Source: a virus (lineage: Duplodnaviria; Caudoviricetes). From it: 64,000 nucleotides of DNA. The notes beneath the pieces are model-generated. The model was not told the DNA's origin. It saw only the letters and a program-made list of their open reading frames with translations, and ran no database searches. Shown here one piece after another: positions 1 to 64,000 of this stretch. The position numbers and the translations under genes are program-made. Position 1 is the first letter of the stretch; each line of letters starts with the position of its first letter. The DNA is taken from positions 1 to 64,000 of the IMG/VR virus record IMGVR_UViG_3300027969_004220; one strand, 5' to 3'.

Positions 1-207
1 CACATTACCTACTTGTGGTATTTCTAATTTAATAGAGTTATAAAGAGCATCTAAGTCTTTATCACTCATATTCTTACCCTTTCTGTAACTTTTTTCTTCA
101 AATAAAAGTTCAAAATCTGGGTTTCCTACTTCTGGGTTTAAAATTTCGTTTGTCATAATTTTTTTTTAGTGTTTAAGTTTTAGTGTGAATTATTAAAAAG
201 TTTTAAA

Positions 208-573
208 TTATTTAATTCTTTTTATAGATTTCTTTAACATATAGTCTCTAAGCTTTGCTGCTTCTTCAAACTTTTCATTTTTAATAAGCTCATCCATTTT
301 ATCATTTACTTCTTTAGTAACTTCTTCTAAAGTTTTATTACCTATTTTTACCGGATCTAAAATAGAATTGTAAAAATCATCCATTTCAGAAATACTAGTT
401 AGATAAACATCCTGATTTTTAGGATTATTTAGTTTAGCACTTTTTGCTATTTTATTTAAGAATGGTTTATTTAGAGCAGAGTTTTCGATCAGATATTTTG
501 CTAGATGATAAGGTCTATTCTTAAACATCTTTAAAAAGTTTGCTAAAATTTCATTTAATTCCTCGTTATTCAT
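208..573 (-). CDS. Hypothetical protein with C-terminal UVR (UvrB/UvrC-type) motif
   Basis: C-terminal EKFEEAAKLRD matches the UVR coiled-coil motif. Confidence 0.55.
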   Translation of the reverse strand: MNNEELNEILANFLKMFKNRPYHLAKYLIENSALNKPFLNKIAKSAKLNNPKNQDVYLTSISEMDDFYNSILDPVKIGNKTLEEVTKEVNDKMDELIKNEKFEEAAKLRDYMLKKSIKRIK

Positions 574-605
574 ACTACATATTATAAATAATTAAATGAT
601 AAGGT

Positions 606-1304
606 TTATATTTTTTCAAATAAAATATCGAAGTAATAGTCAAATTTATAAGAAGAACTTGGTTTTTCTTGATTAAACATTATTTTAATTGAGGACTGAT
701 CAAACTCTGTTTCAGTTTGAATCTTAATTACTTTATAAGTAGGATCTATTATATTAGTTGACCAACTATTGTTATACCTAAGTAAGTTTTGATTTCTTAA
801 ATCTTGGTATCTTACATAAAGTTCAACACCTTTATACTTATATCTATCTAAAACATTTGAACGTATATAACTTGTTGCTGCAACATTTACATCATTAAAC
901 ATTGTCATATCATTTCTAATACCCTCAAAAGTTCTATATTTTTTAAGTGTCGCAAATAAGTAATTAGTAAGTATTGTTTTTAGATCAATAGTTAGTATCC
1001 ATCTAGTATTATTATCTAATTGATATTTTGGTTGTGTAGTATCAATAACTAAAGTATGATTTTTAAATTTATCACCTGTGTTACTACCAGGTGAATAAAT
1101 ATATGAATCTAATGATGTTTCAGTTGAAATATCTAATTGTTCTCCACTTGTTCTTTGATAGTAGATAATATCTTGATTATCTATACTTATGGTATCTTCT
1201 ACCTCAAGCATTTTCGCACCAAAGAATGTACTTTCTTCAACCATGTTTAGTGTTCCATAAACTGCTCTATTTTGATATTCTGGTGATATATAACTTCTTC
1301 TCAT
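606..1304 (-). CDS. Hypothetical phage protein, probably structural
   Basis: 232-aa ORF tightly coupled to the large minus-strand genes. Confidence 0.5.
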   Translation of the reverse strand: MRRSYISPEYQNRAVYGTLNMVEESTFFGAKMLEVEDTISIDNQDIIYYQRTSGEQLDISTETSLDSYIYSPGSNTGDKFKNHTLVIDTTQPKYQLDNNTRWILTIDLKTILTNYLFATLKKYRTFEGIRNDMTMFNDVNVAATSYIRSNVLDRYKYKGVELYVRYQDLRNQNLLRYNNSWSTNIIDPTYKVIKIQTETEFDQSSIKIMFNQEKPSSSYKFDYYFDILFEKI

Positions 1305-1305
1305 T

Positions 1306-4300
1306 TTAATTATCTTGTGTTTTTCCTATATAAGATGGTATTACAATTGGGGTTACTATATCAAATGTATTTATTACATTTTCATCACTAGTATATTTTT
1401 GTAAATAATCTTTATTTTTACTAACCGAAACCGTTTCTAAATAATACTTCAAATCCCAAGTTGATGAGAATATAAAAAAGTCATAGATAGAATATCCAAA
1501 TTCGTCTAACATAGGATATATTGATTTTTCGTCATTTACATTACCCAATCTTAGTATGTTTCCTTTTCTATTTACTTTTCTAATTTTTCTTTCTTTCATT
1601 AGACCAAAATCATTTAATAAAGTATCAAATTTATAATTACCACCAGATGGTATTCCATTAGAATCTCTTTCAAATAGTTGTAAATCATAGAATACTGGAC
1701 TATAATATCCACTATATCTATGAATTTCATTTTTTATAATATTTGCATTACCATGATAGTTTTCAAACACTTTAGCAGGATATTGATTTTCGATAATATT
1801 TGCGGCAACTGGAATATTATTATAATAATTTAGTTGTGTTATATCTACTATTCTTCCTGAGTCCAATTTTCTAATTGGATTTAGTGTATTTGGAAGTTCA
1901 ACTGCTCTTTTAAATAATGAATTTACTTTAATATCTAATTTATCAGGTTCTTCACATCTTAATAAATATGGTAGGTCTTTAATATTACCACCATCAACAT
2001 CTGAATAACTATAATTTTTTATATTATTATTCTCATCAATAACAACATATGATATGTAGTTACTAAATCCATATTTATTACTAATATCATTGATTGCATT
2101 TATAAAATTGGCAGCAGCTAGCTTTTGATTTATATCATTATATAAACTATCTCTATTTGAGTTAGATATATTTGGTGTTGTACCATCACTTATATTTATA
2201 TTTACTAATATATTTTTCCACTTTTTATTTATATAAATAATAATACCATTATTAAGATTAGTAGTAGTTTTTTTCCCACCACCTACTAAGATATTATATT
2301 TATTATTAAATTTTACTATTGAATTTGTTCCAGTTATTGAGTTAAATGACTTTGCGTCATTTCTAAACCAGTAACCTTTTGACTTAACTGGTTCAGTACC
2401 AACTGAGGGAAGATTAGAATCAGGTATATCATCTGAATTTGATGTATAAAGCTTATATACACTTTCATTATAAACAACATTATCATTCCAATAATACTGT
2501 TTTGTTGGACTCCATGATTCTATTATTTTCCATTTTGGATTTAAAGTAGTAGAATATGTTACCATCCAAGTATTCATTGTTGGGTTTAAATAATTATTAT
2601 CAATCAGTGATACATAGTAATTATTTTTATAAATAACTATTGACGCAGTACTATAACCCATTGTAATAGACTTACTAGGATTCCAAAAGTCAATTGTACT
2701 AGATTGTGATGCACAAAAGTAATATTCACCAGAATTATATACAATTGATGGTTTATTAGGTTCTTGAGGTTTATAACCAAGTGGCAAAATCTCTCCATCT
2801 GACACAGTTGGTCCTACTAATGATGTGTAATTATTATAGTTAGGTGACCAAAAAACAGAAAACTCATTACTGGTATAAGTAGTCCATCTTTGTGTATATG
2901 GTGCGGATGGTATTGTAACACCATATGTTGCAAATATTGGATTATTAGTAGTACTTGAAGAATATCTATAATATAGAATATCATCATTTATAACCTTTGT
3001 AGCATCTGCCCAAGCAGTACCAGAAACTCGATATGTTTTATCCATTTTCCACTCATCTATAACAGACCATACAAGATTATTAGTTGAATCTACAAGTCCT
3101 GTTATCTTACTACTATCTATAGTATCAAATATTGGAGAACTATTATTCTCAGATAGTAAAACTGAGAATTTATAATCATCAAATATGTTAGATGCCTTTA
3201 TATTGATTTTATCAATTTGATTATTTGTATTGATTGTAATACTACTAACCTCATAAATATCAAATTTTATACCTCTAAATAAAGTATGATTTGGTACAGA
3301 CTCATCACCTACATTAAAATAAGAATACTTATTAGAATTTTCCTTAATCTTACCATTAAAAAATTTATTAGATTTACTAAATAAATATGTAAAATAATCA
3401 TATGGATATGGTGATGTTGATTGTGTAGTTGATGTAATACTATCAAAATATGAATAAGTAAAGTTTAAATACTTATTTAACTCAAACTTAAATGTAGTAT
3501 CTATATTGTTATTATTATCTACATTTTCTATATGTAAGCTATGATAAACATATGATGATGTTGCCGAGTTTATTGTGTAGAAGTAATCTAAATTTCTTTC
3601 AGATCTTGTAGGAAATGGTTCATAAACATTAGTAGTTCTATTAAAATCCTCAAAGATTAAAGAGTTATTTAATGTGTATGGTAGATCACTCGCAGATAGT
3701 GATTTATGAAATCCCCATTTACAATAAACCGGATTTTTTCTCCATATCTCAGATAAATCATTACCATCAATTTTGAATGTTTCATAGTTAGCAGTATATT
3801 CAGAAGATGTTGGTATATTAATAATTCTATTTTGATAACTAAAGTCATCTAAATTTACAGGATCTGTCAAACTTCTTATATCTTCTAAATACATTTTTGT
3901 CTCATCTGTAGTAGTAATATTTGTAGATTCTTCATATTCATATTTAGAATAACCAGTATCAACAATTCTTGTATCAAAATCTTTTATATCACAAAAATTA
4001 AGCTTATAAATTGAAAACTTTTTAGGTGCATTATTAAAATCAACTACAGTACTAACTTTTTTTGATTCTCCACGAACTTTATATATGAAATCATTTTGGT
4101 TAAAAATAAAAGAGTAGTCTGTACTAAGCATTATAGAATTATCTATACTAACTAAGTTGTGGTATAAACCATCAATTTCAATTATCCAAACATCTGCACT
4201 ATCAAAACCCGCTATCTGAAAATCTTTTACTGCACTACCATCACTAGTAATTAGTTTATTAGTAGGATCTATTTCAGCATAGTTCTGATTAAAACTTGAC

Positions 4301-5580
4301 GCAGTTAAACCGGTCAAATTTAAGTTAGTTATTATTTTATATTTAGTAACAATAACATCACCAAAATCCTCTACAGCTGATTTAGAATTTGTAGTAACTG
4401 ATTTTTTAATAACACTTGCATTTTTATTAAATTTTGATGAGCTAAATCCTAAGTCTTTAGACATTCTACTTTCCGTATTAGTAAATGTATTAGGAATTTT
4501 AACCAATTGATCTGAAACAGTTTCAGTAAATTGTTCTACTTTATAGTAGTTTCCATCATACTCTACATAAAATGGTCTTTTATTCGACCACTCTTGAAGA
4601 AACGGATTTTCATTACTTGGTGAGTAAATTATATTTGATACCGAACTTGTAGAACCGCCAATCGTCACACCATTATTCTGAATAATAATATCACTTCTTA
4701 AAGGTATTGATAAATATGGTGAAACAGTTTTAACTAATTCCAAATCGTTTAAATAAAATCCATAATATCTATTTATAGACCATTTTCTTTTAATATCCGG
4801 AGTTGATGGAGTATCATCAAATAAAAATGAAAAATTTATTATATTGGGGAAAACAACCTTATTATTTTTATAAGAGTCAAATACAAACTTTTCAAGTTCA
4901 AATATTTCTTTTTCCTCATCTAATATATCATCAATAAATAAAGATTTATATGTGTATCCACCATTCTGATAATCTATACCATTCCATCTACAAAATTCCA
5001 AATTTCTAAAGTCTATATCTAATGGTGAATCCGGAAAGTATTTATTATCTGTAAAATTCTTTCCTAACCACTCACCTAATACACTTTGTTTACTTAAATC
5101 AAATACTTTAACTGTCTTTAGTTTCTTAATTATTTCAATATTAAAATTATTTCTATCTGTAGTTCCAATGCCAGAACCATCAACTCTAAAAATAATAAAG
5201 TTTTTCGGTAAACCATTTTTAGTAATGTATAAAGGAGCAAAATATTCATACTCTTCACTATAGTTTTTATTATTAACTATATTACGTGCACCATAACTAT
5301 ATAATTCATCATATTGATTTCTGAAATCATTTGACATTGTATCAACATCATTCTCATATTTAATTGAGAATGCAGTATCTGCTGGTAAATTTTTGTAGAA
5401 GTATGGAATCAACTCATCATAGTAATTATCTTTAGTGAAACTAACTTTCTTAAATTTGTCAAAAGATAAATTAGGGTCAGACTCAATACTATCTAAACTA
5501 AATTTATAGTTAGTATCAATCGTAACCTTAATATTTGTTGTCAATCCAACATTTGTTCTTAATAAACCAAAACTTTTCAA
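1306..5580 (-). CDS. Large putative virion structural protein (baseplate/tail-associated)
   Basis: 1424-aa N/S/T/Y-rich ORF with a TTG start, in an operon downstream of a TAATATATA motif. Confidence 0.5.
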   Translation of the reverse strand: MKSFGLLRTNVGLTTNIKVTIDTNYKFSLDSIESDPNLSFDKFKKVSFTKDNYYDELIPYFYKNLPADTAFSIKYENDVDTMSNDFRNQYDELYSYGARNIVNNKNYSEEYEYFAPLYITKNGLPKNFIIFRVDGSGIGTTDRNNFNIEIIKKLKTVKVFDLSKQSVLGEWLGKNFTDNKYFPDSPLDIDFRNLEFCRWNGIDYQNGGYTYKSLFIDDILDEEKEIFELEKFVFDSYKNNKVVFPNIINFSFLFDDTPSTPDIKRKWSINRYYGFYLNDLELVKTVSPYLSIPLRSDIIIQNNGVTIGGSTSSVSNIIYSPSNENPFLQEWSNKRPFYVEYDGNYYKVEQFTETVSDQLVKIPNTFTNTESRMSKDLGFSSSKFNKNASVIKKSVTTNSKSAVEDFGDVIVTKYKIITNLNLTGLTASSFNQNYAEIDPTNKLITSDGSAVKDFQIAGFDSADVWIIEIDGLYHNLVSIDNSIMLSTDYSFIFNQNDFIYKVRGESKKVSTVVDFNNAPKKFSIYKLNFCDIKDFDTRIVDTGYSKYEYEESTNITTTDETKMYLEDIRSLTDPVNLDDFSYQNRIINIPTSSEYTANYETFKIDGNDLSEIWRKNPVYCKWGFHKSLSASDLPYTLNNSLIFEDFNRTTNVYEPFPTRSERNLDYFYTINSATSSYVYHSLHIENVDNNNNIDTTFKFELNKYLNFTYSYFDSITSTTQSTSPYPYDYFTYLFSKSNKFFNGKIKENSNKYSYFNVGDESVPNHTLFRGIKFDIYEVSSITINTNNQIDKINIKASNIFDDYKFSVLLSENNSSPIFDTIDSSKITGLVDSTNNLVWSVIDEWKMDKTYRVSGTAWADATKVINDDILYYRYSSSTTNNPIFATYGVTIPSAPYTQRWTTYTSNEFSVFWSPNYNNYTSLVGPTVSDGEILPLGYKPQEPNKPSIVYNSGEYYFCASQSSTIDFWNPSKSITMGYSTASIVIYKNNYYVSLIDNNYLNPTMNTWMVTYSTTLNPKWKIIESWSPTKQYYWNDNVVYNESVYKLYTSNSDDIPDSNLPSVGTEPVKSKGYWFRNDAKSFNSITGTNSIVKFNNKYNILVGGGKKTTTNLNNGIIIYINKKWKNILVNINISDGTTPNISNSNRDSLYNDINQKLAAANFINAINDISNKYGFSNYISYVVIDENNNIKNYSYSDVDGGNIKDLPYLLRCEEPDKLDIKVNSLFKRAVELPNTLNPIRKLDSGRIVDITQLNYYNNIPVAANIIENQYPAKVFENYHGNANIIKNEIHRYSGYYSPVFYDLQLFERDSNGIPSGGNYKFDTLLNDFGLMKERKIRKVNRKGNILRLGNVNDEKSIYPMLDEFGYSIYDFFIFSSTWDLKYYLETVSVSKNKDYLQKYTSDENVINTFDIVTPIVIPSYIGKTQDN

Positions 5581-5589
5581 TTTAAACTA

Positions 5590-8500
5590 TTATTTTTTAC
5601 TTGATGTTGACCAATCATCTATATATGCTGGACTACCACCAGTTGAGTTGAACTTTCTTACAATAACTTTATTTCTATTTAGATTAAATTTTAAAGTAAA
5701 TATAAACGGTCTATTCTCTGCCTCATTTTCTAAGAAAAATTTAATTTTCTTAACATGTTTTACAGTTCTTGTTGAATTATTAAGATCAATATATTGATAA
5801 TTTAATCCAGTTTGACTATTATCTAATGAATTAAGTTTGAAATAAATATTTAATGGAACTATAATAGAGCTTTTATCACCAACATTTACAGTCTTAACCT
5901 TATCACTATTGTTTTCTTGTATGTTTTCTAAACTTTTAACCACTGGATGTATAGTTGTTAAGAACTTAGTTGTCGATGCAATTGAAACAGTCACATCATT
6001 CCATTTTGATGGATCTAATAAAGATTTATTATTACCAATAAATTTTAATATACCTGACTCATTATAACCAACATTATAATCACTGGTAGCAAGTACATTT
6101 GTTATAGAGTTTGAATTTACCGTAGTAGCATCAAATGTATTACCTATGTTTTCGGATAATTTTGCCACAGTATTCTGTGTAATAGAGTCATAGTTCATTT
6201 GCCAAATAAATTGGTTATCTAAGTGAGTTCTTGTTTGACTAGTTTCAATAACATCATTTGTCAATAACTCATCTTGACTATTTACCCAAAAACTTTGAGG
6301 TGCTTGTGTATTATATACTGCACTACTTTGTAAATATGTTCTATTAGATAGCAAACCTAATAGTGATTCTTTTGCATTATTTTTAATTTTCATAACAAAA
6401 TCTTTAATAACATAAATATTGTTTTCATAAACTCTACCAGTTGGTGCACCCTGTCCATTGAATAAAGTTAAATAATCTTCACACTCAACATTAAATGTTG
6501 TTTCAGAACCATTATTTACTATAAACTCTTGATTATTTCTAAGAATGATAATCTGAAGTTCACCTTTAGCTCTTGTAATTTTCTCTTCTAATGAAGCAAT
6601 TCTATCAGATAACTTTTGTATATACGAATATAAGTCCAAAGAAACTCCATTCTCATCCTGGAAGCCAGATAGAATCTTTTTTGCTTCGTGATGGAATGTA
6701 ACGTTATTTACAGTTACCGTGTCTGCTAAGTGATTATCTAATCCTTTTGCAGATAGCTCTGAATTCATACTTATTTTTAAGTCTTCTTTAGTCGCTGCAG
6801 TTAAGATAAAATCGTTTTCATTAGCAATTGTGTTTAGATCATCCGGAAAATCAATTGTAATAATTTCAGACCAATCAGATTCAACTGATGATTCTGGCCA
6901 ACCAACTTCTGAGATGGATTTTATTCTAATATCAACTCTTTCATTAGATTGAATTGGAATATCTATTTGATTAATATTTGGTGTATCTGCATTAGTAACA
7001 TCTTCAATTGCCCAAGTATATTCACCAGTTGATGTATTATACTCTCTTTTTCTTGCATCAGTTTTGAATTCTGTCCAGTTAGAAAAAGAAGCTTTACTTT
7101 GAGAATCTGTAATTGTAAAGGTATCTACCGGTGCTTCTCTACCGTCTTTACTGGTATATCTATACTGAACTCTAAATTGTACAATCTCTTGTGGCTTAGT
7201 ACCAGTAGTAACTACGGCATTTGGAATCGGCCAGAATCCTCTTACACTAAATTTAGGAGTAACTTTATTTTTTGGATCTTTAGATAAGTCAATTACTTCT
7301 TGAGTAACAGATGCAAGTAATTTACTTTTACTATCTTTTTTATTTGTTAGTTCTTCAACTTCTAAATCTGCTTGTTTTTTTGCAGAGTCTGATTTAAACT
7401 TAGTAAATTTTGCAGTTTTATTTCTTGATAGAATAGCTTCTTGTAATTGCTGTATCTCTGATTTTAAAGATAACTGATAATTATGTTTCTGTTTAACTAA
7501 GTTAGAATCTGGAGTATCTGTAAGGTGTTTATTGATTTGAACTACCTTAAAGTTATCTAATGCCAATGTTGGTGAACCAGGTGTCCCTGCTAAAGAGTTT
7601 GGTGTTTTCTTTGCAACCAAATCTTGTAAAACAACACCATAATCATAAACATAATCAATATAGAATTGTTCCATTGATAATCCATTTGCACTAGAGTCAG
7701 AAGTAAGTCTCAAGTCATTTGTATAATAACCCGTACCTAAACTCCATTTTTTTGCAACTAAATTATTATCGGCATTTACTGGTTTAACAAAAAGAACATT
7801 TCTTTCATTATATCCAACACTTACTCTAACCTTCTTAGTGTAAATAACAGATGAATAAACTTTTAAAGTTCCAATTCCAACCGGAATTGGTTCAATACCT
7901 TCAAGTCTCTCTACTCTAATTCTTGGATTAGATTCTGCCGTTGAAACTTCTAATATTTTATATCTTGTTGATGTTTTTTCTGAATTTATAATAACTTCAT
8001 CTCCAATAGATAATTTCCTAGTTGAATTTGCATCAACTACTAAATAGTCTAATGTATCTAAAACATACCAAAGTTTTCTATTTAATCTATCTTCTTGTAT
8101 TCTTAAAACACTAAATTGACCATCATATAATAAATTGTTAGGTTCCAAATCGAACATTTGTTCATCATACTTAGGATTAGTCGGATTTAATAACCCAGTA
8201 GTTGTAGTATACCAGTTTTCAAATTCTGATATAATAATATTAGGGTTTCCTCTAAATAATTGATTATAACTATTTAACGCTGACTGACCTAGTGTAGTAA
8301 AAGAACCATCTGCATTTTTTGCAAATTCAACAATATATCTTCTTATCAAACATTTTCTAACATTATCTTCAATTTTACCTGATAAATCAAGTTCTACTGA
8401 GACCATAGGGTCCATAAGGGAATCAAAAAACCAATTAGGTGCAGATTTAAAGGTACTTAAAGCACCTAAGCTTCCAATTGGAGTAGGATCTCTATTCAAA

Positions 8501-8796
8501 TCAACTGTAATAATCTTTTTGTATTTATTTTGTGATGATGTTTGAATTAAAGCACCTGCTGCATCAATACTATAAAGTGAATTAATATTATTATTTAATC
8601 TATCAATATCTGCTTTTAATGATGTAAAAGAAGGTAATGTAAAATTTCTCAATACACCATTCTCATCATATACTTGAAGAGTAACAGAAGAGTCTGTTGT
8701 TGTTGTTAGAGAATTGATTTTAGATAAAATCTCAACAATATTTTTATTATACGTTATTATTTGATCCGCTACTTTTGGAAATGAACTTTGAACCAT
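5590..8796 (-). CDS. Large putative virion structural protein with coiled-coil segments
   Basis: 1068-aa ORF; coiled coils such as LKSEIQQLQEAIL and IQKLSDRIASLEEKI. Confidence 0.5.
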   Translation of the reverse strand: MVQSSFPKVADQIITYNKNIVEILSKINSLTTTTDSSVTLQVYDENGVLRNFTLPSFTSLKADIDRLNNNINSLYSIDAAGALIQTSSQNKYKKIITVDLNRDPTPIGSLGALSTFKSAPNWFFDSLMDPMVSVELDLSGKIEDNVRKCLIRRYIVEFAKNADGSFTTLGQSALNSYNQLFRGNPNIIISEFENWYTTTTGLLNPTNPKYDEQMFDLEPNNLLYDGQFSVLRIQEDRLNRKLWYVLDTLDYLVVDANSTRKLSIGDEVIINSEKTSTRYKILEVSTAESNPRIRVERLEGIEPIPVGIGTLKVYSSVIYTKKVRVSVGYNERNVLFVKPVNADNNLVAKKWSLGTGYYTNDLRLTSDSSANGLSMEQFYIDYVYDYGVVLQDLVAKKTPNSLAGTPGSPTLALDNFKVVQINKHLTDTPDSNLVKQKHNYQLSLKSEIQQLQEAILSRNKTAKFTKFKSDSAKKQADLEVEELTNKKDSKSKLLASVTQEVIDLSKDPKNKVTPKFSVRGFWPIPNAVVTTGTKPQEIVQFRVQYRYTSKDGREAPVDTFTITDSQSKASFSNWTEFKTDARKREYNTSTGEYTWAIEDVTNADTPNINQIDIPIQSNERVDIRIKSISEVGWPESSVESDWSEIITIDFPDDLNTIANENDFILTAATKEDLKISMNSELSAKGLDNHLADTVTVNNVTFHHEAKKILSGFQDENGVSLDLYSYIQKLSDRIASLEEKITRAKGELQIIILRNNQEFIVNNGSETTFNVECEDYLTLFNGQGAPTGRVYENNIYVIKDFVMKIKNNAKESLLGLLSNRTYLQSSAVYNTQAPQSFWVNSQDELLTNDVIETSQTRTHLDNQFIWQMNYDSITQNTVAKLSENIGNTFDATTVNSNSITNVLATSDYNVGYNESGILKFIGNNKSLLDPSKWNDVTVSIASTTKFLTTIHPVVKSLENIQENNSDKVKTVNVGDKSSIIVPLNIYFKLNSLDNSQTGLNYQYIDLNNSTRTVKHVKKIKFFLENEAENRPFIFTLKFNLNRNKVIVRKFNSTGGSPAYIDDWSTSSKK

Positions 8797-8854
8797 TTTA
8801 TGATTTTTGATTTTTTAGTATATATTAAATTTTGTTTATTCTTTAAGTTTTATT

Positions 8855-9106
8855 TTGTATATTTGTTACATGAAGATATATGATGTAACATTTAATGATG
8901 GTGGTTGGCACAGCGGTCCACTACCAAGTTTTCAGATAGTAGCAGAAAACAAAGAACAAGCAATTGAAAAAGTTTTGGAGAAACATCCAAGATATAAAAC
9001 AGGTTATGACAAATGGGTAACTGAATTCAAAATAGAAGGATATGTTATCGAAGTTTATGATGAAAAATCATATAACAGAGATAAAAATTTGGAAAAACTA
9101 ATATAA
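8855..9106 (+). CDS. Small hypothetical protein with C-terminal RD-motif (likely ATG start at 8870)
   Basis: ORF ends NRDKNLEKLI; TATATTTG promoter element just upstream of the ATG. Confidence 0.6.
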   Translation: MYICYMKIYDVTFNDGGWHSGPLPSFQIVAENKEQAIEKVLEKHPRYKTGYDKWVTEFKIEGYVIEVYDEKSYNRDKNLEKLI

Positions 9107-9135
9107 CTTCGTATATTTGTAGAAATATAATAATT

Positions 9136-10971
9136 ATGATAGATAAAATAGTAGCAAAATTAGAAGAAGCAAATGTGGCTTATAGAACTGGTAATGAAAT
9201 TATGTCTGATAAAGAGTATGATTCATTACTTGAATTGTTATATTCATATGACCCAGAAAATGAAATATTTTCTAAAGTAGGTATTGAAATTCTTGACGAA
9301 ACAAGAAAATCAAAGCTACCTATTGATATGGCTTCTATGAATAAAATTAAAACCATTGAAGATATACGTACATGGTTAAGATTAAAAGGTATCAATCCGA
9401 ATACTGAAATCGTATGTACTCCAAAATATGACGGACTTTCTTTATGTCATGACGAAATCAATACAAACACCTGGACTAGAGGTGATGGCGAATTCGGCCA
9501 GAAGTCAGATGAACACTACAAACTAATACAAAATCACCTATCTTTAAAAAGTGATGTATTCACATATACTTATGGTGAGGTTATAATGCCTAAAAAAGTT
9601 TTCTTAGATAAATACTCCGCAGAGTTTGCCAATCCAAGAAACTTAGTTGCAGGTTTACTTAACTCAAAAGAAGTAACAGAGCCACTAAAAGACTTACAAT
9701 TTATTAAATATGGTGCAATACCAAATGAAGGATTTAACTTTAAAACCAAGTCAGACATATTAGATATGTTAAACTCTGGTCAAGAAGTTAAAGTAAACTA
9801 TCATTTATTCATTGCAAAAGATATTACCGAAGACCTTTTAGTAGAATTATTTAAAAGATGGTCTACTGATTATGAAATCGATGGTATAATTCTTGAAGTA
9901 AATGATCTTAATCTACAAGAAAGTTTAGGTCGTGAGACTTCTTCTAATAATCCTTGTTACGCAAGAGCATTTAAACACGATAGTTTTGAACAAAAATCAG
10001 AAGCGACAGTATTAGGTATTTCATGGAATATCTCTAAACACGGTCTCTTAAAACCTGTATTACATATTACTCCAATTAAATTAGATGGTGTTACTGTTTC
10101 TAACGTAACTGGTAACAATGCTAAATTCGTAAAAGATATGGGTTTAGGAATTGGTGCGAAAGTTGTAGTTAAAAGAAGTGGTATGGTTATTCCTCTAATC
10201 GTAGAAGTATTAGAAACTGTTGATTTTGTTATGCCAGTTGTTGAAGGTACTGAAATCGACTGGAATGAAAATGGTATTGAATTGATTACTTTAAGTGAAA
10301 CCGACGATCAAAAGTTAAAACAGAATGTTGCTTTCTTTGAAATATTAGAAGCAGACAATGTGTCAGAAGGTATTATCACTCAACTATGGGATGCTGGTTA
10401 TCAAACTATCGAGGACATTTTAAATGTTACTCCTACTCAATTAGAAAATATTGACAGATTTGGTAAAAGAAAAGCTCAGATTGTTTATAACTCAATTAAA
10501 AAGTCAGTTACTGATGTACAATTATCTAAACTTCAACATGCCACTGGTTTGTTTAGAGGATTAGGTAGCAAGAAGTTAGCTTTATTAGAACACTTCACAA
10601 CTAAACCTACAGTCAATCAAGTTATGGAGATTGAAGGATTTGCCGAAATTTCTGCAAAAGTTTTTGTGGATAACTATGATAATTTCTTTACTTTTGTAGG
10701 AAATCTTCCTATAACGATTGCTAAAAAGGTAGAATCAGTAAAAGTTGGTACAGACTTAGATGGTAAATCATTTGTATTCACAGGAGTTCGTAGAAAAGAT
10801 TTAGAAGAAGTAATTGAGTCACGTGGTGGTAAAGTTTCTGGTTCTGTATCTAAAACTACAACATATTTAGTAATGAAATCAAAAGGTTCGGGTTCAAGTA
10901 AAGAAACTAAAGCAGTTTCACTTGGAGTAGTAATTTTGACAGTAGAAGAATTAGAAAACTTATTATCATAA
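9136..10971 (+). CDS. ligA: NAD+-dependent DNA ligase
   Basis: KYDG adenylation motif, TRGDG, NPRN, DGIILEV, OB/HhH region and C-terminal BRCT (GKSFVFTG...GSVSKTT). Confidence 0.95.
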   Translation: MIDKIVAKLEEANVAYRTGNEIMSDKEYDSLLELLYSYDPENEIFSKVGIEILDETRKSKLPIDMASMNKIKTIEDIRTWLRLKGINPNTEIVCTPKYDGLSLCHDEINTNTWTRGDGEFGQKSDEHYKLIQNHLSLKSDVFTYTYGEVIMPKKVFLDKYSAEFANPRNLVAGLLNSKEVTEPLKDLQFIKYGAIPNEGFNFKTKSDILDMLNSGQEVKVNYHLFIAKDITEDLLVELFKRWSTDYEIDGIILEVNDLNLQESLGRETSSNNPCYARAFKHDSFEQKSEATVLGISWNISKHGLLKPVLHITPIKLDGVTVSNVTGNNAKFVKDMGLGIGAKVVVKRSGMVIPLIVEVLETVDFVMPVVEGTEIDWNENGIELITLSETDDQKLKQNVAFFEILEADNVSEGIITQLWDAGYQTIEDILNVTPTQLENIDRFGKRKAQIVYNSIKKSVTDVQLSKLQHATGLFRGLGSKKLALLEHFTTKPTVNQVMEIEGFAEISAKVFVDNYDNFFTFVGNLPITIAKKVESVKVGTDLDGKSFVFTGVRRKDLEEVIESRGGKVSGSVSKTTTYLVMKSKGSGSSKETKAVSLGVVILTVEELENLLS

Positions 10972-11279
10972 TGAAAGGAGATATAACAGAAGTAATTATC
11001 GAAAGATTAGAGAAACTTCAAAAAGATATATTAGATTTACAAGATTTTGCAATTAGATCAAAGAACTTTAGTTCTAATATAGAAGCGGGTGTTTTCAAAA
11101 ATGTGGAAGAGGGTATCATTAAGAATCTTCATAAGGCAAATAGAGGACAATTATTCACTATTCTAAACAATTATAAATTTCGTTATTACTACGAGTTTAA
11201 CAAAGATAAAAGTTTGATTATAAAAGAGTTAAGAGATAATAGATTAAAAGATATATTAAATGGCGAAGAAGAGAAATAA
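10971..11279 (+). CDS. Hypothetical protein with C-terminal RD-motif
   Basis: Coupled ORF ending LRDNRLKDILNG. Confidence 0.6.
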   Translation: MKGDITEVIIERLEKLQKDILDLQDFAIRSKNFSSNIEAGVFKNVEEGIIKNLHKANRGQLFTILNNYKFRYYYEFNKDKSLIIKELRDNRLKDILNGEEEK

Positions 11280-11853
11280 AATATTTGTATTAGGTGATTC
11301 TGTTTATAGATCAGAAAAAACCTTTTTGAATAACATAAAAAGAATAATTTCAAGACAAGATTTTGAAAACAGTTATGCAGCAAGAATGACTTATCAAATT
11401 TTTGAAGTTAGTGAGTCTGGCACACTTGTTGATTATAAAACAAGAGTAGATCAAGTTAAAGTTAGTAATGAAAGAGATCTTCAATTGAAGTCCTTATTGG
11501 ACCAATTAGATCCAATGGATAATGCGGTATTGACAATCATCAATATGTATCCTACATTAGAAACTGATAATAAAAGAAGAGGAAATATTTTACATGGATT
11601 AAACAATATAAAATTTGAGATTGATAATTTCAAAAAATATATTATTGATAACAAAGCTTATTTTTTAAATCTATCTACTGATTTAGAGTGGTTGAAAGCA
11701 ATTTTAACTATTCACAATTTTAGAGACTGTAGTTCTCATAGATACTATGATTACTCTCAAAGAAAATATGTAACTACACAATCTAGTGATGAATTACTTG
11801 CGACATTTAGACAAGCAAAACTAGAATTAAGAAAAAAACGTAAAACAAAATAA
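11260..11853 (+). CDS. Hypothetical protein
   Basis: 197-aa ORF in operon; internal ERDLQLKSLL. Confidence 0.6.
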   Translation: MAKKRNKIFVLGDSVYRSEKTFLNNIKRIISRQDFENSYAARMTYQIFEVSESGTLVDYKTRVDQVKVSNERDLQLKSLLDQLDPMDNAVLTIINMYPTLETDNKRRGNILHGLNNIKFEIDNFKKYIIDNKAYFLNLSTDLEWLKAILTIHNFRDCSSHRYYDYSQRKYVTTQSSDELLATFRQAKLELRKKRKTK

Positions 11854-11854
11854 T

Positions 11855-12232
11855 ATGATTTGGTTAGGGATATTTATAGGACTCATACTAGGTATGGGTT
11901 CTACTTGTCTTTACTTCCTATCGAATTCAAAAGATACGAAAGTTAAAGAGAAGTTTTTAAGAAGAGGTATTTGGACAAATACTTATACTACTGTTGCCGG
12001 TAAGTCATTTCATGTTCAATTTGAATTAGGTGAATTAGAAAAAACCTCGGTAAGATCTAAAGTAGAGATTATTTCTATGACCGCAGATCAATCAGAGTTT
12101 AATACTGATTTAACTAAAAAACGTATCGGTGATATGGTCAATAATACTTGGATCAATTCAGAAGGGATTGAATGGATTGAAGACGACTTAGCAAAGAAAA
12201 GAAACGATAAAATTGAAGAAATACTTAAATAA
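11855..12232 (+). CDS. Membrane-anchored hypothetical protein with C-terminal RD/RN-motif
   Basis: N-terminal hydrophobic helix; ends KRNDKIEEILK. Confidence 0.6.
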   Translation: MIWLGIFIGLILGMGSTCLYFLSNSKDTKVKEKFLRRGIWTNTYTTVAGKSFHVQFELGELEKTSVRSKVEIISMTADQSEFNTDLTKKRIGDMVNNTWINSEGIEWIEDDLAKKRNDKIEEILK

Positions 12233-12234
12233 AT

Positions 12235-12726
12235 ATGACATTAAAAGAGATTAGAGATTTTATGCTTAGTCGTTTAGTTACACCTGTGTATGACGGTAGC
12301 GATTATTATGACGACGACGGTCATTGTGGAGACACATTATATGACGAAATTGTAGAATTTTGGAAAGATTTCAATACAGATGAAGATTTTTATTATCTAG
12401 TATTTGGAACTTTTGAGAATGAGTTAGACTTACACGGTGGTAGATCTTATCTACTTCCAGAAGAAGAATTAGCACCTATGTGTTTTGAATATCTTGTAAG
12501 TAAAGGATTTACGGAAGAAAGATTTAGTAAACTAATATTTAATTCTAATGAATTGAATGAACTTATTGAAGAATTATTTGAAAGTAAATCGTATATTAGA
12601 GACGTTAAAATAAATGAAGTTCTTAAAGAAGTGACTACTCCTATAAACATTTGGTCGAGTTATAACTTTGAAACTACAGAAAAACATACGTTCATAGATT
12701 GGATAAGAAAATTAAATAAAGTGTAA
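12235..12726 (+). CDS. Hypothetical protein
   Basis: 163-aa acidic ORF containing IRDVKINEVL. Confidence 0.6.
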   Translation: MTLKEIRDFMLSRLVTPVYDGSDYYDDDGHCGDTLYDEIVEFWKDFNTDEDFYYLVFGTFENELDLHGGRSYLLPEEELAPMCFEYLVSKGFTEERFSKLIFNSNELNELIEELFESKSYIRDVKINEVLKEVTTPINIWSSYNFETTEKHTFIDWIRKLNKV

Positions 12727-12851
12727 GGAAATAACAACTTTTTAATATATATATATTATAATAATATTAAAGCAATTAGAATAATAACAAGCCAAAATCA
12801 CAATTAAAAAGCAATTGACTGCAAGTCAAAAAGAAAAATCAAAAGCAATCT

Positions 12852-13454
12852 ATGGAATTAAGCAAAACCCCATTCTCTGAACAAGAGAAAATTTTTAAAG
12901 AAAGAACTGGTAAAGACTTCGCAACACTTTATCAAAAGTATTATCCAAAACTAATCTACTTTACATCAAGAATTTGTAATGATGTACAAAAAGCAGAAGA
13001 CATTTCGACAGACTCATTTATGATAGCTCTGGAAAAAATAGAAATGTATCAAAAAGAAAAATCACAATTCTCAACGTGGTTATTCACAATTGCAAAAAAT
13101 TTATCACTTCAAGACAAGAAACTTGAAAACAGAAACATATCGTTAGACATTGAGTTTGATGATGAAGGTACTACATTAAAAGATTTCTTACAAGAAACTG
13201 AAAGTAATGAAGCTATTTATGATGTTTTCACACAAAAAGCAGATGTAATGAAGAAACATATCGACGAGTTAAAAGAGCCGTATAAAACAGTTATTATAAT
13301 GAGAGAGATAGAAAGAATGCAATATAAAGACATCGCAGATAAGCTAAATAAAAATTTATCCACGATTAAAAGTCAAATCAGAAATGGTCGTCAAATTTTA
13401 ATGGAACAATCTAAAAAAGAGTTTGATGAAATTGATGAAATGTTTTTGGATTAA
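12852..13454 (+). CDS. ECF-type RNA polymerase sigma-70 factor
   Basis: Region 2 (AEDISTDSF...FSTWLFTIAKN) and region 4 HTH (YKDIADKLNKNLSTIKSQIRNGR). Confidence 0.9.
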   Translation: MELSKTPFSEQEKIFKERTGKDFATLYQKYYPKLIYFTSRICNDVQKAEDISTDSFMIALEKIEMYQKEKSQFSTWLFTIAKNLSLQDKKLENRNISLDIEFDDEGTTLKDFLQETESNEAIYDVFTQKADVMKKHIDELKEPYKTVIIMREIERMQYKDIADKLNKNLSTIKSQIRNGRQILMEQSKKEFDEIDEMFLD

Positions 13455-13470
13455 ATAACTCAAATTAGAA

Positions 13471-13674
13471 ATGAAAGACATAAAAAAAATATTAGAATAT
13501 GCTAAATATACATTTGACGAGGCAGAAAAAGTAAAAGAATATGCTAAATATATTGATGAACAATCAGAAGAAGTTAAAGATGAAAGTCAGACTTCTTCTG
13601 ATAATCCTGCTAGAAGAACATTAAATGAACACATATCAGAAGTTTTAAAGTTAAACACTAAAAAAGAAAAATAA
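13471..13674 (+). CDS. Small hypothetical protein
   Basis: 67-aa ORF in operon. Confidence 0.5.
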   Translation: MKDIKKILEYAKYTFDEAEKVKEYAKYIDEQSEEVKDESQTSSDNPARRTLNEHISEVLKLNTKKEK

Positions 13675-14933
13675 TGAATATAGAACAGTTAGCAAAGAAT
13701 GCTATTGAGAAAATAAAATCAAATTGGGGTTTACCTAAAAAAGGGTTTATTGCAGGTGGTTCTATTTCAAATCTTATCTGGGAAGAAGTTTCGGGTAAAA
13801 AAGCAATTATAAATGATATTGATGTTTTTTTATTTAATGGTTTACTAGAAAGTTATAACGAAGATAAAAAAGAATACTTTTTTTCATTTAAAGAAGATGA
13901 ACAAAATATTTGGTATGATGATTATGCAGGACTAAGATTTATTGATAGAGCTAAAAACTATTACTCTATTTGTGAATCAACTACTGAGGGCATATTCAAC
14001 TACGTTAGTTACAAGTCAAATACTCATAATCCAGAGATTATTATCAAATCATTTGACATAAACTGTACTGCAGTTGGTTATTCAATTGAAGAAGATAAAT
14101 TTTATTGGACACCAGAATTTGAGAAGTTCTTAAAAACCGGAGCGTTAAAAATAAGTAATTTGAAAACACCTTGCCATACCGCAATTAGAATTGTAAAGAA
14201 AGCTGAAGAACTTGATGTTAAATTAGATCTATTTGAATTAGAGATTATTCAAGGAGTTTTGGCACGCCAACTTCAAGACGTTTACAAAGTTAGATTTCAA
14301 GATAGATATTTTAATTTATTCAATAATTATAAATTACTTAGTGATTATTTTACAATAGAACAAGATACTGACTGTATGACACACGTCAAAACAACATATG
14401 ACAAAGATGTAAATCTTTGGACTTTAAAAACAAAAAGTGAGAAAACTTGGTCAGGTACATTTGATAATAATTTATTAAGTATTCACAAAGGCGAAGACTT
14501 TCTATTTTATGTAAGAAATATCTACACTAAGCCAGAATTAGTGAACATATGGAATCAACTGAGACCATTATTCATAAATGAAGATTATGTTGATGGTGGA
14601 GTTGATGTAGAAGATATGAAATTATTATCAAGTACAATTCAACTTCTACCAAAAACAATACTTAATTTAAGAGGATATAAACTAACTGAGCAAGTTTCAA
14701 TAATAAAATTATTATTAGAAAGATATAAAGAAGATCCAACAATTGCCTTTTCAGTATTAGAAAAACATACGATTGAACCAAATCAAGAGATTGATGATAC
14801 AACCGCTTTACTTTATGAACTTTCTGTAAGAAAAGAAATTACTGATGAGATACATAATTCTAGAGTAGAAAGTATTTTATCTAAGATAGAGGTTAGTCAA
14901 AGTGATTGTGTATCTTGTGAATACTTTTCATAA
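13674..14933 (+). CDS. Nucleotidyltransferase-fold protein (Pol beta superfamily, poly(A) polymerase/CCA-enzyme-like head)
   Basis: FIAGGS...NDIDVF and SFDINC motifs. Confidence 0.6.
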   Translation: MNIEQLAKNAIEKIKSNWGLPKKGFIAGGSISNLIWEEVSGKKAIINDIDVFLFNGLLESYNEDKKEYFFSFKEDEQNIWYDDYAGLRFIDRAKNYYSICESTTEGIFNYVSYKSNTHNPEIIIKSFDINCTAVGYSIEEDKFYWTPEFEKFLKTGALKISNLKTPCHTAIRIVKKAEELDVKLDLFELEIIQGVLARQLQDVYKVRFQDRYFNLFNNYKLLSDYFTIEQDTDCMTHVKTTYDKDVNLWTLKTKSEKTWSGTFDNNLLSIHKGEDFLFYVRNIYTKPELVNIWNQLRPLFINEDYVDGGVDVEDMKLLSSTIQLLPKTILNLRGYKLTEQVSIIKLLLERYKEDPTIAFSVLEKHTIEPNQEIDDTTALLYELSVRKEITDEIHNSRVESILSKIEVSQSDCVSCEYFS

Positions 14934-14970
14934 TTAGAATTTAATATATAATAAAAAATATAATAATATA

Positions 14971-15276
14971 ATGATAAAGAAATTTGGTGAGTTTAGTATA
15001 AATGAAGGTACAAATGACAGACTATCTAAAAGTGATGCAGTTATAGTAATATATGATTTAATGCCAGGTGATGATTTTTTTGAAGTAGACATAAAGAAAG
15101 ATTACGGTGATTATACTGGTGGAAACTTTCATGGTAAAAATATAGAATTTCAATACGAACTTGATAATTTGGAAATAGAAGACTTAGGTGATGAGTATGC
15201 CTATTATGGTTCAAAAAGTAGAGAAGAACTCAAAGAAGAATTAGAACGTAGAGGTTTTAAAACAGAATTAAAATAA
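14971..15276 (+). CDS. Hypothetical protein with N-terminal KKFGEFSINE tag (putative internal head protein)
   Basis: N-terminus resembles the T4 capsid-targeting sequence; TAATATATA upstream. Confidence 0.5.
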   Translation: MIKKFGEFSINEGTNDRLSKSDAVIVIYDLMPGDDFFEVDIKKDYGDYTGGNFHGKNIEFQYELDNLEIEDLGDEYAYYGSKSREELKEELERRGFKTELK

Positions 15277-15277
15277 T

Positions 15278-15309
15278 AAAAAAATCACTCCTAAAGAGTG
15301 GTTTTTTTT
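15278..15309. terminator. Bidirectional intrinsic terminator
   Basis: A-run, TCACTC-ctaaa-GAGTGG hairpin, T-run, between convergent genes. Confidence 0.7.
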
Positions 15310-16009
15310 ATTCAAACCTAAAGTATCTACCACCAGTAGATTTTCTTACACCATTACAAACTTTACTTATATTACTATTGTCTATTTTAATATCTCTACT
15401 ACAATCCATAATGGATCGCCATTTTCCTATCTCATTACCCAATTCATCAAGTTCAACTACTAACTTTCTAACAGCATTTGGATCATTTAATTTCTCAACA
15501 AATACCTTATCATATCTAAATATAAAACCACCTGCATGTTTTGATATACCATTACAAGATCTTGATATATTAGAATGTGATAATGATAGAAACTTTGCTG
15601 CATCTCTAACACTTTTATATTCTTTTATAAAATTACCATCTAAATCATATTGATAAACAATTCTACCCATTTTTTTAGATACTTTATCAATAATTTCTTG
15701 TCTTCTACCAACACTACCTTGACCAGTCTCATCAGAGTTAGTCAACTTATCATTTTTATATAATTTAATATATTCAGTCTCATATTTAACAAAGTCTGAT
15801 AAAGGACAGATTTTTAAGAATTTTATTAAAGGCTTTAAATTTTCTTTTAAAAGACTTTTAATCCACATTGATCTATAATTATATTCTCGTTTACTATCAG
15901 CCAAATGTTCTGATAATCTTTTTGTAGGATTTATTGTTTTTCCTATGTATCTAACCTCATTATCTCTCGGATCTAACAAGGCATATATGTATGCTATATC
16001 TGTTTTCAT
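15308..16009 (-). CDS. GIY-YIG homing endonuclease with NUMOD1 repeats
   Basis: YIYAL...VRYIGKT...KRL..H and two NUMOD1-like HTH repeats (SNISRSCNG, SNISKVCNG). Confidence 0.85.
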   Translation of the reverse strand: MKTDIAYIYALLDPRDNEVRYIGKTINPTKRLSEHLADSKREYNYRSMWIKSLLKENLKPLIKFLKICPLSDFVKYETEYIKLYKNDKLTNSDETGQGSVGRRQEIIDKVSKKMGRIVYQYDLDGNFIKEYKSVRDAAKFLSLSHSNISRSCNGISKHAGGFIFRYDKVFVEKLNDPNAVRKLVVELDELGNEIGKWRSIMDCSRDIKIDNSNISKVCNGVRKSTGGRYFRFE

Positions 16010-16097
16010 ATAGTATATATAAAAATTGGTGCACTCCCTGTCACTTTATTAAACTTTTATATTTAATTTAATATAAATAAAAACTAAATATAAAACT

Positions 16098-16418
16098 ATG
16101 GGATTTATAACAGAATTAAACGAGACAAATTATAACGGATTTGTAGAAAGTGGAGTGGCTTTAGTAGACATATATGCGATTTGGTGTGGCCCCTGCAAGC
16201 AAATTGCACCAATTGTAGATCAATTTTCAATTGATTTTCAAGGAAGAGTAGCAGTTGGTAAGTTAGATGCAACACCTTATGGTGATAAAGTTACCGAGTT
16301 AGGTATCAGAAATATTCCTACAATCTTAATCTATAAAGATGGAGAAATTGTAGATAGAAGTGTTGGTATGACAACTAAAGAGAAATTGTCTGAACTTGTT
16401 GAGCAATACTTAAACTAA
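16098..16418 (+). CDS. trxA: Thioredoxin
   Basis: WCGPC active site and IPT motif. Confidence 0.95.
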   Translation: MGFITELNETNYNGFVESGVALVDIYAIWCGPCKQIAPIVDQFSIDFQGRVAVGKLDATPYGDKVTELGIRNIPTILIYKDGEIVDRSVGMTTKEKLSELVEQYLN

Positions 16419-16993
16419 TGGAAGAAATAGATTATTTATATGATCTAATTAGTAAAAAAGAGACAACCTTAATTGGTTATCGATTTTCAGATGAAAGAAT
16501 TAAAGATGAAATTATTTCTAATCTTGGGGGAACCAAGACAATAGATTTAAGTTCATCTTTTTCTATGAAGTCAATCCTTAGAGATATTAAAATTGATCAA
16601 GTTTTAAATGAAGAAGAGAAAATTGATTACCTGTTATTAGATATAAATGATATAAGAAATTCTTATATTGAACAAAGAAACTTTACTAATGAAGATATAA
16701 ACCGAGCAGGTATAATAAAAAATACTATTTACGATATAAGAGATTGTTTAAGAGATAGTAGAAATGGTAAAGATATAAATGATATTAAATTGATAATTAC
16801 TTGTCCATTACAATCTAATGGTTTAAATAAAGACAATAATATGATTGATGCTTTTATGGGTGGTTCGACACCTTTATATTTGGCAGATTTAGCAATGGTT
16901 ATAACTCAACAAAGTGGTGATAAAGTAATACAAGTCATTAAGAACAGGGAATCAGATTCCCACAAAATTATAAAATATGATAGCATTAAATAG
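16418..16993 (+). CDS. Hypothetical protein
   Basis: 191-aa coupled ORF; internal LRDIKIDQVLN. Confidence 0.55.
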   Translation: MEEIDYLYDLISKKETTLIGYRFSDERIKDEIISNLGGTKTIDLSSSFSMKSILRDIKIDQVLNEEEKIDYLLLDINDIRNSYIEQRNFTNEDINRAGIIKNTIYDIRDCLRDSRNGKDINDIKLIITCPLQSNGLNKDNNMIDAFMGGSTPLYLADLAMVITQQSGDKVIQVIKNRESDSHKIIKYDSIK

Positions 16994-17408
16994 AAGAGCC
17001 CGTTATGAATATACGTTCATAGAAGAATTTGACTGTGGAATAATATTGGTTGGTAGTGAAGTAAAATCTGTTAGAATGGGTAATGTTACTTTAATCGATG
17101 CTTTTATTTTTATAAAAGACAATGAGGTTTGGATAAAGAATCTAAAAATTGCTCCTTATAAATCAGCACATACCTTAGATAAACACGAAGAAAATCGTGA
17201 TAAGAAACTTCTTTTAAATAAAAAAGAGATTACTCGAATCAAACGAAAATTGGAAGACAAAGGTATAACCGCGATTCCACTTGGTATGTTTGTTAAGAAT
17301 AATAGAATTAAAATCAAAATAGCAGTTGCCAAAGGTAAAAAAACTTGGGATAAACGTGAAACTATCAAAGAAAGAGACCTTACCAGAGAGATGCAAAGAA
17401 ATATATAA
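16977..17408 (+). CDS. smpB: SsrA-binding protein SmpB
   Basis: NRRARYEY, GIILVGSEVKS, RDKKLLL and GKKTWDKRETIKERD motifs. Confidence 0.95.
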   Translation: MIALNRRARYEYTFIEEFDCGIILVGSEVKSVRMGNVTLIDAFIFIKDNEVWIKNLKIAPYKSAHTLDKHEENRDKKLLLNKKEITRIKRKLEDKGITAIPLGMFVKNNRIKIKIAVAKGKKTWDKRETIKERDLTREMQRNI

Positions 17409-17411
17409 TGT

Positions 17412-17765
17412 ATGAAATTGACCTTATTAGAATATCTCGATAAGCTACATCTATCAACTACAGAGGAACAAGTTATTGATACACTCAAAAAACTTATGAA
17501 GAACTTTAGTTCTAATAATTATAAAAGTGTTATCATGGCTAATCCGTATTTTAAATCATTAGCACTTGATTTAAAAGAAGAGGTTAGTAAGGAAATGAAT
17601 TTAATGAGAAATTTAATAACAGTTGAAATTGATAATCTTAATTCACAATTAAATAAAACTAAAAATACAGCAGACTTTTTAAAATTAAAGGATCTAAGAA
17701 GAGAGTGTGTTCATCTTTTAACAGAGTTAGAAGCTAGACAACATGATTTATATCTACTATCTTAA
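17412..17765 (+). CDS. Hypothetical protein
   Basis: 117-aa helical ORF. Confidence 0.55.
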   Translation: MKLTLLEYLDKLHLSTTEEQVIDTLKKLMKNFSSNNYKSVIMANPYFKSLALDLKEEVSKEMNLMRNLITVEIDNLNSQLNKTKNTADFLKLKDLRRECVHLLTELEARQHDLYLLS

Positions 17766-19430
17766 AAGATCTTTAAATACTTTTTCAAGTTTATCTAATC
17801 TTTTAACATCACTATTATACTCTTCTTCACTATATCTTAATCTACTCATAATTAGTTTTAATGCTGAAGTATCACCATCTAAGTTTATAAGAATATTTTT
17901 AGTATTTCTAGAAAGTATAAAAATATCATCTTGTACTAATTCATATAATGATGCTAATCTAACTTGTATTGATTTAAGATCTTCAATTGTTTCTATATTT
18001 CTATCTTTAATTGAATTTGATAAAAGTTGACCTATATTAGTTATTCTATCAATTACATCAGACATCCTTTCTGCATTTTGATTATCAGTATCTTTAATAA
18101 CTTTAATACCATTAGAGTAAGCCGTAGTTTGTTTCAAACGTCTTTTCTTAATAGTTTTAAATAACTCATACGTTTTCTCAAAGTTATATGAATTATCATT
18201 TTCTGACATAAGTCTATATAAATAAGAAATAAAGTCCGTCAATCTATCAATATAAGCACTACTATTATAAAGTGCGATTATAAAGTAATCTCCGATAATT
18301 GATGATGAAACAACTGAGTTAAGATTTTTAAATTCTTGTTTATCTTTTTCAATTCCTAATTTTGTAAATAAAGTAGTTAAGTATCTTTCAACATTCTCTT
18401 TTCTAATATCATCTGGTTTTTTTAAAGCTAACGCATCCTTTTTGAAAGATTTTCTTCTTTTTATAATATCAGATGTAGTATCATCAACATTTTTAATAAT
18501 TATATCATCAAGAAAAAGAACTATTGCAAAATTTGCTTCTTTACTTACTTTATTAAAAATTGAAGTTTTTCTCTGATTCCATTCTTCTAAATTAGTTCCA
18601 TCCAATGGTAAATTGAAATCCCAAACAGATTCTTCTGTTTTATTCATCTTATCTAAATCTTGGTCTCTAAATCTTAAAGGTTTTTCATCAAGCATTACTT
18701 TATGTATCATACAATGATCATCTGATGGATCTTCTGGACTTCCTAATGACCAAGCATATTGATATGCCGCATTACCTTCATAAAGATTATATCTATCTGG
18801 TAATGTAATATTATTTCTAGTTGAACCAGGATCTGATCCTTCATGTTCATTTTGATAAAAGTAATATTGAAGTTCATCATCATTTGTTCTATTATCAGCA
18901 TATATTTCACCAAAAGTTAAATAAGAAGGATCTCCATTGAAATCATCACCACAAACCATTACTACTTTATCACCTGTTACTAAATCTCCTAATCTCGCTG
19001 TAGTAATAACACCACCTATATTATACTCCCTAGCTAAGTAAGCTAAGTGAGATTGGTCTAAACCTTCACCATTACTCATCATAACACCACTATAAGAATT
19101 ATACTTATTATAATCCATAGTTTTATTCCCAGTTCCAGTACTACATAGATAACCTTTTTCTAATGAGAACCAATACTTAATACAATAAACTTCTGATGTG
19201 TTCATTGCTTCTTCATCTTTACCAATAGCCAAGGCTTTATTTACTGGTAGATATTGTATTTCATTATCACTTAGTGTACTTAGAGGAAAGTCAAATTTAT
19301 CTGAAAGTTTTTTTAATACTTTTAAAAACTCTCTTGTTGGATTATCACTCTTTATCTTTTTATTTAGAAATGAAAGTATTGCACTAATTCTATCAGATTC
19401 AAACCCTTCGTATAATTTTAAGTATTTCAT
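17757..19430 (-). CDS. Hypothetical protein with N-terminal MKYLKLYEGFES tag (putative internal virion protein)
   Basis: 557-aa ORF; TAATATATA motif upstream on the minus strand. Confidence 0.55.
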   Translation of the reverse strand: MKYLKLYEGFESDRISAILSFLNKKIKSDNPTREFLKVLKKLSDKFDFPLSTLSDNEIQYLPVNKALAIGKDEEAMNTSEVYCIKYWFSLEKGYLCSTGTGNKTMDYNKYNSYSGVMMSNGEGLDQSHLAYLAREYNIGGVITTARLGDLVTGDKVVMVCGDDFNGDPSYLTFGEIYADNRTNDDELQYYFYQNEHEGSDPGSTRNNITLPDRYNLYEGNAAYQYAWSLGSPEDPSDDHCMIHKVMLDEKPLRFRDQDLDKMNKTEESVWDFNLPLDGTNLEEWNQRKTSIFNKVSKEANFAIVLFLDDIIIKNVDDTTSDIIKRRKSFKKDALALKKPDDIRKENVERYLTTLFTKLGIEKDKQEFKNLNSVVSSSIIGDYFIIALYNSSAYIDRLTDFISYLYRLMSENDNSYNFEKTYELFKTIKKRRLKQTTAYSNGIKVIKDTDNQNAERMSDVIDRITNIGQLLSNSIKDRNIETIEDLKSIQVRLASLYELVQDDIFILSRNTKNILINLDGDTSALKLIMSRLRYSEEEYNSDVKRLDKLEKVFKDLLR

Positions 19431-19494
19431 AAACTATATATTAAAATATATTTTTTAAATTGAAACTTTATTGTATATTTGCACAATAAATAAT

Positions 19495-19620
19495 GAGCTA
19501 CTACAACTGACCTGTTAGAGAATAAGTTTTGGTCACATAGTTATAGTTAGTGTTTATGGTAGTAATTAGCTGAGAAATACGTTTTCTTATACACTTTTAA
19601 TAAAAACAGTGAACTACCTC
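19495..19620 (+). ncRNA. Candidate structured 5' leader or ncRNA upstream of the yqeY-tyrS genes
   Basis: Follows TATATTTG at 19474; pairings TGACC/GGTCA, AGCTA/TAGCT, GGTAGT/ACTACC. Confidence 0.35.
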
Positions 19621-19685
19621 GATATTAAATATAAAATATGAAAACAAAAGTGTATTTTTTTTAGAAATTATTAAAAATAAATATT

Positions 19686-20090
19686 ATGAATTTAAAAGAA
19701 CAAATTAGCAAAGACTACATGACTGCTTTCAAAGAAAGAAATGTCGTAGCAAAGAACTTACTTTCTGTAGTGAAAGGAGAAATCCAAACTATTGAAAAAA
19801 ATACAGGAGTAGATTGTCTTTCTGATGCAGAGGTAATTAAAATTCTTAATAAAACTGCAAAATCTCTTAAAGAAGTTATCGCAACTTCTGGTGATGCTGA
19901 ATCTGTAACTCAATTAGAAATGGTTGAAGCTTTACTTCCAGCTGCTATGACAAGAGAAGATGTTGTTGTAAAAGTTAGTGCACTTGTTGCATCAGGTATT
20001 ACCAATGTTGGTGGAATTATGAAAGAGTTTGCTACTTTACAAGTAGATAGAAAAGTTGTATCAGAAGTTATTAAAGAAGTATTAGCATAA
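19686..20090 (+). CDS. GatB/YqeY domain protein
   Basis: MNLKEQISKDYMTAFK...LSDAEVIKIL...LP..MTREDV...GGIMK pattern. Confidence 0.8.
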   Translation: MNLKEQISKDYMTAFKERNVVAKNLLSVVKGEIQTIEKNTGVDCLSDAEVIKILNKTAKSLKEVIATSGDAESVTQLEMVEALLPAAMTREDVVVKVSALVASGITNVGGIMKEFATLQVDRKVVSEVIKEVLA

Positions 20091-21346
20091 TGAAAAATAT
20101 AGTAGAAGAATTAAAATGGCGTGGATTGGTACACGATATAATACCTGGAACGGAGGCTCAACTTTTAAAAGAAGCCACCACCTCTTATATTGGTTTTGAT
20201 CCAACGTCAGATTCTCTACATATCGGTAGTTTAGTTCCAATCATTCTTTTAAAACATATGAAGAACTTTGGTCACAATCCTATCGCACTTGTTGGTGGGG
20301 CCACTGGTATGATCGGTGACCCCTCTGGTAAGTCAAATGAGAGAAATCTGTTAGACGAAGAAACACTTAGTAAAAATGTTGAAGGTATTAAAAATACACT
20401 AACAAGATTTTTAGGTGACACTCCTGTAGTAAATAACTACGATTGGATGTCAAAGTTTAGTTTTATAGATTTTGTACGAGACATTGGTAAAAGAATTACT
20501 GTAAATTACATGTTATCTAAACAATCTGTAAAAAACCGTATTGAAGGTGAAGGAATGTCTTTCACCGAATTTACATACCAGTTGATTCAAGGATACGATT
20601 TCTACCATCTAAACAAAGAACATAACTGTTTATTACAAATGGGTGGTTCAGATCAATGGGGTAACATTACAACAGGAACTGAACTAATTCATAAAATGAA
20701 TCCTGGTAGGGAATCATTTGCAATGACATGTCCTTTACTAACTAAATCGGATGGTTCTAAGTTCGGAAAATCTGAAGGAGGTACAAATATATGGTTAGAT
20801 AAAGATAAGACCTCTGTGTACAAGTTTTACCAATTTTGGATAAATACTGATGATAATGATGCAGAGAAATACATTAAAATCTTTACATTTTTAGATAAAG
20901 AAACTATTGATAATTTAATAGAAGAACATAATAAATCAAAGAACTTATTTTTGTTACAAAAAAAATTAGCAAGAGAAATAACTATTATGGTTCACGGTCA
21001 GCAAGAGTTTGAAAAAGCAATAGAAGCTTCTAACATTTTATTTAATGGTGGAGATTTAAACTTACTTGATGAAGAATTATTTCTAGATATATTTGGTGGA
21101 ATACCACAAGCGAAAGTTCCTATGGAAGATATTCTTGCTGGTATTACAATGACAGACATTCTATTTAAAACAGGTTTCTTAAAATCAAATAATGAAGCTA
21201 GGAGAGCTTTAAAAGAAAACTCTGTTGCAGTAAATAAAATAAAGAGAGAGGAAGACTACATAGTAACAGATGTTGATTTGATAAATGATAAGTTTATCAT
21301 ACTACAAAGAGGCAAGAAAAGTTACTTCTTAGTTGAAGCATCATAG
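20090..21346 (+). CDS. tyrS: Tyrosyl-tRNA synthetase
   Basis: YIGFDPT, HIGS, GGSDQWGNI and KFGKS motifs; C-terminal S4-like domain. Confidence 0.97.
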   Translation: MKNIVEELKWRGLVHDIIPGTEAQLLKEATTSYIGFDPTSDSLHIGSLVPIILLKHMKNFGHNPIALVGGATGMIGDPSGKSNERNLLDEETLSKNVEGIKNTLTRFLGDTPVVNNYDWMSKFSFIDFVRDIGKRITVNYMLSKQSVKNRIEGEGMSFTEFTYQLIQGYDFYHLNKEHNCLLQMGGSDQWGNITTGTELIHKMNPGRESFAMTCPLLTKSDGSKFGKSEGGTNIWLDKDKTSVYKFYQFWINTDDNDAEKYIKIFTFLDKETIDNLIEEHNKSKNLFLLQKKLAREITIMVHGQQEFEKAIEASNILFNGGDLNLLDEELFLDIFGGIPQAKVPMEDILAGITMTDILFKTGFLKSNNEARRALKENSVAVNKIKREEDYIVTDVDLINDKFIILQRGKKSYFLVEAS

Positions 21347-21525
21347 TTTTCACTTACATAACTTTGAAAACTTTTAACTTTGGTTGGTAACCCACTGGCT
21401 TTAACACCTTGGGTCCAATCTTTGTTGAACACCCATTTCATATGTTTAGGTGCACTTTTTTTATTTTTATATTTATGACGCATAGCCCAAATATACTTTA
21501 ATTGCTGTTTGGATTTTGCTGGCAT
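21322..21525 (-). CDS. Small basic hypothetical protein
   Basis: MPAKSKQQ... 67 aa; TTTATATATA motif upstream. Confidence 0.55.
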   Translation of the reverse strand: MPAKSKQQLKYIWAMRHKYKNKKSAPKHMKWVFNKDWTQGVKASGLPTKVKSFQSYVSENYDASTKK

Positions 21526-21571
21526 TTTAACATATTTTTTCTTTTATATATAAAAAACACAAAATACAATT

Positions 21572-21841
21572 ATGGAAATGACCAAAATTAGTAAAGAGGA
21601 AAAAATAGTTCTCGATATACATCGTCAATTATTTAAAGAATCTATGCCAAGTGCAAATTATGATGAACTTATTAAAAAAGAAAAAAAAACTAACTTCAAA
21701 AGTTACATTTTATCGGGTTTATCATACCACATTATTTTAGAAGAAGCATTAAAAAATAAAAAACTAACTCCGCTAAAAAAAGCAGTTATTCGTAATATGG
21801 TTAACTCAAGTGAAACTTTACCCGACATTAAAAGACTTTAA
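21572..21841 (+). CDS. Hypothetical protein
   Basis: 89-aa ORF. Confidence 0.5.
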   Translation: MEMTKISKEEKIVLDIHRQLFKESMPSANYDELIKKEKKTNFKSYILSGLSYHIILEEALKNKKLTPLKKAVIRNMVNSSETLPDIKRL

Positions 21842-21843
21842 AT

Positions 21844-22095
21844 ATGGTTTTAAAAATATTCTGTATAACAGAACCAGACATTTCCTATACAAGAAACAAA
21901 GAATTGGTTGTGAACGAAACTTATTATGGTGTATATACCGAAGCCACACTTGGTGATTATGGTATCTGTCCTATATATGATGTATTTGACGAAAGACAAA
22001 ATCGTCTTGGTCAATACTATGCTAGAGATTTTATAACTTTAGAAGAGTATAGAGATAGAAAACTTGAAGAAATTTTAGGTTTGAGTTTGGTATAA
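21844..22095 (+). CDS. Hypothetical protein with C-terminal RD-motif
   Basis: Ends YRDRKLEEILGLSLV. Confidence 0.6.
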   Translation: MVLKIFCITEPDISYTRNKELVVNETYYGVYTEATLGDYGICPIYDVFDERQNRLGQYYARDFITLEEYRDRKLEEILGLSLV

Positions 22096-22139
22096 TCAAA
22101 TTAAGTTGTATATTTGCAGTGTTAAAAAAATAACAAAAT

Positions 22140-22259
22140 ATGAAAATTAAAAATTACGGATTGGTAGTATTATTTCTAATCATTATTGGTGTAACAGAAA
22201 GTTGTGCTTCAAGATGTGGACAACAAAGAAGATACTGGAGTAAACATAGATGTGTGTAA
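22140..22259 (+). CDS. Small lipoprotein, 39 aa (not in ORF track)
   Basis: MKIKNYGLVVLFLIIIGVTESCASRCGQQRRYWSKHRCV: signal peptide plus lipobox-like Cys; TATATTTG upstream. Confidence 0.6.
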   Translation: MKIKNYGLVVLFLIIIGVTESCASRCGQQRRYWSKHRCV

Positions 22260-22286
22260 TTATCAGAAAAATTAAAATAAAAACAT

Positions 22287-22380
22287 AAAAATTAGGTAGA
22301 TAAGTAAACTTTTATTACTTTTGTACTATAAAAATAACAAAAACACAAAAAGAGAGAATAAACTTTTAATATATAATAAC
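22287..22380 (+). repeat. Duplicated promoter block for tRNA operons, copy 1 (copy 2 at about 57533-57626)
   Basis: AAATTAGGTAGATAAGTAAACTTTTATTACTTTTGTACTATAAAAATAACAA...AAAAAGAGAGAATAAACTTTTAATATATA is near-identical at both sites. Confidence 0.85.
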
Positions 22381-22381
22381 A

Positions 22382-22492
22382 ATGAGAACAAATTCAATAC
22401 ATACAAGCTTTAGTAAGTCGTTCAAGTGGTTTAGCCACAAGTTCGGATGTATGAGTATGTCGTTCTCAAAAGAAGATGTTATTTTAGGATAA
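22382..22492 (+). CDS. Attenuator leader peptide 1 (Phe/Lys/Trp/His-rich)
   Basis: MRTNSIHTSFSKSFKWFSHKFGCMSMSFSKEDVILG; precedes a terminator and Lys/Trp/His/Phe tRNAs. Confidence 0.8.
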   Translation: MRTNSIHTSFSKSFKWFSHKFGCMSMSFSKEDVILG

Positions 22493-22521
22493 TGTCATAA
22501 AAGAGAATAAAACATAAACGT

Positions 22522-22554
22522 AAACCCGAACTAAAAAATTAGTTCGGGTTTTTT
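22522..22554 (+). terminator. Attenuator terminator 1
   Basis: AAACCCGAACTAA-aaaa-TTAGTTCGGGTTT plus T-run. Confidence 0.9.
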
Positions 22555-22563
22555 ATTTTATAA

Positions 22564-22649
22564 TCCCTCTTAGCTCAGTTGGTTTGCATTATGCTTAGAG
22601 CAATCGTCTTTTAAACGATGGGTCACAGGTTCGAATCCTGTAGGGGGAA
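22564..22649 (+). tRNA. trnK: tRNA-Lys(UUU) with enlarged D-loop
   Basis: Anticodon arm ATCGT-CTTTTAA-ACGAT; T-loop TTCGAAT; GCA-TTA-TGC insertion in the D-loop. Confidence 0.85.
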
Positions 22650-22658
22650 CTAAAAAAT

Positions 22659-22729
22659 ACGGGTTACTGACAAGGTGTCGGGCAGGTCTCCAAAACCTCG
22701 CTGGGTAGGTTCGATCCCTACAACTCGTG
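22659..22729 (+). tRNA. trnW: tRNA-Trp(CCA), minimal D-arm
   Basis: AGGT-CTCCAAA-ACCT; acceptor ACGGGTT/AACTCGT; G73. Confidence 0.8.
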
Positions 22730-22738
22730 CTAGAATAT

Positions 22739-22813
22739 GGTGATTGTCTTCTAAAGGTTAGGATACCTCCCTGTGAAGGAGGTGGTGCGGTCTCGGGATC
22801 CGTCTTTCACCCA
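22739..22813 (+). tRNA. trnH: tRNA-His(GUG), deviant T-loop and acceptor stem
   Basis: CCTCC-CTGTGAA-GGAGG; G-1 and encoded CCA. Confidence 0.75.
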
Positions 22814-22818
22814 AATAT

Positions 22819-22890
22819 TCCCTCGTAGCAAACTGGTGTAGGCAATAAGCTTTTAACTTATGGGGCTGGGTTCGACTCCCGGCGGGGGAA
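22819..22890 (+). tRNA. trnK: tRNA-Lys(UUU)
   Basis: ATAAG-CTTTTAA-CTTAT; acceptor TCCCTCG/CGGGGGA. Confidence 0.85.
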
Positions 22891-22896
22891 CAAAAA

Positions 22897-22968
22897 GGAG
22901 AGGTAGCTCAGAGGTAGAGCACTGTGTTGAAGCCGCAGGTGTCGTGGGTTCGATCCCCACTCTCTCCA
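22897..22968 (+). tRNA. trnF: tRNA-Phe(GAA)
   Basis: CTGTG-TTGAAGC-CGCAG; canonical D and T arms. Confidence 0.85.
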
Positions 22969-22970
22969 CT

Positions 22971-23045
22971 GTGTAGGTCATCCAAAGGTTTAGGATACGT
23001 TCCTGTGAAGAACGAAATGCGGTTTCGAGATCCGTCTTACACCCA
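22971..23045 (+). tRNA. trnH: tRNA-His(GUG)
   Basis: CGTTC-CTGTGAA-GAACG; acceptor GTGTAGG/CTTACAC. Confidence 0.8.
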
Positions 23046-23100
23046 AATTAAAAGGTAGAAGGGTTATTTTAATATATACTATAAAAAATAAAAACATAGT

Positions 23101-23949
23101 ATGGGTTCAAATAACTGGTCGAGAAATGAGGAAGAATTATTAAAGGAAAATTATGGAAAATTAGGTGCAGAAAAGTGTAGTATTTTATTAGGTAGAACTA
23201 AAAGAGCATGTCAGATACGTGCAAAAAAATTGTTACTAAAATATGTAGATGATAGATATAATAAAATCAATTTATTAGAAATTGTAAAAGATTCTAAAAC
23301 AAAATCTGAATGTTTACGTAGATTAAATTTATCAACCAATGCAGGAAATTTTGATACACTTAACAGATATATTAAAAAATATGAAATAGATATATCACAT
23401 TTTGAATGTGTCACAGATGGATTAAAAATTTATGTTTCGAGTATAACAATCCCAATAAAAGATATATTGATAGAAAACTCTACATATAGTAGTACAAATC
23501 ATTTAAAAAAAAGATTATATAAAGAAGATTTAAAACAAAGAAGATGTGAATTATGTAACCAGGGAGAAGATTGGATGGGTAAAAAAATGAGTCTAATTTT
23601 AGATCATATAAATGGAGTAAATAATGATAATAGATTAGAAAATTTAAGAATTGTTTGTCCTAATTGTAATGCAACATTAGATACACATTGTAGAGGAACT
23701 AGAATAACAAAAGAAATAGAGAATAAAGATCATTGTAAATGTGGTGGTAGTAAATGGAAAACAAGTAAATCTTGTGTAGATTGTAGTAAAAAATTACAAA
23801 GAAAAGTTGAAAGACCTTCATTAGAACAAATTTTAGAAGATATAAAAGAAACAAACTATGTCTTAACCGGTAAAAAATATGGTGTTAGTGATAACACTAT
23901 AAGAAAGTGGATAAGACAATATAATGCGGATTTAGCTGAGACGGTTTAG
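23101..23949 (+). CDS. HNH homing endonuclease inside tRNA operon 1
   Basis: CELC...LDHINGVNNDNRLENLRIVCPNCN; its 3' end overlaps tRNA-Phe. Confidence 0.85.
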   Translation: MGSNNWSRNEEELLKENYGKLGAEKCSILLGRTKRACQIRAKKLLLKYVDDRYNKINLLEIVKDSKTKSECLRRLNLSTNAGNFDTLNRYIKKYEIDISHFECVTDGLKIYVSSITIPIKDILIENSTYSSTNHLKKRLYKEDLKQRRCELCNQGEDWMGKKMSLILDHINGVNNDNRLENLRIVCPNCNATLDTHCRGTRITKEIENKDHCKCGGSKWKTSKSCVDCSKKLQRKVERPSLEQILEDIKETNYVLTGKKYGVSDNTIRKWIRQYNADLAETV

Positions 23950-23997
23950 CGTATGGTTGAAAGCCATAAGAGGTCGATTCGATTTCGACAATCCGCA
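23926..23997 (+). tRNA. trnF: tRNA-Phe(GAA)
   Basis: TATGG-TTGAAAG-CCATA; acceptor GCGGATT/AATCCGC. Confidence 0.85.
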
Positions 23998-24001
23998 CAA
24001 A

Positions 24002-24132
24002 TAGAAAGTAGCTCAATTGGTAGAGCACGTAATCATACTTAGTCAGTCTTTCTCTAAGAAATTAGTAGCAATGAAATAAGTTACTTCGCTCTGTTAAAGC
24101 CGTGGTTGTGGGTTCGAGTCCCACCTTTCTAT
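24002..24132 (+). tRNA. tRNA-Asn(GUU)-like gene interrupted by a 58-nt structured insert (24030-24087)
   Basis: Removing the insert restores CGGCT-CTGTTAA-AGCCG; D and T arms canonical. Confidence 0.7.
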
Positions 24133-24176
24133 CAAATAAATAAAAACAAAGAATAAAATTTTAATATATAAATAAT

Positions 24177-24254
24177 ATGAAAACAATTATCACAACATCG
24201 TCAAGTTCGTCTAGTCGCTCAAGTAATTTGAGGGAGGTTCTGTTGTGCTCATAA
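24177..24254 (+). CDS. Attenuator leader peptide 2 (Ser-run plus Arg CGC)
   Basis: MKTIITTSSSSSSRSSNLREVLLCS; precedes a terminator, Arg(ACG) and four Ser tRNAs. Confidence 0.85.
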   Translation: MKTIITTSSSSSSRSSNLREVLLCS

Positions 24255-24275
24255 TTGATATAAAAAATTAGTATG

Positions 24276-24308
24276 AAACCCACAGACTTCAAAGTTTGTG
24301 GGTTTTTT
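24276..24308 (+). terminator. Attenuator terminator 2
   Basis: AAACCCACAGACT-tcaa-AGTTTGTGGGTTT plus T-run. Confidence 0.9.
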
Positions 24309-24318
24309 GTTTTTAATT

Positions 24319-24390
24319 GGTTCCATCGTTTAACGGATAGGATAGGTCGCTACGAACGATCAGGTGGGGGTTCGATTCCCTCTGGAATCA
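24319..24390 (+). tRNA. trnR: tRNA-Arg(ACG)
   Basis: GGTCG-CTACGAA-CGATC. Confidence 0.85.
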
Positions 24391-24399
24391 CAAATATAT

Positions 24400-24482
24400 G
24401 GAGGGTACCGCTAAGGTGGCAAACTGGATTTGAACTCCAGGGGTACGGGCAACTGTACGGGTTTCGATTACTCTATCCTCCT
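24400..24482 (+). tRNA. trnS: tRNA-Ser(UGA)
   Basis: CTGGA-TTTGAAC-TCCAG; long variable arm. Confidence 0.75.
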
Positions 24483-24488
24483 CAAAAT

Positions 24489-24572
24489 AGAGAAGATCTG
24501 GCTGGATGAAGGGCAAATCTTGAAAATTTGTAAAGGGTTACACCTTTGTGGGTTCGAGTCCCACCTTCTCTA
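24489..24572 (+). tRNA. trnS: tRNA-Ser(UGA)
   Basis: CAAAT-CTTGAAA-ATTTG; long variable arm AAAGG/CCTTT. Confidence 0.8.
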
Positions 24573-24578
24573 CAATAT

Positions 24579-24664
24579 AGTGAGTAAGCCTTGATGGTGA
24601 TAGGGTCTGCCTGGAAAGCAGTACGTACGTTTAGATGTATAGGGTTCGATTCCCTTGCTCACTA
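24579..24664 (+). tRNA. trnS: tRNA-Ser(GGA)
   Basis: CTGC-CTGGAAA-GCAG; long variable arm. Confidence 0.8.
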
Positions 24665-24673
24665 CAAAAATAT

Positions 24674-24759
24674 GGAGGATGAATTCACTGGGTAGTGGAC
24701 GCAGTTTGCTAAACTGTTGGTGCGTTAAATCGCATTGGGATCGAGACCTACTTCCTCCG
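24674..24759 (+). tRNA. trnS: tRNA-Ser(GCU)
   Basis: GCAGT-TTGCTAA-ACTGT; long variable arm; G73. Confidence 0.8.
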
Positions 24760-24819
24760 CAAAAAATGGAGTTTTGATTTTTGAGGTAAAGGAAAAGACT
24801 AATTATTTATATATAGATT

Positions 24820-25596
24820 ATGAAAAACATATATAAATGTAAAGAATGTGAATTTGAGACAGATAATAATGCAGTTATTGCCAATCATTATAAGTACAAA
24901 CATAATGATAATAGTGAAATAATATGCATATGTGGAAAAATACTAAAAACAAAAGGTGGATACACATATCATTTAAAGAGTTGTAAAGGTATTAAACAAC
25001 CAAAAGAGAAAGAATGTATAAAGTGTGGATTTATCATAAAAGCCAATTTTGAAAGACACACAAACTATTGTGATGGATCTGGACCTAGACGAAGTAAACC
25101 TAAAGTTAGTCATGGATGGAGTAAAGGATTGACAAAAGATACTGATGAGAGAATTAAAAGATTAAGTAATTCTTTAAAATTAAAAACACCAATTAAACAT
25201 ACAGATGAAACTAAATTACTTTTAAGTAATTTAATTAAGAAGAGGTATGAGGATGGTTGGGAGTCGACTGCAGGCAGATGTAAAAAAATAGAATATAATA
25301 GTAAAGTTGCAGGCATTATTAAAGTTGATGGGAGTTGGGAACTTAAAGTTTCTATTTATCTAGATAGCATAGGGGTTAGATGGATTAGAAATAAAAAAAG
25401 ATTTACATATAATAACACATTAAAAAATTGTATATCAACATACTGTCCTGACTTTTATATCTATGATTGGAATTGTTATATAGAAGTAAAGGGATATAAA
25501 ACTGAACTTGATGATATAAAATGGGAACAATTTAAAGAAAGTTTACAAATATGGGATAAAAATAAATTATTATCACTTGGGATAAGTATATATTAA
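24820..25596 (+). CDS. Zn-finger plus PD-(D/E)XK endonuclease (homing-endonuclease-like)
   Basis: N-terminal CxxC/H fingers; C-terminal GSWE...YCPDFYI...YIEVKGY. Confidence 0.75.
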   Translation: MKNIYKCKECEFETDNNAVIANHYKYKHNDNSEIICICGKILKTKGGYTYHLKSCKGIKQPKEKECIKCGFIIKANFERHTNYCDGSGPRRSKPKVSHGWSKGLTKDTDERIKRLSNSLKLKTPIKHTDETKLLLSNLIKKRYEDGWESTAGRCKKIEYNSKVAGIIKVDGSWELKVSIYLDSIGVRWIRNKKRFTYNNTLKNCISTYCPDFYIYDWNCYIEVKGYKTELDDIKWEQFKESLQIWDKNKLLSLGISIY

Positions 25597-25610
25597 AATT
25601 AAACCTTATA

Positions 25611-25662
25611 TAAGCGAGACGCCCGGGAAACTGACTAGGGTTCGATTCCCTTGCTCTCTTCA
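25611..25662 (+). pseudogene. Orphan 3' half of a tRNA (Ser-like remnant)
   Basis: TAGGGTTCGATTCCCTTGCTC is identical to the 3' end of tRNA-Ser(GGA); no 5' half nearby. Confidence 0.5.
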
Positions 25663-25678
25663 ACTAAGTTAAAGTGTG

Positions 25679-27511
25679 TTAGTTTGCACCAAATCTTCCA
25701 TTTACTCTAACTGAAACTCCTTTTGCACTAAGCCCTAAAACTGCAGCATCACTAACAGAAGTACGAGGTCCATTATTTCCATTTAGATATAAATTTTTAT
25801 TAGAACCTGACCAGGTTGCAGTACTTAATGATATAAGTAACTGATCTACATCACTTGATGTAAGTCCATATCCAGGACTAGGTAGATGGTTAAAACGATC
25901 TAATGCATTCCAAGATTTAGTAGGTCCACCACTTGCAGTAAATGAACTGGTCATACAATTACTATTAAGATATTGTGTTATATTTGAAGGTAAATTATAT
26001 AAGTTTCCATATGTTGAATTTGTTAAACCACTCAATTGGAAAATACGTATGGCTGGTTTTAGTGTAGCCAAATCTCCAGTTATTGAACTACTACCAACAC
26101 AGATAAAGTAAGTCATATTACTTGAGAAACTGGCTATATTACCATAAGTTGTATTATTGCCATAATTATAATATTGAGTCATTAAAGGTGGTAATAATCC
26201 AATATCACCAGTAGTAGAGTTAGAGCCACCACACTCAAAACTAGTAATAGTACGTGACAAATTGGCAATATTTCCGTAAGTTGTATTATAACCAAAATTT
26301 TGATAGACTCTAAGTGTACTTGGTAATGAACCAATATTACCAGTTGTTGAATTACTACCATAATTATAATAATAACTCAGTGATGGTGGTAAATATTGAA
26401 TATCACCACTTGTTGTATTATAACCTTCATTCTGATAATAGGTAAGTGTTGAAGACATTGAACCAATATTACCATAAGTTGAATTACTACCTCCATTATT
26501 ATAATAACTCATTGATGCAGGTAATAATCCAATATCACCAGTTGTTGTATTCCTACCATCATTAAGATATAGAGTAAGATTACTTGAGAAACTACCAATA
26601 TTACCACTTGTTGTATTTAATCCATCATTATAATATTCTTTGAGTGTACTTTTTAATAAACCAATATTACCACTTGTTGTATTATTACCATAGTTTCTGT
26701 AATAACTCATTGATGCAGGTAGATTAGCTATATTACCAGTAGTTGTGTTTAAACCAGCCAAAAAAAATGTATCTAATGTACTTGGTAATAAACCAATATC
26801 ACCTGATATTACATTAGATCCAAAATTACGTTCTACTGCAAAGTAGCTAAGTGTTGATTGTGAAAATGAGTTTATACTTCCTGTTATAGGATGGGGAACA
26901 GATGTAAAAGCATAACCAATATTAAAATAATCTAAATTAGGATTATTGTTAGCTATGTTATTAATAGATCCTGTAATAGAATTTTTTACAGTATCTATCC
27001 ATATACGATTAAGGTTTTTTAAGTTAGTAATATCAATTCTATAATTAGATAAAGGATTTCCTGAATATAAATAAAGTTCTTTAAGTTGTAGTAAATCATC
27101 AGTTATATTACTAAAAGTACCTGTTATTGTAGTAGATGGAGTTGTTCCTGTTCCACCATAATCAGAAAACCATAAATATTTAAGATTAGTAATTTGTTTA
27201 AATGTATCATAATTTACAATTTGATTAAGCTGTTCTCTTATATTTCCATTACTAATAATATTACCATAAGTAGAAACATGAAATTTTGCACTTCCTCTCA
27301 TCATTGATACACTAACCGTACCACTAAAAGGAGTAGAAAATGTTTTTGTGAATAAACTAGTAACTGGAACTTTGTTACCATCACCCCAGTCAACTAAGTA
27401 TCTAACAGGAGAAGCTGGACTACCTACCGTGTTCTCTATTCTAATATTAGATTGTGTTGTACTCACTAAATTGAATGTTATTTCATTTCTTGCACCGCCT
27501 CTTTTAAACAT
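25679..27511 (-). CDS. Repeat (LRR-like solenoid) protein, putative receptor-binding/tail-associated
   Basis: About 22-aa repeats G(N/D)IGxLPxxLxYYxNxGxNTT; PKD-like VDWGDG near the N-terminus. Confidence 0.6.
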   Translation of the reverse strand: MFKRGGARNEITFNLVSTTQSNIRIENTVGSPASPVRYLVDWGDGNKVPVTSLFTKTFSTPFSGTVSVSMMRGSAKFHVSTYGNIISNGNIREQLNQIVNYDTFKQITNLKYLWFSDYGGTGTTPSTTITGTFSNITDDLLQLKELYLYSGNPLSNYRIDITNLKNLNRIWIDTVKNSITGSINNIANNNPNLDYFNIGYAFTSVPHPITGSINSFSQSTLSYFAVERNFGSNVISGDIGLLPSTLDTFFLAGLNTTTGNIANLPASMSYYRNYGNNTTSGNIGLLKSTLKEYYNDGLNTTSGNIGSFSSNLTLYLNDGRNTTTGDIGLLPASMSYYNNGGSNSTYGNIGSMSSTLTYYQNEGYNTTSGDIQYLPPSLSYYYNYGSNSTTGNIGSLPSTLRVYQNFGYNTTYGNIANLSRTITSFECGGSNSTTGDIGLLPPLMTQYYNYGNNTTYGNIASFSSNMTYFICVGSSSITGDLATLKPAIRIFQLSGLTNSTYGNLYNLPSNITQYLNSNCMTSSFTASGGPTKSWNALDRFNHLPSPGYGLTSSDVDQLLISLSTATWSGSNKNLYLNGNNGPRTSVSDAAVLGLSAKGVSVRVNGRFGAN

Positions 27512-30447
27512 TAGAAAGTAATATAATAATTTGATGATGTACCTAACCTATCAATAACACCACTCTCATATTGAGCAAATGTTAAAAGTGTATTAGGTAA
27601 AATAGATACTGCTGGTGATGAGTATGTAAATGCTATAGTTGCACTAGTATTACTTGAAATAACTATAAATCTAAAACTAAAGTTAGGTGGTAGTCCAGTA
27701 TCAGGTATTGTTATTATAGATGGACCACTACGATTACACATAATAGTTGTGTTATTCCAACTTGGTAAAGCAGTTGCTGTTGCTGTAGTTATTGTTACTT
27801 GTGTGTTTCCTTGCCAAGTCCCTACACCATTTGCATCAGATGTTAAGACATAACCAGAATAGTTTTGTGTACCATCTTCTAATCTAAATGCACCTGATTG
27901 AGTTGCATAAATATGTAGTTTTGTTGAAGGATTTGTTCCTATACCAACATTACCTTTAAGATATGTTTTTTGTATATTATCATTACCTAAAGTAACTGTA
28001 TTAGAACCATTACCTAAGGCAGTTGCGCCAATAACAATTTCATTACTTACATCAAAATTCACTGAGTTTGCATTATAACCAATATATACAGAGTCACTAG
28101 AATTCTCCGTATATCCATAATTACTACCTGCATATGAACCAATGGCAACATTTCGAGAACCTGTTTTAAGATGTACTAATGATTGATAACCAAGTGCAAC
28201 ATTATGTTCACCTGCTCTTCCTATACTTAGTATATTTATTCTAAATCCAGATCCACCACCAGGTATTTGATAAGGTTGAACTCCTGTTTCTATACCAAAT
28301 ACAACTGTTTCATCCGGTACTACAGTTCCTTTCCAAGTTAAAGTAGCTGAACTTACCGTTCCACCTGAACCAACAACAATTGTTACTTGTGGATAGTCTG
28401 CAACACTATTACCAGGGTAGTAAGATGAACCACCAACACCAAATAAAACAATATTTGGATATGTTCCTGGTGTATAACCATTACCTGGAGAGAATGTTCC
28501 TGCTATTTCGGTTACTATAGTAGTATTATTTTTTAATGACTCAACACCTAATGCAGTATTCCAATTACCGGTATTATTTTTGTATAATGCATTATATCCA
28601 ATTGCCACACTATTAGTTGCAGTTGTATTATTATATAATGACTTTTCACCAATAGCAATATTTTGATAACCAGTTGTATTATAATATAATGATTGATAAC
28701 CAATTGCATTATTTCTGATACCTGTTGTATTTGATAGTAATGATTGATAACCAATTGCACTATTATTATAACCATTTGTATTTGAATATAATGATTGATA
28801 TCCAATTCCTATGTTATAAGAATTTTTTGTATTGTATAATGAACCAATACCAATACCAATATTATAACTAGAAGTGATTCCTAAATATAAAGAAGTATAA
28901 CCTATTCCTATATTAGAGGAACCTGTTGTATTGGAGTAAAGTGAATCTTTACCAATCCCAACATTATAAGATCCAAATGTGTTTAGATATAATGAAGATT
29001 CTCCAAATGCATTGTTACTAGTACCATCAATATTATTATACAATGATTTGGCACCAACTGCGGTATTATAATAAGATAAATTATTATTTAATGAATTATA
29101 ACCTATACCAGTATTACTAAAACCTGTTAAATTATTGTATAATGTACCATAACCAATCGCGGTATTATTATAACCAGTTGTATTCTTGTATAATGATTTT
29201 TGACCTACTGAAGTATTGTTATAACCAGTTGTATTTAAACTCGATGAACTTGCACCCATAGCAGTATTGTTATAACCAGTTGTATTTGATAATAATGAAT
29301 TATAACCTATAGCCGTATTATTTTTACCAAAGTTTGATAATAAAGAATTATAACCAAATGATGTATTAAATAAACCTATAAGATCTATTGTTACGTAAAA
29401 ACCTGAACCACCACCAAAATCTGCAGTTAGTCTTGTTAAATTACTAGTAAATCCAGTTCCATTATTTACAATTTCAACATAAGAAATATAATAATAATCA
29501 CCATCACTCTCATACACTACCTCTATATTTACAGTTGGATAGGTTGTTGCTGCAGGTCCTGAATATAATGTCAGTTGAACATCTTCATAAAAATTTTCCT
29601 CATAATTATAATCACCTTGAAAAATACTCTGTATACTTATACCTGCATCATATAAACTATTTTTTTGTGATCCATAACCAAATAAAGTATTAGTTATACC
29701 TTTTGATCTATTATATGAATTCCCAACTTCATCAATAACTAATGAAGGTAAACCATCAGATGAAGAAACTATAAATCTATCATATGAATCAACATCTCCA
29801 GTACCAACACTTAAAACTCCTGTCCTTACACTTGAATAGGTTCCTATAGAAACATCACCTGATGTAGTTGCAGAACTTGTTGTAGAAATAAATCTAAACT
29901 CTTTTTCAGATTCATCCCATATAAATGCTTGAGTATCTGAGCTTCCTCTATTTATAAACAAACCAGCATCGAACATTGGTGTTCCAGATTGACTTCCTGC
30001 CAATAAAATAATAGGATCTTTAACTAATAGATTTTCTGTATTTATAGTTGATGTTGTACCAATAACCATTAAATTACTACTAATTACAACAGTATCACCA
30101 TTATCAGTAATACTACTATTACCTAATTTAGAAGGTGATATCCATTTTGGTATTGTATTTGTAACTCCATTACCACCTATACCTATAGAAGTCCAATGGT
30201 TAACATTAGTTGGATCTATACCTGAATAATAATAAATAGTACCAGTACTGGTTTCTAATAATAAACTATAACCACTTTTATATTTTTCTGGAATTATAGA
30301 TCCACCATCACCGGATGTATATTCCGAAATTAGTGAGTCACCACTAAAAGTAGCTATACTTCTTAATCCACCTCTAATATCACTAACATCAGCAATTGGA
30401 TAGTTTGGATTATTGTGTCTTAATATGTCACCAAATTGAATACTCAT
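27511..30447 (-). CDS. Tail fibre/adhesin-like protein with NTAIGYxSL repeats
   Basis: 14-aa repeats typical of YadA/Hep-Hag-like beta-rolls; N-terminus paralogous to the 30484-34854 gene. Confidence 0.7.
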   Translation of the reverse strand: MSIQFGDILRHNNPNYPIADVSDIRGGLRSIATFSGDSLISEYTSGDGGSIIPEKYKSGYSLLLETSTGTIYYYSGIDPTNVNHWTSIGIGGNGVTNTIPKWISPSKLGNSSITDNGDTVVISSNLMVIGTTSTINTENLLVKDPIILLAGSQSGTPMFDAGLFINRGSSDTQAFIWDESEKEFRFISTTSSATTSGDVSIGTYSSVRTGVLSVGTGDVDSYDRFIVSSSDGLPSLVIDEVGNSYNRSKGITNTLFGYGSQKNSLYDAGISIQSIFQGDYNYEENFYEDVQLTLYSGPAATTYPTVNIEVVYESDGDYYYISYVEIVNNGTGFTSNLTRLTADFGGGSGFYVTIDLIGLFNTSFGYNSLLSNFGKNNTAIGYNSLLSNTTGYNNTAMGASSSSLNTTGYNNTSVGQKSLYKNTTGYNNTAIGYGTLYNNLTGFSNTGIGYNSLNNNLSYYNTAVGAKSLYNNIDGTSNNAFGESSLYLNTFGSYNVGIGKDSLYSNTTGSSNIGIGYTSLYLGITSSYNIGIGIGSLYNTKNSYNIGIGYQSLYSNTNGYNNSAIGYQSLLSNTTGIRNNAIGYQSLYYNTTGYQNIAIGEKSLYNNTTATNSVAIGYNALYKNNTGNWNTALGVESLKNNTTIVTEIAGTFSPGNGYTPGTYPNIVLFGVGGSSYYPGNSVADYPQVTIVVGSGGTVSSATLTWKGTVVPDETVVFGIETGVQPYQIPGGGSGFRINILSIGRAGEHNVALGYQSLVHLKTGSRNVAIGSYAGSNYGYTENSSDSVYIGYNANSVNFDVSNEIVIGATALGNGSNTVTLGNDNIQKTYLKGNVGIGTNPSTKLHIYATQSGAFRLEDGTQNYSGYVLTSDANGVGTWQGNTQVTITTATATALPSWNNTTIMCNRSGPSIITIPDTGLPPNFSFRFIVISSNTSATIAFTYSSPAVSILPNTLLTFAQYESGVIDRLGTSSNYYITF

Positions 30448-30483
30448 TTCTTCTTAATTATTTTTTCTTTCTTATATATTATA

Positions 30484-33400
30484 TTATACAACCACCATCA
30501 AAGCATTTCCAGGAGTTTGATATATATCACCTGGAACTAAACCAGCACTTATTGCTAGACCATTACTTCCATATTGTGGTACATTTCCTAAATTTATAAT
30601 TCCTCTTAATTTTGTTTTTGTTATTGTATCAGCACCTAATGTTACTGAGTTTGAGCCTGAACCAGTTGCACCATAACCAATAACAATTTCATTAGAAACA
30701 TTTAAGCTTGTTGAGTTTGCGTTATAACCAATATATATGGATGCAGTTGCGTTTACTAAATTAGAATTACTTCCTGCGTATGATCCAAGAGCTAAATTAT
30801 ATGAACCTGTTCTAACATTGTATAGTGAGTGTACACCAAGAGCAGTATTATAAGTACCAGCTGGTGTTACAGAAGCTATATTTATTCTAAAACCTGAACC
30901 ACCAACACCTGGTAAAATAGGTAAGCCATAAGGACTATAACCATTCTCCCACACACCAAGTACAATTGAAGTATCATGTACAACTGAACCACCATTAGTA
31001 AGAGTAACTGAACTTACTGTACCTCCAGGACCAACAATTATATCCGCTAGTGGAAAATCTGCTAATAGAGTACCTGGATAATAAACAGGTCCTGATTTAT
31101 AATTTAATGGAATACCTGAATATGTACCTGGTGTATAGTTAGAACCTGGTGAAAATGTTGCAGCCAATGTAGCTATTATACTTGTATTCCAATTTAATGC
31201 ACCTTTTCCAATTGCAACATTAAAATCACCTTTATTATTTTTATATAATGTATATTCACCAAGAGCAGTATTATAATTACCAGAATTTCCAAAGTTTAAT
31301 GACTGATAACCTATTCCAATATTATAAGAACCTGTTTTATTCCACAATAGTGAATTAGGACCAAGACCAATATTATATTGACCAGTTGAAGTATAAAATA
31401 GTGCACTATTACCAATTGCAATATTATTACTAGATAATCCAAATATACCACCACCCGTATCTAAATTATTTAATGTATTCATACCAAGTGCAATATTTGA
31501 CGAACCATCTACTGCTCTATTCATTGCACTATTACCAATTGCAATATTATAGTAACCTCCTGTATTATAGTATAATACTTCATAACCAATTGCAGTATTA
31601 CTACTTGTATTAGTATTACTATATAATGCACCTTTTCCAACTATAGTATTATAACTACCAATTGAATTATAAAATAATGCACTATCTCCAACTACAGTAT
31701 TATATTCACCAGTTGTATTTCTTAATAGTGAATTATAACCCACTGCAGTATTTGCCTTACCTGTTGTATTTAAAGATAATGAGTTTGCTCCAACTGCAGT
31801 ACATGGAAAGGACTGGTAACTTGTAACTTTGTATGGACCATCAACTTGAGCAACATAGCTACTCAATGCATTAAATCCAACTGCAGTATTACCACTATTT
31901 GATTTATTAGAATATAATGCACCATAACCAATTGCAGTATTAAAATTAGGAACTACTATATTAGAGATTTCTACTGAGAATCCAGTACCTGAACCTCCTA
32001 TACTTGATGCAGGTGCAGTCATTATTGTACTAAGATCTTTAAAACCTGCACCAAAATTTGTTCCTAATGTAACTGATGTAACTGAACCACCAGAAACAAC
32101 AATTTGAACTCCCGTAGGATATGATATTGCAGTAGAACCACTTAAATATGTTAAACTAACATTTGGATAGATTCCATCTACATATCCACTACCTCCTGTT
32201 ACTTTACCCAATCCATTAACAATTTGACTACCAACAAAACCTGATCCTAAAGTAGATGTAGTATTGTACATTGACTGATATCCAACTGCAGAATTATAAC
32301 CACCAGTTGTATTTGAGTATAATGAATTAGAACCAATTGTAGTATTATAAGTACCAGTTGTATTATAATACATTGATTGGTAACCAATTGAATTATTACT
32401 ACCACCACTTGTATTACTAAATAATGATTGATATCCAAGTGCGGTATTACCAGAGCCAGTTGTTATATAACTTAATTTTACTGAGAAAGTTACTCCAGTT
32501 CCTAAATTGGCACCCATAATAGTTGTAACATCTTTAAAACCACTACCAGAGCTAACTAGTGTAACAGTACTTACAGAACTAGTTGAACCAACATAAACAG
32601 TTACTATTGGATAAATATTTGCGGTACTACCAGATATATATGATAATTGAACATTTGAAAATGTACTACTTGCTGTATATCCAGAACCACCATCAGTTAT
32701 TATTAGGGCTGAAGTAACTGCAGTATTATTATATAATGATGAAACCCCAAATGCAGAGTTACCATCACCAGTTGTATTATTATATAATGACTGATATCCA
32801 ACTGCAGAATTATAACCACCAGTTGTATTTGAGTATAATGAATTAGAACCAATTGCAGTATTATTTGTACCGGTTGATACTAATAAAGCATTTAATCCAT
32901 ATAAAGTATTTGAACCTCTTGCATCATTATAAACACTTCCATTTGGTGCAACTACTAATGAAGTAACTAAACTTGATCCAGTTGTTGCTCTTGTTGAAAA
33001 TTTAATTCCACCAGTAGAAACTGAATTATTACCAGTTATTGCATATCCAGTTATTAGTGCATATCTATGTCCAACATTATAAGGTTGTGATGCACCTGGT
33101 TGTCCATTTTGTGAGAATGATATTTCAGATATAGAATCAAATGTTCCAGTATCACCATTATACAAATCTAACATAACATTACTACCAATTGTAGTTGATG
33201 ATGTACTTGATTGTATAAATAATTTAACACCAATGATTGATTGTGTTGAACCAATATTTACATAGCCTCCTAATGTATTAAACATGACTTCACCATCAGT
33301 AACCTCAATAGATCTAAATTTATTTAGATCATTTGTCAATGTTGGTTTAATATAAATACCTCTATCTATACCTGATGCAGTACCTGTTTTATTTATAGTA

Positions 33401-34854
33401 GGACTTAATTCAATCATTCTTAATTGATTATTAGAAGAACTAGCACCAATTGTATATTCTTGTAACATAATTTTTTGAGTTACATTAGAATAACCTAATG
33501 GAAGAGTAGAATATATTGGATCAAACTTAAATGCAGTACCAGTACTATATGCTTTGAATATTATACTATTATTACCATCATACATACCAGTAGCACCATC
33601 ATAAAATACATATCGACCACCAGATTGTGATGTAATATAACTACCATTTGTGTGTACTGCAAAACCAAAACTACCTACATTTATGTCAAGTCTTGCATTA
33701 AAAGCAGAAGAAAATGTTGGTCCTATTGATACTTTACCAGAATCCTCAACTAAGAATATACTTGCACTATTACTCCAAGTTGCACCAGTTCCAACAACTT
33801 TCATAATACTTGCTGTAGTACCTTTAACAAATAATGTACTTTGTTGAGTGTTAACAAATGGACTGAATCCTGCAAAAGTATAGTTTGAACCAATCCATAA
33901 GTTTCCTATAGTACCCATTGGGTTTTGAAACTCTATTGCATTTCCCCATAAGTTTGTTATTTGATAACCATTAAATTTCCATCCATATCTAAACAATGTA
34001 TCTGTACCTATAACAATTTCAGCACCACCAGGTGAGTATATAGCAGTTTTACTACCAAAAGTAATAGAACCAGTAGGTATCGGAAAGTAAGAAGCAGAAA
34101 ATGTTGCACCTATTACTCTTGTATCACCACTAAATATACTATCACCTTGTTCATTTACAACTAGTGATAATGTACCACCAGTTGACGAAACTGAAAATCT
34201 ACTACTTGATGTAACCCCAGTACCAACTGATAAAGCACCAGTTCTTACGTTTGAATATGTTCCTATAGAAACATTACCTAAAGTAGTCGAACTACTAGTA
34301 GTTGAGAAAAACGAAAACTCACTTGAAGATTCATCCCATATAAAAGCTTGTGTAGCACCAGTACCTCTATTTATAAATAAACCAGAATCCATTGTCGGTG
34401 TTCCTAATTGATCACCGGCCAATAACATTATTGGGTCTTTAACAATTAAGTTTTCTGAATTTACTGTTGATGTTGTTCCAATAATCAATAGATTACCATT
34501 GATAGTAATAGTATCACCATCATCAGTTATTATACTATCACCTAATATAGACTGACCAAGCCATTTAGTAACACTATTGGTTGTACCAGATCCAGAAAAT
34601 CCACTACTTATAGGTGTCCAACTAGTAGTAACTGTAGAATCGTTTCCAGATAAATAATAAAGCTTGTTAGTATTTGTAACTAATAAAGTACTATAATTCT
34701 GTTTTAACTTTTCTGGTATACCATCAAATGCATTATATAAATCGATATTACTAAAATTAGCAATAATTCTTAATCCGCCTTTAACATCTGTAACATCAGC
34801 AATTGGATAGTTTGGGTTATTGTGTCCTAGTATGTCACCAAATTGAATACTCAT
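30484..34854 (-). CDS. Tail fibre/adhesin-like protein with NTAIGYxSL repeats
   Basis: 1456 aa; shares the MSIQFGDIL.HNNPNYPIADV N-terminus; interspersed GGSGY/VTLV..GSG modules. Confidence 0.7.
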   Translation of the reverse strand: MSIQFGDILGHNNPNYPIADVTDVKGGLRIIANFSNIDLYNAFDGIPEKLKQNYSTLLVTNTNKLYYLSGNDSTVTTSWTPISSGFSGSGTTNSVTKWLGQSILGDSIITDDGDTITINGNLLIIGTTSTVNSENLIVKDPIMLLAGDQLGTPTMDSGLFINRGTGATQAFIWDESSSEFSFFSTTSSSTTLGNVSIGTYSNVRTGALSVGTGVTSSSRFSVSSTGGTLSLVVNEQGDSIFSGDTRVIGATFSASYFPIPTGSITFGSKTAIYSPGGAEIVIGTDTLFRYGWKFNGYQITNLWGNAIEFQNPMGTIGNLWIGSNYTFAGFSPFVNTQQSTLFVKGTTASIMKVVGTGATWSNSASIFLVEDSGKVSIGPTFSSAFNARLDINVGSFGFAVHTNGSYITSQSGGRYVFYDGATGMYDGNNSIIFKAYSTGTAFKFDPIYSTLPLGYSNVTQKIMLQEYTIGASSSNNQLRMIELSPTINKTGTASGIDRGIYIKPTLTNDLNKFRSIEVTDGEVMFNTLGGYVNIGSTQSIIGVKLFIQSSTSSTTIGSNVMLDLYNGDTGTFDSISEISFSQNGQPGASQPYNVGHRYALITGYAITGNNSVSTGGIKFSTRATTGSSLVTSLVVAPNGSVYNDARGSNTLYGLNALLVSTGTNNTAIGSNSLYSNTTGGYNSAVGYQSLYNNTTGDGNSAFGVSSLYNNTAVTSALIITDGGSGYTASSTFSNVQLSYISGSTANIYPIVTVYVGSTSSVSTVTLVSSGSGFKDVTTIMGANLGTGVTFSVKLSYITTGSGNTALGYQSLFSNTSGGSNNSIGYQSMYYNTTGTYNTTIGSNSLYSNTTGGYNSAVGYQSMYNTTSTLGSGFVGSQIVNGLGKVTGGSGYVDGIYPNVSLTYLSGSTAISYPTGVQIVVSGGSVTSVTLGTNFGAGFKDLSTIMTAPASSIGGSGTGFSVEISNIVVPNFNTAIGYGALYSNKSNSGNTAVGFNALSSYVAQVDGPYKVTSYQSFPCTAVGANSLSLNTTGKANTAVGYNSLLRNTTGEYNTVVGDSALFYNSIGSYNTIVGKGALYSNTNTSSNTAIGYEVLYYNTGGYYNIAIGNSAMNRAVDGSSNIALGMNTLNNLDTGGGIFGLSSNNIAIGNSALFYTSTGQYNIGLGPNSLLWNKTGSYNIGIGYQSLNFGNSGNYNTALGEYTLYKNNKGDFNVAIGKGALNWNTSIIATLAATFSPGSNYTPGTYSGIPLNYKSGPVYYPGTLLADFPLADIIVGPGGTVSSVTLTNGGSVVHDTSIVLGVWENGYSPYGLPILPGVGGSGFRINIASVTPAGTYNTALGVHSLYNVRTGSYNLALGSYAGSNSNLVNATASIYIGYNANSTSLNVSNEIVIGYGATGSGSNSVTLGADTITKTKLRGIINLGNVPQYGSNGLAISAGLVPGDIYQTPGNALMVVV
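32272..32855 (-). repeat. 68-nt exact intragenic duplication (32272-32339 and 32788-32855)
   Basis: Identical TGACTGATATCC...GAACCAATTG segments encoding IGSNSLYSNTTGGYNSAVGYQS. Confidence 0.8.
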
Positions 34855-34877
34855 TTATTTTTATTTATTTTTGAATT

Positions 34878-37622
34878 TTATAATGTTGTTATTGTTACTG
34901 TTGTTCCATTACCATAACTATTATCAGCAACTGCAATATATACAGTATATGATACTAATGCACCACTTATTGTCGTAATTGATAGTGCAGAAGTTCTTTT
35001 TATAAATGCGGTTAGTGTACTTGATACGGTTGGTGGTGGAATCGATTCTGGATAAGGAGTTACTGTTAAAGATGAAAGATCTCCTAATGAAGAAGGATAA
35101 GCAAATACCAATCTTGAACCAGCACCCCCATCATTGGAAGCAAATTTTTGTGCCTTAGTACCAAATTTATAATTTCCAAGTCCTTCCACAATACTTTGAA
35201 GAGTAACTGAATCATATGTATCAACATCTGTTTGAGTAAGACTTATCGAAGCTGATCCAATATTTGCATATCCATAGTAAAATACATTACTAAATGCTAA
35301 TGATGCACTAACTGGTGTACTATCACTTCCAGTTGCCGCAATTACTTGCGAACCAGATACAATTAAACCAGTTTTTGGTTTTGATATTGTTGTAGTATAA
35401 GTAGTACCACTAGATAATCCAGTAGTAGATAAAGTTGCACTAACTTTTGGATATGAACCTGAACTAAATGTATATGATCCAGTTACTGTAGATGGGGTTG
35501 AAAATCCAGTAGTTGCTGCAGGAATACTACTTGTTCCAGTATATTTAACTATACATCCATTAGGCACTGTTACTGAATTCGATGTACTAAATGTACCTAC
35601 TGAAAACGTAGCCATACTTGTTCCAGTACCTTTTATTACAGTCGGTCCAAATAGTGTAGTACCATCAGACTCATATATCTCCCATCTAGAAACAATTGTT
35701 GGAGTAACTAATGCAGTTGCAGCTAAGTCTATTTCAACTTGTTGATTATTTAACTTACCAACTAATCTAGCGGGGTTTTGTTGAGGTAAATCACCTTGAA
35801 AAACCAAATTATATTCAGATAAAAGTAATATTAAGGTTCTATCATATAAATAATTATCAAATACTAAGTTGTATTGTATTGAACTTGTATTAGTATTCAA
35901 ATTATATTGACCCGATAAATTATTCATTGTTATATTAGTTTGTGAAATTCCTCTAAAGTTGATATTTTCATTATAAGAATTCACTATATTTTGACTACCA
36001 ATTCCCTTACCATTAGCAGTATTGTATACATTACCCCATTGAAATGCTTTTATTGGATTATATAATCCAATATCATCTATCCAATAACTAATATTTTGTG
36101 TATTAGTACTTACTATATTTGTACCTCTCTCACTTCTATAAATTATTTTATTAGTAAATCTATCATACTTAATTTCATCATAACTAATATTATAGTTTGG
36201 AGTCGTATAAGAAAGAAGTGTCCATTCTGATAAGGCTAATGAAAAATTATCAAGTGATGCTAATGTATTAACTCCAGAGATATTACTCCAAGCTCTACCA
36301 CCCCAATAAACAACAGAACCGGTTGCGTAGGATGATGAAGGACCCGCCCATATTTTATATCCGGCAACTGTTTGATCATATTTAGGATTATAGAATTTAC
36401 CTTCTCCAACATCATTTAATATTCCTTGTGAATTTGTTGTTAGGTATATTTCTGTACCACCATATAAATCAATATCAGCATCTGTTATTCTATAAGTACT
36501 AGATGATGACAATGTTGACAATCCAGCAAATGCTGTAGCAGTTATAGTAATAACCGGTGTTCCAACTCCAGAAGACCAGCTAAGATTACCAACACCATCT
36601 GTTTTTATAACTTGCCCAGAAGTTCCATCTGATAAAGGTAGTTTATATTGATTATTAATGTCTACTTTACCACCTAAATAAACCGTATCTGCACTATCAA
36701 CTATTAAATCTTGACCACCAATAACAACTGTATTAGATAAACCAGGATCAACTGCTGCTCTAGAAGATGATATAAAAGTAATGTTAGTATTTTCAGTTCG
36801 TGTAGTAAATCCATTATCAATATCAGTAATAAAAATTCCACTATAATCACTCACCAGAGTATTCTTTGAATTTAATAAACCAATAATATTTCCAATTGAT
36901 GTTAAGTAAGTTTCATTATTACCGTTAAATTTTAACTGACCATCTCCACTTATTCCTTTTACATAACCACCATCTTTTATTATTAAATTAGGTGCATAAA
37001 CAGAGTTTGATTGTGTTCCAACAATCTGAGAACCACCAATAATAACACTATTATTAACGGTATTTGAAAATCTTGAACCATCTGATGATATAAATGCAGG
37101 AACTCTATTACCACTTGTTCTCACAGTGGTTGCTGTTGTAAACTCTAAAACATTTGTTACTCCTAATTTTAAATAAGAGTTGTTATTTTGTAATAAAAAT
37201 TGATTTGCACCATAACTTAAACTAATATAAGATGTATTCATTATTACAGATGAACTTAAACCAGTTAGTTGAATAGTATTATCATCCATAGTTAAAGTAG
37301 AACCTGTTATTGAAGATGATAATTGTACATAATTACCATAACTACCATTATTATCTAATCTTAAACTGGCTGATCCACCATTAGATCTTAGACGAGTATT
37401 TAGATCTAAGTATATAGAATTCGTACCGGTTGTTTTACCAATAGATAATGTTTGTGCAAGTGAACCTATTCCACCACCTGATCCAATTGGTGTAATAACA
37501 CCTAAATGATCTTTTTGTGTTAAAACTCCTAATGTATCATATCCAACTACGAATCCACCAATTGAAGAAGGTGTTGCCACAGTTATCATATTTACTCTAC
37601 TCTCAAAAAGAACTAATGCCAT
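34878..37622 (-). CDS. Putative virion structural/tail fibre protein
   Basis: 914-aa S/T/G-rich ORF with DGTSGQVIKTDGVGNLSW fibre-like motif; TAATATATA upstream. Confidence 0.55.
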   Translation of the reverse strand: MALVLFESRVNMITVATPSSIGGFVVGYDTLGVLTQKDHLGVITPIGSGGGIGSLAQTLSIGKTTGTNSIYLDLNTRLRSNGGSASLRLDNNGSYGNYVQLSSSITGSTLTMDDNTIQLTGLSSSVIMNTSYISLSYGANQFLLQNNNSYLKLGVTNVLEFTTATTVRTSGNRVPAFISSDGSRFSNTVNNSVIIGGSQIVGTQSNSVYAPNLIIKDGGYVKGISGDGQLKFNGNNETYLTSIGNIIGLLNSKNTLVSDYSGIFITDIDNGFTTRTENTNITFISSSRAAVDPGLSNTVVIGGQDLIVDSADTVYLGGKVDINNQYKLPLSDGTSGQVIKTDGVGNLSWSSGVGTPVITITATAFAGLSTLSSSSTYRITDADIDLYGGTEIYLTTNSQGILNDVGEGKFYNPKYDQTVAGYKIWAGPSSSYATGSVVYWGGRAWSNISGVNTLASLDNFSLALSEWTLLSYTTPNYNISYDEIKYDRFTNKIIYRSERGTNIVSTNTQNISYWIDDIGLYNPIKAFQWGNVYNTANGKGIGSQNIVNSYNENINFRGISQTNITMNNLSGQYNLNTNTSSIQYNLVFDNYLYDRTLILLLSEYNLVFQGDLPQQNPARLVGKLNNQQVEIDLAATALVTPTIVSRWEIYESDGTTLFGPTVIKGTGTSMATFSVGTFSTSNSVTVPNGCIVKYTGTSSIPAATTGFSTPSTVTGSYTFSSGSYPKVSATLSTTGLSSGTTYTTTISKPKTGLIVSGSQVIAATGSDSTPVSASLAFSNVFYYGYANIGSASISLTQTDVDTYDSVTLQSIVEGLGNYKFGTKAQKFASNDGGAGSRLVFAYPSSLGDLSSLTVTPYPESIPPPTVSSTLTAFIKRTSALSITTISGALVSYTVYIAVADNSYGNGTTVTITTL

Positions 37623-37689
37623 AATTTTATATAAAATATTTTGTACCTTATATATTATTTTTTATATTTGTAAATTAAAGGAAAGCAAC

Positions 37690-38193
37690 ATGATTATTAC
37701 TAAAGGTGAAATAAGTGAGAAGAAAAATAAATCTAAGATATTTAGATTTGAAAATGAAGAGTATGAAAAGGAACATTATAGTAAATTTGACTTACATCAA
37801 ACTAAAATAAAAACAGGTAAATTCTTTTTGTATGAGTCTGTTACTGGAAGAGGTCAATCAGTTTTGACTTATCCTAAGTTGGGAGTTTTCATAGATACTT
37901 ATCTGGTAGATCAAGCTTTAGAAGTTGAATGGATTGATACTCGAAGAACTTGGGAGTATAAAGTTGAATATGAATATGATTATAATGGTAAAATATACAC
38001 TAATCTTGTCGCTGAAGATAAATCTGAATTAAAAAGTTTAATTCTATGGGATGATGTAATGTATGTTTATGGAATTTGGGATATAAAACCGGATTGGAAA
38101 CAATTAAGACAAGCATATGAAAGAACTTTATGGTTCAAAAAAACAAAATCTGAACTGAGAAATTCTCAAATAAATAGAATACTAAATGGATAA
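37690..38193 (+). CDS. Hypothetical protein with C-terminal RN-motif
   Basis: Ends LRNSQINRILNG; TATATTTG upstream. Confidence 0.6.
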   Translation: MIITKGEISEKKNKSKIFRFENEEYEKEHYSKFDLHQTKIKTGKFFLYESVTGRGQSVLTYPKLGVFIDTYLVDQALEVEWIDTRRTWEYKVEYEYDYNGKIYTNLVAEDKSELKSLILWDDVMYVYGIWDIKPDWKQLRQAYERTLWFKKTKSELRNSQINRILNG

Positions 38194-38452
38194 ACAACAA
38201 ATAATCGACCTAGTAATTACAATGAAAAGTGATGCAGTTAAACTTCAAATATTTGACGCAGCGAGTGCTCTAAGAAGTATTGAGAATACTTTTAAAGGTC
38301 AGTTTGTATTTCCAGAAGAACAAAAAGAAGTCACTGTTGAAAATTTTATATCATTACTAAATCATTATATCCAAAGAACCCAGGATGAAGAAACCAAATC
38401 TTATCTAAAATCTATTTTAAGAGATTTCAAGATAAATTTAGTATCTAGGTAA
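38186..38452 (+). CDS. Hypothetical protein (UVR-like N-terminus, C-terminal RD-motif)
   Basis: FDAASALRSIE; ends LRDFKINLVSR. Confidence 0.55.
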   Translation: MDKQQIIDLVITMKSDAVKLQIFDAASALRSIENTFKGQFVFPEEQKEVTVENFISLLNHYIQRTQDEETKSYLKSILRDFKINLVSR

Positions 38453-38806
38453 TTGCATATCAGTTGTAATCTCAATCTTAAATCCAAATCCAGAATCATC
38501 ATCTGATGTATATCTAACTTCTGAGTCATATCCTCTATCACCGCTAAATGTCATTGGTTTTGGACCAGTCATTTGTTGTTGTCTTCTCATTTGATTATTT
38601 CTTTCTTCTGATTCTTGTTGAGCAATCATTTCTTCAAATGTTAAACCCGGTGGAGTCGGAGGAGTTGGATCATCTTGACGAGTTGTAAATTGTTCTGGTT
38701 GATGTCCATATTTACGAAGTAGTTGTTCTGCTTCCCAACTTGGAATATTTGCTGGTCTAGTTTCCTCTGATTGAGGTTCGATCATTGTTACTTGAGTTCT
38801 TTCCAT
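38438..38806 (-). CDS. Hypothetical Q/P-rich protein
   Basis: 122-aa ORF; TTTATATATA upstream. Confidence 0.55.
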   Translation of the reverse strand: MERTQVTMIEPQSEETRPANIPSWEAEQLLRKYGHQPEQFTTRQDDPTPPTPPGLTFEEMIAQQESEERNNQMRRQQQMTGPKPMTFSGDRGYDSEVRYTSDDDSGFGFKIEITTDMQLPRY

Positions 38807-38934
38807 AACTTTTTATTTATTTTATAAGGTATATATAAAAAATTGTCACTATATTTGTACTCAGAAAGAAAAAAAGTTCAAAAATATGAAAAGGAAGAAA
38901 AACTTTTTAATATATAGAACTATAAAACATATAT

Positions 38935-39005
38935 CGCGTTAAAGTGTAAAGGTTGCATGAGACTCTCATAAGGTCTACGGGGTGGTTCGAATCCACGATA
39001 CGCTA
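38935..39005 (+). tRNA. trnM: tRNA-Met(CAU), degenerate initiator-like
   Basis: AGACT-CTCATAA-GGTCT; imperfect acceptor stem with C1 mismatch. Confidence 0.6.
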
Positions 39006-39051
39006 CAAAAGAGATAGATAACGATTTAGATACAAGTCTCAAAGAATATAT

Positions 39052-39124
39052 CGCGGGATAGAGCAGTAGGCAGCTCGTGTGGCTCATAACCATAAGGTCG
39101 GAGGTTCGAGTCCTTCTCCCGCTA
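39052..39124 (+). tRNA. trnfM: tRNA-fMet(CAU)
   Basis: CGCGGGA/TCCCGCT with C1:U72 mismatch; TGTGG-CTCATAA-CCATA. Confidence 0.85.
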
Positions 39125-39221
39125 CTAAAAGAATAAAAAAAGTTAAAAAAGATTTGGTGAATTAAAAACTTATCGTATCTTTGTAGAAGAATTAAAAACA
39201 ACAATTTAAAAAATAGAAAAA

Positions 39222-39323
39222 ATGACAACAATTACTAACATAACAATAGCTATCGAAGCCATAGGCGGGTATGAAGCGGGGTATACAATACCATCGGTCA
39301 GAAGCGTTATGTGTATAAAGTAA
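39222..39323 (+). CDS. Attenuator leader peptide 3 (Ile-AUA/Ala/Glu/Gly/Tyr-rich)
   Basis: MTTITNITIAIEAIGGYEAGYTIPSVRSVMCIK; precedes a terminator and Tyr/Glu/Ile(UAU)/Gly/Ala tRNAs. Confidence 0.85.
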   Translation: MTTITNITIAIEAIGGYEAGYTIPSVRSVMCIK

Positions 39324-39350
39324 TGAGTTGAAAAAACATTATTATACAAC

Positions 39351-39388
39351 AAACCCAATCTGACGTAAAAATCAGATTGGGTTTTTTT
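39351..39388 (+). terminator. Attenuator terminator 3
   Basis: AAACCCAATCTGA-cgtaaaaa-TCAGATTGGGTTT plus T-run. Confidence 0.9.
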
Positions 39389-39402
39389 ATTGAATTATAT
39401 CT

Positions 39403-39488
39403 GGGTAGATATGCAAGTGGTTAAAGCTGGCAGACTGTAAATCTGTTCTCATTCGAGTTCGGGGGTTCGAATCCCTCTCTACCCACCA
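39403..39488 (+). tRNA. trnY: tRNA-Tyr(GUA)
   Basis: GCAGA-CTGTAAA-TCTGT; long variable arm; encoded CCA. Confidence 0.9.
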
Positions 39489-39494
39489 AAATAT

Positions 39495-39567
39495 GGTGTA
39501 TTCGTCTAGCGGTAAGGATTACGCTTTTTCAAAGCGGAGGACGTCGGTTCGAATCCGACATACACTA
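39495..39567 (+). tRNA. trnE: tRNA-Glu(UUC)
   Basis: CGCT-TTTTCAA-AGCG. Confidence 0.85.
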
Positions 39568-39581
39568 CAAAAAACATAATC

Positions 39582-39649
39582 GGGATGGATTATGGTGATA
39601 GCCGGGTCTGTAAAACCCTAGCAGGAGAGTTCGAGTCTCTCGCATCCCA
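39582..39649 (+). tRNA. tRNA-Tyr(GUA), miniature D-arm, no long variable arm
   Basis: GGGT-CTGTAAA-ACCC; GAGAG-TTCGAGT-CTCTC; acceptor GGGATG/CATCCC. Confidence 0.65.
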
Positions 39650-39655
39650 CTGCAA

Positions 39656-39727
39656 GCTGCTATCGTCTAACGGTAGGACAACATCTTCTCAAGGTGTGAG
39701 ATACGGGTTCGACCCCCGTTAGCAGTA
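39656..39727 (+). tRNA. trnE: tRNA-Glu(CUC)
   Basis: ACATC-TTCTCAA-GGTGT. Confidence 0.85.
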
Positions 39728-39734
39728 CAAAAAT

Positions 39735-39957
39735 TGGGTTAACTTCCGGTGTAGGAACCGGCGTCCTCAGGTAAGGGAGGAAGCTAACAAAGCTAAGGAA
39801 AATGGTGGTAAACAAACCACAAGGTGCGAGACCCCTTTAGCCCACAAAGTAGATATTTGAGTGTAAGCAAGTACAATATCAGTCGTTAGGTTCTTACAGA
39901 CAGTGAACGATGGTCCGAATGTCATTATTCGGTGATGGATACCAGGCAACTCCATCA
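39735..39957 (+). ncRNA. Unknown highly structured RNA of about 220 nt embedded in tRNA operon 3
   Basis: GC-rich; many helices (CCGGT/ACCGG, GCTAAGG/CTTTAGC, GTGGT/ACCAC, GATATT/AATATC, CCGAAT/ATTCGG, TGATGGA/TCCATCA); loop-loop TGTAAG/CTTACA. Confidence 0.7.
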
Positions 39958-39962
39958 TATAT

Positions 39963-40034
39963 GATCCGGTCTTCTAATGGTCAGGAAGCAAGGTTTTCAT
40001 CCTTGTAATCAGGGTTCGATTCCCTGTCGGATTA
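39963..40034 (+). tRNA. trnE: tRNA-Glu(UUC)
   Basis: CAAGG-TTTTCAT-CCTTG. Confidence 0.85.
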
Positions 40035-40043
40035 CAAAAAAAC

Positions 40044-40118
40044 TGGTAAGTAGCTTAGACGGTAGAAGCATCTGTCTTATACACAGAAGATAGTCGGGTT
40101 CGATACCCACCTTACCAA
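40044..40118 (+). tRNA. trnI: tRNA-Ile(UAU)
   Basis: TCTGT-CTTATAC-ACAGA; acceptor TGGTAAG/CTTACCA. Confidence 0.8.
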
Positions 40119-40125
40119 CAAAATC

Positions 40126-40199
40126 GCGGGAGTCGTATAATGGCTCGATTATGCTGGCTTTCCACGTCAGAGACGAGGGTTCGATTCCCTTCTCCCGCA
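40126..40199 (+). tRNA. trnG: tRNA-Gly(UCC)
   Basis: CTGGC-TTTCCAC-GTCAG; acceptor GCGGGAG/CTCCCGC. Confidence 0.85.
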
Positions 40200-40253
40200 C
40201 CGCAGACTTTTTTGACTTTTTTATTTTAATATATATAATAAAAAAGTCTGAAA

Positions 40254-40880
40254 ATGTCAAAAAATAAAATAAAGTATCACTTTTTGTATAAAACTACAAA
40301 TTTGATAAATAGTAAGTATTATTATGGAATGCATAGTACCTATAAACTAGATGATGGTTATTTAGGATCTGGTAAAATGTTAAGATACTCAATACGTAAA
40401 TATGGTAAAGAAAATTTTAACATCGAAATTATAGAATTTTTTCCTTCAAGAGAAGATTTAGTAAACGCTGAAATGAATTTGATTACAGAAGAAATGGTAG
40501 TTGATAACAAACTATGTATGAACCTTAAAAAAGGTGGTTTAGGTGGATTTACAAAAGAACAATCTCATAAAGGTGCATTAAGGATGTTAGATATAATATG
40601 GAGTGATAGTGATTTTATAACAAGACACAACGAAAGAAAAAGTAAGCTAATCAAAGAACTATATCTAAGTGGTAAAATAAAAAGATGTGACTGGACTGGT
40701 AGAAAACATAGTAAAGATACTATAGAGAAAATGACTTTATCTAAAAAAGGACAAGGATTAGGAGAATCTAATTCACAATTCGGAACTTGCTGGATAACAA
40801 AAGATGGAGAGAATAAAAAAATAACAAAAGAAAAATTAGAAGACTATTTGATGGATGGTTGGATAAATGGAAGAAAATAA
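40254..40880 (+). CDS. GIY-YIG/NUMOD3 homing endonuclease inside tRNA operon 3
   Basis: FLYKTTNLINSKYYYGMH...YLGSG; GRKHSKDTIEKM NUMOD3-like segment. Confidence 0.8.
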   Translation: MSKNKIKYHFLYKTTNLINSKYYYGMHSTYKLDDGYLGSGKMLRYSIRKYGKENFNIEIIEFFPSREDLVNAEMNLITEEMVVDNKLCMNLKKGGLGGFTKEQSHKGALRMLDIIWSDSDFITRHNERKSKLIKELYLSGKIKRCDWTGRKHSKDTIEKMTLSKKGQGLGESNSQFGTCWITKDGENKKITKEKLEDYLMDGWINGRK

Positions 40881-40881
40881 T

Positions 40882-40953
40882 GCGAATGTAGCTCAGTGGT
40901 AGAGCTTCTGCTTGCCAAGTAGAAGGCCGCCGGTTCGACCCCGGTCATTCGCT
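40882..40953 (+). tRNA. trnG: tRNA-Gly(GCC)
   Basis: TCTGC-TTGCCAA-GTAGA; U73. Confidence 0.9.
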
Positions 40954-41033
40954 CAGTATAAGTGGTTTAAGTTATAGAAATCTCTATATCTAAGACGTTA
41001 GATGAAAAATTTTTATACACCACTTTAATTATA

Positions 41034-41177
41034 AAGATAGTAGTAATATAAAGCGTTACTTCGTATTCAAACGACTATTATAGGTTCGAATCCTATTGTC
41101 TGCTCAAATAATTAAAAATGCAGATATAGTGTAATGGTAACACAGTAAAAACACGTTTAATAAACTTTCTCTATCTT
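41034..41177 (+). tRNA. Circularly permuted tRNA-like gene flanked by the split halves of the insert seen in tRNA-Asn
   Basis: 3' half (anticodon-like arm, ATAGG-TTCGAAT-CCTAT, TGTCTGC-T; 41062-41104) precedes 5' half (GCAGATA-TA-GTGT-AATGGTA-ACAC; 41120-41146). Confidence 0.65.
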
Positions 41178-41182
41178 ACTTT

Positions 41183-41254
41183 GGGGCTATCGTATAATGG
41201 CTATTACACAGGATTTGCAATTCTGATATGAGATTTCGACTATCTCTAGCTCCA
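41183..41254 (+). tRNA. trnA: tRNA-Ala(UGC)
   Basis: CAGGA-TTTGCAA-TTCTG; G3:U70 pair. Confidence 0.9.
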
Positions 41255-41429
41255 CAAAATAAAAATTAAATATGAAAACTAAAGAACAGTCGCTGGACGC
41301 ACTTTAGTCACAGAAGAATATAAATCTTACTGTGACGGTAATAAAACAGAAAGAATTAAAAGATCATTAGTAAAAAATGGTTCTCGTAATGATAGAAAAT
41401 TACAAAAATATTCTGATAAATTTAACAAA

Positions 41430-41816
41430 ATGTTTGAGTTTTACTTCAAAATTTACAGAAGTGGTTTAGTTAAATTTTGTGGTGATATTGTTAAGGTAGA
41501 CTTTGATGTAAATGGCTCAGAAGGAAAATTTGCATTTAGGGAATATGATAATGGTCGTTTTAAACTAATAACACCTATATCAAGACACCCTAATATACTT
41601 CAATCCGTAATCATTGGTAAAAAAGGTTGGGGATTATGGGTAAATCAATGGACTGATGGAATTGTTGATTGGTCATTCACAAAAGAAGAAATACTAAAAG
41701 AATTTGAATTAAGAGATATAGAAATACCAGAATCACTAATGATTGAATGGGATAAATTGATACTAAAAAGAAAGATTATACGTAACGAAAATTATATGAA
41801 GTCTATTAAAATCTGA
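41430..41816 (+). CDS. Hypothetical protein (frame is open upstream to 41283)
   Basis: 128-aa ORF; upstream ATG at 41272 is out of frame by one base. Confidence 0.5.
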   Translation: MFEFYFKIYRSGLVKFCGDIVKVDFDVNGSEGKFAFREYDNGRFKLITPISRHPNILQSVIIGKKGWGLWVNQWTDGIVDWSFTKEEILKEFELRDIEIPESLMIEWDKLILKRKIIRNENYMKSIKI

Positions 41817-41834
41817 GATTATTCTCAGATTTTT

Positions 41835-42797
41835 TTATATACCTTTACTTAAATTTGTTAAGTGTTCAGTAATATCGGCAATTGTTAAAATGGCTGATTT
41901 TTCTGCATCTTCACTACTAATTTCCTTATTATTCTTATCAATTCCAGTAACCAATGAATCTATATCAAAATGTAAGTCTGATATTTTTAGGTAAATTTCA
42001 TCAATTGAGGTTTTTATTTCTCTTGCACAAATATTTATTAAACCCTCTAGATCAGAAATAGGTAAGGTAACTTTTTTAGTATTATTATTACTAATTTTAT
42101 TGGTATTTAATTCAACATAACTTTTCACACCACTAACTACAATATTTCTATTTACATTTGTTTTATCACCACCACGTTTACTAACTGCAAAATCATCACT
42201 TATTATCTGACTATAATCTAAAATATGTACATCTATATTGCTATCAGATTGATTTTTAAGACATATTACATAGTAGTCACATGGTTTTAATGTATTAACT
42301 TTAATAACATTACCTGCTTTATATAATTTTATTTGATATGTTACAATATCTTCACCGGTATCTTCCTCAGATGGAACTGTTTTAAATTCAGCAACAGATA
42401 ATTCACTATATGATTTTGATGCAGTAATATCTGCAATTGCACGACCAGCAGTTAATTTACCATGAATTAGTGAAGCAAGAAATCCTTCTAATAAAAATCC
42501 AGCACTTGACTCATTGAAATTGGTTCTTAGTTCATTTAGATATTGTAATATTGTAATTAATGAAATTTTGTCTTTAATAGTTATATTATTATCATTTACT
42601 AGTTCATTTATCTGTGATAATAATTTTACTTTTTTCTGTAAATCATATTTATCTTTTTTTCTACTATTTGGATTTTTAGTTAATATCTTATCTAATATCG
42701 TAACGTATCTAGCCATTCTAATATACATATCATCATCCACTTTAATATTTACCCAACCTCTCGGATAAGTAAAGTTTTCAAATTTCATTATTTCCAT
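41835..42797 (-). CDS. Hypothetical protein with possible PD-(D/E)XK nuclease fold and N-terminal MKFENF tag
   Basis: SAGFLLEGFLASL...ADI...YQIKL pattern; TAATATATA upstream. Confidence 0.45.
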   Translation of the reverse strand: MEIMKFENFTYPRGWVNIKVDDDMYIRMARYVTILDKILTKNPNSRKKDKYDLQKKVKLLSQINELVNDNNITIKDKISLITILQYLNELRTNFNESSAGFLLEGFLASLIHGKLTAGRAIADITASKSYSELSVAEFKTVPSEEDTGEDIVTYQIKLYKAGNVIKVNTLKPCDYYVICLKNQSDSNIDVHILDYSQIISDDFAVSKRGGDKTNVNRNIVVSGVKSYVELNTNKISNNNTKKVTLPISDLEGLINICAREIKTSIDEIYLKISDLHFDIDSLVTGIDKNNKEISSEDAEKSAILTIADITEHLTNLSKGI

Positions 42798-42844
42798 ATT
42801 GTATATATTAAATCTTTTACTTACTTTTGTAAAAATTAAAGATT

Positions 42845-43114
42845 ATGGAGTTAAAAGATTTTCTAATAAAAACAGGTTTAAAATCTTCTGAGGTTTCATT
42901 TTTCTATAAGAATAGAACTGATGAAAGACCGGTTGAAGTAAAAATAATTCAATCTAATAAAAAAGGAATGTGGGAAATAATTAGAAAAAGTCAAATTCAA
43001 GATAGAACTGAATATTCTGGTTTTTTCACAACTTTTTCTACTCTCTGGATTAAAACTCCATCAAGATTTTTAAAGGTAGGTAAATTATTACAAGAGTTGG
43101 ATGCAGTTGAATAA
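42845..43114 (+). CDS. Hypothetical protein
   Basis: 89-aa ORF after TACTTTTG. Confidence 0.5.
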   Translation: MELKDFLIKTGLKSSEVSFFYKNRTDERPVEVKIIQSNKKGMWEIIRKSQIQDRTEYSGFFTTFSTLWIKTPSRFLKVGKLLQELDAVE

Positions 43115-43583
43115 AGATACACCAAGAAGAATTAAACAACGTAAAGATTGTCGTACTGTACAAGAGATTAGAGATTTCTTGTTACAGTATTTTGACTTAC
43201 ACGATAGATACGAAAACAGACAGTTTGGTCACCAAAGTAATTTCACTTTAACTTATAAAGATAAACCGAGAGGTAATAATCATACCGATATTAGTATAAA
43301 ACTTGTGTGGTATAATGATGAAGATTTAGTTACTGAGGTTAAACTAGAATGGTATAAAGGTTGGAGAGACAACGATCGAGAATATAAAAATTACGAATGG
43401 ACATTTAAGAATGAAGATTATAATGATGAATGTTGGTTTCTATGGAATGATCAAGGTCGAAGAGATATAGTTGAAAACTGTGACATATTGACAGAGATTA
43501 CAAATTTTATCATTAAATATGAAAAAAGATTACCACGTGCTCTCTCAAGAGATAATAAATTAAAACAATTGCTCGGGTTATAG
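43101..43583 (+). CDS. Hypothetical protein with C-terminal RD-motif
   Basis: Ends SRDNKLKQLLGL. Confidence 0.6.
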   Translation: MQLNKDTPRRIKQRKDCRTVQEIRDFLLQYFDLHDRYENRQFGHQSNFTLTYKDKPRGNNHTDISIKLVWYNDEDLVTEVKLEWYKGWRDNDREYKNYEWTFKNEDYNDECWFLWNDQGRRDIVENCDILTEITNFIIKYEKRLPRALSRDNKLKQLLGL

Positions 43584-43651
43584 TATAAGTTTATATTATA
43601 TATCATGATGTTACATGTTTTTGAAAATACTAATAAAAAATTAAATATAAA

Positions 43652-44257
43652 ATGAAGAAAATTGAATACGATCCATTTGTAACCAGACAATTCTCACAGA
43701 ATTTTTCTGGAACTAAAGTATCACTAGAAATTAAAGATGAACTTTTAGAAGTGATAAATGATGCTTATGAGCATTCTTCATCTGAAACCATGTTAAACTC
43801 TGACTGGGGTTTCTGTAAGTATCTTATCTTACCAAATGAATTTGGAGTTAAATGTGCAGTTAGAGAAATCACACTAGATATTTATCCTTATATTAGAACT
43901 GACTATGTTCAAAGAACACCTGAGGAATTACCAATCTTGTCCAGATTTGCTCAATTACCTCCTGGGTTTAAGTCACAAGAAGCCAATTATATTGTCTTAG
44001 TTCTTTACACAAGAAGACAATTAGAAAAAGAATTTAAACCTAAAGAAGAAGGACAAGAGTTTTACTTTGATGATTCTGTTAAATGGGGTATTGTTTCGAT
44101 AATGGGAACTATGGAACCGAAGCCAGATCCACTTGTGCCAATTACAATTATGAGAAATGCTTTAGGTGTTGAAGAAGGTGGTAATGGAGAAACACTAGAT
44201 AGAAAAGTTTATAACGAATCAGTGGAATTCTGGTCTAAATATATTTTAGTTAAGTAA
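43652..44257 (+). CDS. DUF3228-family protein
   Basis: PITIMRNALGVEEGGNG..LDR..Y..SV.FW and ELPILSRF motifs, recalled for DUF3228. Confidence 0.7.
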   Translation: MKKIEYDPFVTRQFSQNFSGTKVSLEIKDELLEVINDAYEHSSSETMLNSDWGFCKYLILPNEFGVKCAVREITLDIYPYIRTDYVQRTPEELPILSRFAQLPPGFKSQEANYIVLVLYTRRQLEKEFKPKEEGQEFYFDDSVKWGIVSIMGTMEPKPDPLVPITIMRNALGVEEGGNGETLDRKVYNESVEFWSKYILVK

Positions 44258-44496
44258 TGAAAAAATTTATAATCACATTTATCGTATCATTTATCGTATT
44301 CTATTTAATAGAGTATTCACTACACTATTTCTTTGATATAGATCTCGATACACTTGAATTAGGATGGCTAGGATGGCTTGGTTTCATAATTGCTTATGGA
44401 TTTAAGTTTCACATCTTTTGTTGTCTTATACCTCTTATTTTTACTTCGTATAAGTGTAAACATAAAAAATGTGAACACGATCACTGTAAAAAATAA
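44257..44496 (+). CDS. Small membrane protein with Cys/His tail
   Basis: Two hydrophobic helices; ends CKHKKCEHDHC. Confidence 0.6.
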   Translation: MKKFIITFIVSFIVFYLIEYSLHYFFDIDLDTLELGWLGWLGFIIAYGFKFHIFCCLIPLIFTSYKCKHKKCEHDHCKK

Positions 44497-44536
44497 ATCA
44501 CCTTTTAATAGGTAAATACAAATATATGTTGTATAT

Positions 44537-45322
44537 TTGCAAAACAAAATAAATAAAAATATGGAACTTAAAGACATAAACGTAGATACAATTACATCAG
44601 ATGAACTTTCAAAGGTTGACTTTTCAGTGTTTGCTAGTTTACTAACAGACTTAAAAAATGAACATTTAACAACTGATGAAGAAAGAAAAACTTTCTTAAC
44701 TGTTTTAAAAAGAATGTATGGTGGAGACTCATTTCCACACGTTGACATCTATCTTAAAAATACTCAATCTGGAGAACTTATTGAGAAGAAATTCGTTGAT
44801 ATGGTAAACGGAGTTACTAGAGTAACTAGTGAGAACTATGACTTTTCATATGATGAAAATAATAAGAAAGGTGAAATTAAATCTATTAGAGTAATGTCTA
44901 GCAAAGATAAAGATAAGTATCCTGTACAAAGATCAATGTCTATCTTTGAAAAACAAACCTGTCTTTCTAATACAAGTTTTCAGCAAATTAAACCAAGTGA
45001 GTTTGACTCAATGGTTGGTGTGTTAGTTTACAAAGATGGTATAAGTATATACAATGTTCCAAATACAGTATTCCACCCAACAGTAATTAAGAAAACTGAT
45101 AAGACTAAGAAAGCTTTTATCAAAGAATTAAATGATGCTGGTAAAATTGTACTATCTGGACAACACAAGTCTAACTTAACAGAAGGACAAATTGGATTTA
45201 ACGAATTAAAAAAATATCTTAAATTCTCACTTTATGTAAAAGATGGTAACTACTACTACATTGAGAATGGTAAGAAAACTGACAAACTATACACTAACTT
45301 AGATTTTAGTGATTTACTATAA
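44537..45322 (+). CDS. Putative restriction endonuclease-like protein (PD-(D/E)XK)
   Basis: GELIEKKF...YDFSY...GEIKS; convergent with an adenine MTase; likely ATG at 44561. Confidence 0.5.
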   Translation: MQNKINKNMELKDINVDTITSDELSKVDFSVFASLLTDLKNEHLTTDEERKTFLTVLKRMYGGDSFPHVDIYLKNTQSGELIEKKFVDMVNGVTRVTSENYDFSYDENNKKGEIKSIRVMSSKDKDKYPVQRSMSIFEKQTCLSNTSFQQIKPSEFDSMVGVLVYKDGISIYNVPNTVFHPTVIKKTDKTKKAFIKELNDAGKIVLSGQHKSNLTEGQIGFNELKKYLKFSLYVKDGNYYYIENGKKTDKLYTNLDFSDLL

Positions 45323-45323
45323 T

Positions 45324-45352
45324 AAAAAAGGAGACTAATGTCTCCTTTTTTT
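45324..45352. terminator. Bidirectional intrinsic terminator
   Basis: AAAAAAGGAGAC-taat-GTCTCCTTTTTT. Confidence 0.8.
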
Positions 45353-46778
45353 ATTTCTTATATTTAAACTCTTCCATAAATTCTACTGGAACTCCAAAGT
45401 AAAACTTACTATAAGTTTTCTTAATATTCTTATACCAATCAGACTTATAGATAAATATCATATACTCATAAATCATATCAATTGGCATTTCAGTATTTTC
45501 ATACCAATACTTTTTAAATTCATCAGTAAGATTATCTTCTATACCTGCAAGAGGAACTGTTCTTATACTCCCAGGACTTGAGTTTCTATTTGCATCATAA
45601 TCTGTGTATCCATAATAATCAGTTGATATTGATGTTGGATTACTTGTAAAGTAAAAAGACTCCCCAGGATTACTATTTATAAGATAAACAAATGAAACCT
45701 TTTTAATACTCTCGTGTCTAAAATAGAATCTCCATTCATTTCTATGTTTTATTCTTTTATAATTATCAATATTCTGAAATACTGATAAATCATAAGAATC
45801 TTTGATCTCATTTATATAACCTAAAATTATTACCAATTTGTTATCATCGATTTTACTCAAGTGATAAGAATTATTATAAGACAGTTTATCTTTTAAATTA
45901 GTAAGATTAGTTTCTTCAAAAAAGATACTACAGATTCTTTGCATAAAATGTTCTTTAGGTTCATCTTTACAAGAAAGTAAAAAGGATTCTGCAGGAACAC
46001 TACCTAAATATGTTTTCTTAAAAATCTTATTATAAGGTATGATATTTTGATTAGCACCTAAGAAATCTTCTAATAAAACTTCTTCATCATTATATAACAT
46101 AGTTTTACTATTAGTAATAGTAGTAGTAAAGTGAACCAGAATTAAATTCTGGCTAACATTCTCGAAATTACTTTTATCAATATCTTTTATAGAAACGATA
46201 TTCAAATGGTTATTTAAGAAAGTATAAAATGACTTAAATGCCTTTGTTGGATTTTGAAAGATTGTTTTCGGTAGAATATAAAAAACATCAGCTTCTTTAT
46301 TTACATTTTTAATTACATCCAGTGTTTTTACTATAAAGAATATACATTCTTCTTTAACACCATCAATATTATATAATCTTTTCAATCTATCAATCTCAGG
46401 TTTTCTATCTTTTAAAGATAATGCTGGGGTTCTATAAGGTGGGTTACCAACTAATAAAATTCTATCACAATCTTCGATGAAATCTTTATCTAAATCAAAG
46501 TCATAAATATTCTGATTTATCAACTGACAATTATCTATTGGTGCAAACTCAGAGAAAACTTCTTCATCTATCTCAACTGCAACAATCTTATTTTTATAAA
46601 TCTTTCTAAATGATTTTACAAAGTTACCAGAACCAAAAGATGGTTCTATAAAAACAGTTTTATCAGTAATCTCAACAGGTAGTTCTGAAATAATTTTATC
46701 AGTACCTTCTATCTTAGTATTATACTGACCAAGTATCTCTACCTTTGTATAATTATCTTTATTTGTTGCTTTTCTCAT
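45351..46778 (-). CDS. N6-adenine DNA methyltransferase (gamma-type)
   Basis: GQY.T, IEPSFGSGNF (motif I) and VGNPPY (motif IV). Confidence 0.85.
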   Translation of the reverse strand: MRKATNKDNYTKVEILGQYNTKIEGTDKIISELPVEITDKTVFIEPSFGSGNFVKSFRKIYKNKIVAVEIDEEVFSEFAPIDNCQLINQNIYDFDLDKDFIEDCDRILLVGNPPYRTPALSLKDRKPEIDRLKRLYNIDGVKEECIFFIVKTLDVIKNVNKEADVFYILPKTIFQNPTKAFKSFYTFLNNHLNIVSIKDIDKSNFENVSQNLILVHFTTTITNSKTMLYNDEEVLLEDFLGANQNIIPYNKIFKKTYLGSVPAESFLLSCKDEPKEHFMQRICSIFFEETNLTNLKDKLSYNNSYHLSKIDDNKLVIILGYINEIKDSYDLSVFQNIDNYKRIKHRNEWRFYFRHESIKKVSFVYLINSNPGESFYFTSNPTSISTDYYGYTDYDANRNSSPGSIRTVPLAGIEDNLTDEFKKYWYENTEMPIDMIYEYMIFIYKSDWYKNIKKTYSKFYFGVPVEFMEEFKYKK

Positions 46779-46810
46779 TGTAAAAATTCTTTATTATTAT
46801 ATGAGTTTAT

Positions 46811-47263
46811 ATGATTAAAGTTTCAACTTTTACTTGTATTACCAATACAATTCACTATCTTTGTAATCTAAAATATATGAATATGAACGGAACTGTGCAA
46901 GTTGTGCTAGTGAATAAAGAAGGATTAGTATTAGGTGTATCAAGAAAGACAGACCACAATGATTTTGGTTTAGTTGGAGGATCATTAGAAGACTATGATG
47001 TAACACCAGAAGCTGGTGCTTTAAGAGAAACAAAAGAAGAAACTGGATTAGATATTACTAATCTAAAATTGATATATGTAAAAGTAACTAGAGACGGAAG
47101 AATAGGTTATACCTATTTGGCTGACTATTCTGGTGAAATAGAATATGACGAACCACACGTAGTTAAATGGACAACATTTAGCGAATTGATTAAAGGTTCA
47201 TTTGGTCATTGGAATTTACAAGTTTATCAATCAATGTTAAATTTAGGAATAGAAGTTAAGTAA
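46811..47263 (+). CDS. Nudix hydrolase (likely start near 46877)
   Basis: Nudix box GGSLEDYDVTPEAGALRETKEETGL. Confidence 0.9.
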   Translation: MIKVSTFTCITNTIHYLCNLKYMNMNGTVQVVLVNKEGLVLGVSRKTDHNDFGLVGGSLEDYDVTPEAGALRETKEETGLDITNLKLIYVKVTRDGRIGYTYLADYSGEIEYDEPHVVKWTTFSELIKGSFGHWNLQVYQSMLNLGIEVK

Positions 47264-47706
47264 TGAGTAAAAAAGAAAAATTAGAAGAACTTTATAAAAA
47301 ACTAACAGACGGACAAAGATTTGGATTTAATTTTTTGTATGGTTCACCACATACTATAAGTGATGATAAAATAGATAAAGCCATTTCAATCTGTGAAAAG
47401 TATAGCAGTATAAAACCTAATGTTATTACTACACTACCTGGTATAAATTTTACAAGTTCAACCGCATCTGTTACACCAACAGTAACATATTGTTTGTGTG
47501 GGAATATTCCATCAAAAGGCGATATATTTTATTATCAATCAAAGTATAGTAAAGTTCCACTTGAAGGTATCGTTGATATTATTTATCATGACTCAATTCG
47601 TTCCAAAAATGGAACTGCTTATAAATTTGATGAAATCATTGTTAAACCAAAGTTTGTAATAAGAGACGAAATACTAAATGAAATACTAAATGGGAAAGAT
47701 AACTAA
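47263..47706 (+). CDS. Hypothetical protein with C-terminal RD-motif
   Basis: Ends IRDEILNEILNG. Confidence 0.6.
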   Translation: MSKKEKLEELYKKLTDGQRFGFNFLYGSPHTISDDKIDKAISICEKYSSIKPNVITTLPGINFTSSTASVTPTVTYCLCGNIPSKGDIFYYQSKYSKVPLEGIVDIIYHDSIRSKNGTAYKFDEIIVKPKFVIRDEILNEILNGKDN

Positions 47707-47893
47707 AGAACAAGTACAAAAACTTCAAGAACAACAAGACAATCCAAGGTATCATCCTTATACGTGTTGTTCTTATGATGGATGCGAACGAGATAAACAA
47801 CCAAATTGGGGAGCTTTAATTCCAACAGAAGATTGTTGGATCTGTCCGTGTGGAAAATATAAACAAGAATATCGTGAAGAAGCCTCAAATTAA
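47690..47893 (+). CDS. Small Zn-binding protein
   Basis: HPYTC...WICPCG. Confidence 0.55.
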   Translation: MGKITKEQVQKLQEQQDNPRYHPYTCCSYDGCERDKQPNWGALIPTEDCWICPCGKYKQEYREEASN

Positions 47894-47961
47894 ATTTTGA
47901 GGTTTTTCTTTTTTATTCAAATAATTTACTTATATTTGTAATCTAATACAAAATATAAAAT

Positions 47962-49188
47962 ATGCAATCTGAAATTAAATATTCCAGTAAGTTCACAAAC
48001 TTATTAAGACTTATCGACCACCGTGTCGCAAAAATACTTTTAGACATTGAAAATAAAAGTCTTATAGTTACACAAAACTATATTGATCTTACCGACAAAA
48101 AAGATACTGTATCTTTTACACCTGATAGAAAAGTTGCTGAAATAAAAGCCAGTATACCTCAGTTGTGGAAAACTACCGAAGATACAAGACATCTTACACA
48201 CGGTTCTGCAAATGATAAAATTTACGAAGATTTAGGATATGAAAAACCTAATAGAGATCCTTGGTCACCAGAGTATGGTACTTTAGGAACTATCTTAGGT
48301 GAAGCTAAGTCACGCACTACTGATAAAGTTTTTGTTATTTTTCAACAATATGAAGGTGACTATAAAGTTGTTGTAAACAAAGCTACTTTGATACAATCAA
48401 GTAATTTTAATAAAATCTGGTCTTCTAATAGAAACTCTATTAGAATCGGTAGATTGACTAGATCAATTCTATCTTCTGTTGGTGCAACATTTACAGAGAA
48501 AGACATTGAAGAATTTACTAATAAGTTTAAGGCGGCTTATGACTTTAATAAAGATGCTACCAATAAATTTGATATAGTATCCGGTGAAGATATTGCAAAA
48601 TGGTATCACTATGAGAAATACACTAAAGGTGGTGGTACACTTAATAACTCTTGTATGGCTAATGTAAAATCAGATTTCTTTGATATTTATGTTCAAAATC
48701 CACAAGTTAAATTAGTTATTCTTTATGATGATGCTGGTAAACTCGAAAATGGCAAATATACTTCTGATAAAATCAAAGGTAGAGCTATTCTTTGGGAAGG
48801 TGCTAAATGTGTTGGTGTAGAAGGCAATATAAACTTTATGGATAGAATTTACACAAGTAATGATTCTGATACAGATTTGTTTATAACATTTGCACAATCA
48901 AAAAACTTTTGGTATAAAAAATCACAAAGTATGGATTTTGAGTGTACTATCTGTAATGGAGTTATCGAACAAAAAGCTAACATCACAGTTGATTTGGATG
49001 AAACTAACTTTTCTTTTTATCCTTATACTGATACAATGTCTTTTGCTAACTTAGATGATAATACATTGATGAACTTCAATGATAAATATGATAGAAGACT
49101 TAGAGGTACAAACGGTGGATATGAAGGTTCAGACGATCACTATTATGATCCACAAGAATACGATGAAGATTATTATGAAGAAGATTAA
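47962..49188 (+). CDS. Hypothetical phage protein
   Basis: 408 aa with GTLNNSCM, GRAILW, MDRIY and PYTDT conserved-looking motifs. Confidence 0.6.
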   Translation: MQSEIKYSSKFTNLLRLIDHRVAKILLDIENKSLIVTQNYIDLTDKKDTVSFTPDRKVAEIKASIPQLWKTTEDTRHLTHGSANDKIYEDLGYEKPNRDPWSPEYGTLGTILGEAKSRTTDKVFVIFQQYEGDYKVVVNKATLIQSSNFNKIWSSNRNSIRIGRLTRSILSSVGATFTEKDIEEFTNKFKAAYDFNKDATNKFDIVSGEDIAKWYHYEKYTKGGGTLNNSCMANVKSDFFDIYVQNPQVKLVILYDDAGKLENGKYTSDKIKGRAILWEGAKCVGVEGNINFMDRIYTSNDSDTDLFITFAQSKNFWYKKSQSMDFECTICNGVIEQKANITVDLDETNFSFYPYTDTMSFANLDDNTLMNFNDKYDRRLRGTNGGYEGSDDHYYDPQEYDEDYYEED

Positions 49189-49204
49189 ATAAAAATCCTC
49201 CAAT

Positions 49205-49585
49205 GTGAGGATTTTTTTGTATCTTTGTACTATGAAAATCAAACTACAAGATGTTAAAGAAGAAATCGAAGATATAATCGATGGTGTTCTTGTAGAACTA
49301 ATTGATGATGATTTTGAAGTTAGAAAAGTTTTTGTAGATTCTGATACTTATAATTTTGGTGCTAGACATATTATAGATGTTTATATAACCAAAGATAAAA
49401 AAGGATTTAAAATAAGTAAAATACAACCAAAGGTTTTAACAGTTGTTGATTTTATGAAACGAAGATATAACGCAATTATATCTTATCAAACAATGGAAAG
49501 TAATAGTAAAAGAGAATTTCATAAAACCTTTCCTCTTTTTAAATATAATCTTATAAAGAAATTTAAAATAACTATAACTATTTAA
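49205..49585 (+). CDS. Hypothetical protein (likely ATG at 49232)
   Basis: ORF after TATCTTTG. Confidence 0.5.
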   Translation: MRIFLYLCTMKIKLQDVKEEIEDIIDGVLVELIDDDFEVRKVFVDSDTYNFGARHIIDVYITKDKKGFKISKIQPKVLTVVDFMKRRYNAIISYQTMESNSKREFHKTFPLFKYNLIKKFKITITI

Positions 49586-49641
49586 TAAAAAAATCATATA
49601 ATTTATGATAGTATTTATACTAAAAAGAAACAACGATTCAA

Positions 49642-49839
49642 TTGGACTATTCAAGTATCGAAACCCTAAAACAAGGTATCATTGATACTTTAAGGAATTG
49701 GGAATGGAATGTAACTGATATATTAATCGAAAATGATCAAATTAATATATCTTTTAATGCAGAAACTGATGGTGTTATAAAGTTTTATGAGGAAGACACC
49801 ACCGGAAGTTGGCACTTTGACGAAGTAACTGTTATTTAA
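49642..49839 (+). CDS. Small hypothetical protein
   Basis: 65-aa ORF. Confidence 0.45.
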   Translation: MDYSSIETLKQGIIDTLRNWEWNVTDILIENDQINISFNAETDGVIKFYEEDTTGSWHFDEVTVI

Positions 49840-49857
49840 AAAATTAAAACATATATT

Positions 49858-50853
49858 ATGATAATCAAATCAGAAATAAACCCGAAAGACTTTGAAGTTG
49901 GTACAATTATTGGCCGTTTTCAAGTAAACAAACTACACGATGGTCATAGATCACTAATCAACTACGTATTAGATAACCATAAAAAAGTAATCATACTTTT
50001 AGGTGTATCAAGAGTTCAAAACACTCGTAAAAATCCACTAGACTTTGCTTCTCGTAAAGCAATGATTCAAAAAGAATTTCCTTCTGTTATGATCTTACCT
50101 ATTCAAGATCAAAGATATAACGAAAAATGGTCTCACGATGTTGATTCTATTATCCCTATTCCATTCGGTGAGAAAAAAACTGTAATCTACGGAAGTAGAG
50201 ACTCTTTTATTCCTTACTACTCTGGTAAATTCCCAGTAATCGAATTAGAAGAAAGTGTTACTTACAACGGTACAAATATCCGTGAAGAAGTTGCCAAAGA
50301 AACTTTAGACTCTGACGACTTTAGAGCAGGTGTTATCTACTCTTCTTTTAACCACAGACCTACAACTTTCCCGACTGTTGATATTGTTGCACACGATAAT
50401 GAAGGTAATATACTTTTAGGTAGAAAACCTAATGAGAAATTATTTAGATTTGTTGGTGGTTTTGTTGATACTTCAGATAGTTCATTTGAAGCAGCAGCTT
50501 TAAGAGAACTTAATGAAGAAACTGGTGGTAACTTAGTGGTAAATAAAAACTTAACATACATTACTTCTCAAAAAGTAAATGACTGGAGATACAAAGGTGA
50601 AGAATCTGGTATAATGACTACATTATATTTGGCAACAAGACACTTTGGATTTGCGAAAGCTTCTGACGACATAGCTGAAGTAAAATGGGTACCTGCTCAA
50701 AAATTTAGTAATTATGATGGTATTAGAACTGGAATTGTTCCAGAACACAGAGAGTTGATGAAAACTTTCATTGATAAAGTTTACGATCAAAATCTTATGC
50801 CAATTGGTGAAAGATTAGAAGAAAGAACTAATGTAACCTATACAGCAGAGTAA
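49858..50853 (+). CDS. nadM: Bifunctional NMN adenylyltransferase / ADP-ribose pyrophosphatase (NadM-Nudix)
   Basis: GRFQ...HDGH cytidylyltransferase-like domain plus Nudix box GGFVD...AALRELNEETG. Confidence 0.9.
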   Translation: MIIKSEINPKDFEVGTIIGRFQVNKLHDGHRSLINYVLDNHKKVIILLGVSRVQNTRKNPLDFASRKAMIQKEFPSVMILPIQDQRYNEKWSHDVDSIIPIPFGEKKTVIYGSRDSFIPYYSGKFPVIELEESVTYNGTNIREEVAKETLDSDDFRAGVIYSSFNHRPTTFPTVDIVAHDNEGNILLGRKPNEKLFRFVGGFVDTSDSSFEAAALRELNEETGGNLVVNKNLTYITSQKVNDWRYKGEESGIMTTLYLATRHFGFAKASDDIAEVKWVPAQKFSNYDGIRTGIVPEHRELMKTFIDKVYDQNLMPIGERLEERTNVTYTAE

Positions 50854-51188
50854 TGAATAATCCAGTTATAAAGGTAGGAAATGGTTTAATGATGTTACAA
50901 TCTTATCCATTTAATTGGATAAGAGAGTCAGTTTATACTGGCAGTTTTGGACCACCATTTTACTATTACATATTTTTAGGTGATATGTCTGGTGGTCCTA
51001 CGTGTGTCTATAAAGAGGAAGAAAATGAACTAGCTATTTCTGACTTAAAGTTTAAAGTTGAAAGTATAGAAGAAGCAGGTAAAATAGTTCTTAAACTTAC
51101 ACAAGGTATGGGAAAGAATTTGGAAGGAACTGTACATGAATCTGCTGCAGACATTAGAGATAAAAAGATAGAAAAAATATTAAATTAA
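50853..51188 (+). CDS. Hypothetical protein with C-terminal RD-motif
   Basis: Ends IRDKKIEKILN. Confidence 0.6.
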   Translation: MNNPVIKVGNGLMMLQSYPFNWIRESVYTGSFGPPFYYYIFLGDMSGGPTCVYKEEENELAISDLKFKVESIEEAGKIVLKLTQGMGKNLEGTVHESAADIRDKKIEKILN

Positions 51189-51193
51189 ATATT

Positions 51194-52786
51194 ATGAGTT
51201 TACAAAGACAAATTACTCGAAAATTAGAAAGAGCCATTGCTGATAAAGATTGGACTTCTTTACAAGGTATTCAAAAATACCTAACAAAAATTATTACAAA
51301 ACCAGACAATTTAATTCTTTGCTCTGATGCTTACAAATACTCACACCATAAATTCTATGGTGATGAAATGACCAAAATGGTTTCTTATATGGAATCTCGA
51401 GGTGGTAAATTCTCAGAAACTTTGTTCTATGGTTTACAAATCATTATCAAACAATACTTAGAAGGTATCGCTATTACCAAAGAAGAAGTTGATGAAGCAG
51501 ATGATTACTTAGCATCTAAACTAGGAGTATTCGGTAGAGACGATGTATTCGACCGTTCTAAATTTGATTACATTGTTGATAAATATGATGGTAAATTACC
51601 TATCAGTATTAAAGCAGTTCCAGAGGGAACTGTTGTAAATACAAAGAATGTACTTTTCATCATTGAAAGTTTAGACGAGAAATGTGCTTGGATAACAAAC
51701 TTCTTAGAAAGTATCTTACTTCAAGTTTGGTATCCAATTACTGTTGCCACTCTTTCAAGAGAAGTTAGAAAAATTGTAACCAATTCATTTTTAGATTCTA
51801 CTTCTTATGATGATAAAACAATCAATTTCTTAGTTGATTTTGTTTTAAATGACTTTGGTTTCAGAGGTGTATCTTCTGTACAATCAGCGAAAATTGGTGG
51901 GTCTGCACATCTTGTCAACTTCTTAGGTTCTGACACTGTAATCGCTTCTAAATTGATTAGAGACGTATATAATACTGAACGAATCTACGGATTATCAATT
52001 CCTGCAACCGAACACTCTATTATGACACTTAAAGGCGAAGAAGGAGAGTTAGAACTAATGATGCGAGTTTTAAAAACATTCCCAACTGGATTAGTTGCTT
52101 GTGTATCAGATTCATACAATATCTTTAGAGCTTGTTCTGAATATTGGGGAACTGAGTTAAGAGATTTAGTTCTTTCAAGACCAACAACACCTGGTAATCA
52201 ATTAGTTATTAGACCTGACTCTGGTCACGTTTTAAGAACTTTAAAAGAAATCTTTGATATTCTATTTGATAAGTTTGGTTATACTGTAAATGAAAAAGGT
52301 TATAAAGTTCTTCCACCACAAATTAGAGTAATTCAAGGTGATGGTGTGAATTTAGAATCAATTGGTGAAATCTATATGATGTTAAAATCAGAAGGTATCT
52401 CTCCAGAGAACTTAGCATTGGGTATGGGTGGTAAATTATTACAAGCTGATATAAATCGTGATACAAATAACTTCGCAACCAAAGCATGTTTCGCAATTGT
52501 TGATGGTCAAGAAAGAAATGTAGTTAAATCTCCTACAGAAATGGATGCAGATGGTAACATTACAAAATCTTTCAAAAAATCTAAACAAGGTCGTTTGAAA
52601 CTTGTTAAAAATGATGATGGTACTTACAGAACTGTTACATCAATGGATGCAGACTTTGATACTGTTAAAGATGAGTTAGTTGAAGTATTTAGAATGGGTA
52701 ACATCACAAAAGAGTGGAACTTTGATGAAATTAGACAAAGAGCTGCTGTTTTAGTAGAACAAGAATTAGAAGAATTGATAGCATAA
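51194..52786 (+). CDS. nadV: Nicotinamide phosphoribosyltransferase (NAMPT)
   Basis: DAYKYSH, DFGFRG, PATEHS, VSDSY, RPDSG, QGDG and KKSKQG motifs. Confidence 0.95.
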   Translation: MSLQRQITRKLERAIADKDWTSLQGIQKYLTKIITKPDNLILCSDAYKYSHHKFYGDEMTKMVSYMESRGGKFSETLFYGLQIIIKQYLEGIAITKEEVDEADDYLASKLGVFGRDDVFDRSKFDYIVDKYDGKLPISIKAVPEGTVVNTKNVLFIIESLDEKCAWITNFLESILLQVWYPITVATLSREVRKIVTNSFLDSTSYDDKTINFLVDFVLNDFGFRGVSSVQSAKIGGSAHLVNFLGSDTVIASKLIRDVYNTERIYGLSIPATEHSIMTLKGEEGELELMMRVLKTFPTGLVACVSDSYNIFRACSEYWGTELRDLVLSRPTTPGNQLVIRPDSGHVLRTLKEIFDILFDKFGYTVNEKGYKVLPPQIRVIQGDGVNLESIGEIYMMLKSEGISPENLALGMGGKLLQADINRDTNNFATKACFAIVDGQERNVVKSPTEMDADGNITKSFKKSKQGRLKLVKNDDGTYRTVTSMDADFDTVKDELVEVFRMGNITKEWNFDEIRQRAAVLVEQELEELIA

Positions 52787-53112
52787 TGATTAGAGTTAGT
52801 CTATCAGAACATAGTATTCAACAAGGGTACAAAAGATTACAGATCAATTCTGATGAATTATCTATAATATGTCACAATGCTATTTCAGATGGCATACCTA
52901 AAGAAAAAGTTCGTACATTACTAAGGAATAAAATTAAAAGAGTTACAAATAATACTCTAATAAATGGATGTCAGAACCCATTTATTAGAGTTTATGATAA
53001 AAAAATATTTATATTTAACCATTCTTCTAGTACTAAATATAAAGATTATAAACTAATAACATTCTTTAAAATTGATATGTCGGATAATTTATATTATTCA
53101 ATGATAAAATAA
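52786..53112 (+). CDS. Hypothetical protein
   Basis: 108-aa coupled ORF. Confidence 0.5.
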   Translation: MIRVSLSEHSIQQGYKRLQINSDELSIICHNAISDGIPKEKVRTLLRNKIKRVTNNTLINGCQNPFIRVYDKKIFIFNHSSSTKYKDYKLITFFKIDMSDNLYYSMIK

Positions 53113-53123
53113 ATAAAAATAAT

Positions 53124-53753
53124 ATGGAAGAAAGAAAAACACTTGGATTGTCACCACTTATAATAGTTGAACCAGATCCTACTCTTATAGAATACTACAG
53201 AATTGCAAAACATTTTGAAGTAAGTGATATGCTTGTAAGTAAAACAGAAGATGGTGAGTGGTTATACATTCAAAGTAATTTAGATCAAAATATATTCTTG
53301 TTGAAGAAGTTGGATGATATGGGATTACTTACAGATTCTGGAAAGATATGTGATTGTGGTATTGGATTAGGAACTGCGATTTTTGATATTTATCTTCAAT
53401 CAAAAAAAATTGAAAAGAATTATTCTTTTGTAGGGATAGAGAAACAATCTAAATATGTAAATTATCTTAATGAAAATCTTTTAGATTATTGGAATAATGA
53501 TTTACAAATAGTAGAAGGTGATTTAATGGATCAAAAATATGATGATTATAATATCATATATTGTTACACACCTTTTAGAGATATAGAAAAACTTAAAACT
53601 TTCTATTTAAAAGTAATAGAAGAAATGCAACCAGGTTCTATTCTTATTGAGAATAAAAATTATGGATTGGGAGAAAGAGATATTCTTACTTCTTTATCAG
53701 ATAAATTATCTGAAATAGAGTTAGATGGAATAACAGTATTTAAGAAATTATGA
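53124..53753 (+). CDS. Class I SAM-dependent methyltransferase
   Basis: ICDCGIGLG, VGIE, GDL and YCYTPF motifs. Confidence 0.75.
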   Translation: MEERKTLGLSPLIIVEPDPTLIEYYRIAKHFEVSDMLVSKTEDGEWLYIQSNLDQNIFLLKKLDDMGLLTDSGKICDCGIGLGTAIFDIYLQSKKIEKNYSFVGIEKQSKYVNYLNENLLDYWNNDLQIVEGDLMDQKYDDYNIIYCYTPFRDIEKLKTFYLKVIEEMQPGSILIENKNYGLGERDILTSLSDKLSEIELDGITVFKKL

Positions 53754-54082
53754 GTAAATGTAAAGTAGTACATTTTAGAAAAGCACCTTATGATATAATG
53801 ATAGATAGGACAACCAAATGGGGTTGTCCTTTCTCTCATATAAGAGATAGAAAAACAAAAGCTAAGTTCCTTGTAAACTCAAGGAAAGAAGCTATTGAAG
53901 CTTATAAAGAATGGATTACAAATGGAGAAGGTAAACATTTATTGAATGATCTACACGAGTTAAAAGGTAAAACATTAGGCTGTTGGTGTAAAGATGTTGA
54001 TGGTAAAGGAAAATCTTGTCACGGTGACGTACTAGTTGAATTAGTAAATGATATGTTTAGAACAGATGGGTTTACTATTTAG
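53750..54082 (+). CDS. DUF4326-family protein
   Basis: R.TKWG.PF...LKGKTLGCWC...CHGDVL. Confidence 0.8.
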   Translation: MSKCKVVHFRKAPYDIMIDRTTKWGCPFSHIRDRKTKAKFLVNSRKEAIEAYKEWITNGEGKHLLNDLHELKGKTLGCWCKDVDGKGKSCHGDVLVELVNDMFRTDGFTI

Positions 54083-54551
54083 GTAAACCAACAACAAAAC
54101 TAATTGATCTCAATTTTTTACCTTCAAGAAGAGCACCATCAAGTAATTCTTTAGTTTTAAATCTACTATTAGTTCCAGTGGCAAATTCTAAACCGAAACA
54201 GTATTTAATAGTAGATCTAGGATCTATCTTCAAAAGGTTATAATTATCTATTAGATATTTTACAAATGGTATAAATCTATCTGATACTTCCTCCCATAAA
54301 AATATTCCAAAGATAGGATTTATATCAGTTTTATAAAAACTTACTCTAAAATAATTTGTTTGATAACCTAATTCCGGATAATCTTTATTACCAACAGATG
54401 GCCATGAATCACTGGCATTATGTTCTCGTATCTCTATTTCAAAACCTTCATCTAAAAGGTAAGCTAAATACATTTCACAGAAGTCTTGTAATTCCTCTTT
54501 TTGTAGTTTAAGTTCTTCTCGACTTTCGTTAAATCTTTTTAAATGTTTCAT
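54075..54551 (-). CDS. Paralogue family member 4 (MKHLKRFNES; putative internal head protein)
   Basis: Shared N-tag and FCExxLAYLLDEGF...FxWxxxxDxFIPF core. Confidence 0.65.
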   Translation of the reverse strand: MKHLKRFNESREELKLQKEELQDFCEMYLAYLLDEGFEIEIREHNASDSWPSVGNKDYPELGYQTNYFRVSFYKTDINPIFGIFLWEEVSDRFIPFVKYLIDNYNLLKIDPRSTIKYCFGLEFATGTNSRFKTKELLDGALLEGKKLRSISFVVGLPK

Positions 54552-54554
54552 AAT

Positions 54555-54992
54555 TTATTTAATAGTAACCATAAAGTATACCTCTCTTAATTGTTTTGTA
54601 TCCAAAGCATTATGTCTTTCTTCAAGAAGTCCTTTAGTTTGATACATTATACTATGCCATCTATAATCTACAAATTTTATATCTGTCTTTCTGTGGTAAG
54701 GTACAGTTGAACTTGGATCTACTTTTTCTAAGTTATAATTATCTTTTAGAAATTTAAGAAATGGTAAAAAGTGATTTATTATATCTTGCCATAAAAAAAT
54801 AGATTTATCTTGTTTTACTAAAGAAACTTGAAAAGGTGTTACACCCGCCGCTAGTTCAGCTCCTCCATAAATCTTCAACTCAAATCCTTCATCTAAAAGA
54901 TAAGCTAAATATGTTTCACAGAAATCACGTAACTCTTCTCTCTGTAAAGTAAGTTCTTCTTGACTTTCATTAAATCTTTTTAAATATCTCAT
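54555..54992 (-). CDS. Paralogue family member 3 (MRYLKRFNES)
   Basis: Same family motifs. Confidence 0.65.
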   Translation of the reverse strand: MRYLKRFNESQEELTLQREELRDFCETYLAYLLDEGFELKIYGGAELAAGVTPFQVSLVKQDKSIFLWQDIINHFLPFLKFLKDNYNLEKVDPSSTVPYHRKTDIKFVDYRWHSIMYQTKGLLEERHNALDTKQLREVYFMVTIK

Positions 54993-55483
54993 AAACTATC
55001 ATCGTTTATTTTAAATGTTATTCTAGAAAGATCCCAATATATATTAACATTATCTAAAGTACTAATATACTCAGATTTTAAATCCATACCATTTGATGAA
55101 GTGAAATTTATATAATTAGTAGCTAATTTATAACTCTTTTGTATTCTTAATATAAATGGTATATAATGATCTTTTATATCATCCCACTTAAAATAAGAAG
55201 TATGAACACCGTTTTGATTTGTAGTTAAACTTTTTCTAAGAATAATATAGTAACCTCCACTACGTGGTTGTATATCAATAAAAAATCCTTCATCTATTAG
55301 ATAAGCTAGATTCATTTCACAATAATCTTTTAACATTGCGGTATCATACTCAGCTTTTACCATTTTATATTGTTTATCATCAACAGGTATCATATCTAAA
55401 TTCTCTTCTGTCCAAGCCAATACTTCTGGGTCAAAATCTAAGGATTCATTAAACTTTTTTAAATGTCTCATACCATTACTCAT
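54989..55483 (-). CDS. Paralogue family member 2 (MRHLKKFNES)
   Basis: Same family motifs. Confidence 0.65.
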   Translation of the reverse strand: MSNGMRHLKKFNESLDFDPEVLAWTEENLDMIPVDDKQYKMVKAEYDTAMLKDYCEMNLAYLIDEGFFIDIQPRSGGYYIILRKSLTTNQNGVHTSYFKWDDIKDHYIPFILRIQKSYKLATNYINFTSSNGMDLKSEYISTLDNVNIYWDLSRITFKINDDSL

Positions 55484-55937
55484 CTTTTATATAAACATTT
55501 ATTTGCCATATATTATAAAGTTCAAGATTATCTAAGTCTTTAATATTCACAATTTTATAATACGGTAAATAACCCTTCTCTTTCTTGTGAGGTACTTGAT
55601 AAATAATCTCTACAGATTGATAATCAAAAAAATTATTAGTTTCTTTAGAATAACCTATTATTTTAGATTTATTATTTAAGTGTGTTAAAAATGGTATATA
55701 ATGATCCTCTATATCCTTCCAATCAAAACCTGGTGAACCCCAGGCCCCCTTGTGTATAGAGTCAGTCACTAGGCTTATTTTATAAACCCAGTAATCTTCA
55801 CCATCTTTTATTCCACACACACTATCTACTTTAAGACTGAATTGTGGATCATCAAGCAGATAAGCTAAATTTACTTCACAAAACTCTTTTAACTGGTCTT
55901 CACCTAAACTTTCATTAAATCTTTTTAAATGTCTCAT
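55476..55937 (-). CDS. Paralogue family member 1 (MRHLKRFNES)
   Basis: Same family motifs; TTTATATATAG upstream. Confidence 0.65.
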   Translation of the reverse strand: MRHLKRFNESLGEDQLKEFCEVNLAYLLDDPQFSLKVDSVCGIKDGEDYWVYKISLVTDSIHKGAWGSPGFDWKDIEDHYIPFLTHLNNKSKIIGYSKETNNFFDYQSVEIIYQVPHKKEKGYLPYYKIVNIKDLDNLELYNIWQINVYIKDE

Positions 55938-55993
55938 AATCTATATATAAAAACATTTGACTAATAAAATCATATAATAAGAAAAAACTTTTT

Positions 55994-56647
55994 ATGGAAT
56001 TATTCATGTTTGATATAGAAACGGCCGGACAATATAAAGACTTTACAGAATTTGAAAAAAATGATGAACGTGGTTCAAACCTTTTTAAAGGCAAATACCA
56101 AAAAATGGGTTGGGAAGAAAAATACGGAAACATATACGAAGCTTATTTAGATAATGCAGGTATTGTACCAACTTATGGTAGAATAGTTTGTATCTCATTT
56201 GGTTACTTAGATAACGGTCAAGAAAGAATCTCAAGTTTCTACGGAGACGATGAAAAAGAAATTGTAGAGAAATTTAATAACCTACTTAAAAAGATTGAGA
56301 AGAAAGATTTTAATTTATCTGGATTTAGAATAGCTTATTTTGATATTCCTTGGGTAGCTCATAAGTTAGCTAAGTATGGTATTAAACCAGCTGATATAAT
56401 TACCACTTATAATAAGAAACCTTGGGAAATGAGAATCACTGATATGTCTGATGATTGGAAGTCAAAATTTGCTTGGGCATTCTCATTTGATGAGATGTGT
56501 TATGAGTTGGGAATTGAATCTCCAAAGGATAATATGAATGGTGGAGACGTACATGATGCTTACTGGGAAGGTAGAGTTGAAGAGGTAAAAATCTACTGTG
56601 AGAAAGACGTAAAAGCCTCAATTAAAGTATCTCAGGTTATTTATTAA
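55994..56647 (+). CDS. DEDD 3'-5' exonuclease (PolB-exonuclease-like)
   Basis: FDIET, FDIP and YCEKDV motifs. Confidence 0.85.
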   Translation: MELFMFDIETAGQYKDFTEFEKNDERGSNLFKGKYQKMGWEEKYGNIYEAYLDNAGIVPTYGRIVCISFGYLDNGQERISSFYGDDEKEIVEKFNNLLKKIEKKDFNLSGFRIAYFDIPWVAHKLAKYGIKPADIITTYNKKPWEMRITDMSDDWKSKFAWAFSFDEMCYELGIESPKDNMNGGDVHDAYWEGRVEEVKIYCEKDVKASIKVSQVIY

Positions 56648-56682
56648 AAAACTTCAAAAATAAGGTTTTTTGATATATTTTT

Positions 56683-57030
56683 ATGATATATAGTTTTATG
56701 GAAAACCTCACTATCACGTACATAAAGACACATGGACAAACTTTGGAAATGTGGTCCGCAATAGATACAAAAAACAACCTTTCGGTAGGTCATATTTGTA
56801 TGAATGTAGAGAAAGACAACAGGATAAAATTCCTAGATGCTTGGGTTCATGATGATTATCGCAGAAGAGGAATTTATAGACTTCTATGGGAAACCAGATG
56901 GAAATATGTAAATGAAGAATATAAAGGTTATACTATATATGCTTGGTGTAAAGAAACATCATTACCATTACTTTTAGAGAAGGAATTCACTCCAGGTGAA
57001 ATAGTTACCTATGTTGAGAAAAAAATTTAA
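56683..57030 (+). CDS. GNAT-family acetyltransferase
   Basis: AWVHDDYRRRGIY acetyl-CoA binding motif. Confidence 0.75.
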   Translation: MIYSFMENLTITYIKTHGQTLEMWSAIDTKNNLSVGHICMNVEKDNRIKFLDAWVHDDYRRRGIYRLLWETRWKYVNEEYKGYTIYAWCKETSLPLLLEKEFTPGEIVTYVEKKI

Positions 57031-57059
57031 ACTTTTTATAAAATAAAAATATAAGTTGC

Positions 57060-57245
57060 ATGATGAGACCCTTAAAATCAGTAGCTAAGTACTACTCAAA
57101 AGGATTTTTTTTAGCATACGGTTTATTAGCAGTAATAAATCTACCAGAGTTTAACTTCTCTACATTAGCGGAACAGTCACTTATTTTTGGTATAGGTATG
57201 GCACTTCTAATTCATGCATTTGAAGACTTCTATAAAACAAAATAA
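57060..57245 (+). CDS. Small membrane protein
   Basis: Two hydrophobic segments. Confidence 0.5.
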   Translation: MMRPLKSVAKYYSKGFFLAYGLLAVINLPEFNFSTLAEQSLIFGIGMALLIHAFEDFYKTK

Positions 57246-57248
57246 ATT

Positions 57249-57428
57249 ATGGCAAATAAAGACAGAAACTTTATAATTAGAATCTCTGAAAAACTATTAG
57301 AAGATTTTCAAGAGTTCTGTGATGATAATTCAATGAATGCTTCTAAAAGAATTAGAAAGTATATTGAGAATGATGTAGAAGCTTGGAAGAAAAGAAAATT
57401 ACAACAACAACAAAATAATCAAAAATAA
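57249..57428 (+). CDS. Ribbon-helix-helix DNA-binding protein, 59 aa (not in ORF track)
   Basis: MANKDRNFIIRISEKLLEDFQEFCDDNSMNASKRIRKYIE fits the RHH pattern. Confidence 0.65.
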   Translation: MANKDRNFIIRISEKLLEDFQEFCDDNSMNASKRIRKYIENDVEAWKKRKLQQQQNNQK

Positions 57429-57532
57429 ATTAGGTACTACAAAATTTATTCGTATCTTTGTCATCTAATAAAAATAAAGATATGTTTATACTAGTCGGGT
57501 ACCTTATTTGGGGCAATAAAGAATAAAAACAA

Positions 57533-57626
57533 AAAAATTAGGTAGATAAGTAAACTTTTATTACTTTTGTACTATAAAAATAACAAATAAACAAAAAGAG
57601 AGAATAAACTTTTAATATATACAATA
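57533..57626 (+). promoter_or_regulatory. Duplicated tRNA-operon promoter block, copy 2 (TACTTTTG host-type element plus TAATATATA motif)
   Basis: Near-identical to 22287-22380; a diverged third copy lies at about 58714-58802. Confidence 0.75.
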
Positions 57627-57731
57627 ATGAAAACAACTAATCTAAATATTAACTTAACGCTGAATGTCTTATGTCTAAGACAAAGACCGGGTTTTGCCTT
57701 ATTTAGAGCAACTGATTTTGATGGTGTGTAA
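57627..57731 (+). CDS. Attenuator leader peptide 4 (Leu/Arg-AGA)
   Basis: MKTTNLNINLTLNVLCLRQRPGFALFRATDFDGV; precedes a terminator and Arg(UCU)/Leu tRNAs. Confidence 0.8.
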   Translation: MKTTNLNINLTLNVLCLRQRPGFALFRATDFDGV

Positions 57732-57759
57732 TCATTAAATTCAAACTAAATATACAAAC

Positions 57760-57792
57760 AAAACCCGAAATTTAAAAGTTTCGGGTTTTTTT
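57760..57792 (+). terminator. Attenuator terminator 4
   Basis: AAAACCCGAAATT-taaa-AGTTTCGGGTTTT plus T-run. Confidence 0.9.
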
Positions 57793-57811
57793 GTGGAAAA
57801 AAATAAATAAT

Positions 57812-57885
57812 GGCCCCGTAGCTCAGCTGGATAGAGCAACTCACTTCTAATGAGTAGGTCACAGGTTCGAATCCTGTCGGGGTCA
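57812..57885 (+). tRNA. trnR: tRNA-Arg(UCU)
   Basis: ACTCA-CTTCTAA-TGAGT; canonical cloverleaf. Confidence 0.92.
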
Positions 57886-57900
57886 CAAAAATAATCACCT

Positions 57901-57970
57901 GTCGGGGTGGTGGAATGGTAGACACGCAGCACTTAAAATGCTGTGCTCCAGAAGAGTCCCTTTCCCGATA
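57901..57970 (+). pseudogene. tRNA-Leu(UAA) lacking the T-arm
   Basis: CAGCA-CTTAAAA-TGCTG intact; after the variable arm the sequence runs GAGT-CCCTT with no GGTTCG. Confidence 0.65.
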
Positions 57971-57978
57971 CAAAAAAT

Positions 57979-58065
57979 GCGTCTGTGGTGAAATTGGTAG
58001 TACACGCTGGGTTTAAGCCCCAGTGGTCAGGAATGATCGTGAGGGTTCGACTCCCTCCAGACGTA
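57979..58065 (+). tRNA. trnL: tRNA-Leu(UAA)
   Basis: CTGGG-TTTAAGC-CCCAG; long variable arm. Confidence 0.88.
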
Positions 58066-58074
58066 CAAAAATAT

Positions 58075-58155
58075 GCCTCAGTAGTCCCAGTTGTCTTCTA
58101 AACAACTACGGGTAATTGGAAACTGAAAATGTAGGTTCGAATCCTATCTGGGGTA
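58075..58155 (+). tRNA. Non-canonical tRNA-Arg(UCU)-like RNA (anticodon arm precedes a D-like arm)
   Basis: GCCTCAG/CTGGGGT acceptor; AGTTGT-CTTCTAA-ACAACT directly after it; then GGT-AATTGGAA-ACT, GAAAAT and a canonical T-arm. Confidence 0.6.
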
Positions 58156-58166
58156 CTAATACACAA

Positions 58167-58249
58167 GCCGAGGTGGTGGAATGGTAGACACGCTGGTCTA
58201 AGAAGCCAGTGTCCGAAAGGACGTGCGGGTTCGAGTCCCGCTCTCGGTA
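58167..58249 (+). tRNA. trnL: tRNA-Leu(AAG)
   Basis: CTGGT-CTAAGAA-GCCAG; long variable arm. Confidence 0.8.
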
Positions 58250-58251
58250 CA

Positions 58252-58518
58252 ATGAAAGAAATAAATTATATACAGTACACATCATATACATTATTATCAA
58301 GTGGTGGTGTATTTAAGGTAAATTCAGCAATGCCTTTACCGAATTTAGATAAACACTTGAATGAGAGTATAAACTTAATTATGTTTGTAGTTCATAATAT
58401 AAAGTGTAATGATAAAGAAGTAATGTTTTATAATAGAGATCTATTTAGATTGACATATGGATCAAAAGAATGTTCTGAAATGATTATGAAAATGAAACAT
58501 TCACATATATTAGAATAA
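58252..58518 (+). CDS. Hypothetical protein inside tRNA operon 4
   Basis: 88-aa ORF filling the gap between two tRNAs. Confidence 0.45.
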
Positions 58519-58519
58519 T

Positions 58520-58601
58520 GTCGGAGTGATGAAATGGTAGACGTGCTTGGCTCAAGACCGAGTGTCCAAAAGACGTGTGGGTTCGAATCCCACCTTCGAT
58601 A
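58520..58601 (+). tRNA. trnL: tRNA-Leu(CAA)
   Basis: CTTGG-CTCAAGA-CCGAG. Confidence 0.88.
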
Positions 58602-58609
58602 CAAAATAT

Positions 58610-58696
58610 ACCCCTATGAGCAAATAGGCAAAGCTTGCTGGCTTAGACCCAGTGGAAAACAATGATACATTCTCGGTTCGAGTCCGAGTAGGGGTA
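58610..58696 (+). tRNA. trnL: tRNA-Leu(UAG)
   Basis: GCTGG-CTTAGAC-CCAGT; acceptor ACCCCTA/TAGGGGT. Confidence 0.75.
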
Positions 58697-58802
58697 CAAA
58701 GAAAAATTAAAAAAGATTAGGTAGATTAAAAAACTAATAGTATATTTGTACTATAAATAAAGATAAACAAAAAGGGACAATAAAAATTTAATATATAATA
58801 TA

Positions 58803-64000: not shown

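Follow-up and report, generated by a model that had tools for sequence, protein, structure and literature searches.

At positions 24002 to 24132 of the window, i.e., the whole 64,000-nt stretch of viral DNA under analysis, lies a tRNA-Asn gene, the anticodon stem of which is interrupted by an insert of 58 nucleotides. The window corresponds to the first 64 kb of a 105,621-bp viral contig of IMG/VR, judged 38% complete; its nearest public relatives, at 635-642 kb, belong to uncultured huge phages. Parts of this stretch also occur in DNA runs, labelled as freshwater, lake, riverine, and aquatic metagenomes, from 17 studies. As found with ARAGORN and Rfam, the window harbours more than 30 tRNA genes organised in four arrays. 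An ordinary tRNA-Asn(GTT) gene is also present at 58971-59042 (ARAGORN, Rfam), and the interrupted gene is therefore dispensable for decoding.

An Interrupted tRNA-Asn Gene

The full Rfam tRNA model (RF00005, positions 1-71) matches 24002-24132 with 44.8 bits, against a gathering score of 29, and a block of 71 nt sits unaligned in the anticodon arm of this match. With ARAGORN run on a construct lacking the insert, it gives a cloverleaf with the conserved D and T loop nucleotides of a tRNA. In silico removal of 24030-24087 (script and ARAGORN) leaves a tRNA-Asn(GTT) of 74 nt whose 5-bp anticodon stem is perfect and whose loop reads CTGTTAA, so that the initial annotation, which had proposed that this very deletion restores a canonical tRNA-Asn, was correct in this respect. 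Without introns allowed, ARAGORN does not call the intact locus. With introns allowed, it returns a tRNA-Met(CAT) with a 51-nt intron at 36/37, a candidate rejected because its stem is mismatched, its variable region being odd as well.

All the elements first described for the insert are present, namely the helix ACTTA/TAAGT (24037-41 / 24077-81), the hairpin CTAA-GAAA-TTAG (24054-65), the loop strands between them, and the end GTTACTTC. The features of the locus are the following, where P1 and P2 designate the two helices of the inserted module, G001 and G003 related huge phages, and the closed and open forms two arrangements of the module described further below:

24002-24029, + strand: tRNA-Asn-like body, 5' part, i.e., acceptor 5' strand, D arm, A26, C27, and G28 (Rfam tRNA alignment, ARAGORN on the deletion construct); kept in G001 and G003 with compensatory acceptor changes
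24030-24036, + strand: module 5' tail TAATCAT, single-stranded linker; TATTCAT in the G003 homologue
24037-24041, + strand: P1 5' strand ACTTA, pairing with 24077-24081; covariation with TCTCT/AGAGA in G003 and in alignment A3
24042-24053, + strand: junction strand ending in the conserved TTTCT (24049-24053); TTCTC is invariant in 8/8 closed forms and recurs in the trailers of open units
24054-24065, + strand: P2 hairpin CTAA-GAAA-TTAG, the closed cap; P2 covaries among closed forms (CTC/GAG, CCG/CGG, CTG/CAG, CAT/ATG), often with GNRA loops
24066-24076, + strand: junction strand with the conserved TAGCAAT (24066-24072), at the site of the YrlA GNCGAA motif; GTAG and AT are invariant in 8/8 closed forms, and the Rfam YrlA alignment places it in the 5' internal loop of the model
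24077-24081, + strand: P1 3' strand TAAGT, with the same covariation as the P1 5' strand
24082-24087, + strand: 3' tail TACTTC, invariant in closed forms; together with T24081 it gives TTAC, fitting the YUAY motif of YrlA as given by Chen et al. (2014; PMC4201824)
24088-24132, + strand: tRNA-Asn-like body, 3' part, i.e., G29-T31, loop CTGTTAA, anticodon 3' strand, variable loop, T arm, acceptor 3' strand, and discriminator T (Rfam, ARAGORN); in G003, the anticodon, T, and acceptor stems bear compensatory substitutions

Single-sequence folding energy is no better than that of shuffles, with z = -0.30 for the insert and z = -0.87 for the whole RNA; the structure is taken as real because its helices covary across homologues and not on account of folding energy. 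Across 23700-24700, four RNA-library runs gave just a 151-nt contig at 24220-24370 and, from a foreign contig, an 18-nt match to the D arm, with 24030-24087 uncovered.

Conservation in Related Huge Phages

The homologue of 24002-24132 is 96% identical in G001, and 74% identical and 140 nt long in G003. Compensatory changes among these homologues affect the acceptor stem (two pairs), the anticodon stem, the T stem, and P1 (closing A-T changed to T-A), in addition to a lengthened P2, which is 5 nt longer in G001 and reaches 8 bp in G003. The module tails differ at 1/7 positions on the 5' side and 0/6 on the 3' side. A model of the closed module (R1) finds exactly one strong match each in G000, G001, G003, and G004. 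The discriminator base of the interrupted tRNA-Asn is T in the window and C in G003, that of the ordinary tRNA-Asn gene being G; for asparaginyl-tRNA synthetase (AsnRS), G73 matters.

It is barely credible that the locus represents a dead tRNA gene having received a chance or mobile insertion. Such a pseudogene would be in keeping with the missing ARAGORN call, a folding energy not beyond that of shuffles, and a discriminator that varies between T and C among homologues where the ordinary tRNA-Asn has G, but at 74% identity compensatory changes are found in every tRNA stem as well as in P1 and P2, one strong closed-module match is present per genome in four genomes, and the module sequence is common to dozens of unrelated contigs. 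Homologues with covariation, the absence of which, together with that of a spliced or stable RNA, had been named at the outset as what would dismiss the initial proposal, do exist, since P1 and P2 covary in eight closed forms and both the tRNA stems and the module compensate in G003. As judged from these substitutions, the 24002-24132 locus is under selection, for the tRNA fold and for the module alike.

A Phage RNA Module in Open and Closed Forms

Units of the same kind were gathered by two pattern scans of IMG/VR, which yielded many chance matches along with dozens of true units. In the first scan, 119 stretches matched, many being single matches without tRNA context; chance matches in the second included coding-like families (L127/L129/L136 and L125/L130), and in one further homologue search the true homologues amounted to 2 of 12 hits. 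True units often stand in tandem within phage tRNA arrays. Each is composed of an A-rich 5' tail, of 6-13 nt in units other than the tRNA-Asn insert, P1 with a 5' strand starting with AC, a short junction ending in TTTCT, P2, T-AGYAAT, the P1 3' strand ending in GT, and a tail TAC-TTC followed nearly always by G. The internal loop is asymmetric, with TTTCT on one strand and TAGYAAT on the other. When the module is closed, P2 carries a cap, often a GNRA loop, and the whole lies inside a tRNA-like RNA, while in the open form the two ends of the unit make P2 and a payload, either tRNA-like or tiny, is held between the tail and the A-run.

The pairing of P2 was assessed on 61 distinct units chosen solely on P1 and the TTYTY motif, of which 32 have at least six contiguous P2 pairs, compared with a mean of 5.2 and a maximum of 11 over 200 repeats with swapped partners. 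Across these 32 units, three to five pair types occur at P2 positions 2-6 and two to four at P1 positions 3-5. This independent test supersedes an earlier one of P1 partners (6-mers, G-U pairs), in which 58 units had their own partner versus 21-35 when swapped, and which was replaced because it was too permissive. In the eight closed forms of alignment A3, from which L171 was left out because its P1 is unplaceable, 88.7% of cells are paired versus 70.8% in shuffles, 0/500 of which reach the former value; 13 double-change cells are counted versus 3.6 expected from shuffles, and slid controls are 22-54% paired. Looked for among the module units, GTN anticodon loops are not enriched.

Some closed modules, at L073:2183-2297, L175:6895-6963(-), and in their flanks, are found inside mini tRNA-like RNAs, which possess an acceptor stem with encoded CCA, an anticodon-like hairpin with a GTA loop, and a small GNRA-type hairpin replacing the T arm.

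A Second Locus with the Open Form

As the initial annotation had pointed out, the same motifs recur at 41034-41177, and this locus and 24002-24132 hold the only copies in the 105,621-bp contig. Here, the module is split around its payload:

41034-41062, + strand: leader half of the open module, i.e., P2 3' strand (41034-41040), T, AGTAAT, P1 3' strand AAGCGT (41051-41056), and tail TACTTC; read from the sequence and from G002 and G003 homologues with compensatory P1 changes (ACACTC/GAGTGT)
41063-41146, + strand: payload, a circularly permuted tRNA-like domain read from the sequence, with an anticodon-like hairpin, variable loop, T arm, acceptor 3' strand, 15-nt loop, acceptor 5' strand, D arm, A, and GT
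41147-41177, + strand: trailer half of the open module, i.e., AAAAAC, P1 5' strand ACGTTT (41153-41158), junction with TTTCT (41166-41170), and P2 5' strand CTATCTT (41171-41177); read from the sequence and homologues

Like the tRNA-Asn insert, the leader ends in GTTACTTC, and the break in the tRNA is at the same place, namely 28/29. In the payload, the Rfam tRNA model sees the T-arm part only, at 14.6 bits. G002 and G003 retain this locus, with P1, the T stem, and the acceptor-like stem all showing compensatory substitutions. Its anticodon-like loop (41065-41070) has 6 nt in the window versus the canonical 7 nt in G002 and G003.

Relation to YrlA and Phage Y RNAs

Phage Ro60 and Y-RNA-like genes are already on record (PMC4201824; PMC12135203). 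YrlA is defined by a 5' GNCGAAN0-1G motif, a YUAY opening the tRNA-like domain, and a position at most 4 kb from a same-strand Ro60/TROVE gene (PMC4201824); the tRNA-like domain comprises a T arm, an acceptor-like hairpin, and a D arm (Chen et al., 2014; PMC4201824), and the CGAA motif is thought to contact Ro60 (PMC4201824; PMC12135203). The Thermus phage phiLo, as described there, carries phiRo60 with two Y-RNA-like genes, Yrl1 and Yrl2, just upstream (PMC12135203).

Three open units, namely L145:5633-5759, L145:3609-3735, and L175:4591-4718, match the Rfam YrlA model (RF02553) over its full length (1-114) with sub-threshold scores of 36.9-39 bits (E = 3.5e-5 to 1.4e-4), and its gathering score of 69 bits is reached neither by the window loci nor by their relatives, the maximum being 39 bits. 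In the alignment of L145:5633-5759, P2 corresponds to the outer stem of the model, P1 to the inner stem, TAGYAAT to the 5' internal loop, and TTAC to CUA, after which follow the T arm, the closed acceptor-like hairpin, and the D arm. The model gives no Rfam match at 24002-24132 or 41034-41177, and none even at E <= 10 for 40990-41200. A YUAY is found in both window loci as TTAC (24081-24084 and 41056-41059), and a tetranucleotide of this type is present in the eight closed forms, as ATAC in G003 and TTAC in the other seven. GNCGAAN0-1G, with its CGAA, is not found, the conserved strand being TAGYAAT. RNA ends located in the stem, together with a tRNA-like domain made of T arm, closed acceptor-like hairpin, and D arm, are found at 41034-41177 and not at 24002-24132, the latter having a closed stem and free acceptor ends.

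As such, the open units, including 41034-41177, share with YrlA a stem whose internal loop, close to the 5' end, is conserved, then YUAY, then a tRNA-like domain made of a V or anticodon-like hairpin, a T arm, a closed acceptor-like hairpin, and a D arm. The module family likewise stands beside Ro60/TROVE genes on the same strand, and YrlA has been described in both phages and bacteria. The open units differ from YrlA by TAGYAAT in place of the GNCGAAN0-1G loop and by Rfam scores that are below threshold or absent. The 24002-24132 locus is further apart, being circularly permuted relative to YrlA, with free tRNA ends, a Y stem capped by a tetraloop, and a complete tRNA-Asn including the anticodon arm, and whereas YrlA adjoins TROVE, this copy resides in a tRNA array. 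Compared with phiLo, the huge phage G003 also has two units upstream of its TROVE ORF, but Yrl1 and Yrl2 are defined by the CGAA motif and a 5'-3' stem, and an embedded full tRNA is absent from the accessible part of their description (PMC12135203).

The 41034-41177 locus is an open, YrlA-like RNA. The insert at 24030-24087 represents a single copy of an RNA module widespread among phages. Its nearest known kind is the YrlA-type Y RNA, so that the new class suggested by the initial annotation goes too far. In the literature on phage Y RNAs, Ro60/TROVE, and permuted phage tRNAs, including the accessible parts of a jumbo-phage survey (PMC7824862) and a Listeria phage study (PMC12282133), no report was found of a TAGYAAT-type motif, of its numerous permuted arrangements with tRNA bodies, or of a tRNA in normal order bearing a capped Y stem; the phage YrlA genes listed in the supplementary tables of Chen et al. 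(2014) lie outside this search and may bear on novelty.

Association with Ro60/TROVE Genes

ORFs flanking the arrays at L145 and L041 encode TROVE proteins (E = 2e-8 and 2.5e-14, respectively), with a Ro60-type vWA domain in addition in the former. By tblastn, TROVE is rare in phages, i.e., 88 of 50,697 records. Close relatives of these TROVE proteins were not found in cultured phages, the best match, at 33.7% identity, being to an uncultured record. Over 77 phage TROVE loci totalling 644 kb, the leader motif occurs on the TROVE strand in 57 and on the opposite strand in 2; with a strict leader pattern, the corresponding numbers are 28 and 2. For all six TROVE genes inspected, a same-strand unit is present within about 1 kb, and the module family as a whole lies within the distance of about 4 kb, on the same strand, that characterises YrlA. 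The units are located on the TROVE strand about 430 nt upstream of the gene in huge phages and, in a 172-kb phage, just downstream as a group of five.

Conversely, among five motif-bearing records, TROVE is present in four, namely three near-complete huge-phage relatives (385, 476, and 635 kb) and the complete 172-kb phage, the exception being a 43%-complete fragment. It is also present in 16 of 27 further motif-bearing records, including all four that are at least 90% complete, the 11 others being at most 15% complete. In total, TROVE accompanies the module in 7/7 near-complete (at least 90%) genomes. The gene was not found in the 105,621-bp, 38%-complete contig of the window. In the near-complete G003, the tRNA-Asn homologue maps to about 220.3 kb, TROVE to about 97 kb; with some 122 kb between them, the 24002-24132 copy consequently falls outside the adjacency of YrlA.

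One may ask whether the module is instead a processing or stability signal of tRNA-array transcripts, e.g., a stem for a host or phage RNase or chaperone, the link to Ro60 being indirect. Units do occur within tRNA arrays and flank tRNA-like payloads, most huge-phage copies are far from the TROVE gene, and the loop motif is unlike CGAA; still, a TROVE adjacency that is strand-specific (57 versus 2 of 77 loci), the presence of TROVE in every one of the seven near-complete module-bearing genomes, and an architecture matching YrlA make this explanation unlikely.

Upstream of the G003 TROVE ORF, which spans L199:919-2370, two units were observed at L199:469-545 and about 556-700, one with a tiny payload and the other with a larger, non-tRNA payload. 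A 13-base stretch in the P2 region of the former is identical to part of P2 in the G003 tRNA-Asn chimera.

Intron or Permanent Domain

In bacterial and phage tRNA genes, group I introns exceed 200 nt and are located in the anticodon loop. The present locus resembles them as an interrupted bacterial or phage tRNA gene and differs in size, in site, and in the lack of any Rfam intron match. At E <= 1, Rfam 15 gives only tRNA matches in 23990-24145, in agreement with the initial view that no group I or II intron is involved, and no ribozyme or intron family appears at gathering level in the whole window, where tRNA is the only family matched. Introns at non-canonical positions of archaeal and eukaryal tRNAs need a bulge-helix-bulge (BHB), a splicing endonuclease, and a ligase, and in the permuted tRNA genes of Cyanidioschyzon merolae the 3' half precedes the 5' half. 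The likeness to these systems resides in the interruption of the anticodon stem and in the order of the halves, the difference in that no BHB and no endonuclease or RtcB gene was found here. The BHB, of which no clear instance had been seen initially, was sought at the two junctions, where no 4-bp helix stands in BHB register. In the contig and four relatives, the tRNA-splicing endonuclease (tRNA_int_endo, PF01974) and RtcB were each detected in 0/5 records. Genes of the ATP-dependent RNA-ligase family (PF09414) are present in four of five related records.

A true intron, self-splicing or cut by an enzyme and then ligated, with the open form as a natural permuted intron-exon gene circularising permuted tRNAs that RNase P would open, appears very unlikely. 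The deletion of 24030-24087 does give a perfect tRNA-Asn with a canonical 5-bp anticodon stem, also in G003, the 28/29 junction is common to both window loci, G002, and G003, the G at +1 after the tail is nearly invariant, and the RNA-ligase-family genes noted above are present (4/5 records). Units with payloads of 10-14 nt beside TROVE would, however, result in absurd circles, and the 5' side shows no conserved cut site, with a tail length of 6-13 nt. In some units, moreover, the tail TTC(G/T) forms the 5' side of the acceptor-like helix in a tRNA-like body that is not permuted and that precedes a small GNRA hairpin; elsewhere, the tail supplies the 5' strand to an anticodon-like hairpin. The implied 3' junction is also one base apart between the two window loci, and neither a BHB, an endonuclease or RtcB gene, nor an Rfam ribozyme match was found.

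For the open units, a permuted intron-exon splicing model had been considered; it was dropped because its junction rule was inconsistent between loci and because YrlA matches and TROVE ORFs appeared. It is equally improbable, or slightly more so, that the module is a removable RNA of about 50 nt, excised from tRNA-Asn possibly with the assistance of Ro60, with the open form circularising permuted tRNAs; a splicing system unlike any known in bacteria or phages would then be at work.

Of the two readings put forward by the initial annotation, the intron or ribozyme loses ground for want of a family match and of splicing genes and with the same module encompassing payloads of 10-14 nt, whereas the permanent extra domain gains from the Y-RNA stem layout and the TROVE association.

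A Probable tRNA-Asn/Y-RNA Chimera

The 58-nt insert is probably a Y-RNA-type stem module, composed of P1, an asymmetric internal loop, and P2, that remains a permanent part of the RNA and is not an intron, which would make 24002-24132 a tRNA-Asn/Y-RNA chimera with a putative Ro60-binding domain. This reading fits because the layout is that of a Y-RNA stem and because the association with phage Ro60/TROVE genes is tight. In the usual, open form, small phage RNAs whose genes adjoin the Ro60 (Rsr/TROVE) gene would begin and end with the two strands of the module and, like bacterial YrlA and YrlB, bear a tRNA-like domain or a tiny loop at the opposite end. The 24002-24132 RNA would be a circular permutation thereof, in which P2 is capped by a GAAA loop, the tRNA-Asn keeps free 5' and 3' ends, and the module is predicted to project from the anticodon stem between pairs 28:42 and 29:41.

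Such an RNA may be released from the tRNA array in the manner of a tRNA, i.e., by RNase P and 3' trimming, and stay at about 131 nt. Its module could dock the ring of the phage Ro60, by which the tRNA-Asn-like body may be presented to, or withheld from, tRNA-binding factors, such as exonucleases, modification or repair enzymes, and anticodon nucleases. The chimera would then act as an adaptor, a gate, or a decoy, with no decoding on the ribosome; a function as shield or decoy, as first proposed, is possible.

If this is correct, a portable Y-RNA stem serves large aquatic phages as a handle, grafted on tRNA bodies at varied positions and in varied permutations, and the RNAs bearing this handle include a fully tRNA-shaped Asn species with free acceptor ends. 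The repertoire of Y RNAs would be wider than what the Rfam YrlA model detects, and the chimera would represent a plausible intermediate in the origin of YrlA-type tRNA mimics from tRNAs, by insertion of the stem and then permutation. Phage Ro60 and the module would also offer a defined RNA-protein pair for probing Ro60 in infection, with tRNA surveillance, tRNA repair, and anticodon-nuclease decoying as candidate roles. For annotators, a word of caution is that a tRNA gene found interrupted or permuted within a phage tRNA array does not necessarily contain an intron.

Other Features of the tRNA Arrays

Upstream of the first tRNA array of the window, a YqeY-like ORF is directly followed by a tyrosyl-tRNA synthetase (19686-21343; tRNA-synt_1b, E = 3.4e-79). 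Two ORFs between tRNA genes, one with HNH plus HTH (23101-23946) and the other a weak GIY-YIG, SegE-like one (40254-40877), resemble genes of the homing-endonuclease type. tRNA matches at 24580-24663, 58075-58155, 57901-57970, and 22583-22642 score above the Rfam gathering score and are uncalled by ARAGORN; they may be aberrant or tRNA-like genes.

The tRNAs for Asn, Ile, Val, Cys, Thr, and Lys normally exhibit short variable loops. In the window, Asn, Ile, Val, Cys, and Thr tRNAs of 82-94 nt with long, class-II-like variable arms are present at 59048-59136, 59133-59226, 59899-59982, 60152-60240, and 60555-60636, and the related huge phage LR745206 (L001:1993-2258) has three tRNA-Lys genes of 84-87 nt. 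In the tRNA arrays of related phages, the tRNA-Sec model (RF01852) matches at gathering score, with 47-48 bits, at L001:2731-2815, L002:2012-2098, and L145:9942-10024. Finally, in the tRNA/Y-RNA array of the complete 172-kb phage, L073:7793-7975 gives a weak full-model match (35.6 bits, E = 1e-6) to archaeal RNase P RNA, the gathering score of which is 84.

Follow-up and report, generated by a model that had tools for sequence, protein, structure and literature searches.

Putative leader-peptide attenuators in front of phage tRNA operons

Introduction

Why would a phage carry a short, serine-rich open reading frame (ORF) and an intrinsic terminator directly in front of serine tRNA genes? The purpose of phage tRNAs is debated, the proposals being that they match codon usage, replace a degraded host pool or escape tRNA-cutting defences. 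In enterobacteria, short leader ORFs of a comparable kind belong to the leader-peptide attenuators of the trp, his, leu, thr, ilv and pheA amino-acid operons. Here, we analyze such a locus in a 64-kb window, the first part of a single 105,621-base virus record (a 105.6-kb phage genome), which a first-pass annotation had read as an attenuator. On the sequence evidence, we consider it probable that this unit, hereafter U2, is a ribosome-mediated (leader-peptide) transcription attenuator that gates a five-gene tRNA operon and exerts negative feedback on tRNA supply. The attenuator reading is supported by matched paralogous units in the same genome, by a huge phage, by the cultured phage Panino and by at least 15 further loci in which the reading frame is kept.

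Results

A serine-rich leader and a terminator precede five tRNA genes

The window is AT-rich (about 25-36% G+C). Some 35 tRNA genes were identified in it with ARAGORN and Rfam, all on the + strand. Homing-endonuclease-like ORFs are scattered among the tRNA genes of the window, which also encodes a tyrosyl-tRNA synthetase and a YqeY-like protein. Relaxed ARAGORN settings allowing introns returned 229 calls, mostly noise, of which we kept only those within tRNA clusters; all five tRNAs of U2 were recovered in this way, two of them with default ARAGORN and two at the Rfam gathering threshold (Table 1). The set that the first-pass annotation had named, two Ser(UGA), Ser(GGA), Ser(GCU) and Arg(ACG), is the one found downstream of the leader.

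Codons 8-16 of the leader ORF comprise eight Ser codons (TCG twice, TCA twice, TCT, and AGT three times) and one Arg codon, CGC, exactly the composition from both the UCN and AGY boxes reported in the first pass, and under strict wobble rules the five anticodons encoded downstream suffice to read all nine. Ser or Arg accounts for 11 of the 24 U2 leader codons, a count not attained in any of 200,000 length-matched random windows from the long ORFs of the phage.

The terminator that follows has a 14-bp stem, a loop of four nucleotides and a T-run at 24303-24308, followed by a G and then TTTTT. Six terminator-like sites occur between 21500 and 25500, against a shuffle mean of 1.5. The terminator lies 10 nt before the tRNA-Arg gene, which leaves no room for a separate promoter between the two. 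Upstream, the TAATATATA core of the promoter-like motif ends 6 nt before the leader ATG; the motif-to-ATG spacing is 5-6 nt in the five units that bear the motif, while U3 has only a degenerate version at equal spacing. Most units are preceded by two different promoter-like motifs. A sigma-70 promoter scan did no better than shuffles (20 found versus a shuffle mean of 18.1), and the phage promoters look like those of Bacteroidota. From 24 listed runs, we compared the locus with three RNA runs (lake metatranscriptomes) and one DNA run; the RNA contigs cover only 23272-23757 (an HNH gene) and 22743-22954 (three tRNAs of unit U1), the U2 leader and terminator lying outside this coverage.

Table 1. 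Coordinates and composition of the Ser/Arg unit U2, its paralogues and the units of phage Panino
Feature	Position	Strand	Description and basis
Promoter-like motif (U2)	24159..24170	+	TTTTAATATATA; whole-genome motif scan; putative promoter
Leader ORF (U2)	24177..24254	+	25 codons + TAA, MKTIITTSSSSSSRSSNLREVLLCS; sequence and ORF list
Regulatory run, codons 8-16 (U2)	24198..24224	+	TCG TCA AGT TCG TCT AGT CGC TCA AGT
Small conserved hairpin (U2)	24218..24232	+	CTCAA / loop GTAAT / TTGAG; adjoins the antiterminator strand on its 5' side
Antiterminator 5' strand (U2)	24233..24251	+	core GAGGTTCTGT at 24234-24243; extends to the stop codon; truncated fold, duplex nt 57-75
Intrinsic terminator (U2)	24275..24314	+	arms 24275-24288 / 24293-24306, loop 24289-24292, T-tract
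tRNA-Arg (ACG)	24319-24391	+	default ARAGORN; Rfam at gathering threshold
tRNA-Ser (UGA), copy 1	24400-24483	+	relaxed ARAGORN only
tRNA-Ser (UGA), copy 2	24491-24573	+	default ARAGORN
tRNA-Ser (GGA)	24579-24665	+	Rfam gathering-threshold match 24580-24663; anticodon by relaxed ARAGORN
tRNA-Ser (GCU)	24674-24760	+	relaxed ARAGORN; RF01852 tRNA-clan match of 39.1 bits, below cut-off
Paralogous unit U1	22382..22551	+	leader MRTNSIHTSFSKSFKWFSHKFGCMSMSFSKEDVILG and terminator, then Lys, Trp, His, Phe, Met tRNAs
Paralogous unit U3	39222..39384	+	leader MTTITNITIAIEAIGGYEAGYTIPSVRSVMCIK and terminator, then Tyr, Glu, Ile(UAU), Gly, Ala tRNAs
Paralogous unit U4	57627..57789	+	leader MKTTNLNINLTLNVLCLRQRPGFALFRATDFDGV and terminator, then Arg(UCU) and four Leu tRNAs
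Paralogous unit U5	58803..58950	+	leader MKTNTVNINVITITNCVNSTTSGNEICMV and terminator, then Asn, Ile(GAU), Val, Cys, Thr tRNAs
Unit U6 (outside the window)	tRNA cluster 67705-68456		leader MKNVNVNIVVMPQPMQDQDRFTNQTNYVFISH, containing PQPMQDQD, and terminator; Gln, Asp, Pro tRNAs
Panino unit			leader MKTQRLHQELEQPTNIGRDFYGVDGY, before Pro, Glu, Gln, His, Leu, Leu, Arg tRNAs
Panino unit			leader MRAATGIAIIGRTKDKPLGRISVL, before Ala, Lys, Ile, Gly tRNAs
Panino unit			leader MKTKGNTFSWFNYSNCSDCNCGGTGCVCKFDLV, before Tyr, Ser, Ser, Asn, Trp, Phe tRNAs

Each leader of the genome matches the tRNAs that it precedes

Besides U2, four units of the window share the same layout: a promoter-like motif, a short ORF starting with MKT, MRT or MTT, a terminator and tRNA genes. 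Their leaders are rich in His, Phe, Lys, Trp and Met (U1, ATG at 22382), in Ile, Ala, Glu, Gly and Tyr (U3, 39222), in Leu and Arg as AGA (U4, 57627), and in Asn, Val, Ile, Thr and Cys (U5, 58803). A sixth unit was predicted beforehand from a Gln/Asp/Pro tRNA cluster, the only one in the genome beyond the window, and a leader with codons for these amino acids, followed by a terminator, was then found there (U6). Taken together, the units account for 19 amino acids. Of the three Met tRNA genes, those at 38933 and 39052 have a promoter motif upstream and no leader, and the third, a Met(CAU) gene with an intron, belongs to U1.

The share of leader residues falling in the unit's own tRNA set is 0.40, 0.46, 0.53, 0.27, 0.79 and 0.26 for U1 to U6, and the true assignment of leaders to operons has the highest sum among all 720 permutations, also under strict wobble decoding. 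Per 200,000 random windows from the phage's long ORFs, the own-set count was reached by 531 for U1, 0 for U2, 960 for U3, 2556 for U4, 0 for U5 and 6631 for U6. Enrichment over the proteome along the diagonal of the leader-by-operon matrix is 1.8- to 4.1-fold and is the row maximum in five of six rows; in the U1 leader, enrichment for the Ser/Arg set ties with that for its own set. None of the leaders is exclusive: all of them abound in Asn, Ile, Val and Thr codons, which by raw count exceed the own set in U4 and U6, and the share taken by the U5 set in the other leaders is 0.20-0.50.

The match holds at the level of codons, beyond that of amino acids. In U3, which encodes tRNA-Ile(UAU), five of the seven leader Ile codons are ATA, while in U5, which encodes tRNA-Ile(GAU) twice, three of four are ATT. 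Likewise, the sole Arg codon in the run of U2, with its Arg(ACG) tRNA, is CGC, and the leader of U4, with Arg(UCU), contains AGA three times.

The end of the leader can pair with the terminator

In U2, GAGGTTCTGT (24234-24243) can pair with ACAGACTTC (24282-24290) in the 5' arm of the terminator, and TCATA (24249-24253) with TATGA (24272-24276). The first-pass annotation had proposed this antiterminator, and the pairing is indeed the minimum-energy fold of an RNA ending just before the terminator 3' arm, but its strength is no better than that of shuffled sequence: the duplex has -7.2 kcal/mol, with 170 of 300 dinucleotide shuffles as good, and adding two loop bases brings it to -8.9 kcal/mol, with 44 of 200 shuffles as good. 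U3 is as weak as U2 (-6.8 kcal/mol, 170/300). Shuffles are beaten in the other four units, U1 (-11.2 kcal/mol, 5/300), U4 (-11.5 kcal/mol, 0/300), U5 (-11.1 kcal/mol, 1/300) and U6 (-10.3 kcal/mol, 11/300). Taken by itself, the U2 antiterminator does not exceed chance.

For an RNA truncated ahead of the terminator 3' arm, every one of the six units is predicted to pair its 5' arm with upstream sequence. In U1-U5, this sequence lies inside the leader ORF or at its end; in U6, an upstream hairpin sequesters the corresponding segment, and the arm pairs with the spacer that follows the stop codon. We then simulated a ribosome by masking all sequence up to 12 nt beyond the A-site codon. In each of the six units, the predicted antiterminator is kept with the A site on or before the regulatory run and is gone one to four codons past it, which in silico is the geometry that attenuation requires.

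Fold predictions gave no protector (1:2) hairpin overlapping the antiterminator in U1-U5; in U2, a hairpin at 24218-24232 adjoins the antiterminator strand without overlapping it. In the ribosome-free fold, the terminator arm pairs upstream in every unit. With the arm so paired and no protector hairpin, an untranslated leader is predicted to read through, which would make the switch dependent on tight coupling of transcription and translation, unlike in the trp model.

Orthologous Ser/Arg units keep the frame and the pairing

A similarity search of GenBank phages returned matches in three uncultured huge phages, with orthologous Ser/Arg units in LR745206.1 (634,780 bp) and LR756502.1 (642,428 bp), and similarity and pattern scans together identified at least 15 further loci with such a unit. 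A pattern derived from the leader, which itself required Ser-Arg-Ser, matched 43 loci in viral contigs (8 true units and 35 chance matches) and at least 117 in metagenomes, where at least five true units and two false Ser-rich ORFs occur among the matches listed, the rest being chance. A second pattern, built on the antiterminator and stop region and free of the Ser-Arg-Ser requirement, matched 11 loci, seven of them true units and four chance matches within genes. The Ser run is present in all seven. Downstream of the orthologous leaders, Arg(ACG) and/or Ser tRNAs are present wherever the available sequence extends far enough.

In an alignment of ten sequences, the sole indel within the coding part is 3 nt long, and Ser codons swap between the TCN and AGY boxes. 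Such box switching, together with the 3-nt indel, argues for selection on translation of the leader. The peptides vary freely outside the codon classes and the antiterminator-encoding part, and the N-terminal MKT is conserved among leaders.

RNA structure is kept alongside. The terminator is paired in 97.5% of cells, with three compensatory pairs, and the antiterminator helix in 92.4%, a figure that sliding the partner lowers to 58% or less. One antiterminator pair changes from GC to AU and another occurs as GU, GC and AU, a covariation that comes from ten sequences, several of them closely related, and so from few independent events. Of 13 orthologues, 12 have their best terminator-arm duplex at nt 55-75, its end coinciding with the stop codon or falling no more than about 5 nt from it. 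For 11 of the 12 orthologues from outside the window, the duplex has -9.6 to -12.4 kcal/mol, with 3-20 of 200 shuffles as good; the window copy (-8.9 kcal/mol, 44/200) is the weakest of the 12 positioned duplexes. One orthologue, L057, departs from the rest: its terminator differs, and the usual position shows no clear antiterminator. The small hairpin at 24218-24232 is paired in 96% of cells across the ten orthologues, with two pairs changed on both sides, and its covariation score was matched by none of 500 shuffles; it may mark a site at which RNA polymerase pauses.

A huge phage and a cultured phage share the design

The huge phage LR745206.1 has 61 tRNA matches and six leader-terminator units, and here too the diagonal pairing of leaders with operons ranks first among 720 permutations. 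In this 635-kb genome, leader content tracks the splitting and merging of operons. Tyr/Glu and Ile/Gly/Ala form two operons with two leaders (SYESYYEE and ISIAVIGNGAGAI), while Asn, Arg, Leu, Val, Ile, Thr and Met form a single operon with a single combined leader. The U4 leader of the window is recognizably similar to this combined leader, a likeness that could account for the Asn, Thr, Val and Cys codons in U4.

Three units were also found in the cultured Maribacter phage Panino (PP540027.1; Table 1), where two of the leaders are annotated as hypothetical proteins in GenBank. The leaders match their own tRNA sets at 11 of 25, 12 of 23 and 12 of 32 residues, versus one to seven residues for each other set, and their predicted antiterminator duplexes have -13.3 to -16.7 kcal/mol. 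Two of the three units carry a TAnnTTTG box four nucleotides upstream of the ATG; read against the promoter geometry known from Bacteroidota, this spacing suggests leaderless mRNAs.

The design is not universal among phages. A pattern scan for the tRNA-Arg returned five viral contigs, one of which (L003) is a close relative with a leader, while the leader is absent from the other four (L002, L004, L005 and L006). The 5.2-kb tRNA region of the Bacteroides phage crAss001 resembles the present loci in its many same-orientation tRNAs among small genes and homing endonucleases and in its Bacteroidota-type promoters. There, however, nothing but a promoter or a gene immediately precedes the tRNAs, and the region holds no terminator-like site and no matching short ORF; units of the present kind are absent from crAss001, which had been considered as a model system.

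Discussion

A model for tRNA supply under codon-resolved feedback

Sequence elements, the matching of codons to tRNAs, their conservation and the predicted folds were established from sequence at these loci, and from them we infer leader translation, ribosome stalling and a regulatory outcome as follows. Transcription of U2 would start a few nucleotides upstream of the leader ATG, and a ribosome closely following the polymerase would translate the 25-codon leader. Were charged tRNA-Ser or tRNA-Arg(ACG) scarce, the ribosome would stall at codons 8-16 and leave 24233-24251 free to pair with the 5' arm of the terminator; with this antiterminator formed, the terminator would not fold and the polymerase would continue into the tRNA genes. 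With ample tRNA, the ribosome would reach the stop codon and mask 24233-24251, allowing the terminator hairpin to form and transcription to stop about 10 nt before the first tRNA. Because the output, tRNA, would relieve the signal, hungry codons, the arrangement would amount to negative feedback on tRNA supply.

Alternative readings

The same elements could be read in other ways. It is improbable, in our view, that the terminator is a timing device or a fixed brake, overcome by a phage processive antitermination factor or simply leaky, next to which the short ORF is incidental. Having a modified polymerase read through a promoter-proximal terminator is a known phage strategy, as with lambda Q at tR', and this precedent fits such a device, as do the two different promoter-like motifs upstream of most units and the chance-level antiterminator of U2. 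Left unexplained, however, would be the enrichment of leaders in the codons of their own tRNAs in three independent genomes, a frame that is kept while Ser codons switch boxes, and a complement of the terminator arm that sits just past the codon run in six of six units.

Slightly less probable still is that translation of the leader does gate termination but reports the general speed or availability of ribosomes, the codon bias having another cause. Since the antiterminator is predicted without a ribosome, any slowing of translation would open the gate, and the many Asn, Ile, Val and Thr codons common to all leaders would suit so unspecific a sensor. The specificity at the level of anticodons, with ATA versus ATT for Ile and CGC versus AGA for Arg, speaks against it, as does the way in which leader content follows operon content through splits and merges.

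We regard it as very unlikely that the short ORFs encode small functional peptides, with the hairpins ending those genes and the tRNAs transcribed by other means. The GenBank annotation of two Panino leaders as hypothetical proteins and the conserved N-terminal MKT would agree with a peptide function, but the roughly 10 nt from terminator to first tRNA offer no space for a promoter, the peptides are free to vary outside the codon classes and the antiterminator strand, and their composition tracks the downstream tRNAs. Least credible of all is direct, translation-independent sensing of uncharged tRNA by the leader RNA: although T-box leaders also choose between terminator and antiterminator according to tRNA, neither the standard nor the relaxed search gave a T-box match, a leader of merely about 130 nt would have several tRNAs to sense at once, and the 3-nt indel and Ser box switching indicate translation.

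Relation to known systems

Ribosome-mediated attenuation, the reading that we prefer, has its closest counterparts in the amino-acid operons of enterobacteria. As in the trp, his, leu, thr, ilv and pheA attenuators, regulatory codons form a run within a short ORF, an intrinsic terminator separates this ORF from the first gene, the 5' arm of the terminator is predicted to pair alternatively with the end of the leader ORF, and the position of the ribosome would select the structure. Unlike these, the element belongs to a phage and would regulate tRNAs rather than biosynthetic enzymes, and most of the phage leaders would poll several amino acids, matched to a mixed tRNA operon. Unlike in trp, five of the six units are without an overlapping protector hairpin, and the predicted default of an untranslated leader is read-through. 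The best Rfam resemblances are His_leader (RF00514; 32.4 bits, under the gathering threshold of 49) and Thr_leader (RF00506; 22 bits, under the gathering threshold of 55), the aligned part being mostly terminator.

The E. coli pheST attenuator, a leader with Phe codons before the genes for phenylalanyl-tRNA synthetase, likewise applies leader-peptide attenuation to a component of translation, a shortage of charged tRNA raising the machinery that supplies it. Whereas pheST is chromosomal and concerns one amino acid and a synthetase, the phage units would control tRNA genes. T-box riboswitches bind uncharged tRNA directly and without translation, and are far longer, with conserved motifs. What they have in common with the proposed phage switches is that tRNA status is read out as terminator or antiterminator; the T-box covariance model gave no match at its gathering threshold or at E values up to 1.

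In our literature searches, we came across no previous account of leader peptides or attenuators upstream of tRNA genes. Text searches found no mention of tRNA leaders, terminators or attenuation in the main article on the huge phages (PMC7162821), and none of a leader or terminator in the Panino paper (PMC11590407), with 'attenuat' occurring in its reference list; the supplements of either may hold tRNA details.

Implications

Beyond U2, we lean towards a broader reading in which some phages regulate their own tRNA supply: attenuators would poll the codons of their own operons, for 19 of the 20 amino acids, and turn the tRNAs on only under starvation. This would be the first leader-peptide attenuation of tRNA genes, and a sensor of attack on the tRNA pool. 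If this is true, the phage senses decoding capacity directly and adjusts to it through codon-resolved feedback for each tRNA operon, and attenuation extends to a new class of genes and to viruses. The starvation that triggers it could come from depletion of host tRNAs, from a mismatch in codon usage or from host anticodon nucleases. Such a scheme would also explain the grouping of tRNAs by amino acid in these genomes, and would offer a natural set of compact sensors for the shortage of particular charged tRNAs. As the design is present in the cultured pair of Panino and Maribacter halichondriae, it is directly testable there.

Sequence elements upstream of the leaders

The 11-mer ATTAGGTAGAT occurs just four times in the 105.6-kb phage genome, each copy lying about 90 nt 5' of the ATG of a leader ORF (units U1, U4, U5 and U6 of the six putative attenuator units) and being followed by a TAnnTTTG box. 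The Ser/Arg unit, U2, carries neither the 11-mer nor its TAnnTTTG box in this phage; a similar upstream element is kept in the U2 orthologues. Immediately 5' of the promoter-like motif of U2, Rfam matches a tRNA gene at 44.8 bits; the ARAGORN call for this gene is Met(CAU), and in that reading some 51 nt are inserted beside the anticodon. The same insertion-bearing gene is present in a closely related viral contig, where the insert is slightly longer. A pair of Met(CAU) genes, preceded by neither a leader ORF nor a terminator, forms the sole tRNA group in the genome without a putative attenuator. The first tRNA operon is closely preceded by genes encoding a YqeY-like protein and a full-length tyrosyl-tRNA synthetase.

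Leader ORFs also coincide with the Maribacter phage Panino genes PANI_CDS0063 and PANI_CDS0108 (L176, 2251-2346; L177, 1090-1191), annotated in GenBank as "hypothetical proteins". The annotated start of PANI_CDS0063 is an upstream TTG, the conserved MKT start being an ATG 15 nt further in, and the second of the Panino leaders (L176, ATG at 3287) carries no GenBank annotation.

Features of the leader and tRNA regions (window positions unless stated)
Feature	Positions	Remark
YqeY-like and tyrosyl-tRNA synthetase genes	19686-21346	
ATTAGGTAGAT 11-mer	22291, 57537, 58716; genome 67440	
Met(CAU) tRNA gene with insertion	24002-24133	
Two Met(CAU) tRNA genes	38933-39125	preceded by TTTTAATATATA motif
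Homing-endonuclease-like/zinc-finger ORFs	23101-23949, 24820-25596, 40254-40880, 59350-59886	amid tRNA genes
U3 inter-tRNA stretches	39735-39960, 40955-41180	about 230 nt each
Long or D-loop-insertion tRNAs	22564-22650, 59048-59136, 59133-59226, 59899-59982, 60152-60240, 60555-60636	

Gene content of the operons

DNA contigs from a related population in a lake (run X2) lack two segments of the window: 260 nt (22554-22815) holding the first three of U1's tRNA-like genes, and 90 nt (24407-24498) holding one of the two Ser-UGA genes; operon tRNA content thus differs between strains.

The homing-endonuclease-like and zinc-finger ORFs sit within operons under putative attenuator control. Their Pfam matches fall below curated cut-offs (HNH, E ~7e-4; SegE GIY-YIG domain, E ~9e-4), and each of the three ORFs examined for the TTTTAATATATA motif (23101, 40254 and 59350) has it, or a closely similar sequence, upstream. 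Two stretches between U3 tRNA genes yielded neither a tRNA call nor a long ORF, and their G+C content and appearance suggest structured RNA.

Many tRNAs for amino acids whose tRNAs normally have a short variable arm are 82-94 nt long or bear a D-loop insertion. The huge phage shows this too, with Lys tRNAs of 84-87 nt (L001).

Follow-up and report, generated by a model that had tools for sequence, protein, structure and literature searches.

Why phages carry tRNA genes, and how such genes are controlled, are open questions. They are raised in a concrete form by the locus at 39222-39388 of the DNA analysed here, 64,000 nucleotides (the window) of a 105.6-kb contig of a giant phage (IMG/VR record IMGVR_UViG_3300027969_004220; Caudoviricetes), where a short ORF and a hairpin precede a group of tRNA genes. 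The original prediction read the locus as an attenuator with a leader peptide whose codons correspond to the tRNAs encoded behind it. Our sequence-level tests support this reading through frame-specific enrichment of matching codons, a leader that tracks tRNA content in paralogues and relatives, synonymous-only drift of the regulatory codons (with one exception, given below), and a position-dependent antiterminator. We consider it likely that the locus is a ribosome-dependent (leader-peptide) transcription attenuator gating a phage tRNA transcription unit; the phage probably makes the gated tRNAs only when decoding of their codons is slow.

Results

Leader codons and the downstream unit

The leader ORF (Table 1) is short and translatable from ATG to TAA, and none of the 15 orthologous versions disrupts it. 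Its codons 7-23 encode I T I A I E A I G G Y E A G Y T I; thus, as had been claimed, 15 of these 17 belong to the set I/A/E/G/Y, and the regulatory codons are clustered and tied to the genes behind them. The four ATA counted in the original prediction were found at codons 7, 9, 14 and 23, and a fifth is codon 32. The core of the cluster, codons 7-21, reads ATA ACA ATA GCT ATC GAA GCC ATA GGC GGG TAT GAA GCG GGG TAT. Non-cognate codons are also present in the leader, including 5 Thr.

Table 1. Features of the locus and of the sister modules (numbering of the window)
Feature	Position	Strand	Description
Promoter-like pair	39153..39183	+	TTTG (39153-39156), 19 nt, TAtcTTTG (39176-39183)
Leader ORF	39222..39323	+	33 codons + TAA, MTTITNITIAIEAIGGYEAGYTIPSVRSVMCIK (33 aa); intact in 15 distinct orthologous DNA versions
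Regulatory codons 7-21	39240..39284	+	Cognate to downstream Ile(UAU), Ala, Glu, Gly, Tyr tRNAs
Predicted antiterminator, 5' strand (segment 2)	39297..39318	+	GUCAGA, GUU, UGUAUAA; GTCAGA invariant in 15/15 versions
Predicted antiterminator, apical part	39319..39341	+	Inner stem with last sense codon and stop UAA (39321-39323)
Predicted antiterminator, 3' strand (segment 3)	39342..39364	+	UUAUACA, AAC, UCUGAC
Intrinsic terminator and T-run	39351..39388	+	13-bp stem, loop of 8, run of 7 T
First tRNA block	39403..40201	+	Tyr(GTA), Glu(TTC), weak Tyr-like, Glu(CTC), Glu(TTC), Ile(TAT), Gly(TCC)
tRNA-Tyr(GTA)	39403	+	ARAGORN, Rfam
tRNA-Glu(TTC)	39495	+	ARAGORN, Rfam
Weak second Tyr(GTA)-like tRNA	39579-39653	+	Rfam 22 bits, below cut-off of 29
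tRNA-Glu(CTC)	39656	+	ARAGORN, Rfam
Gap without assigned gene in first block	39729-39962		234 nt
tRNA-Glu(TTC), second copy	39963	+	ARAGORN, Rfam
tRNA-Ile(TAT)	40044	+	ARAGORN, Rfam
tRNA-Gly(TCC)	40126	+	ARAGORN, Rfam
TTTTAATATATA motif, promoter-like	40224		Upstream of homing endonuclease gene
Probable GIY-YIG (Seg-like) homing endonuclease gene	40254..40880	+	Inserted within tRNA unit
Second tRNA block	40882..41255	+	Gly(GCC), odd tRNA-like, Ala(TGC)
tRNA-Gly(GCC)	40882-40954	+	ARAGORN, Rfam
Odd tRNA-like	41033-41105	+	In second tRNA block
tRNA-Ala(TGC)	41183-41255	+	ARAGORN, Rfam
Sister module A	22382..22551	+	Leader MRTNSIHTSFSKSFKWFSHKFGCMSMSFSKEDVILG and terminator; Lys-like, Trp, His-like, Lys, Phe, His, Phe, Met tRNAs
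Sister module B	24177..24305	+	Leader MKTIITTSSSSSSRSSNLREVLLCS and terminator; then Arg(ACG), four Ser tRNAs
Sister module D	57627..57788	+	Leader MKTTNLNINLTLNVLCLRQRPGFALFRATDFDGV and terminator; then Arg(TCT), four Leu tRNAs
Sister module E	58803..58948	+	Leader MKTNTVNINVITITNCVNSTTSGNEICMV and terminator; then Asn, Ile(GAT), Val, Cys, Thr tRNAs, two each

The tRNAs listed in the prediction (Tyr x2, Glu x3, Ile(UAU), Gly x2 and Ala) were found with ARAGORN and Rfam, the second Tyr as a weak Tyr-like gene. A 25-base probe from the odd Tyr-like tRNA gave 0 matches in viral contigs. The unit is interrupted by the probable homing endonuclease gene, which resembles annotated segB/segD genes in blastn (some 160 nt at about 70% identity) and scores 19.9 bits with SegE_GIY-YIG, below the cut-off of 25. 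Because the Gly(GCC) and Ala tRNAs lie behind this gene with its own promoter-like motif, they may have additional, independent transcription.

Cognate amino acids account for 17 of the 32 non-start codons of the leader, where the background fraction is 0.299 (binomial P=0.005); at the codon level the figures are 14 of 32 and 0.251 (P=0.016). The same count gives 17 in frame 0 and 7 and 8 of 32 in frames +1 and +2. Taken singly, this leader gives modest support to the codon match; once its five sisters and the relatives are pooled with it, the leader-to-tRNA pattern is far beyond chance.

Six modules and their relatives

All six tRNA clusters of the contig are preceded by the same module of leader ORF and terminator, and 36 of the 37 tRNA genes (ARAGORN default) lie behind one, the sole exception being a tRNA-Met. 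The first tRNA begins 13-25 nt after the hairpin end in 6/6 modules; the terminator stem begins 27 nt after the stop codon in the leader considered here and approximately 21-29 nt after it in the six modules. The six units jointly cover all 20 amino acids. The modules are homologous, with a common N-terminus MxT..N.I and a common promoter-like sequence, and therefore not fully independent.

Frame-0 cognate counts in the six leaders are 14, 11, 17, 9, 22 and 8, and the other frames give 0-8. No other of the 720 permutations in this genome, or of the 5040 in the megaphage LR745206.1, scores as high as the true pairing of leaders with units, at the amino-acid and the codon level alike. For 22 non-redundant metagenome units, a set assembled automatically from all loci collected up to that stage and dropping only units that lack a tRNA, leaders score 9.09 with their own units and 5.24 +/- 0.44 when permuted (0 of 200,000 permutations, z 8.7). 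The match extends to isoacceptors: 5 of the 7 Ile codons in our leader are ATA, upstream of Ile(UAU), 3 of the 4 in the leader of module E are ATT, upstream of Ile(GAU), and AGA codons occur in leaders upstream of Arg(UCU). Sister leader A has 8 Ser codons, yet the Ser tRNAs belong to the next unit.

The relatives were chosen by tRNA content among the matches listed from pattern scans, most of which are due to chance. Glu/Tyr and Ile(UAU)/Gly/Ala tRNAs, which form one unit with a single I/A/E/G/Y leader in the present phage, make up two units in LR745206.1 and in another relative (L065), one behind a Y/E leader and one behind an I/G/A leader. In LR745206.1, moreover, the Leu/Arg and Asn/Val/Ile/Thr units are fused behind one N/L/T/V/I leader, and Gln is separated off behind the leader MTTTQQIQQQQINQTD. 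Metagenome relatives have ERREREE upstream of Glu and Arg(TCT), LVVTLCLL upstream of Cys, Val and Leu, KKEKE upstream of Lys and Glu, and QQQQ upstream of Gln. Three further contigs (L175, L191, L177) carry a 32-codon leader with all 20 amino acids before a mixed tRNA array, for which P ~2e-4 under the phage amino-acid composition.

Among the 15 orthologous DNA versions, codons 7-21 contain 6 synonymous and 1 non-synonymous variant codons, and the rest of the ORF contains 1 and 13, respectively (Fisher P=0.00085). The lone non-synonymous change, Thr8 to Ala, is towards a cognate residue. An in-frame deletion of 6 nt in 3 of the 15 versions leaves the ORF open. This pattern shows selection on codon identity in the leader. 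Compensatory changes in the helices were uninformative among these versions because the orthologues are too similar and the helices nearly invariant; one inner-helix change of G to C, paired with C to U, is not compensatory.

Terminator and antiterminator

A rho-independent terminator (39351-39388) lies between the leader ORF and the tRNA genes. Its hairpin (39351-39384; 13 pairs including 5 G-C, 8-nt loop, -17.8 kcal/mol) is present in the minimum-energy fold of the full-length leader. The T-run (39382-39388) ends 14 nt before tRNA-Tyr, and there is therefore no space for a separate promoter.

The complementary segments on which the original prediction rested its antiterminator were located (GTCAGA 39297-39302, TGTATAA 39312-39318, TTATACA 39342-39348, TCTGAC 39359-39364), and the overlap with the terminator was as described: TCTGAC lies in the 5' arm plus the first loop base, and the whole 3' strand of the antiterminator overlaps the arm at 39351-39363. 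The alternative hairpin (39297-39364) is predicted to sequester this arm. The truncated transcript 39291-39368 folds as the alternative hairpin with -15.6 kcal/mol (z -2.5; 3 of 200 shuffles as good). A hairpin at 39260-39311 is seen in the full-length fold and does not win in the truncated transcript; no convincing 1:2 protector or pause hairpin was predicted in this leader.

We modelled the fold for each ribosome position with the leading edge at the A site +12 nt, this footprint being an assumption. The modelled pairedness of the terminator 5' arm in the antiterminator is 0.69 with the A site at codons 1-22, falls to 0.31 when it reaches codon 23 and does not exceed 0.10 between codon 26 and the stop; with the ribosome at UAA it is 0.10. 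In this model, the antiterminator would stay free with the A site on any of codons 7-21, the permissive window would coincide exactly with the cognate codons, and the switch point falls just after the last of them. The ATA codons 23 and 32 fall outside this window. In 13 of 13 leaders of two genomes and in 10 further units, the modelled window likewise closes a few codons past the cognate run. The stop UAA sits in the inner stem of the antiterminator hairpin, and therefore a terminating ribosome would melt the hairpin.

The modelled arm is still 0.69 paired in the antiterminator without any ribosome; of the 13 leaders, 2 are well below in this state (0.17, 0.13) and 2 are intermediate (0.39, 0.48). 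Since the antiterminator is predicted even in this case, an untranslated leader would be read through, unlike trp.

Arm pairing drops from 0.69 to 0.39 +/- 0.15 after shuffling of the upstream part (3 of 100 shuffles as high), and the same test over 17 leaders gave 0-15 of 100 shuffles as high. The preference for the own terminator arm over the arms of others holds for the 13 leaders (0 of 100,000 permutations, with or without a chosen segment position). It is weak for our leader singly: its own terminator ranks 4th of 6 and 8th of 13 in a position-free duplex test, so the 6-bp GUCAGA:UCUGAC helix is not distinctive alone, and the rank of 1 of 6 used a segment position picked after viewing the ribosome profile. 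With this qualification, the two structures are mutually exclusive in silico and depend on the ribosome position.

Upstream region and host

The promoter-like pair resembles the Bacteroidota -33/-7 consensus. With a start from this site, the presumed 5' UTR would be A-rich, some 30-35 nt long and devoid of a Shine-Dalgarno sequence. The string TANNTTTG (at 39176) is only mildly enriched: the window has 129 copies, shuffled versions have 108 +/- 9.8, and 2 of 100 of these reach the number seen in the window. Two assembled contigs from different RNA libraries cover the region, one of 151 nt identical over 39176-39326 and one of 157 nt covering 39145-39300; both start upstream of the presumed start site and possibly represent DNA carry-over. 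Neither is informative about the terminator.

A Bacteroidota host is our guess, helped by the SusC-like gene that PMC9723777 remarks on for LR745206. The 19-base leader start gave 3 matches in the genome collection, all to ORFs of 8-12 codons without tRNAs, i.e., 0 modules and no hint of the host. Another candidate in the contig, a 5-codon ORF (MSYYN) with a long leader upstream of yqeY-like/tyrosyl-tRNA synthetase genes, is not put forward as a module (fold no better than in shuffles, z -0.78; no Rfam match).

Discussion

Alternative explanations

The alternative that fares best, and which we still regard as unlikely, retains the attenuator and changes its signal: amino-acid starvation or tRNA charging would be sensed instead of tRNA abundance, and the tRNAs would be induced under starvation or host shut-off. 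The anatomy would be identical, and it is established that a stalled ribosome cannot distinguish a missing tRNA from an uncharged one. However, extra tRNA would not relieve starvation, and hence a one-to-one match between leader codons and tRNAs, which extends to the isoacceptor level (ATA/Ile(UAU), ATT/Ile(GAU), AGA/Arg(UCU)), would be pointless; we admit that this is an argument from design.

It is improbable, in our opinion, that the ORF is incidental and the switch is a ribosome-independent RNA element, either binding tRNA in the manner of a T-box or served by a phage antitermination protein. The terminator/antiterminator pair does exist, and in the model the antiterminator forms without a ribosome. 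Nevertheless, neither the T-box family RF00230 (stem I, specifier loop, T-box sequence) in the window nor, at E up to 1, this or any other cis-regulatory Rfam family in 38850-41350 was matched. The cognate triplets are confined to one frame, that of the ATG-to-stop ORF, the regulatory stretch varies synonymously with a frame-preserving deletion, and the modelled permissive window follows the ribosome position; besides, a leader may contain as many as 20 different codons, too many for each to be a specifier loop.

We are still more doubtful that there is no regulation at all, i.e., that the hairpin is a plain or leaky terminator of the tRNA-Met unit or of a tiny gene and the codon match reflects coincidence or common descent. 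The homology of the six modules, which reduces their independence, and the P of only 0.005-0.016 for this leader singly can be cited in its favour. Yet descent predicts similar leaders and not a divergence that tracks the tRNA sets through splits and mergers, and the variant counts (6 synonymous and 1 non-synonymous against 1 and 13) indicate selection on codon identity; the tRNAs depend on read-through, since they begin so shortly after the hairpins. The inverse logic, in which efficient leader translation masks the terminator and tRNA expression goes with healthy translation, has a precedent in pyrBI-type attenuators and nothing specific in its favour here; it is the least credible alternative, as the distance from stop codon to stem exceeds the cover of a terminating ribosome and the modelled ribosome at the stop leaves the 5' arm free for the terminator.

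Proposed mechanism

The leader-peptide attenuator, which we prefer, has its in silico basis in the anatomy, in leader codons that match the tRNAs, in the conservation pattern and in the ribosome-position-dependent predicted fold. Transcription would begin upstream, either at the promoter-like site or by read-in from the tRNA-Met unit, and a ribosome would translate the 33-codon leader. Slow decoding anywhere within codons 7-21 (AUA-Ile, Ala, Glu, Gly, Tyr) would stall it upstream of 39297, whereupon 39297-39318 could pair with 39342-39364 and hold the terminator 5' arm; RNA polymerase would then read through and transcribe the genes of the tRNAs for Tyr, Glu, Ile(UAU), Gly and Ala. If decoding is fast, the ribosome would reach the UAA within the antiterminator hairpin, melt it and release the arm, so that the terminator would form and transcription would halt 14 nt short of the first tRNA. 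The expected outcome is negative feedback: a tRNA group would be made when, and only when, the capacity for reading its codons is limiting. One design would gate all six tRNA units of the phage and the units of its relatives. What we infer on top of this basis is that the leader is translated, that translation is coupled to RNA polymerase, how strongly and in which direction the unit responds, and which signal is limiting (tRNA amount or charging).

The original prediction also brought in TilS depletion, and on this point a detail is to be corrected: the phage Ile tRNA, with its anticodon UAU, would not itself need TilS, and depletion of TilS would act through the host's own AUA decoder.

In more general terms, we lean, with some hesitation, towards the view that large phages possess a demand-sensing circuit for their own tRNA supply, in which the leader is a codon checklist rewritten whenever tRNAs are gained, lost, split or merged.

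Significance

If the modules work as their anatomy says, the phage gauges, codon by codon, whether the infected cell reads its genes and supplements only the tRNA groups in short supply. Its tRNAs would be switched on exactly when host tRNAs limit, be it through codon-usage mismatch, host shut-off or tRNA-cleaving defence nucleases; such a circuit would be a built-in counter-measure and a homeostat. This would explain why megaphage tRNA genes are grouped in an ordered way, and the ideas of codon-usage compensation and of replacement of depleted host tRNAs would become testable with reporters. Attenuation would be extended to RNA genes, making tRNA genes a new target class for ribosome-mediated attenuation. 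The signature (a short ORF, a terminator and a tRNA with codon-anticodon match) offers a means of searching metagenomes for such units and of checking tRNA identities. As compact, natural sensors of how well a cell decodes chosen codons, the leaders could also be of use in synthetic biology.

Comparison with known systems

Transcription of cellular tRNA genes is known to be controlled at initiation (growth-rate and stringent control) and not by sensing of decoding. Among the titles and abstract openings covered, with few subscription journals, we found no description of leader-peptide attenuation of tRNA genes. Ordinary tRNA genes such as E. coli pheV share with the phage units a position downstream of a promoter. 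E. coli tRNA-Phe genes were considered as a precedent and rejected: pheV of E. coli K-12 has a promoter-like sequence directly upstream and a 106-nt spacer without leader or attenuator, and no Phe-rich leader ORF or terminator was seen there (ORFs listed from 20 aa).

The T-box (RF00230) is similar in that a specific tRNA state is sensed and a terminator/antiterminator switch precedes translation-related genes. It differs in binding the uncharged tRNA through one specifier codon with no ribosome required, whereas the triplets of the phage leader are many and in-frame within an ORF. The pheM leader attenuates the pheST (phenylalanyl-tRNA synthetase) operon and, like the phage module, tunes part of the translation machinery to the availability of one charged tRNA; in that case, the regulated product is a synthetase protein, one amino acid is involved, and the genome is cellular.

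The classical leader-peptide attenuators (trpL, hisL, pheL, leuL, thrL and ilvL of enterobacteria) precede amino-acid biosynthesis operons, and leaders for several amino acids are known among them: thrL (Thr, Ile) and ilvL (Ile, Leu, Val). The attenuation mechanism of pheL is described in PMC3082878. The phage modules resemble this class in the short ORF with a run of regulatory codons, the intrinsic terminator and the alternative hairpin that would capture its 5' arm upon a stall. The phage leader differs in lacking a predicted 1:2 protector or pause hairpin and in having no sequence relation to the class: no Rfam leader family (His, Trp, Leu, Thr etc.) gave a gathering-score match in the window, nor any at E<=1 in 38850-41350. 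In contrast to the classical attenuators, the phage-borne element regulates tRNAs themselves and not enzymes, and its leaders are composite, combining as many as five amino acids here and as many as all twenty in other contigs, their makeup being set by the tRNA content of the unit.

Results

The original prediction placed an Ile(AUA)/Ala/Glu/Gly/Tyr leader before a group of tRNA genes. The sequence and the ORF list bear this out: 15 of the 17 residues in codons 7-23 are I/A/E/G/Y, with four ATA among them (a fifth ATA is codon 32). The four complementary words are read exactly where they had been placed, and the list of downstream tRNAs agrees with ARAGORN and Rfam, the second Tyr-like gene scoring just 22 bits. 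A consensus scan of 36000-43000 gave 4 terminator-like sites vs 2.1 +/- 1.6 in shuffles.

A scan of the whole contig (105,621 bp, 29.4% G+C) shows that the same module architecture precedes every tRNA cluster: a promoter-like sequence, a leader ORF, a hairpin with a T-run, and the tRNA 13-25 nt further on. The six leader ORFs have 25-36 codons and start with M-(K/R/T/N)-(T/N), and the six units (a unit is the tRNA gene group behind one leader) together cover all 20 amino acids. Of the default ARAGORN tRNA genes, 36 of 37 lie behind a module, the sole exception being the tRNA-Met directly upstream of the present leader.

Table. Features of the contig and leaders of related loci
Feature	Position	Strand	Description
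Present leader ORF	39222-39323	+	product MTTITNITIAIEAIGGYEAGYTIPSVRSVMCIK
Terminator-like hairpin, then T7	39351-39384	+	13 pairs, 5 G-C, loop 8; strong in consensus scan
Predicted antiterminator helix	39297-39302 with 39359-39364		GUCAGA with UCUGAC; further predicted pairings GUU with AAC, UGUAUAA with UUAUACA; apical stem encloses the stop codon
Genes behind present leader, in order			Tyr, Glu(UUC), weak second Tyr-like, Glu(CUC), Glu(UUC), Ile(UAU), Gly(UCC), inserted endonuclease gene, Gly(GCC), Ala(UGC)
Leader MRTNSIHTSFSKSFKWFSHKFG...			Lys, Trp, His, Phe, Met tRNAs
Leader MKTIITTSSSSSSRSS...			Arg(ACG), Ser x4 tRNAs
Present leader (I/A/E/G/Y)			Tyr, Glu, Ile(UAU), Gly, Ala tRNAs
Leader MKTTNLNINLTLNVLCLRQR...			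Arg(UCU), Leu x4 tRNAs
Leader MKTNTVNINVITITNCVN...			Asn, Ile(GAU), Val, Cys, Thr tRNAs
Leader MKNVNVNIVVMPQPMQDQD...	67529 (beyond the window)		Gln, Asp, Pro tRNAs
LR745206.1 leader MNTITNIASYESYYEEGN...			Glu, Tyr tRNAs
LR745206.1 leader MKNLNNISIAVIGNGAGAI...			Ile(UAU), Gly, Met, Gly, Ala tRNAs
Relative, core AYYYEGE			Glu, Tyr tRNAs
Relative, core ERREREE			Glu, Arg(UCU) tRNAs
Relative, core LVVTLCLL			Cys, Val, Leu tRNAs
Relative, core SSSSSRS			Arg, Ser tRNAs
Relative, core KKEKE			Lys, Glu tRNAs
Relative, core QQQQ			Gln tRNAs
Motif TTTTAATATATA	12740, 22364, 23067, 24159, 38905, 40224, 57610	+	in window
Motif TTTTAATATATA	19446, 25598	-	in window; five more (-) beyond it
ATTAGGTAGAT box	22290-22330, 57540-57575, 58725-58755; contig 67441-67480		conserved
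Odd tRNA copies	22564-22650, 22738-22815, 24002-24133, 38933-39006, 39579-39653, 41033-41105, 57901-57970, 58075-58155, 59048-59226
Free-standing ORFs inside tRNA units	23101-23949, 40254-40880, 59350-59886

ARAGORN calls supplied the units for the permutation tests; a small number of odd tRNA-like genes were excluded. In the present genome none of the other pairings among the 720 permutations reaches the total match of the true pairing of leaders and units, at the amino-acid and the codon level, and the true pairing is also the top of 5040 for the seven units of the megaphage relative LR745206.1. In the present leader 17 of 32 residues are cognate to its own unit (7 and 8 in the other two frames), P=0.005 against a background of 0.299; at the codon level 14/32 vs 0.251 gives P=0.016. 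The enrichment is restricted to the ORF's own reading frame. The present leader alone is only moderately significant, and the case is carried by the family. An automatic census of the fetched loci gave 99 units, 93 of them with tRNAs, corresponding to 69 distinct peptides in 22 clusters (<50% identity); all clusters were kept, including one obviously spurious ORF and two truncated units, and the automatic rules missed the module at 22382-22551 and one unit of the related locus L065. The own-unit match across the census is 9.09 vs 5.24 +/- 0.44 permuted (0/200,000 permutations, z 8.7). The bookkeeping extends to isoacceptors: ATA stands before Ile(UAU) in the present leader, ATT before Ile(GAU) in the module at 58803-58948, and AGA before Arg(UCU). 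As a separate observation, the leader at 22382-22492 has 8 Ser codons and its own unit has no Ser tRNA; the Ser tRNAs belong to the unit that follows, 1.8 kb further downstream.

The full leader fold contains the terminator (-40.7 kcal/mol, z -3.77, 0/200 shuffles as good). A transcript that stops short of the terminator's 3' arm (39291-39368) is predicted to form a single long, imperfect hairpin (-15.6 kcal/mol, z -2.52, 3/200 shuffles as good), the candidate antiterminator. In a model that assumes a ribosome masking everything up to 12 nt beyond the first A-site base, the pairedness of the terminator's 5' arm, computed per codon, is 0.69 at codons 1-22 and 0.31 at codon 23; from codon 26 onwards it does not exceed 0.10, the stop itself giving 0.10. 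This permissive window shuts no more than a few codons after the last cognate codon in 13 leaders of two genomes and in 10 more distant units. When the sequence 5' of the arm is shuffled, the pairing falls (0.69 vs 0.39 +/- 0.15 in the present leader, 3/100 shuffles as high; 0-15 of 100 across 17 leaders). Paralogous modules differ in their terminators, and the matching word (AGUUCGG, GUCAGA, CGGGUUUU, UUCGGGU and AGACUAAC are examples) sits a few codons past each leader's regulatory run. In a duplex matrix of 13 leaders, permuted pairs matched the own pairs in 0/100,000 permutations, both with the segment position chosen by us and with the whole leader, no position being chosen. In the unbiased duplex test the own arm of the present leader is only fourth of six, so its 6-bp helix is not distinctive alone; the GUCAGA helix is backed by its position and by its invariance in all 15 versions of this leader and in diverged Y/E leaders.

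Among these 15 DNA versions the variable ORF columns number 1, 5 and 10 at codon positions 1, 2 and 3, and a 6-nt deletion in three versions preserves the frame. Codons 7-21 have six synonymous variant codons (GCT/GCA, ATC/ATA, GCC/GCA/GCG, GGG/GGA, GAA/GAG) and a single non-synonymous one, Thr8 to Ala, which is towards a cognate residue; elsewhere in the ORF, 13 of 14 variant codons are non-synonymous (Fisher P=0.00085). By this contrast, the regulatory codons are held at the level of the reading tRNA family and the other peptide is free to vary. Judged from these versions, a sensor ORF would be expected to give such a pattern, whereas neither a non-coding RNA nor a functional peptide would.

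LR745206.1 (634,780 bp) is the sole related record in the phage collection; excerpts of PMC9723777 group it with megaphages >630 kb. There, as in L065, the region orthologous to the present unit forms two separate units, the Leu/Arg and Asn/Val/Ile/Thr clusters share one leader, MTTMNLNMTMNLTLNVVNITLCNIR..., in LR745206.1, and its Gln tRNAs are separated off behind the leader MTTTQQIQQQQINQTD. A 19-base leader-start pattern matched 9 viral and 64 metagenome stretches, with at least one complete unit in 6/9 and 44/64, respectively; the remainder are truncated loci or chance matches. Among the retrieved units are the 15 versions of this leader, along with others that share its start but differ in core. 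In representative genomes of 185,579 species the leader start gave 3 matches and no modules.

Other phage contigs carry leaders in which every one of the 20 amino acids occurs, before long mixed tRNA arrays: L175:5520-5618 (also in loci L191 and L177), with 32 codons and P ~2.4e-4 by phage amino-acid composition or 3.5e-3 by uniform composition, and L296:7060-7212 (also in L263), with 50 codons and P 0.016. The antiterminator-permissive window covers nearly the entire ORF in both. The L175-type leader may belong to a different phage lineage, since it lacks the MxTITNI start and its terminator is richer in G+C.

The window also encodes tyrosyl-tRNA synthetase, an NAD-dependent ligase and nicotinamide phosphoribosyltransferase, in keeping with a very large phage. 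The promoter-like TTTG-N19-TAnnTTTG sites, the absence of Shine-Dalgarno sequences and the SusC-like gene of LR745206 (reported in excerpts of PMC9723777) hint at a Bacteroidota host. The contig has 14 copies of the 12-base motif TTTTAATATATA, 7 on each strand. Copies stand 10-30 nt before start codons, leader ORFs (of six, three exact and two near variants) or tRNA genes. The motif may be a promoter specific to the phage, and 5' UTRs would then be very short or absent. It is missing before the present leader and is found at the tRNA-Met pair directly upstream. In front of four of the six leaders and one LR745206.1 leader, the ATTAGGTAGAT box precedes a TAnnTTTG-like element by about 20 nt, at the expected position of the -33 TTTG.

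Many tRNA species have a canonical gene and an odd copy that has long inserts, scores weakly in Rfam or is 84-94 nt long, one being a Met(CAT) gene with a 51-nt intron; 22564-22650 is by eye Lys(UUU) with a D-loop insert and Ile(tat) in relaxed ARAGORN. Between Glu(CTC) and Glu(TTC), 234 nt (39729-39962) have no tRNA call and no Rfam match; the first half is tRNA-like by eye (GTA anticodon loop, long extra arm), and a relative's contig has 150 nt replaced at this place (joint 39693 to 39844). The three ORFs inserted in tRNA units are probably homing endonucleases, and their presence differs between relatives. The ORF at 40254-40880 is of the Seg-like GIY-YIG type by blastn to annotated segB/segD, with a Pfam score of 19.9 bits, under the cut-off; 23101-23949 has HNH matches under threshold (20.1 bits vs 21.4), and a Pfam search of 59350-59886 gave no match. 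The stretch 19474-19686 precedes a yqeY-like ORF and the gene for tyrosyl-tRNA synthetase (20090-21346). It has a promoter-like TAtaTTTG, then a 5-codon ORF with two Tyr codons (MSYYN), ~190 nt of leader and a T-run, an arrangement by which the synthetase could be controlled through sensing of Tyr. However, shuffles fold as well as this stretch (z -0.78), and no T-box or other Rfam family matches it.

Discussion

The finding itself is genuine. The leader-peptide attenuator interpretation is supported at the level of sequence analysis, and we consider this mechanism quite likely for the present leader. Slow decoding at AUA, Ala, Glu, Gly or Tyr codons would park the ribosome before 39297; the antiterminator would then keep the 5' arm, and the polymerase would continue into the tRNA genes, the tRNAs presumably being released from the read-through transcript by RNase P and other nucleases. 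Under quick decoding the ribosome would reach the UAA within the hairpin, the arm would be free, and the terminator would stop transcription 14 nt before tRNA-Tyr. As the folding model gives no protector hairpin, read-through would be expected of a leader that is not translated; the default state would thus be ON, and OFF only under brisk translation. The output would act back on the input, a homeostasis of decoding capacity, group by group. The signal may be a shortage of tRNA molecules or of their charging; we lean towards the former because of the exact tRNA-by-tRNA bookkeeping.

Judged by sequence, the element is a member of a conserved family of putative attenuators gating phage tRNA genes, of which we found no earlier description. 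In mostly open-access literature, surveyed by listings and abstract openings and by parts of PMC3082878 and PMC9723777, no account of attenuation of tRNA genes was found. A possible precedent would be the tRNA-Phe genes of E. coli; by our reading of its sequence, pheV has no leader ORF or attenuator. An Rfam search of the window assigns the leader by sequence to no leader family or T-box family. The mechanism would be of the same type as classical leader-peptide attenuation, four of whose five structural features are present in silico; the protector hairpin is the exception, and here the leader differs from trp, none being predicted. In contrast to known leader-peptide attenuators, the genes regulated here would be tRNA genes.

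Follow-up and report, generated by a model that had tools for sequence, protein, structure and literature searches.

A circularly permuted tRNA gene in a large freshwater phage and the conserved rod element that frames it

On comparative sequence evidence, positions 41034-41177 (+) of the phage DNA analysed here are a selected, circularly permuted tRNA gene, and we regard both the permutation and the selection on the structure as near certain. The gene reads in the order element 3' half, tRNA positions 29-73, a 15-nt A/T spacer, tRNA positions 1-28 and element 5' half. The framing element recurs in other phages, and this covariation-supported family, with 18 permuted genes among 43 element instances, would point to an undescribed route of RNA cutting and joining in bacterial cells.

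The window, that is, the whole stretch of DNA that was analysed, comprises the first 64 kb of a virus record of 105,621 bases that is estimated to be 38% complete. Its G+C content is 29.6%, and the public runs that hold parts of the record (6 runs, small shares) are labelled as lake or freshwater metagenomes; the phage is large, AT-rich and from fresh water. ARAGORN finds 30 tRNAs in the window and Rfam 33, and no other Rfam family was matched.

Order of parts and homologues

The permuted gene lies between a tRNA-Gly and a tRNA-Ala gene. In genomic order, neither ARAGORN nor Rfam at its gathering threshold makes any call between these two; at E up to 10, Rfam returns a partial RF00005 match of 14.6 bits at 41040-41104, made up of the T arm and the acceptor 3' strand. 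Direct reading bore out the order given in the original prediction (insert 3' part, tRNA 3' half, spacer, 5' half, insert 5' part), and all of the pairings it had named were found: CTATCT with AGATAG, ACGTTT with AAGCGT, and GCAGATA with TGTCTGC. The parts are as follows.

40882..40954, + strand: tRNA-Gly(GCC), called by ARAGORN and Rfam; conserved upstream neighbour of the permuted gene
41034..41040, + strand: P2 3' strand AAGATAG, pairing with 41171-41177; helix 100% paired in 10 sequences
41041..41047, + strand: conserved TAGTAAT, a motif common to the tRNA-Asn insert
41048..41056, + strand: P1 3' strand ATAAAGCGT, pairing with 41153-41161
41057..41061, + strand: 3' linker TACTT, within GTTACTTC(G), abutting tRNA position 29; invariant in 10 homologues
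41062..41104, + strand: tRNA 3' part, position 29 to the discriminator, from direct reading, the alignment and ARAGORN after rejoining
41062-75, + strand: anticodon arm CGT-ATTCAA-ACGAC, with the 6-nt loop ATTCAA at 41065-70, followed by positions 39-43
41076-79, + strand: variable region TATT, read directly
41080-96, + strand: T arm ATAGG-TTCGAAT-CCTAT, read directly
41097-103, + strand: acceptor 3' strand TGTCTGC; discriminator T at 41104
41105..41119, + strand: A/T-rich spacer CAAATAATTAAAAAT, 15 nt, the presumed 3' trailer and 5' leader
41120..41146, + strand: tRNA 5' part, positions 1-28, from direct reading and the alignment
41120-26, + strand: acceptor 5' strand GCAGATA, followed by TA at 41127-28
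41129-43, + strand: D arm GTGT-AATGGTA-ACAC, followed by A26 and then G27-T28 at 41145-46
41147..41152, + strand: A-rich 5' linker AAAAAC between tRNA position 28 and P1; variable and A-rich elsewhere
41153..41161, + strand: P1 5' strand ACGTTTAAT, from the alignment
41162..41170, + strand: conserved AAAC-TT-TCT stretch AAACTTTCT, supplying the As of the internal loop and the pyrimidine side of the bulged helix
41171..41177, + strand: P2 5' strand CTATCTT, from the alignment and RNAalifold
41183..41255, + strand: tRNA-Ala(UGC), called by ARAGORN and Rfam; conserved downstream neighbour of the permuted gene

CCA is not encoded in the permuted gene. Between the two conserved stretches of the element, RNAalifold (pairs 9-139 and 10-138) joins A-G at 41042-43 to C-U at 41169-70, leaving U 41041 bulged, and a further pairing of AA at 41045-46 with UU at 41167-68 is probable. 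P2, which RNAalifold also predicts, has undergone two U-A to U-G changes in the 10-sequence alignment. Folding of the window sequence on its own gave the same structure at -26.8 kcal/mol (z = -2.42; 4 out of 200 shuffles were as stable).

A blastn search of 50,697 phage records returned a single match to the element, LR745206.1 (634,780 bases), with 75.7% identity over exactly the permuted stretch. The permuted order is the same in that genome, and so is the Gly-X-Ala gene order around it. Additional homologues came from pattern scans of IMG/VR and metagenome contigs. With the window and 14 loci examined, 14 match the full-length pattern, L149 being cut by the contig end, and these give 10 distinct sequences: the window, LR745206.1, three IMG/VR contigs (131,933, 385,333 and 476,236 bases) and metagenome contigs. 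The permuted order is kept in all 10, nine of them besides the window, from independent assemblies. A search for permuted and linear versions had been proposed beforehand, and it thus gave ten distinct permuted sequences and, as a linear-insert form, locus L198.

The structure is strongly supported by the alignment of the 10 sequences. When a hand-written cloverleaf-plus-rod structure was laid over it, 96.1% of cells showed standard pairing, against 28-47% when the 3' partners were slid by 1-3 columns as a control. Both sides have changed in 13 of 36 pairs, a number reached by none of 500 shuffles. The acceptor stem, whose strands face each other across the spacer, is 100% paired, with compensatory changes in 5 of its 7 pairs; the spacer itself varies in length and sequence while the acceptor strands on either side of it covary. 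In the T stem 2 of 5 pairs are compensatory. The alignment bears out all four tRNA stems; a few cells of the D stem and of positions 27-28 are left unpaired because MAFFT shifted one row (L144) by one column. Compensatory stem changes in the flanks had been part of the original prediction, and P1, which joins the flanks, indeed has 5 of its 9 pairs changed on both sides. RNAalifold independently returned the same nested fold, with 37 pairs, 13 of them compensatory. In addition, contigs of two further runs carry a paired change at 41101 and 41122 with the permuted order kept.

It is very improbable that the locus is an assembly artefact, a chance juxtaposition of tRNA fragments or an inverted-repeat mobile element acting purely at the DNA level. 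The flanks are imperfect inverted repeats and the standard programs call no tRNA in genomic order, as such an origin would have it, but the homologues, the covariation that crosses the spacer and the tRNA calls obtained after rejoining (below) indicate neither an artefact nor two fragments. An assembly artefact had been named at the outset as what would overturn the prediction, and it is contradicted by the independent assemblies and by the contigs of the two further runs; that one misassembly has spread between records is very unlikely, given the divergence of the homologues and their independent sources. G-U wobbles are confined to the tRNA strand, which argues for pairing at the RNA rather than the DNA level, and the element halves, far from being interchangeable repeats, are strongly asymmetric and always in the same orientation as the tRNAs.

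The rejoined tRNA and its anticodon loop

When the halves were rejoined in silico at G27-U28 | C29, ARAGORN called a tRNA in all ten homologues. The call was Cys(GCA) for LR745206.1, Asp(GUC) for L144 and Glu(UUC) for L124, L125, L142 and L148. For the window, L106, L145 and L147 it was a tRNA with a two-base 'anticodon', because the loop ATTCAA has 6 nt; the seven-nucleotide anticodon loop is found in 6/10 homologues and is absent from these four. Since ARAGORN accepts 1-3 extra bases, its calls do not pin down the splice borders. The irregular loop of the original prediction is therefore real and common to 4 of the 10 distinct homologues. Its Gly-like acceptor stem did not hold up as a guide to identity: the stem is not informative for Gly, and the anticodons of the relatives are GCA, GUC and UUC.

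Within the clade with the 6-nt loop, the window has U-A at acceptor pair 3-70 where the other members have C-G, and one P1 pair varies between G-U, G-C and A-U. Such compensatory changes in the acceptor stem and P1 after the loss of one loop nucleotide show that the structure is under selection and the shortened loop maintained, and they make decay unlikely. Because the 6-nt loop (AUUCAA) is conserved in the clade, the rejoined product of the window is probably not an ordinary decoder, as far as can be judged from its sequence. Recoding of TGA or TAG, which might have accounted for a reading of the loop as UCA, was rejected, since the longest ORFs become no longer with either codon as sense. 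Under code 11 (the standard code), 88% of the record is covered by ORFs of at least 100 aa.

Orthologues in the Gly-X-Ala slot thus carry differing anticodons (GCA, GUC, UUC) or the 6-nt loop, and their discriminator is U in 8/10 and A in L106 and L147. The anticodon in this slot seems, from these sequences, to have undergone repeated remodelling. In another phage (L112 (-) ~2506-2580), element halves flank a complete tRNA whose anticodon is UCA and which ARAGORN reports as SeC(tca); this tRNA encodes ACCA, may be mismatched at C1-A72, and is a candidate opal suppressor.

The rod element and its architectures

The window holds a second, uninterrupted copy of the element.

24002..24132, + strand: tRNA-Asn(GTT), RF00005 44.8 bits over 131 nt
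24030-24087, + strand: insert of 58 nt in tRNA-Asn, between positions 28 and 29, with the terminal hairpin CTAA-GAAA-TTAG

The permuted copy is open at the position of this insert's terminal hairpin. In the 105,621-base record the combined motif TAGYAAT-N3-12-GTTACTTC is found twice in the forward direction, exactly at the permuted gene and the Asn insert, with no occurrence in reverse and none in a backwards-read control. The motifs that the original prediction had seen in both the flanks and the tRNA-Asn insert are therefore real, and they support, together with the position of the hairpin, its view that the permuted gene holds the same element opened at the terminal loop. In a complete 173-kb phage (L010) the Asn orthologue is itself permuted at the same site, at about 4860-4990. 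A search for intron-less Asn orthologues gave two matches, the known relative and one with a different insert, and blastn of the Asn insert against the 50,697 phage records gave no match to the insert.

To collect element instances, matched 3'/5' half-pairs were found by script in the loci examined, with the UACUUC-type linker motif as anchor. This gave 43 instances, one of which (L161) is a chance match within an archaeal coding region. On its 5' side the element runs from the 5' exon through an A-rich linker, the P1 5' strand (mostly with AC at its start), AAAY and UU-CU-CU into P2; the return strand runs from P2' through AG-U-AG-U/C-AA-U, the P1 3' strand (ending in GU) and UACUUC(G) into the 3' exon. 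The paired halves form an irregular rod of ~20 bp made up of P1, an AAAY/U internal loop, a 6-bp bulged helix and P2. The conserved 6-bp helix, with two single-nucleotide bulges, is formed by the pyrimidine run and the AGUAGUAA run, and is supported in L010 by a change of TTCT to TTCC together with TAG to TGG. In cognate halves 6.84 P1 pairs are formed, versus a mean of 5.55 and a maximum of 6.12 with shuffled partners (200 shuffles). Strict conservation is seen at non-helical positions, namely UACUUCG, AAAY and the bulged U's. As an alternative, a local hairpin AGUAAU/GUUACU was considered and rejected, the variants TAGCAAT, TAGTCAT and TAGTAAA being uncompensated.

The instances fall into four architectures, with insertion sites at 7/8 or 9/10, at 28/29 and at the variable/T junction.

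Ordinary inserts: 4/43, the chance match L161 among them
Permuted tRNAs: 18/43, split at three different tRNA sites
Permuted, split at 28/29: the window type, Asn in L010 and L132, and L038/L105
Permuted, split at the variable/T junction: L010, L025, L126 and L130
Halves flanking a complete tRNA: 6/43, the element 3' border at most 2 nt from the tRNA 5' end in 6/6
Bodies without the acceptor 5' strand, with a hairpin only, or with almost nothing: 15/43

By our own reading of the loci, the start of the 3' exon relative to the conserved motif GTTACTTC / GUUACUUC varies, lying at -2 or -1 in the window-type genes and L132, at 0 in the window's Asn gene and L198, and at +3 in L038. A scan with the D-arm sequence recovered contiguous tRNAs with the same D arm, the linear-insert L198 and permuted genes with other flank families. 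Across one genome each of 185,579 prokaryote species, the exact element pattern gave 11 chance-like matches in ordinary-looking DNA with no tRNA context.

In eight loci (L037, L049, L123, L129, L099, L060, L015:5553 and L025:344) the halves enclose D, anticodon and T arms without an acceptor 5' strand. Such bodies are not chargeable as they stand and would become small circular tRNA-like RNAs if excised and joined; some are conserved in many contigs, at least 7 loci carrying L037 in identical form. A search elsewhere in the same loci for the acceptor 5' strands that these bodies lack gave chance-like matches only. In other instances, namely L049 (-) ~1056-1140, L025 (-) ~483-580 and L126 (-) ~4785-4860, there is almost nothing between the halves or just an anticodon-like hairpin, with the loops TTTGGAT and TTTGGAC; these are possibly relics or minimal circles. 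Still other phage tRNAs are permuted or interrupted at 28/29 with different flanks: L169, L212 and L214 have TTTCAGCAAT flanks and L178 has GTCGAAGGATGGAAGGTTAAC flanks, and together with L193 they are split after ...CACAGT or ...GAGCACG, the flanks again starting A-rich. With such diversity of flanks at 28/29, the elements seem to fall into several families.

Processing, known systems and gene neighbourhood

A literature search found no report of a permuted or split tRNA gene in phages or bacteria, in agreement with the original statement that none was known in phages. Permuted tRNA genes are known from the red alga Cyanidioschyzon merolae, some green algae, nucleomorphs and the archaeon Thermofilum pendens. 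Their termini form a bulge-helix-bulge (BHB) motif that is cut by the archaeal/eukaryal splicing endonuclease, and to our knowledge permuted and split tRNA genes are confined to organisms in which that endonuclease exists. As in C. merolae and Thermofilum, the 3' half is encoded ahead of the 5' half with a short spacer between the acceptor strands and complementary termini at the split, and the maturation to be expected is likewise a joining at the split with the spacer opened by RNase P and 3' processing. The differences are that the gene is in a bacteriophage genome, that no such endonuclease was found in the five phage records searched, that the split is at 28/29 in the anticodon stem, and that the termini form a sequence-conserved rod, AGUAGUAAU...GUUACUUCG with AAAY-UUCUCU. 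By inspection no BHB, with its two 3-nt bulges 4 bp apart at the exon borders, was seen at the phage termini. The split tRNAs of Nanoarchaeum equitans and the tri-split tRNAs of Caldivirga are separate transcripts joined at BHB motifs; they resemble the phage gene in that tRNA pieces are reunited by complementary non-tRNA extensions, whereas the phage parts are both on one transcript, in permuted order.

Group I introns of bacterial and phage tRNAs exceed 200 nt, lie in the anticodon loop and have a P1-P9 core. The phage element similarly interrupts a bacterial-type tRNA gene, but it is ~58 nt long and sits in the anticodon stem or at other sites; a group I intron was rejected on the 58-nt length of the insert and on the lack of an Rfam match at the gathering threshold or at E up to 10. 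In phage T4, tRNAs broken by a host nuclease are repaired by polynucleotide kinase and RNA ligase 1. Relatives carrying the permuted gene resemble T4 in having Rnl1- and Rnl2-family ligase genes; unlike in T4 damage repair, the action of a ligase on the element is putative. A related description is that of the tRNAs of Lak megaphages, whose introns were called 'enigmatic', with highly conserved sequence and unexplained splicing, and phage tRNA introns were stated to be unreported before then (Devoto et al. 2019, PMC6784885). Compared by description, both interrupt the tRNA genes of very large phages with short inserts; the Lak introns reported there are linear only, and permuted genes are not described (PMC6784885).

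Candidate enzymes were sought by profile in five related or own records, the own record being the 38% complete one. Rnl2-type ligase (PF09414) was found in 4/5, Rnl1-type ligase (PF09511) in 3/5 and the CCA-adding family (PF01743) in 4/5. The archaeal splicing endonuclease EndA/Sen (PF01974) and RtcB (PF01139) were each found in 0/5 phage records, three of them at least 95% complete, and the RNase III family in 0/5 records; the host may supply RtcB. No nuclease candidate was seen near the Rnl1 and Rnl2 genes of LR745206.1, whose neighbours are a ligase, an HD-domain protein, an adenylate kinase and a methyltransferase. Four of the six public runs were compared with the record. In the two of them that are metatranscriptomes, exact phage contigs were present in coding regions, none over 41034-41177 or 24002-24132, and no joined form turned up at the expected junctions.

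Several element-bearing phages also carry the GOLLD RNA (RF02032, 152-288 bits) within tRNA-rich regions (L133 3190-3605 (-), L130 451-938 (-), LR745206.1 420875-421280 and a 385-kb relative 282430-282837). GOLLD was rejected as a trans-acting partner, being present in 2/5 records and absent from two element-bearing genomes that are 97% and 100% complete. ROOL RNA matched in 0/5 records, the control likewise giving no match.

From the sequence comparisons, the best pathway for the permuted gene would be splicing with ligation, to which we give a probability of roughly 0.5. A single transcript would comprise the element 3' half, tRNA nucleotides 29-73, the spacer, tRNA nucleotides 1-28 and the element 5' half. 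The rod would set nucleotides 28 and 29 side by side in the anticodon stem; it would then be cut away and the 28|29 nick sealed, the favoured catalysts being proteins, such as a structure-sensing nuclease with the Rnl1/Rnl2-type ligases of related phages, or host enzymes. The spacer would be opened by RNase P and 3' trimming, and the 3' end completed by the CCA-adding enzyme. The Asn insert 24030-24087 would be removed in the same way, the permuted gene representing the element opened at a dispensable terminal loop. Removal of the rod and sealing are favoured because linear, permuted and contiguous versions coexist, because a nick within a duplex is an ideal ligase substrate, and because a ~20-bp rod in the anticodon stem should impede the ribosome. 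The ligase genes are circumstantial evidence for splicing, being common in large phages. Two observations sit badly with the simplest form of this model: the variable distance of the exon border from GTTACTTC does not fit a simple sequence-measured cut, and excision of the 15/43 acceptor-less or near-empty bodies would give small circles.

Given the variable exon border and the lack of a nuclease candidate, the main rival to splicing is a tRNA of two pieces, in which the spacer is cut but no ligation occurs and the halves are held non-covalently by P1/P2 and the tRNA stems, the rod being kept or trimmed. Offsets of -2 to +3 between motif and exon would be natural if no cut were made there, the absence of the splicing nuclease and RtcB from the five phage records would pose no difficulty, P1, P2 and the acceptor stem would hold the pieces with more than 20 bp, and the 7/8 or 9/10, 28/29 and variable/T sites lie, in the tRNA three-dimensional fold, near the core from which the class II variable arm extends. 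We nevertheless consider this rather unlikely, since the rod retained inside the anticodon stem should hinder ribosome binding and since phages have tRNAs with the same D arm in linear-insert, permuted and contiguous form, which suggests convergence on one mature product; the bodies without an acceptor strand are left unexplained here too. If, instead, the element were a new small self-processing RNA, it would cleave at both exon borders and religate through 2',3'-cyclic-phosphate chemistry, similar to a 'twin' nucleolytic ribozyme. Strict conservation at non-helical positions, the occurrence of four architectures at several tRNA sites, as for an autonomous module, and the failure to find a protein candidate would suit such an RNA. 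It is however unlikely. With the threshold relaxed to an E of 10, no Rfam ribozyme (hammerhead, twister, pistol, hatchet, hairpin and HDV-like families among them) matched in 40850-41300 or 24020-24100. Unusually for a ribozyme, the conserved nucleotides lie at differing distances from the exon borders. A rod with conserved bulges looks more like a protein-binding site, and the hairpin first proposed, AGUAAU/GUUACU, fails.

A further alternative bears on the product rather than on its maturation. The window copy might be non-translational: a gene in decay, or a tRNA-like RNA that acts as decoy or regulator, such as a bait for host anticodon nucleases. The 6-nt loop and two-base 'anticodon' of 4/10 homologues are in keeping with this, as are the differing anticodons of the orthologues, the many family members without an acceptor strand and the standard code, under which a UCA suppressor would have no obvious use. 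Decay is unlikely in view of the compensatory acceptor and P1 changes that followed the loop loss, and a decoy is without direct support, so that we hold this alternative to be improbable.

Beyond splicing of the one gene, the phages may have a tRNA splicing or assembly system apart from both the BHB/endonuclease and the group I systems, in which a portable rod of ~55 nt marks sites of cutting and joining; this wider reading is tentative, and we place it somewhat below even odds. By it, tRNA genes would be interrupted, permuted at several sites or made into small circular tRNA-like RNAs, and catalysis would come either from the RNA itself or from an enzyme of phage or host that awaits discovery. 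The family implies that standard tRNA finders undercount phage tRNAs, and the element would be a compact natural module for RNA circularisation or permutation. Large phages have many orphan RNA ligases, for which the permuted gene offers a concrete test substrate. The conserved 6-nt loop and the element-flanked acceptor-less bodies hint at non-decoding tRNA-like RNAs.

Immediately upstream of tRNA-Gly lies a 208-aa ORF (window 40254-40880 (+)) with a weak match to SegE-type GIY-YIG proteins (E 9e-4, under the curated cut-off). In L130, a C-terminal sequence resembling that of this ORF stops right before an element half; free-standing homing-endonuclease-like genes adjoin these element-linked tRNA genes. 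The tRNA set of the window includes many non-standard forms, and further tRNA-like genes are overlong or low-scoring (Rfam 31.8-55.5 bits). They lie at 22564-22645, 22660-22730, 24580-24663, 57901-57970, 58075-58155, 59049-59134, 59145-59225, 59899-59981, 60152-60239 and 60555-60635. One tRNA-like gene of the window has a D-loop insertion of 11 nt at about 22584-22594, and the Asn gene at 59049-59134 has a long extra arm.
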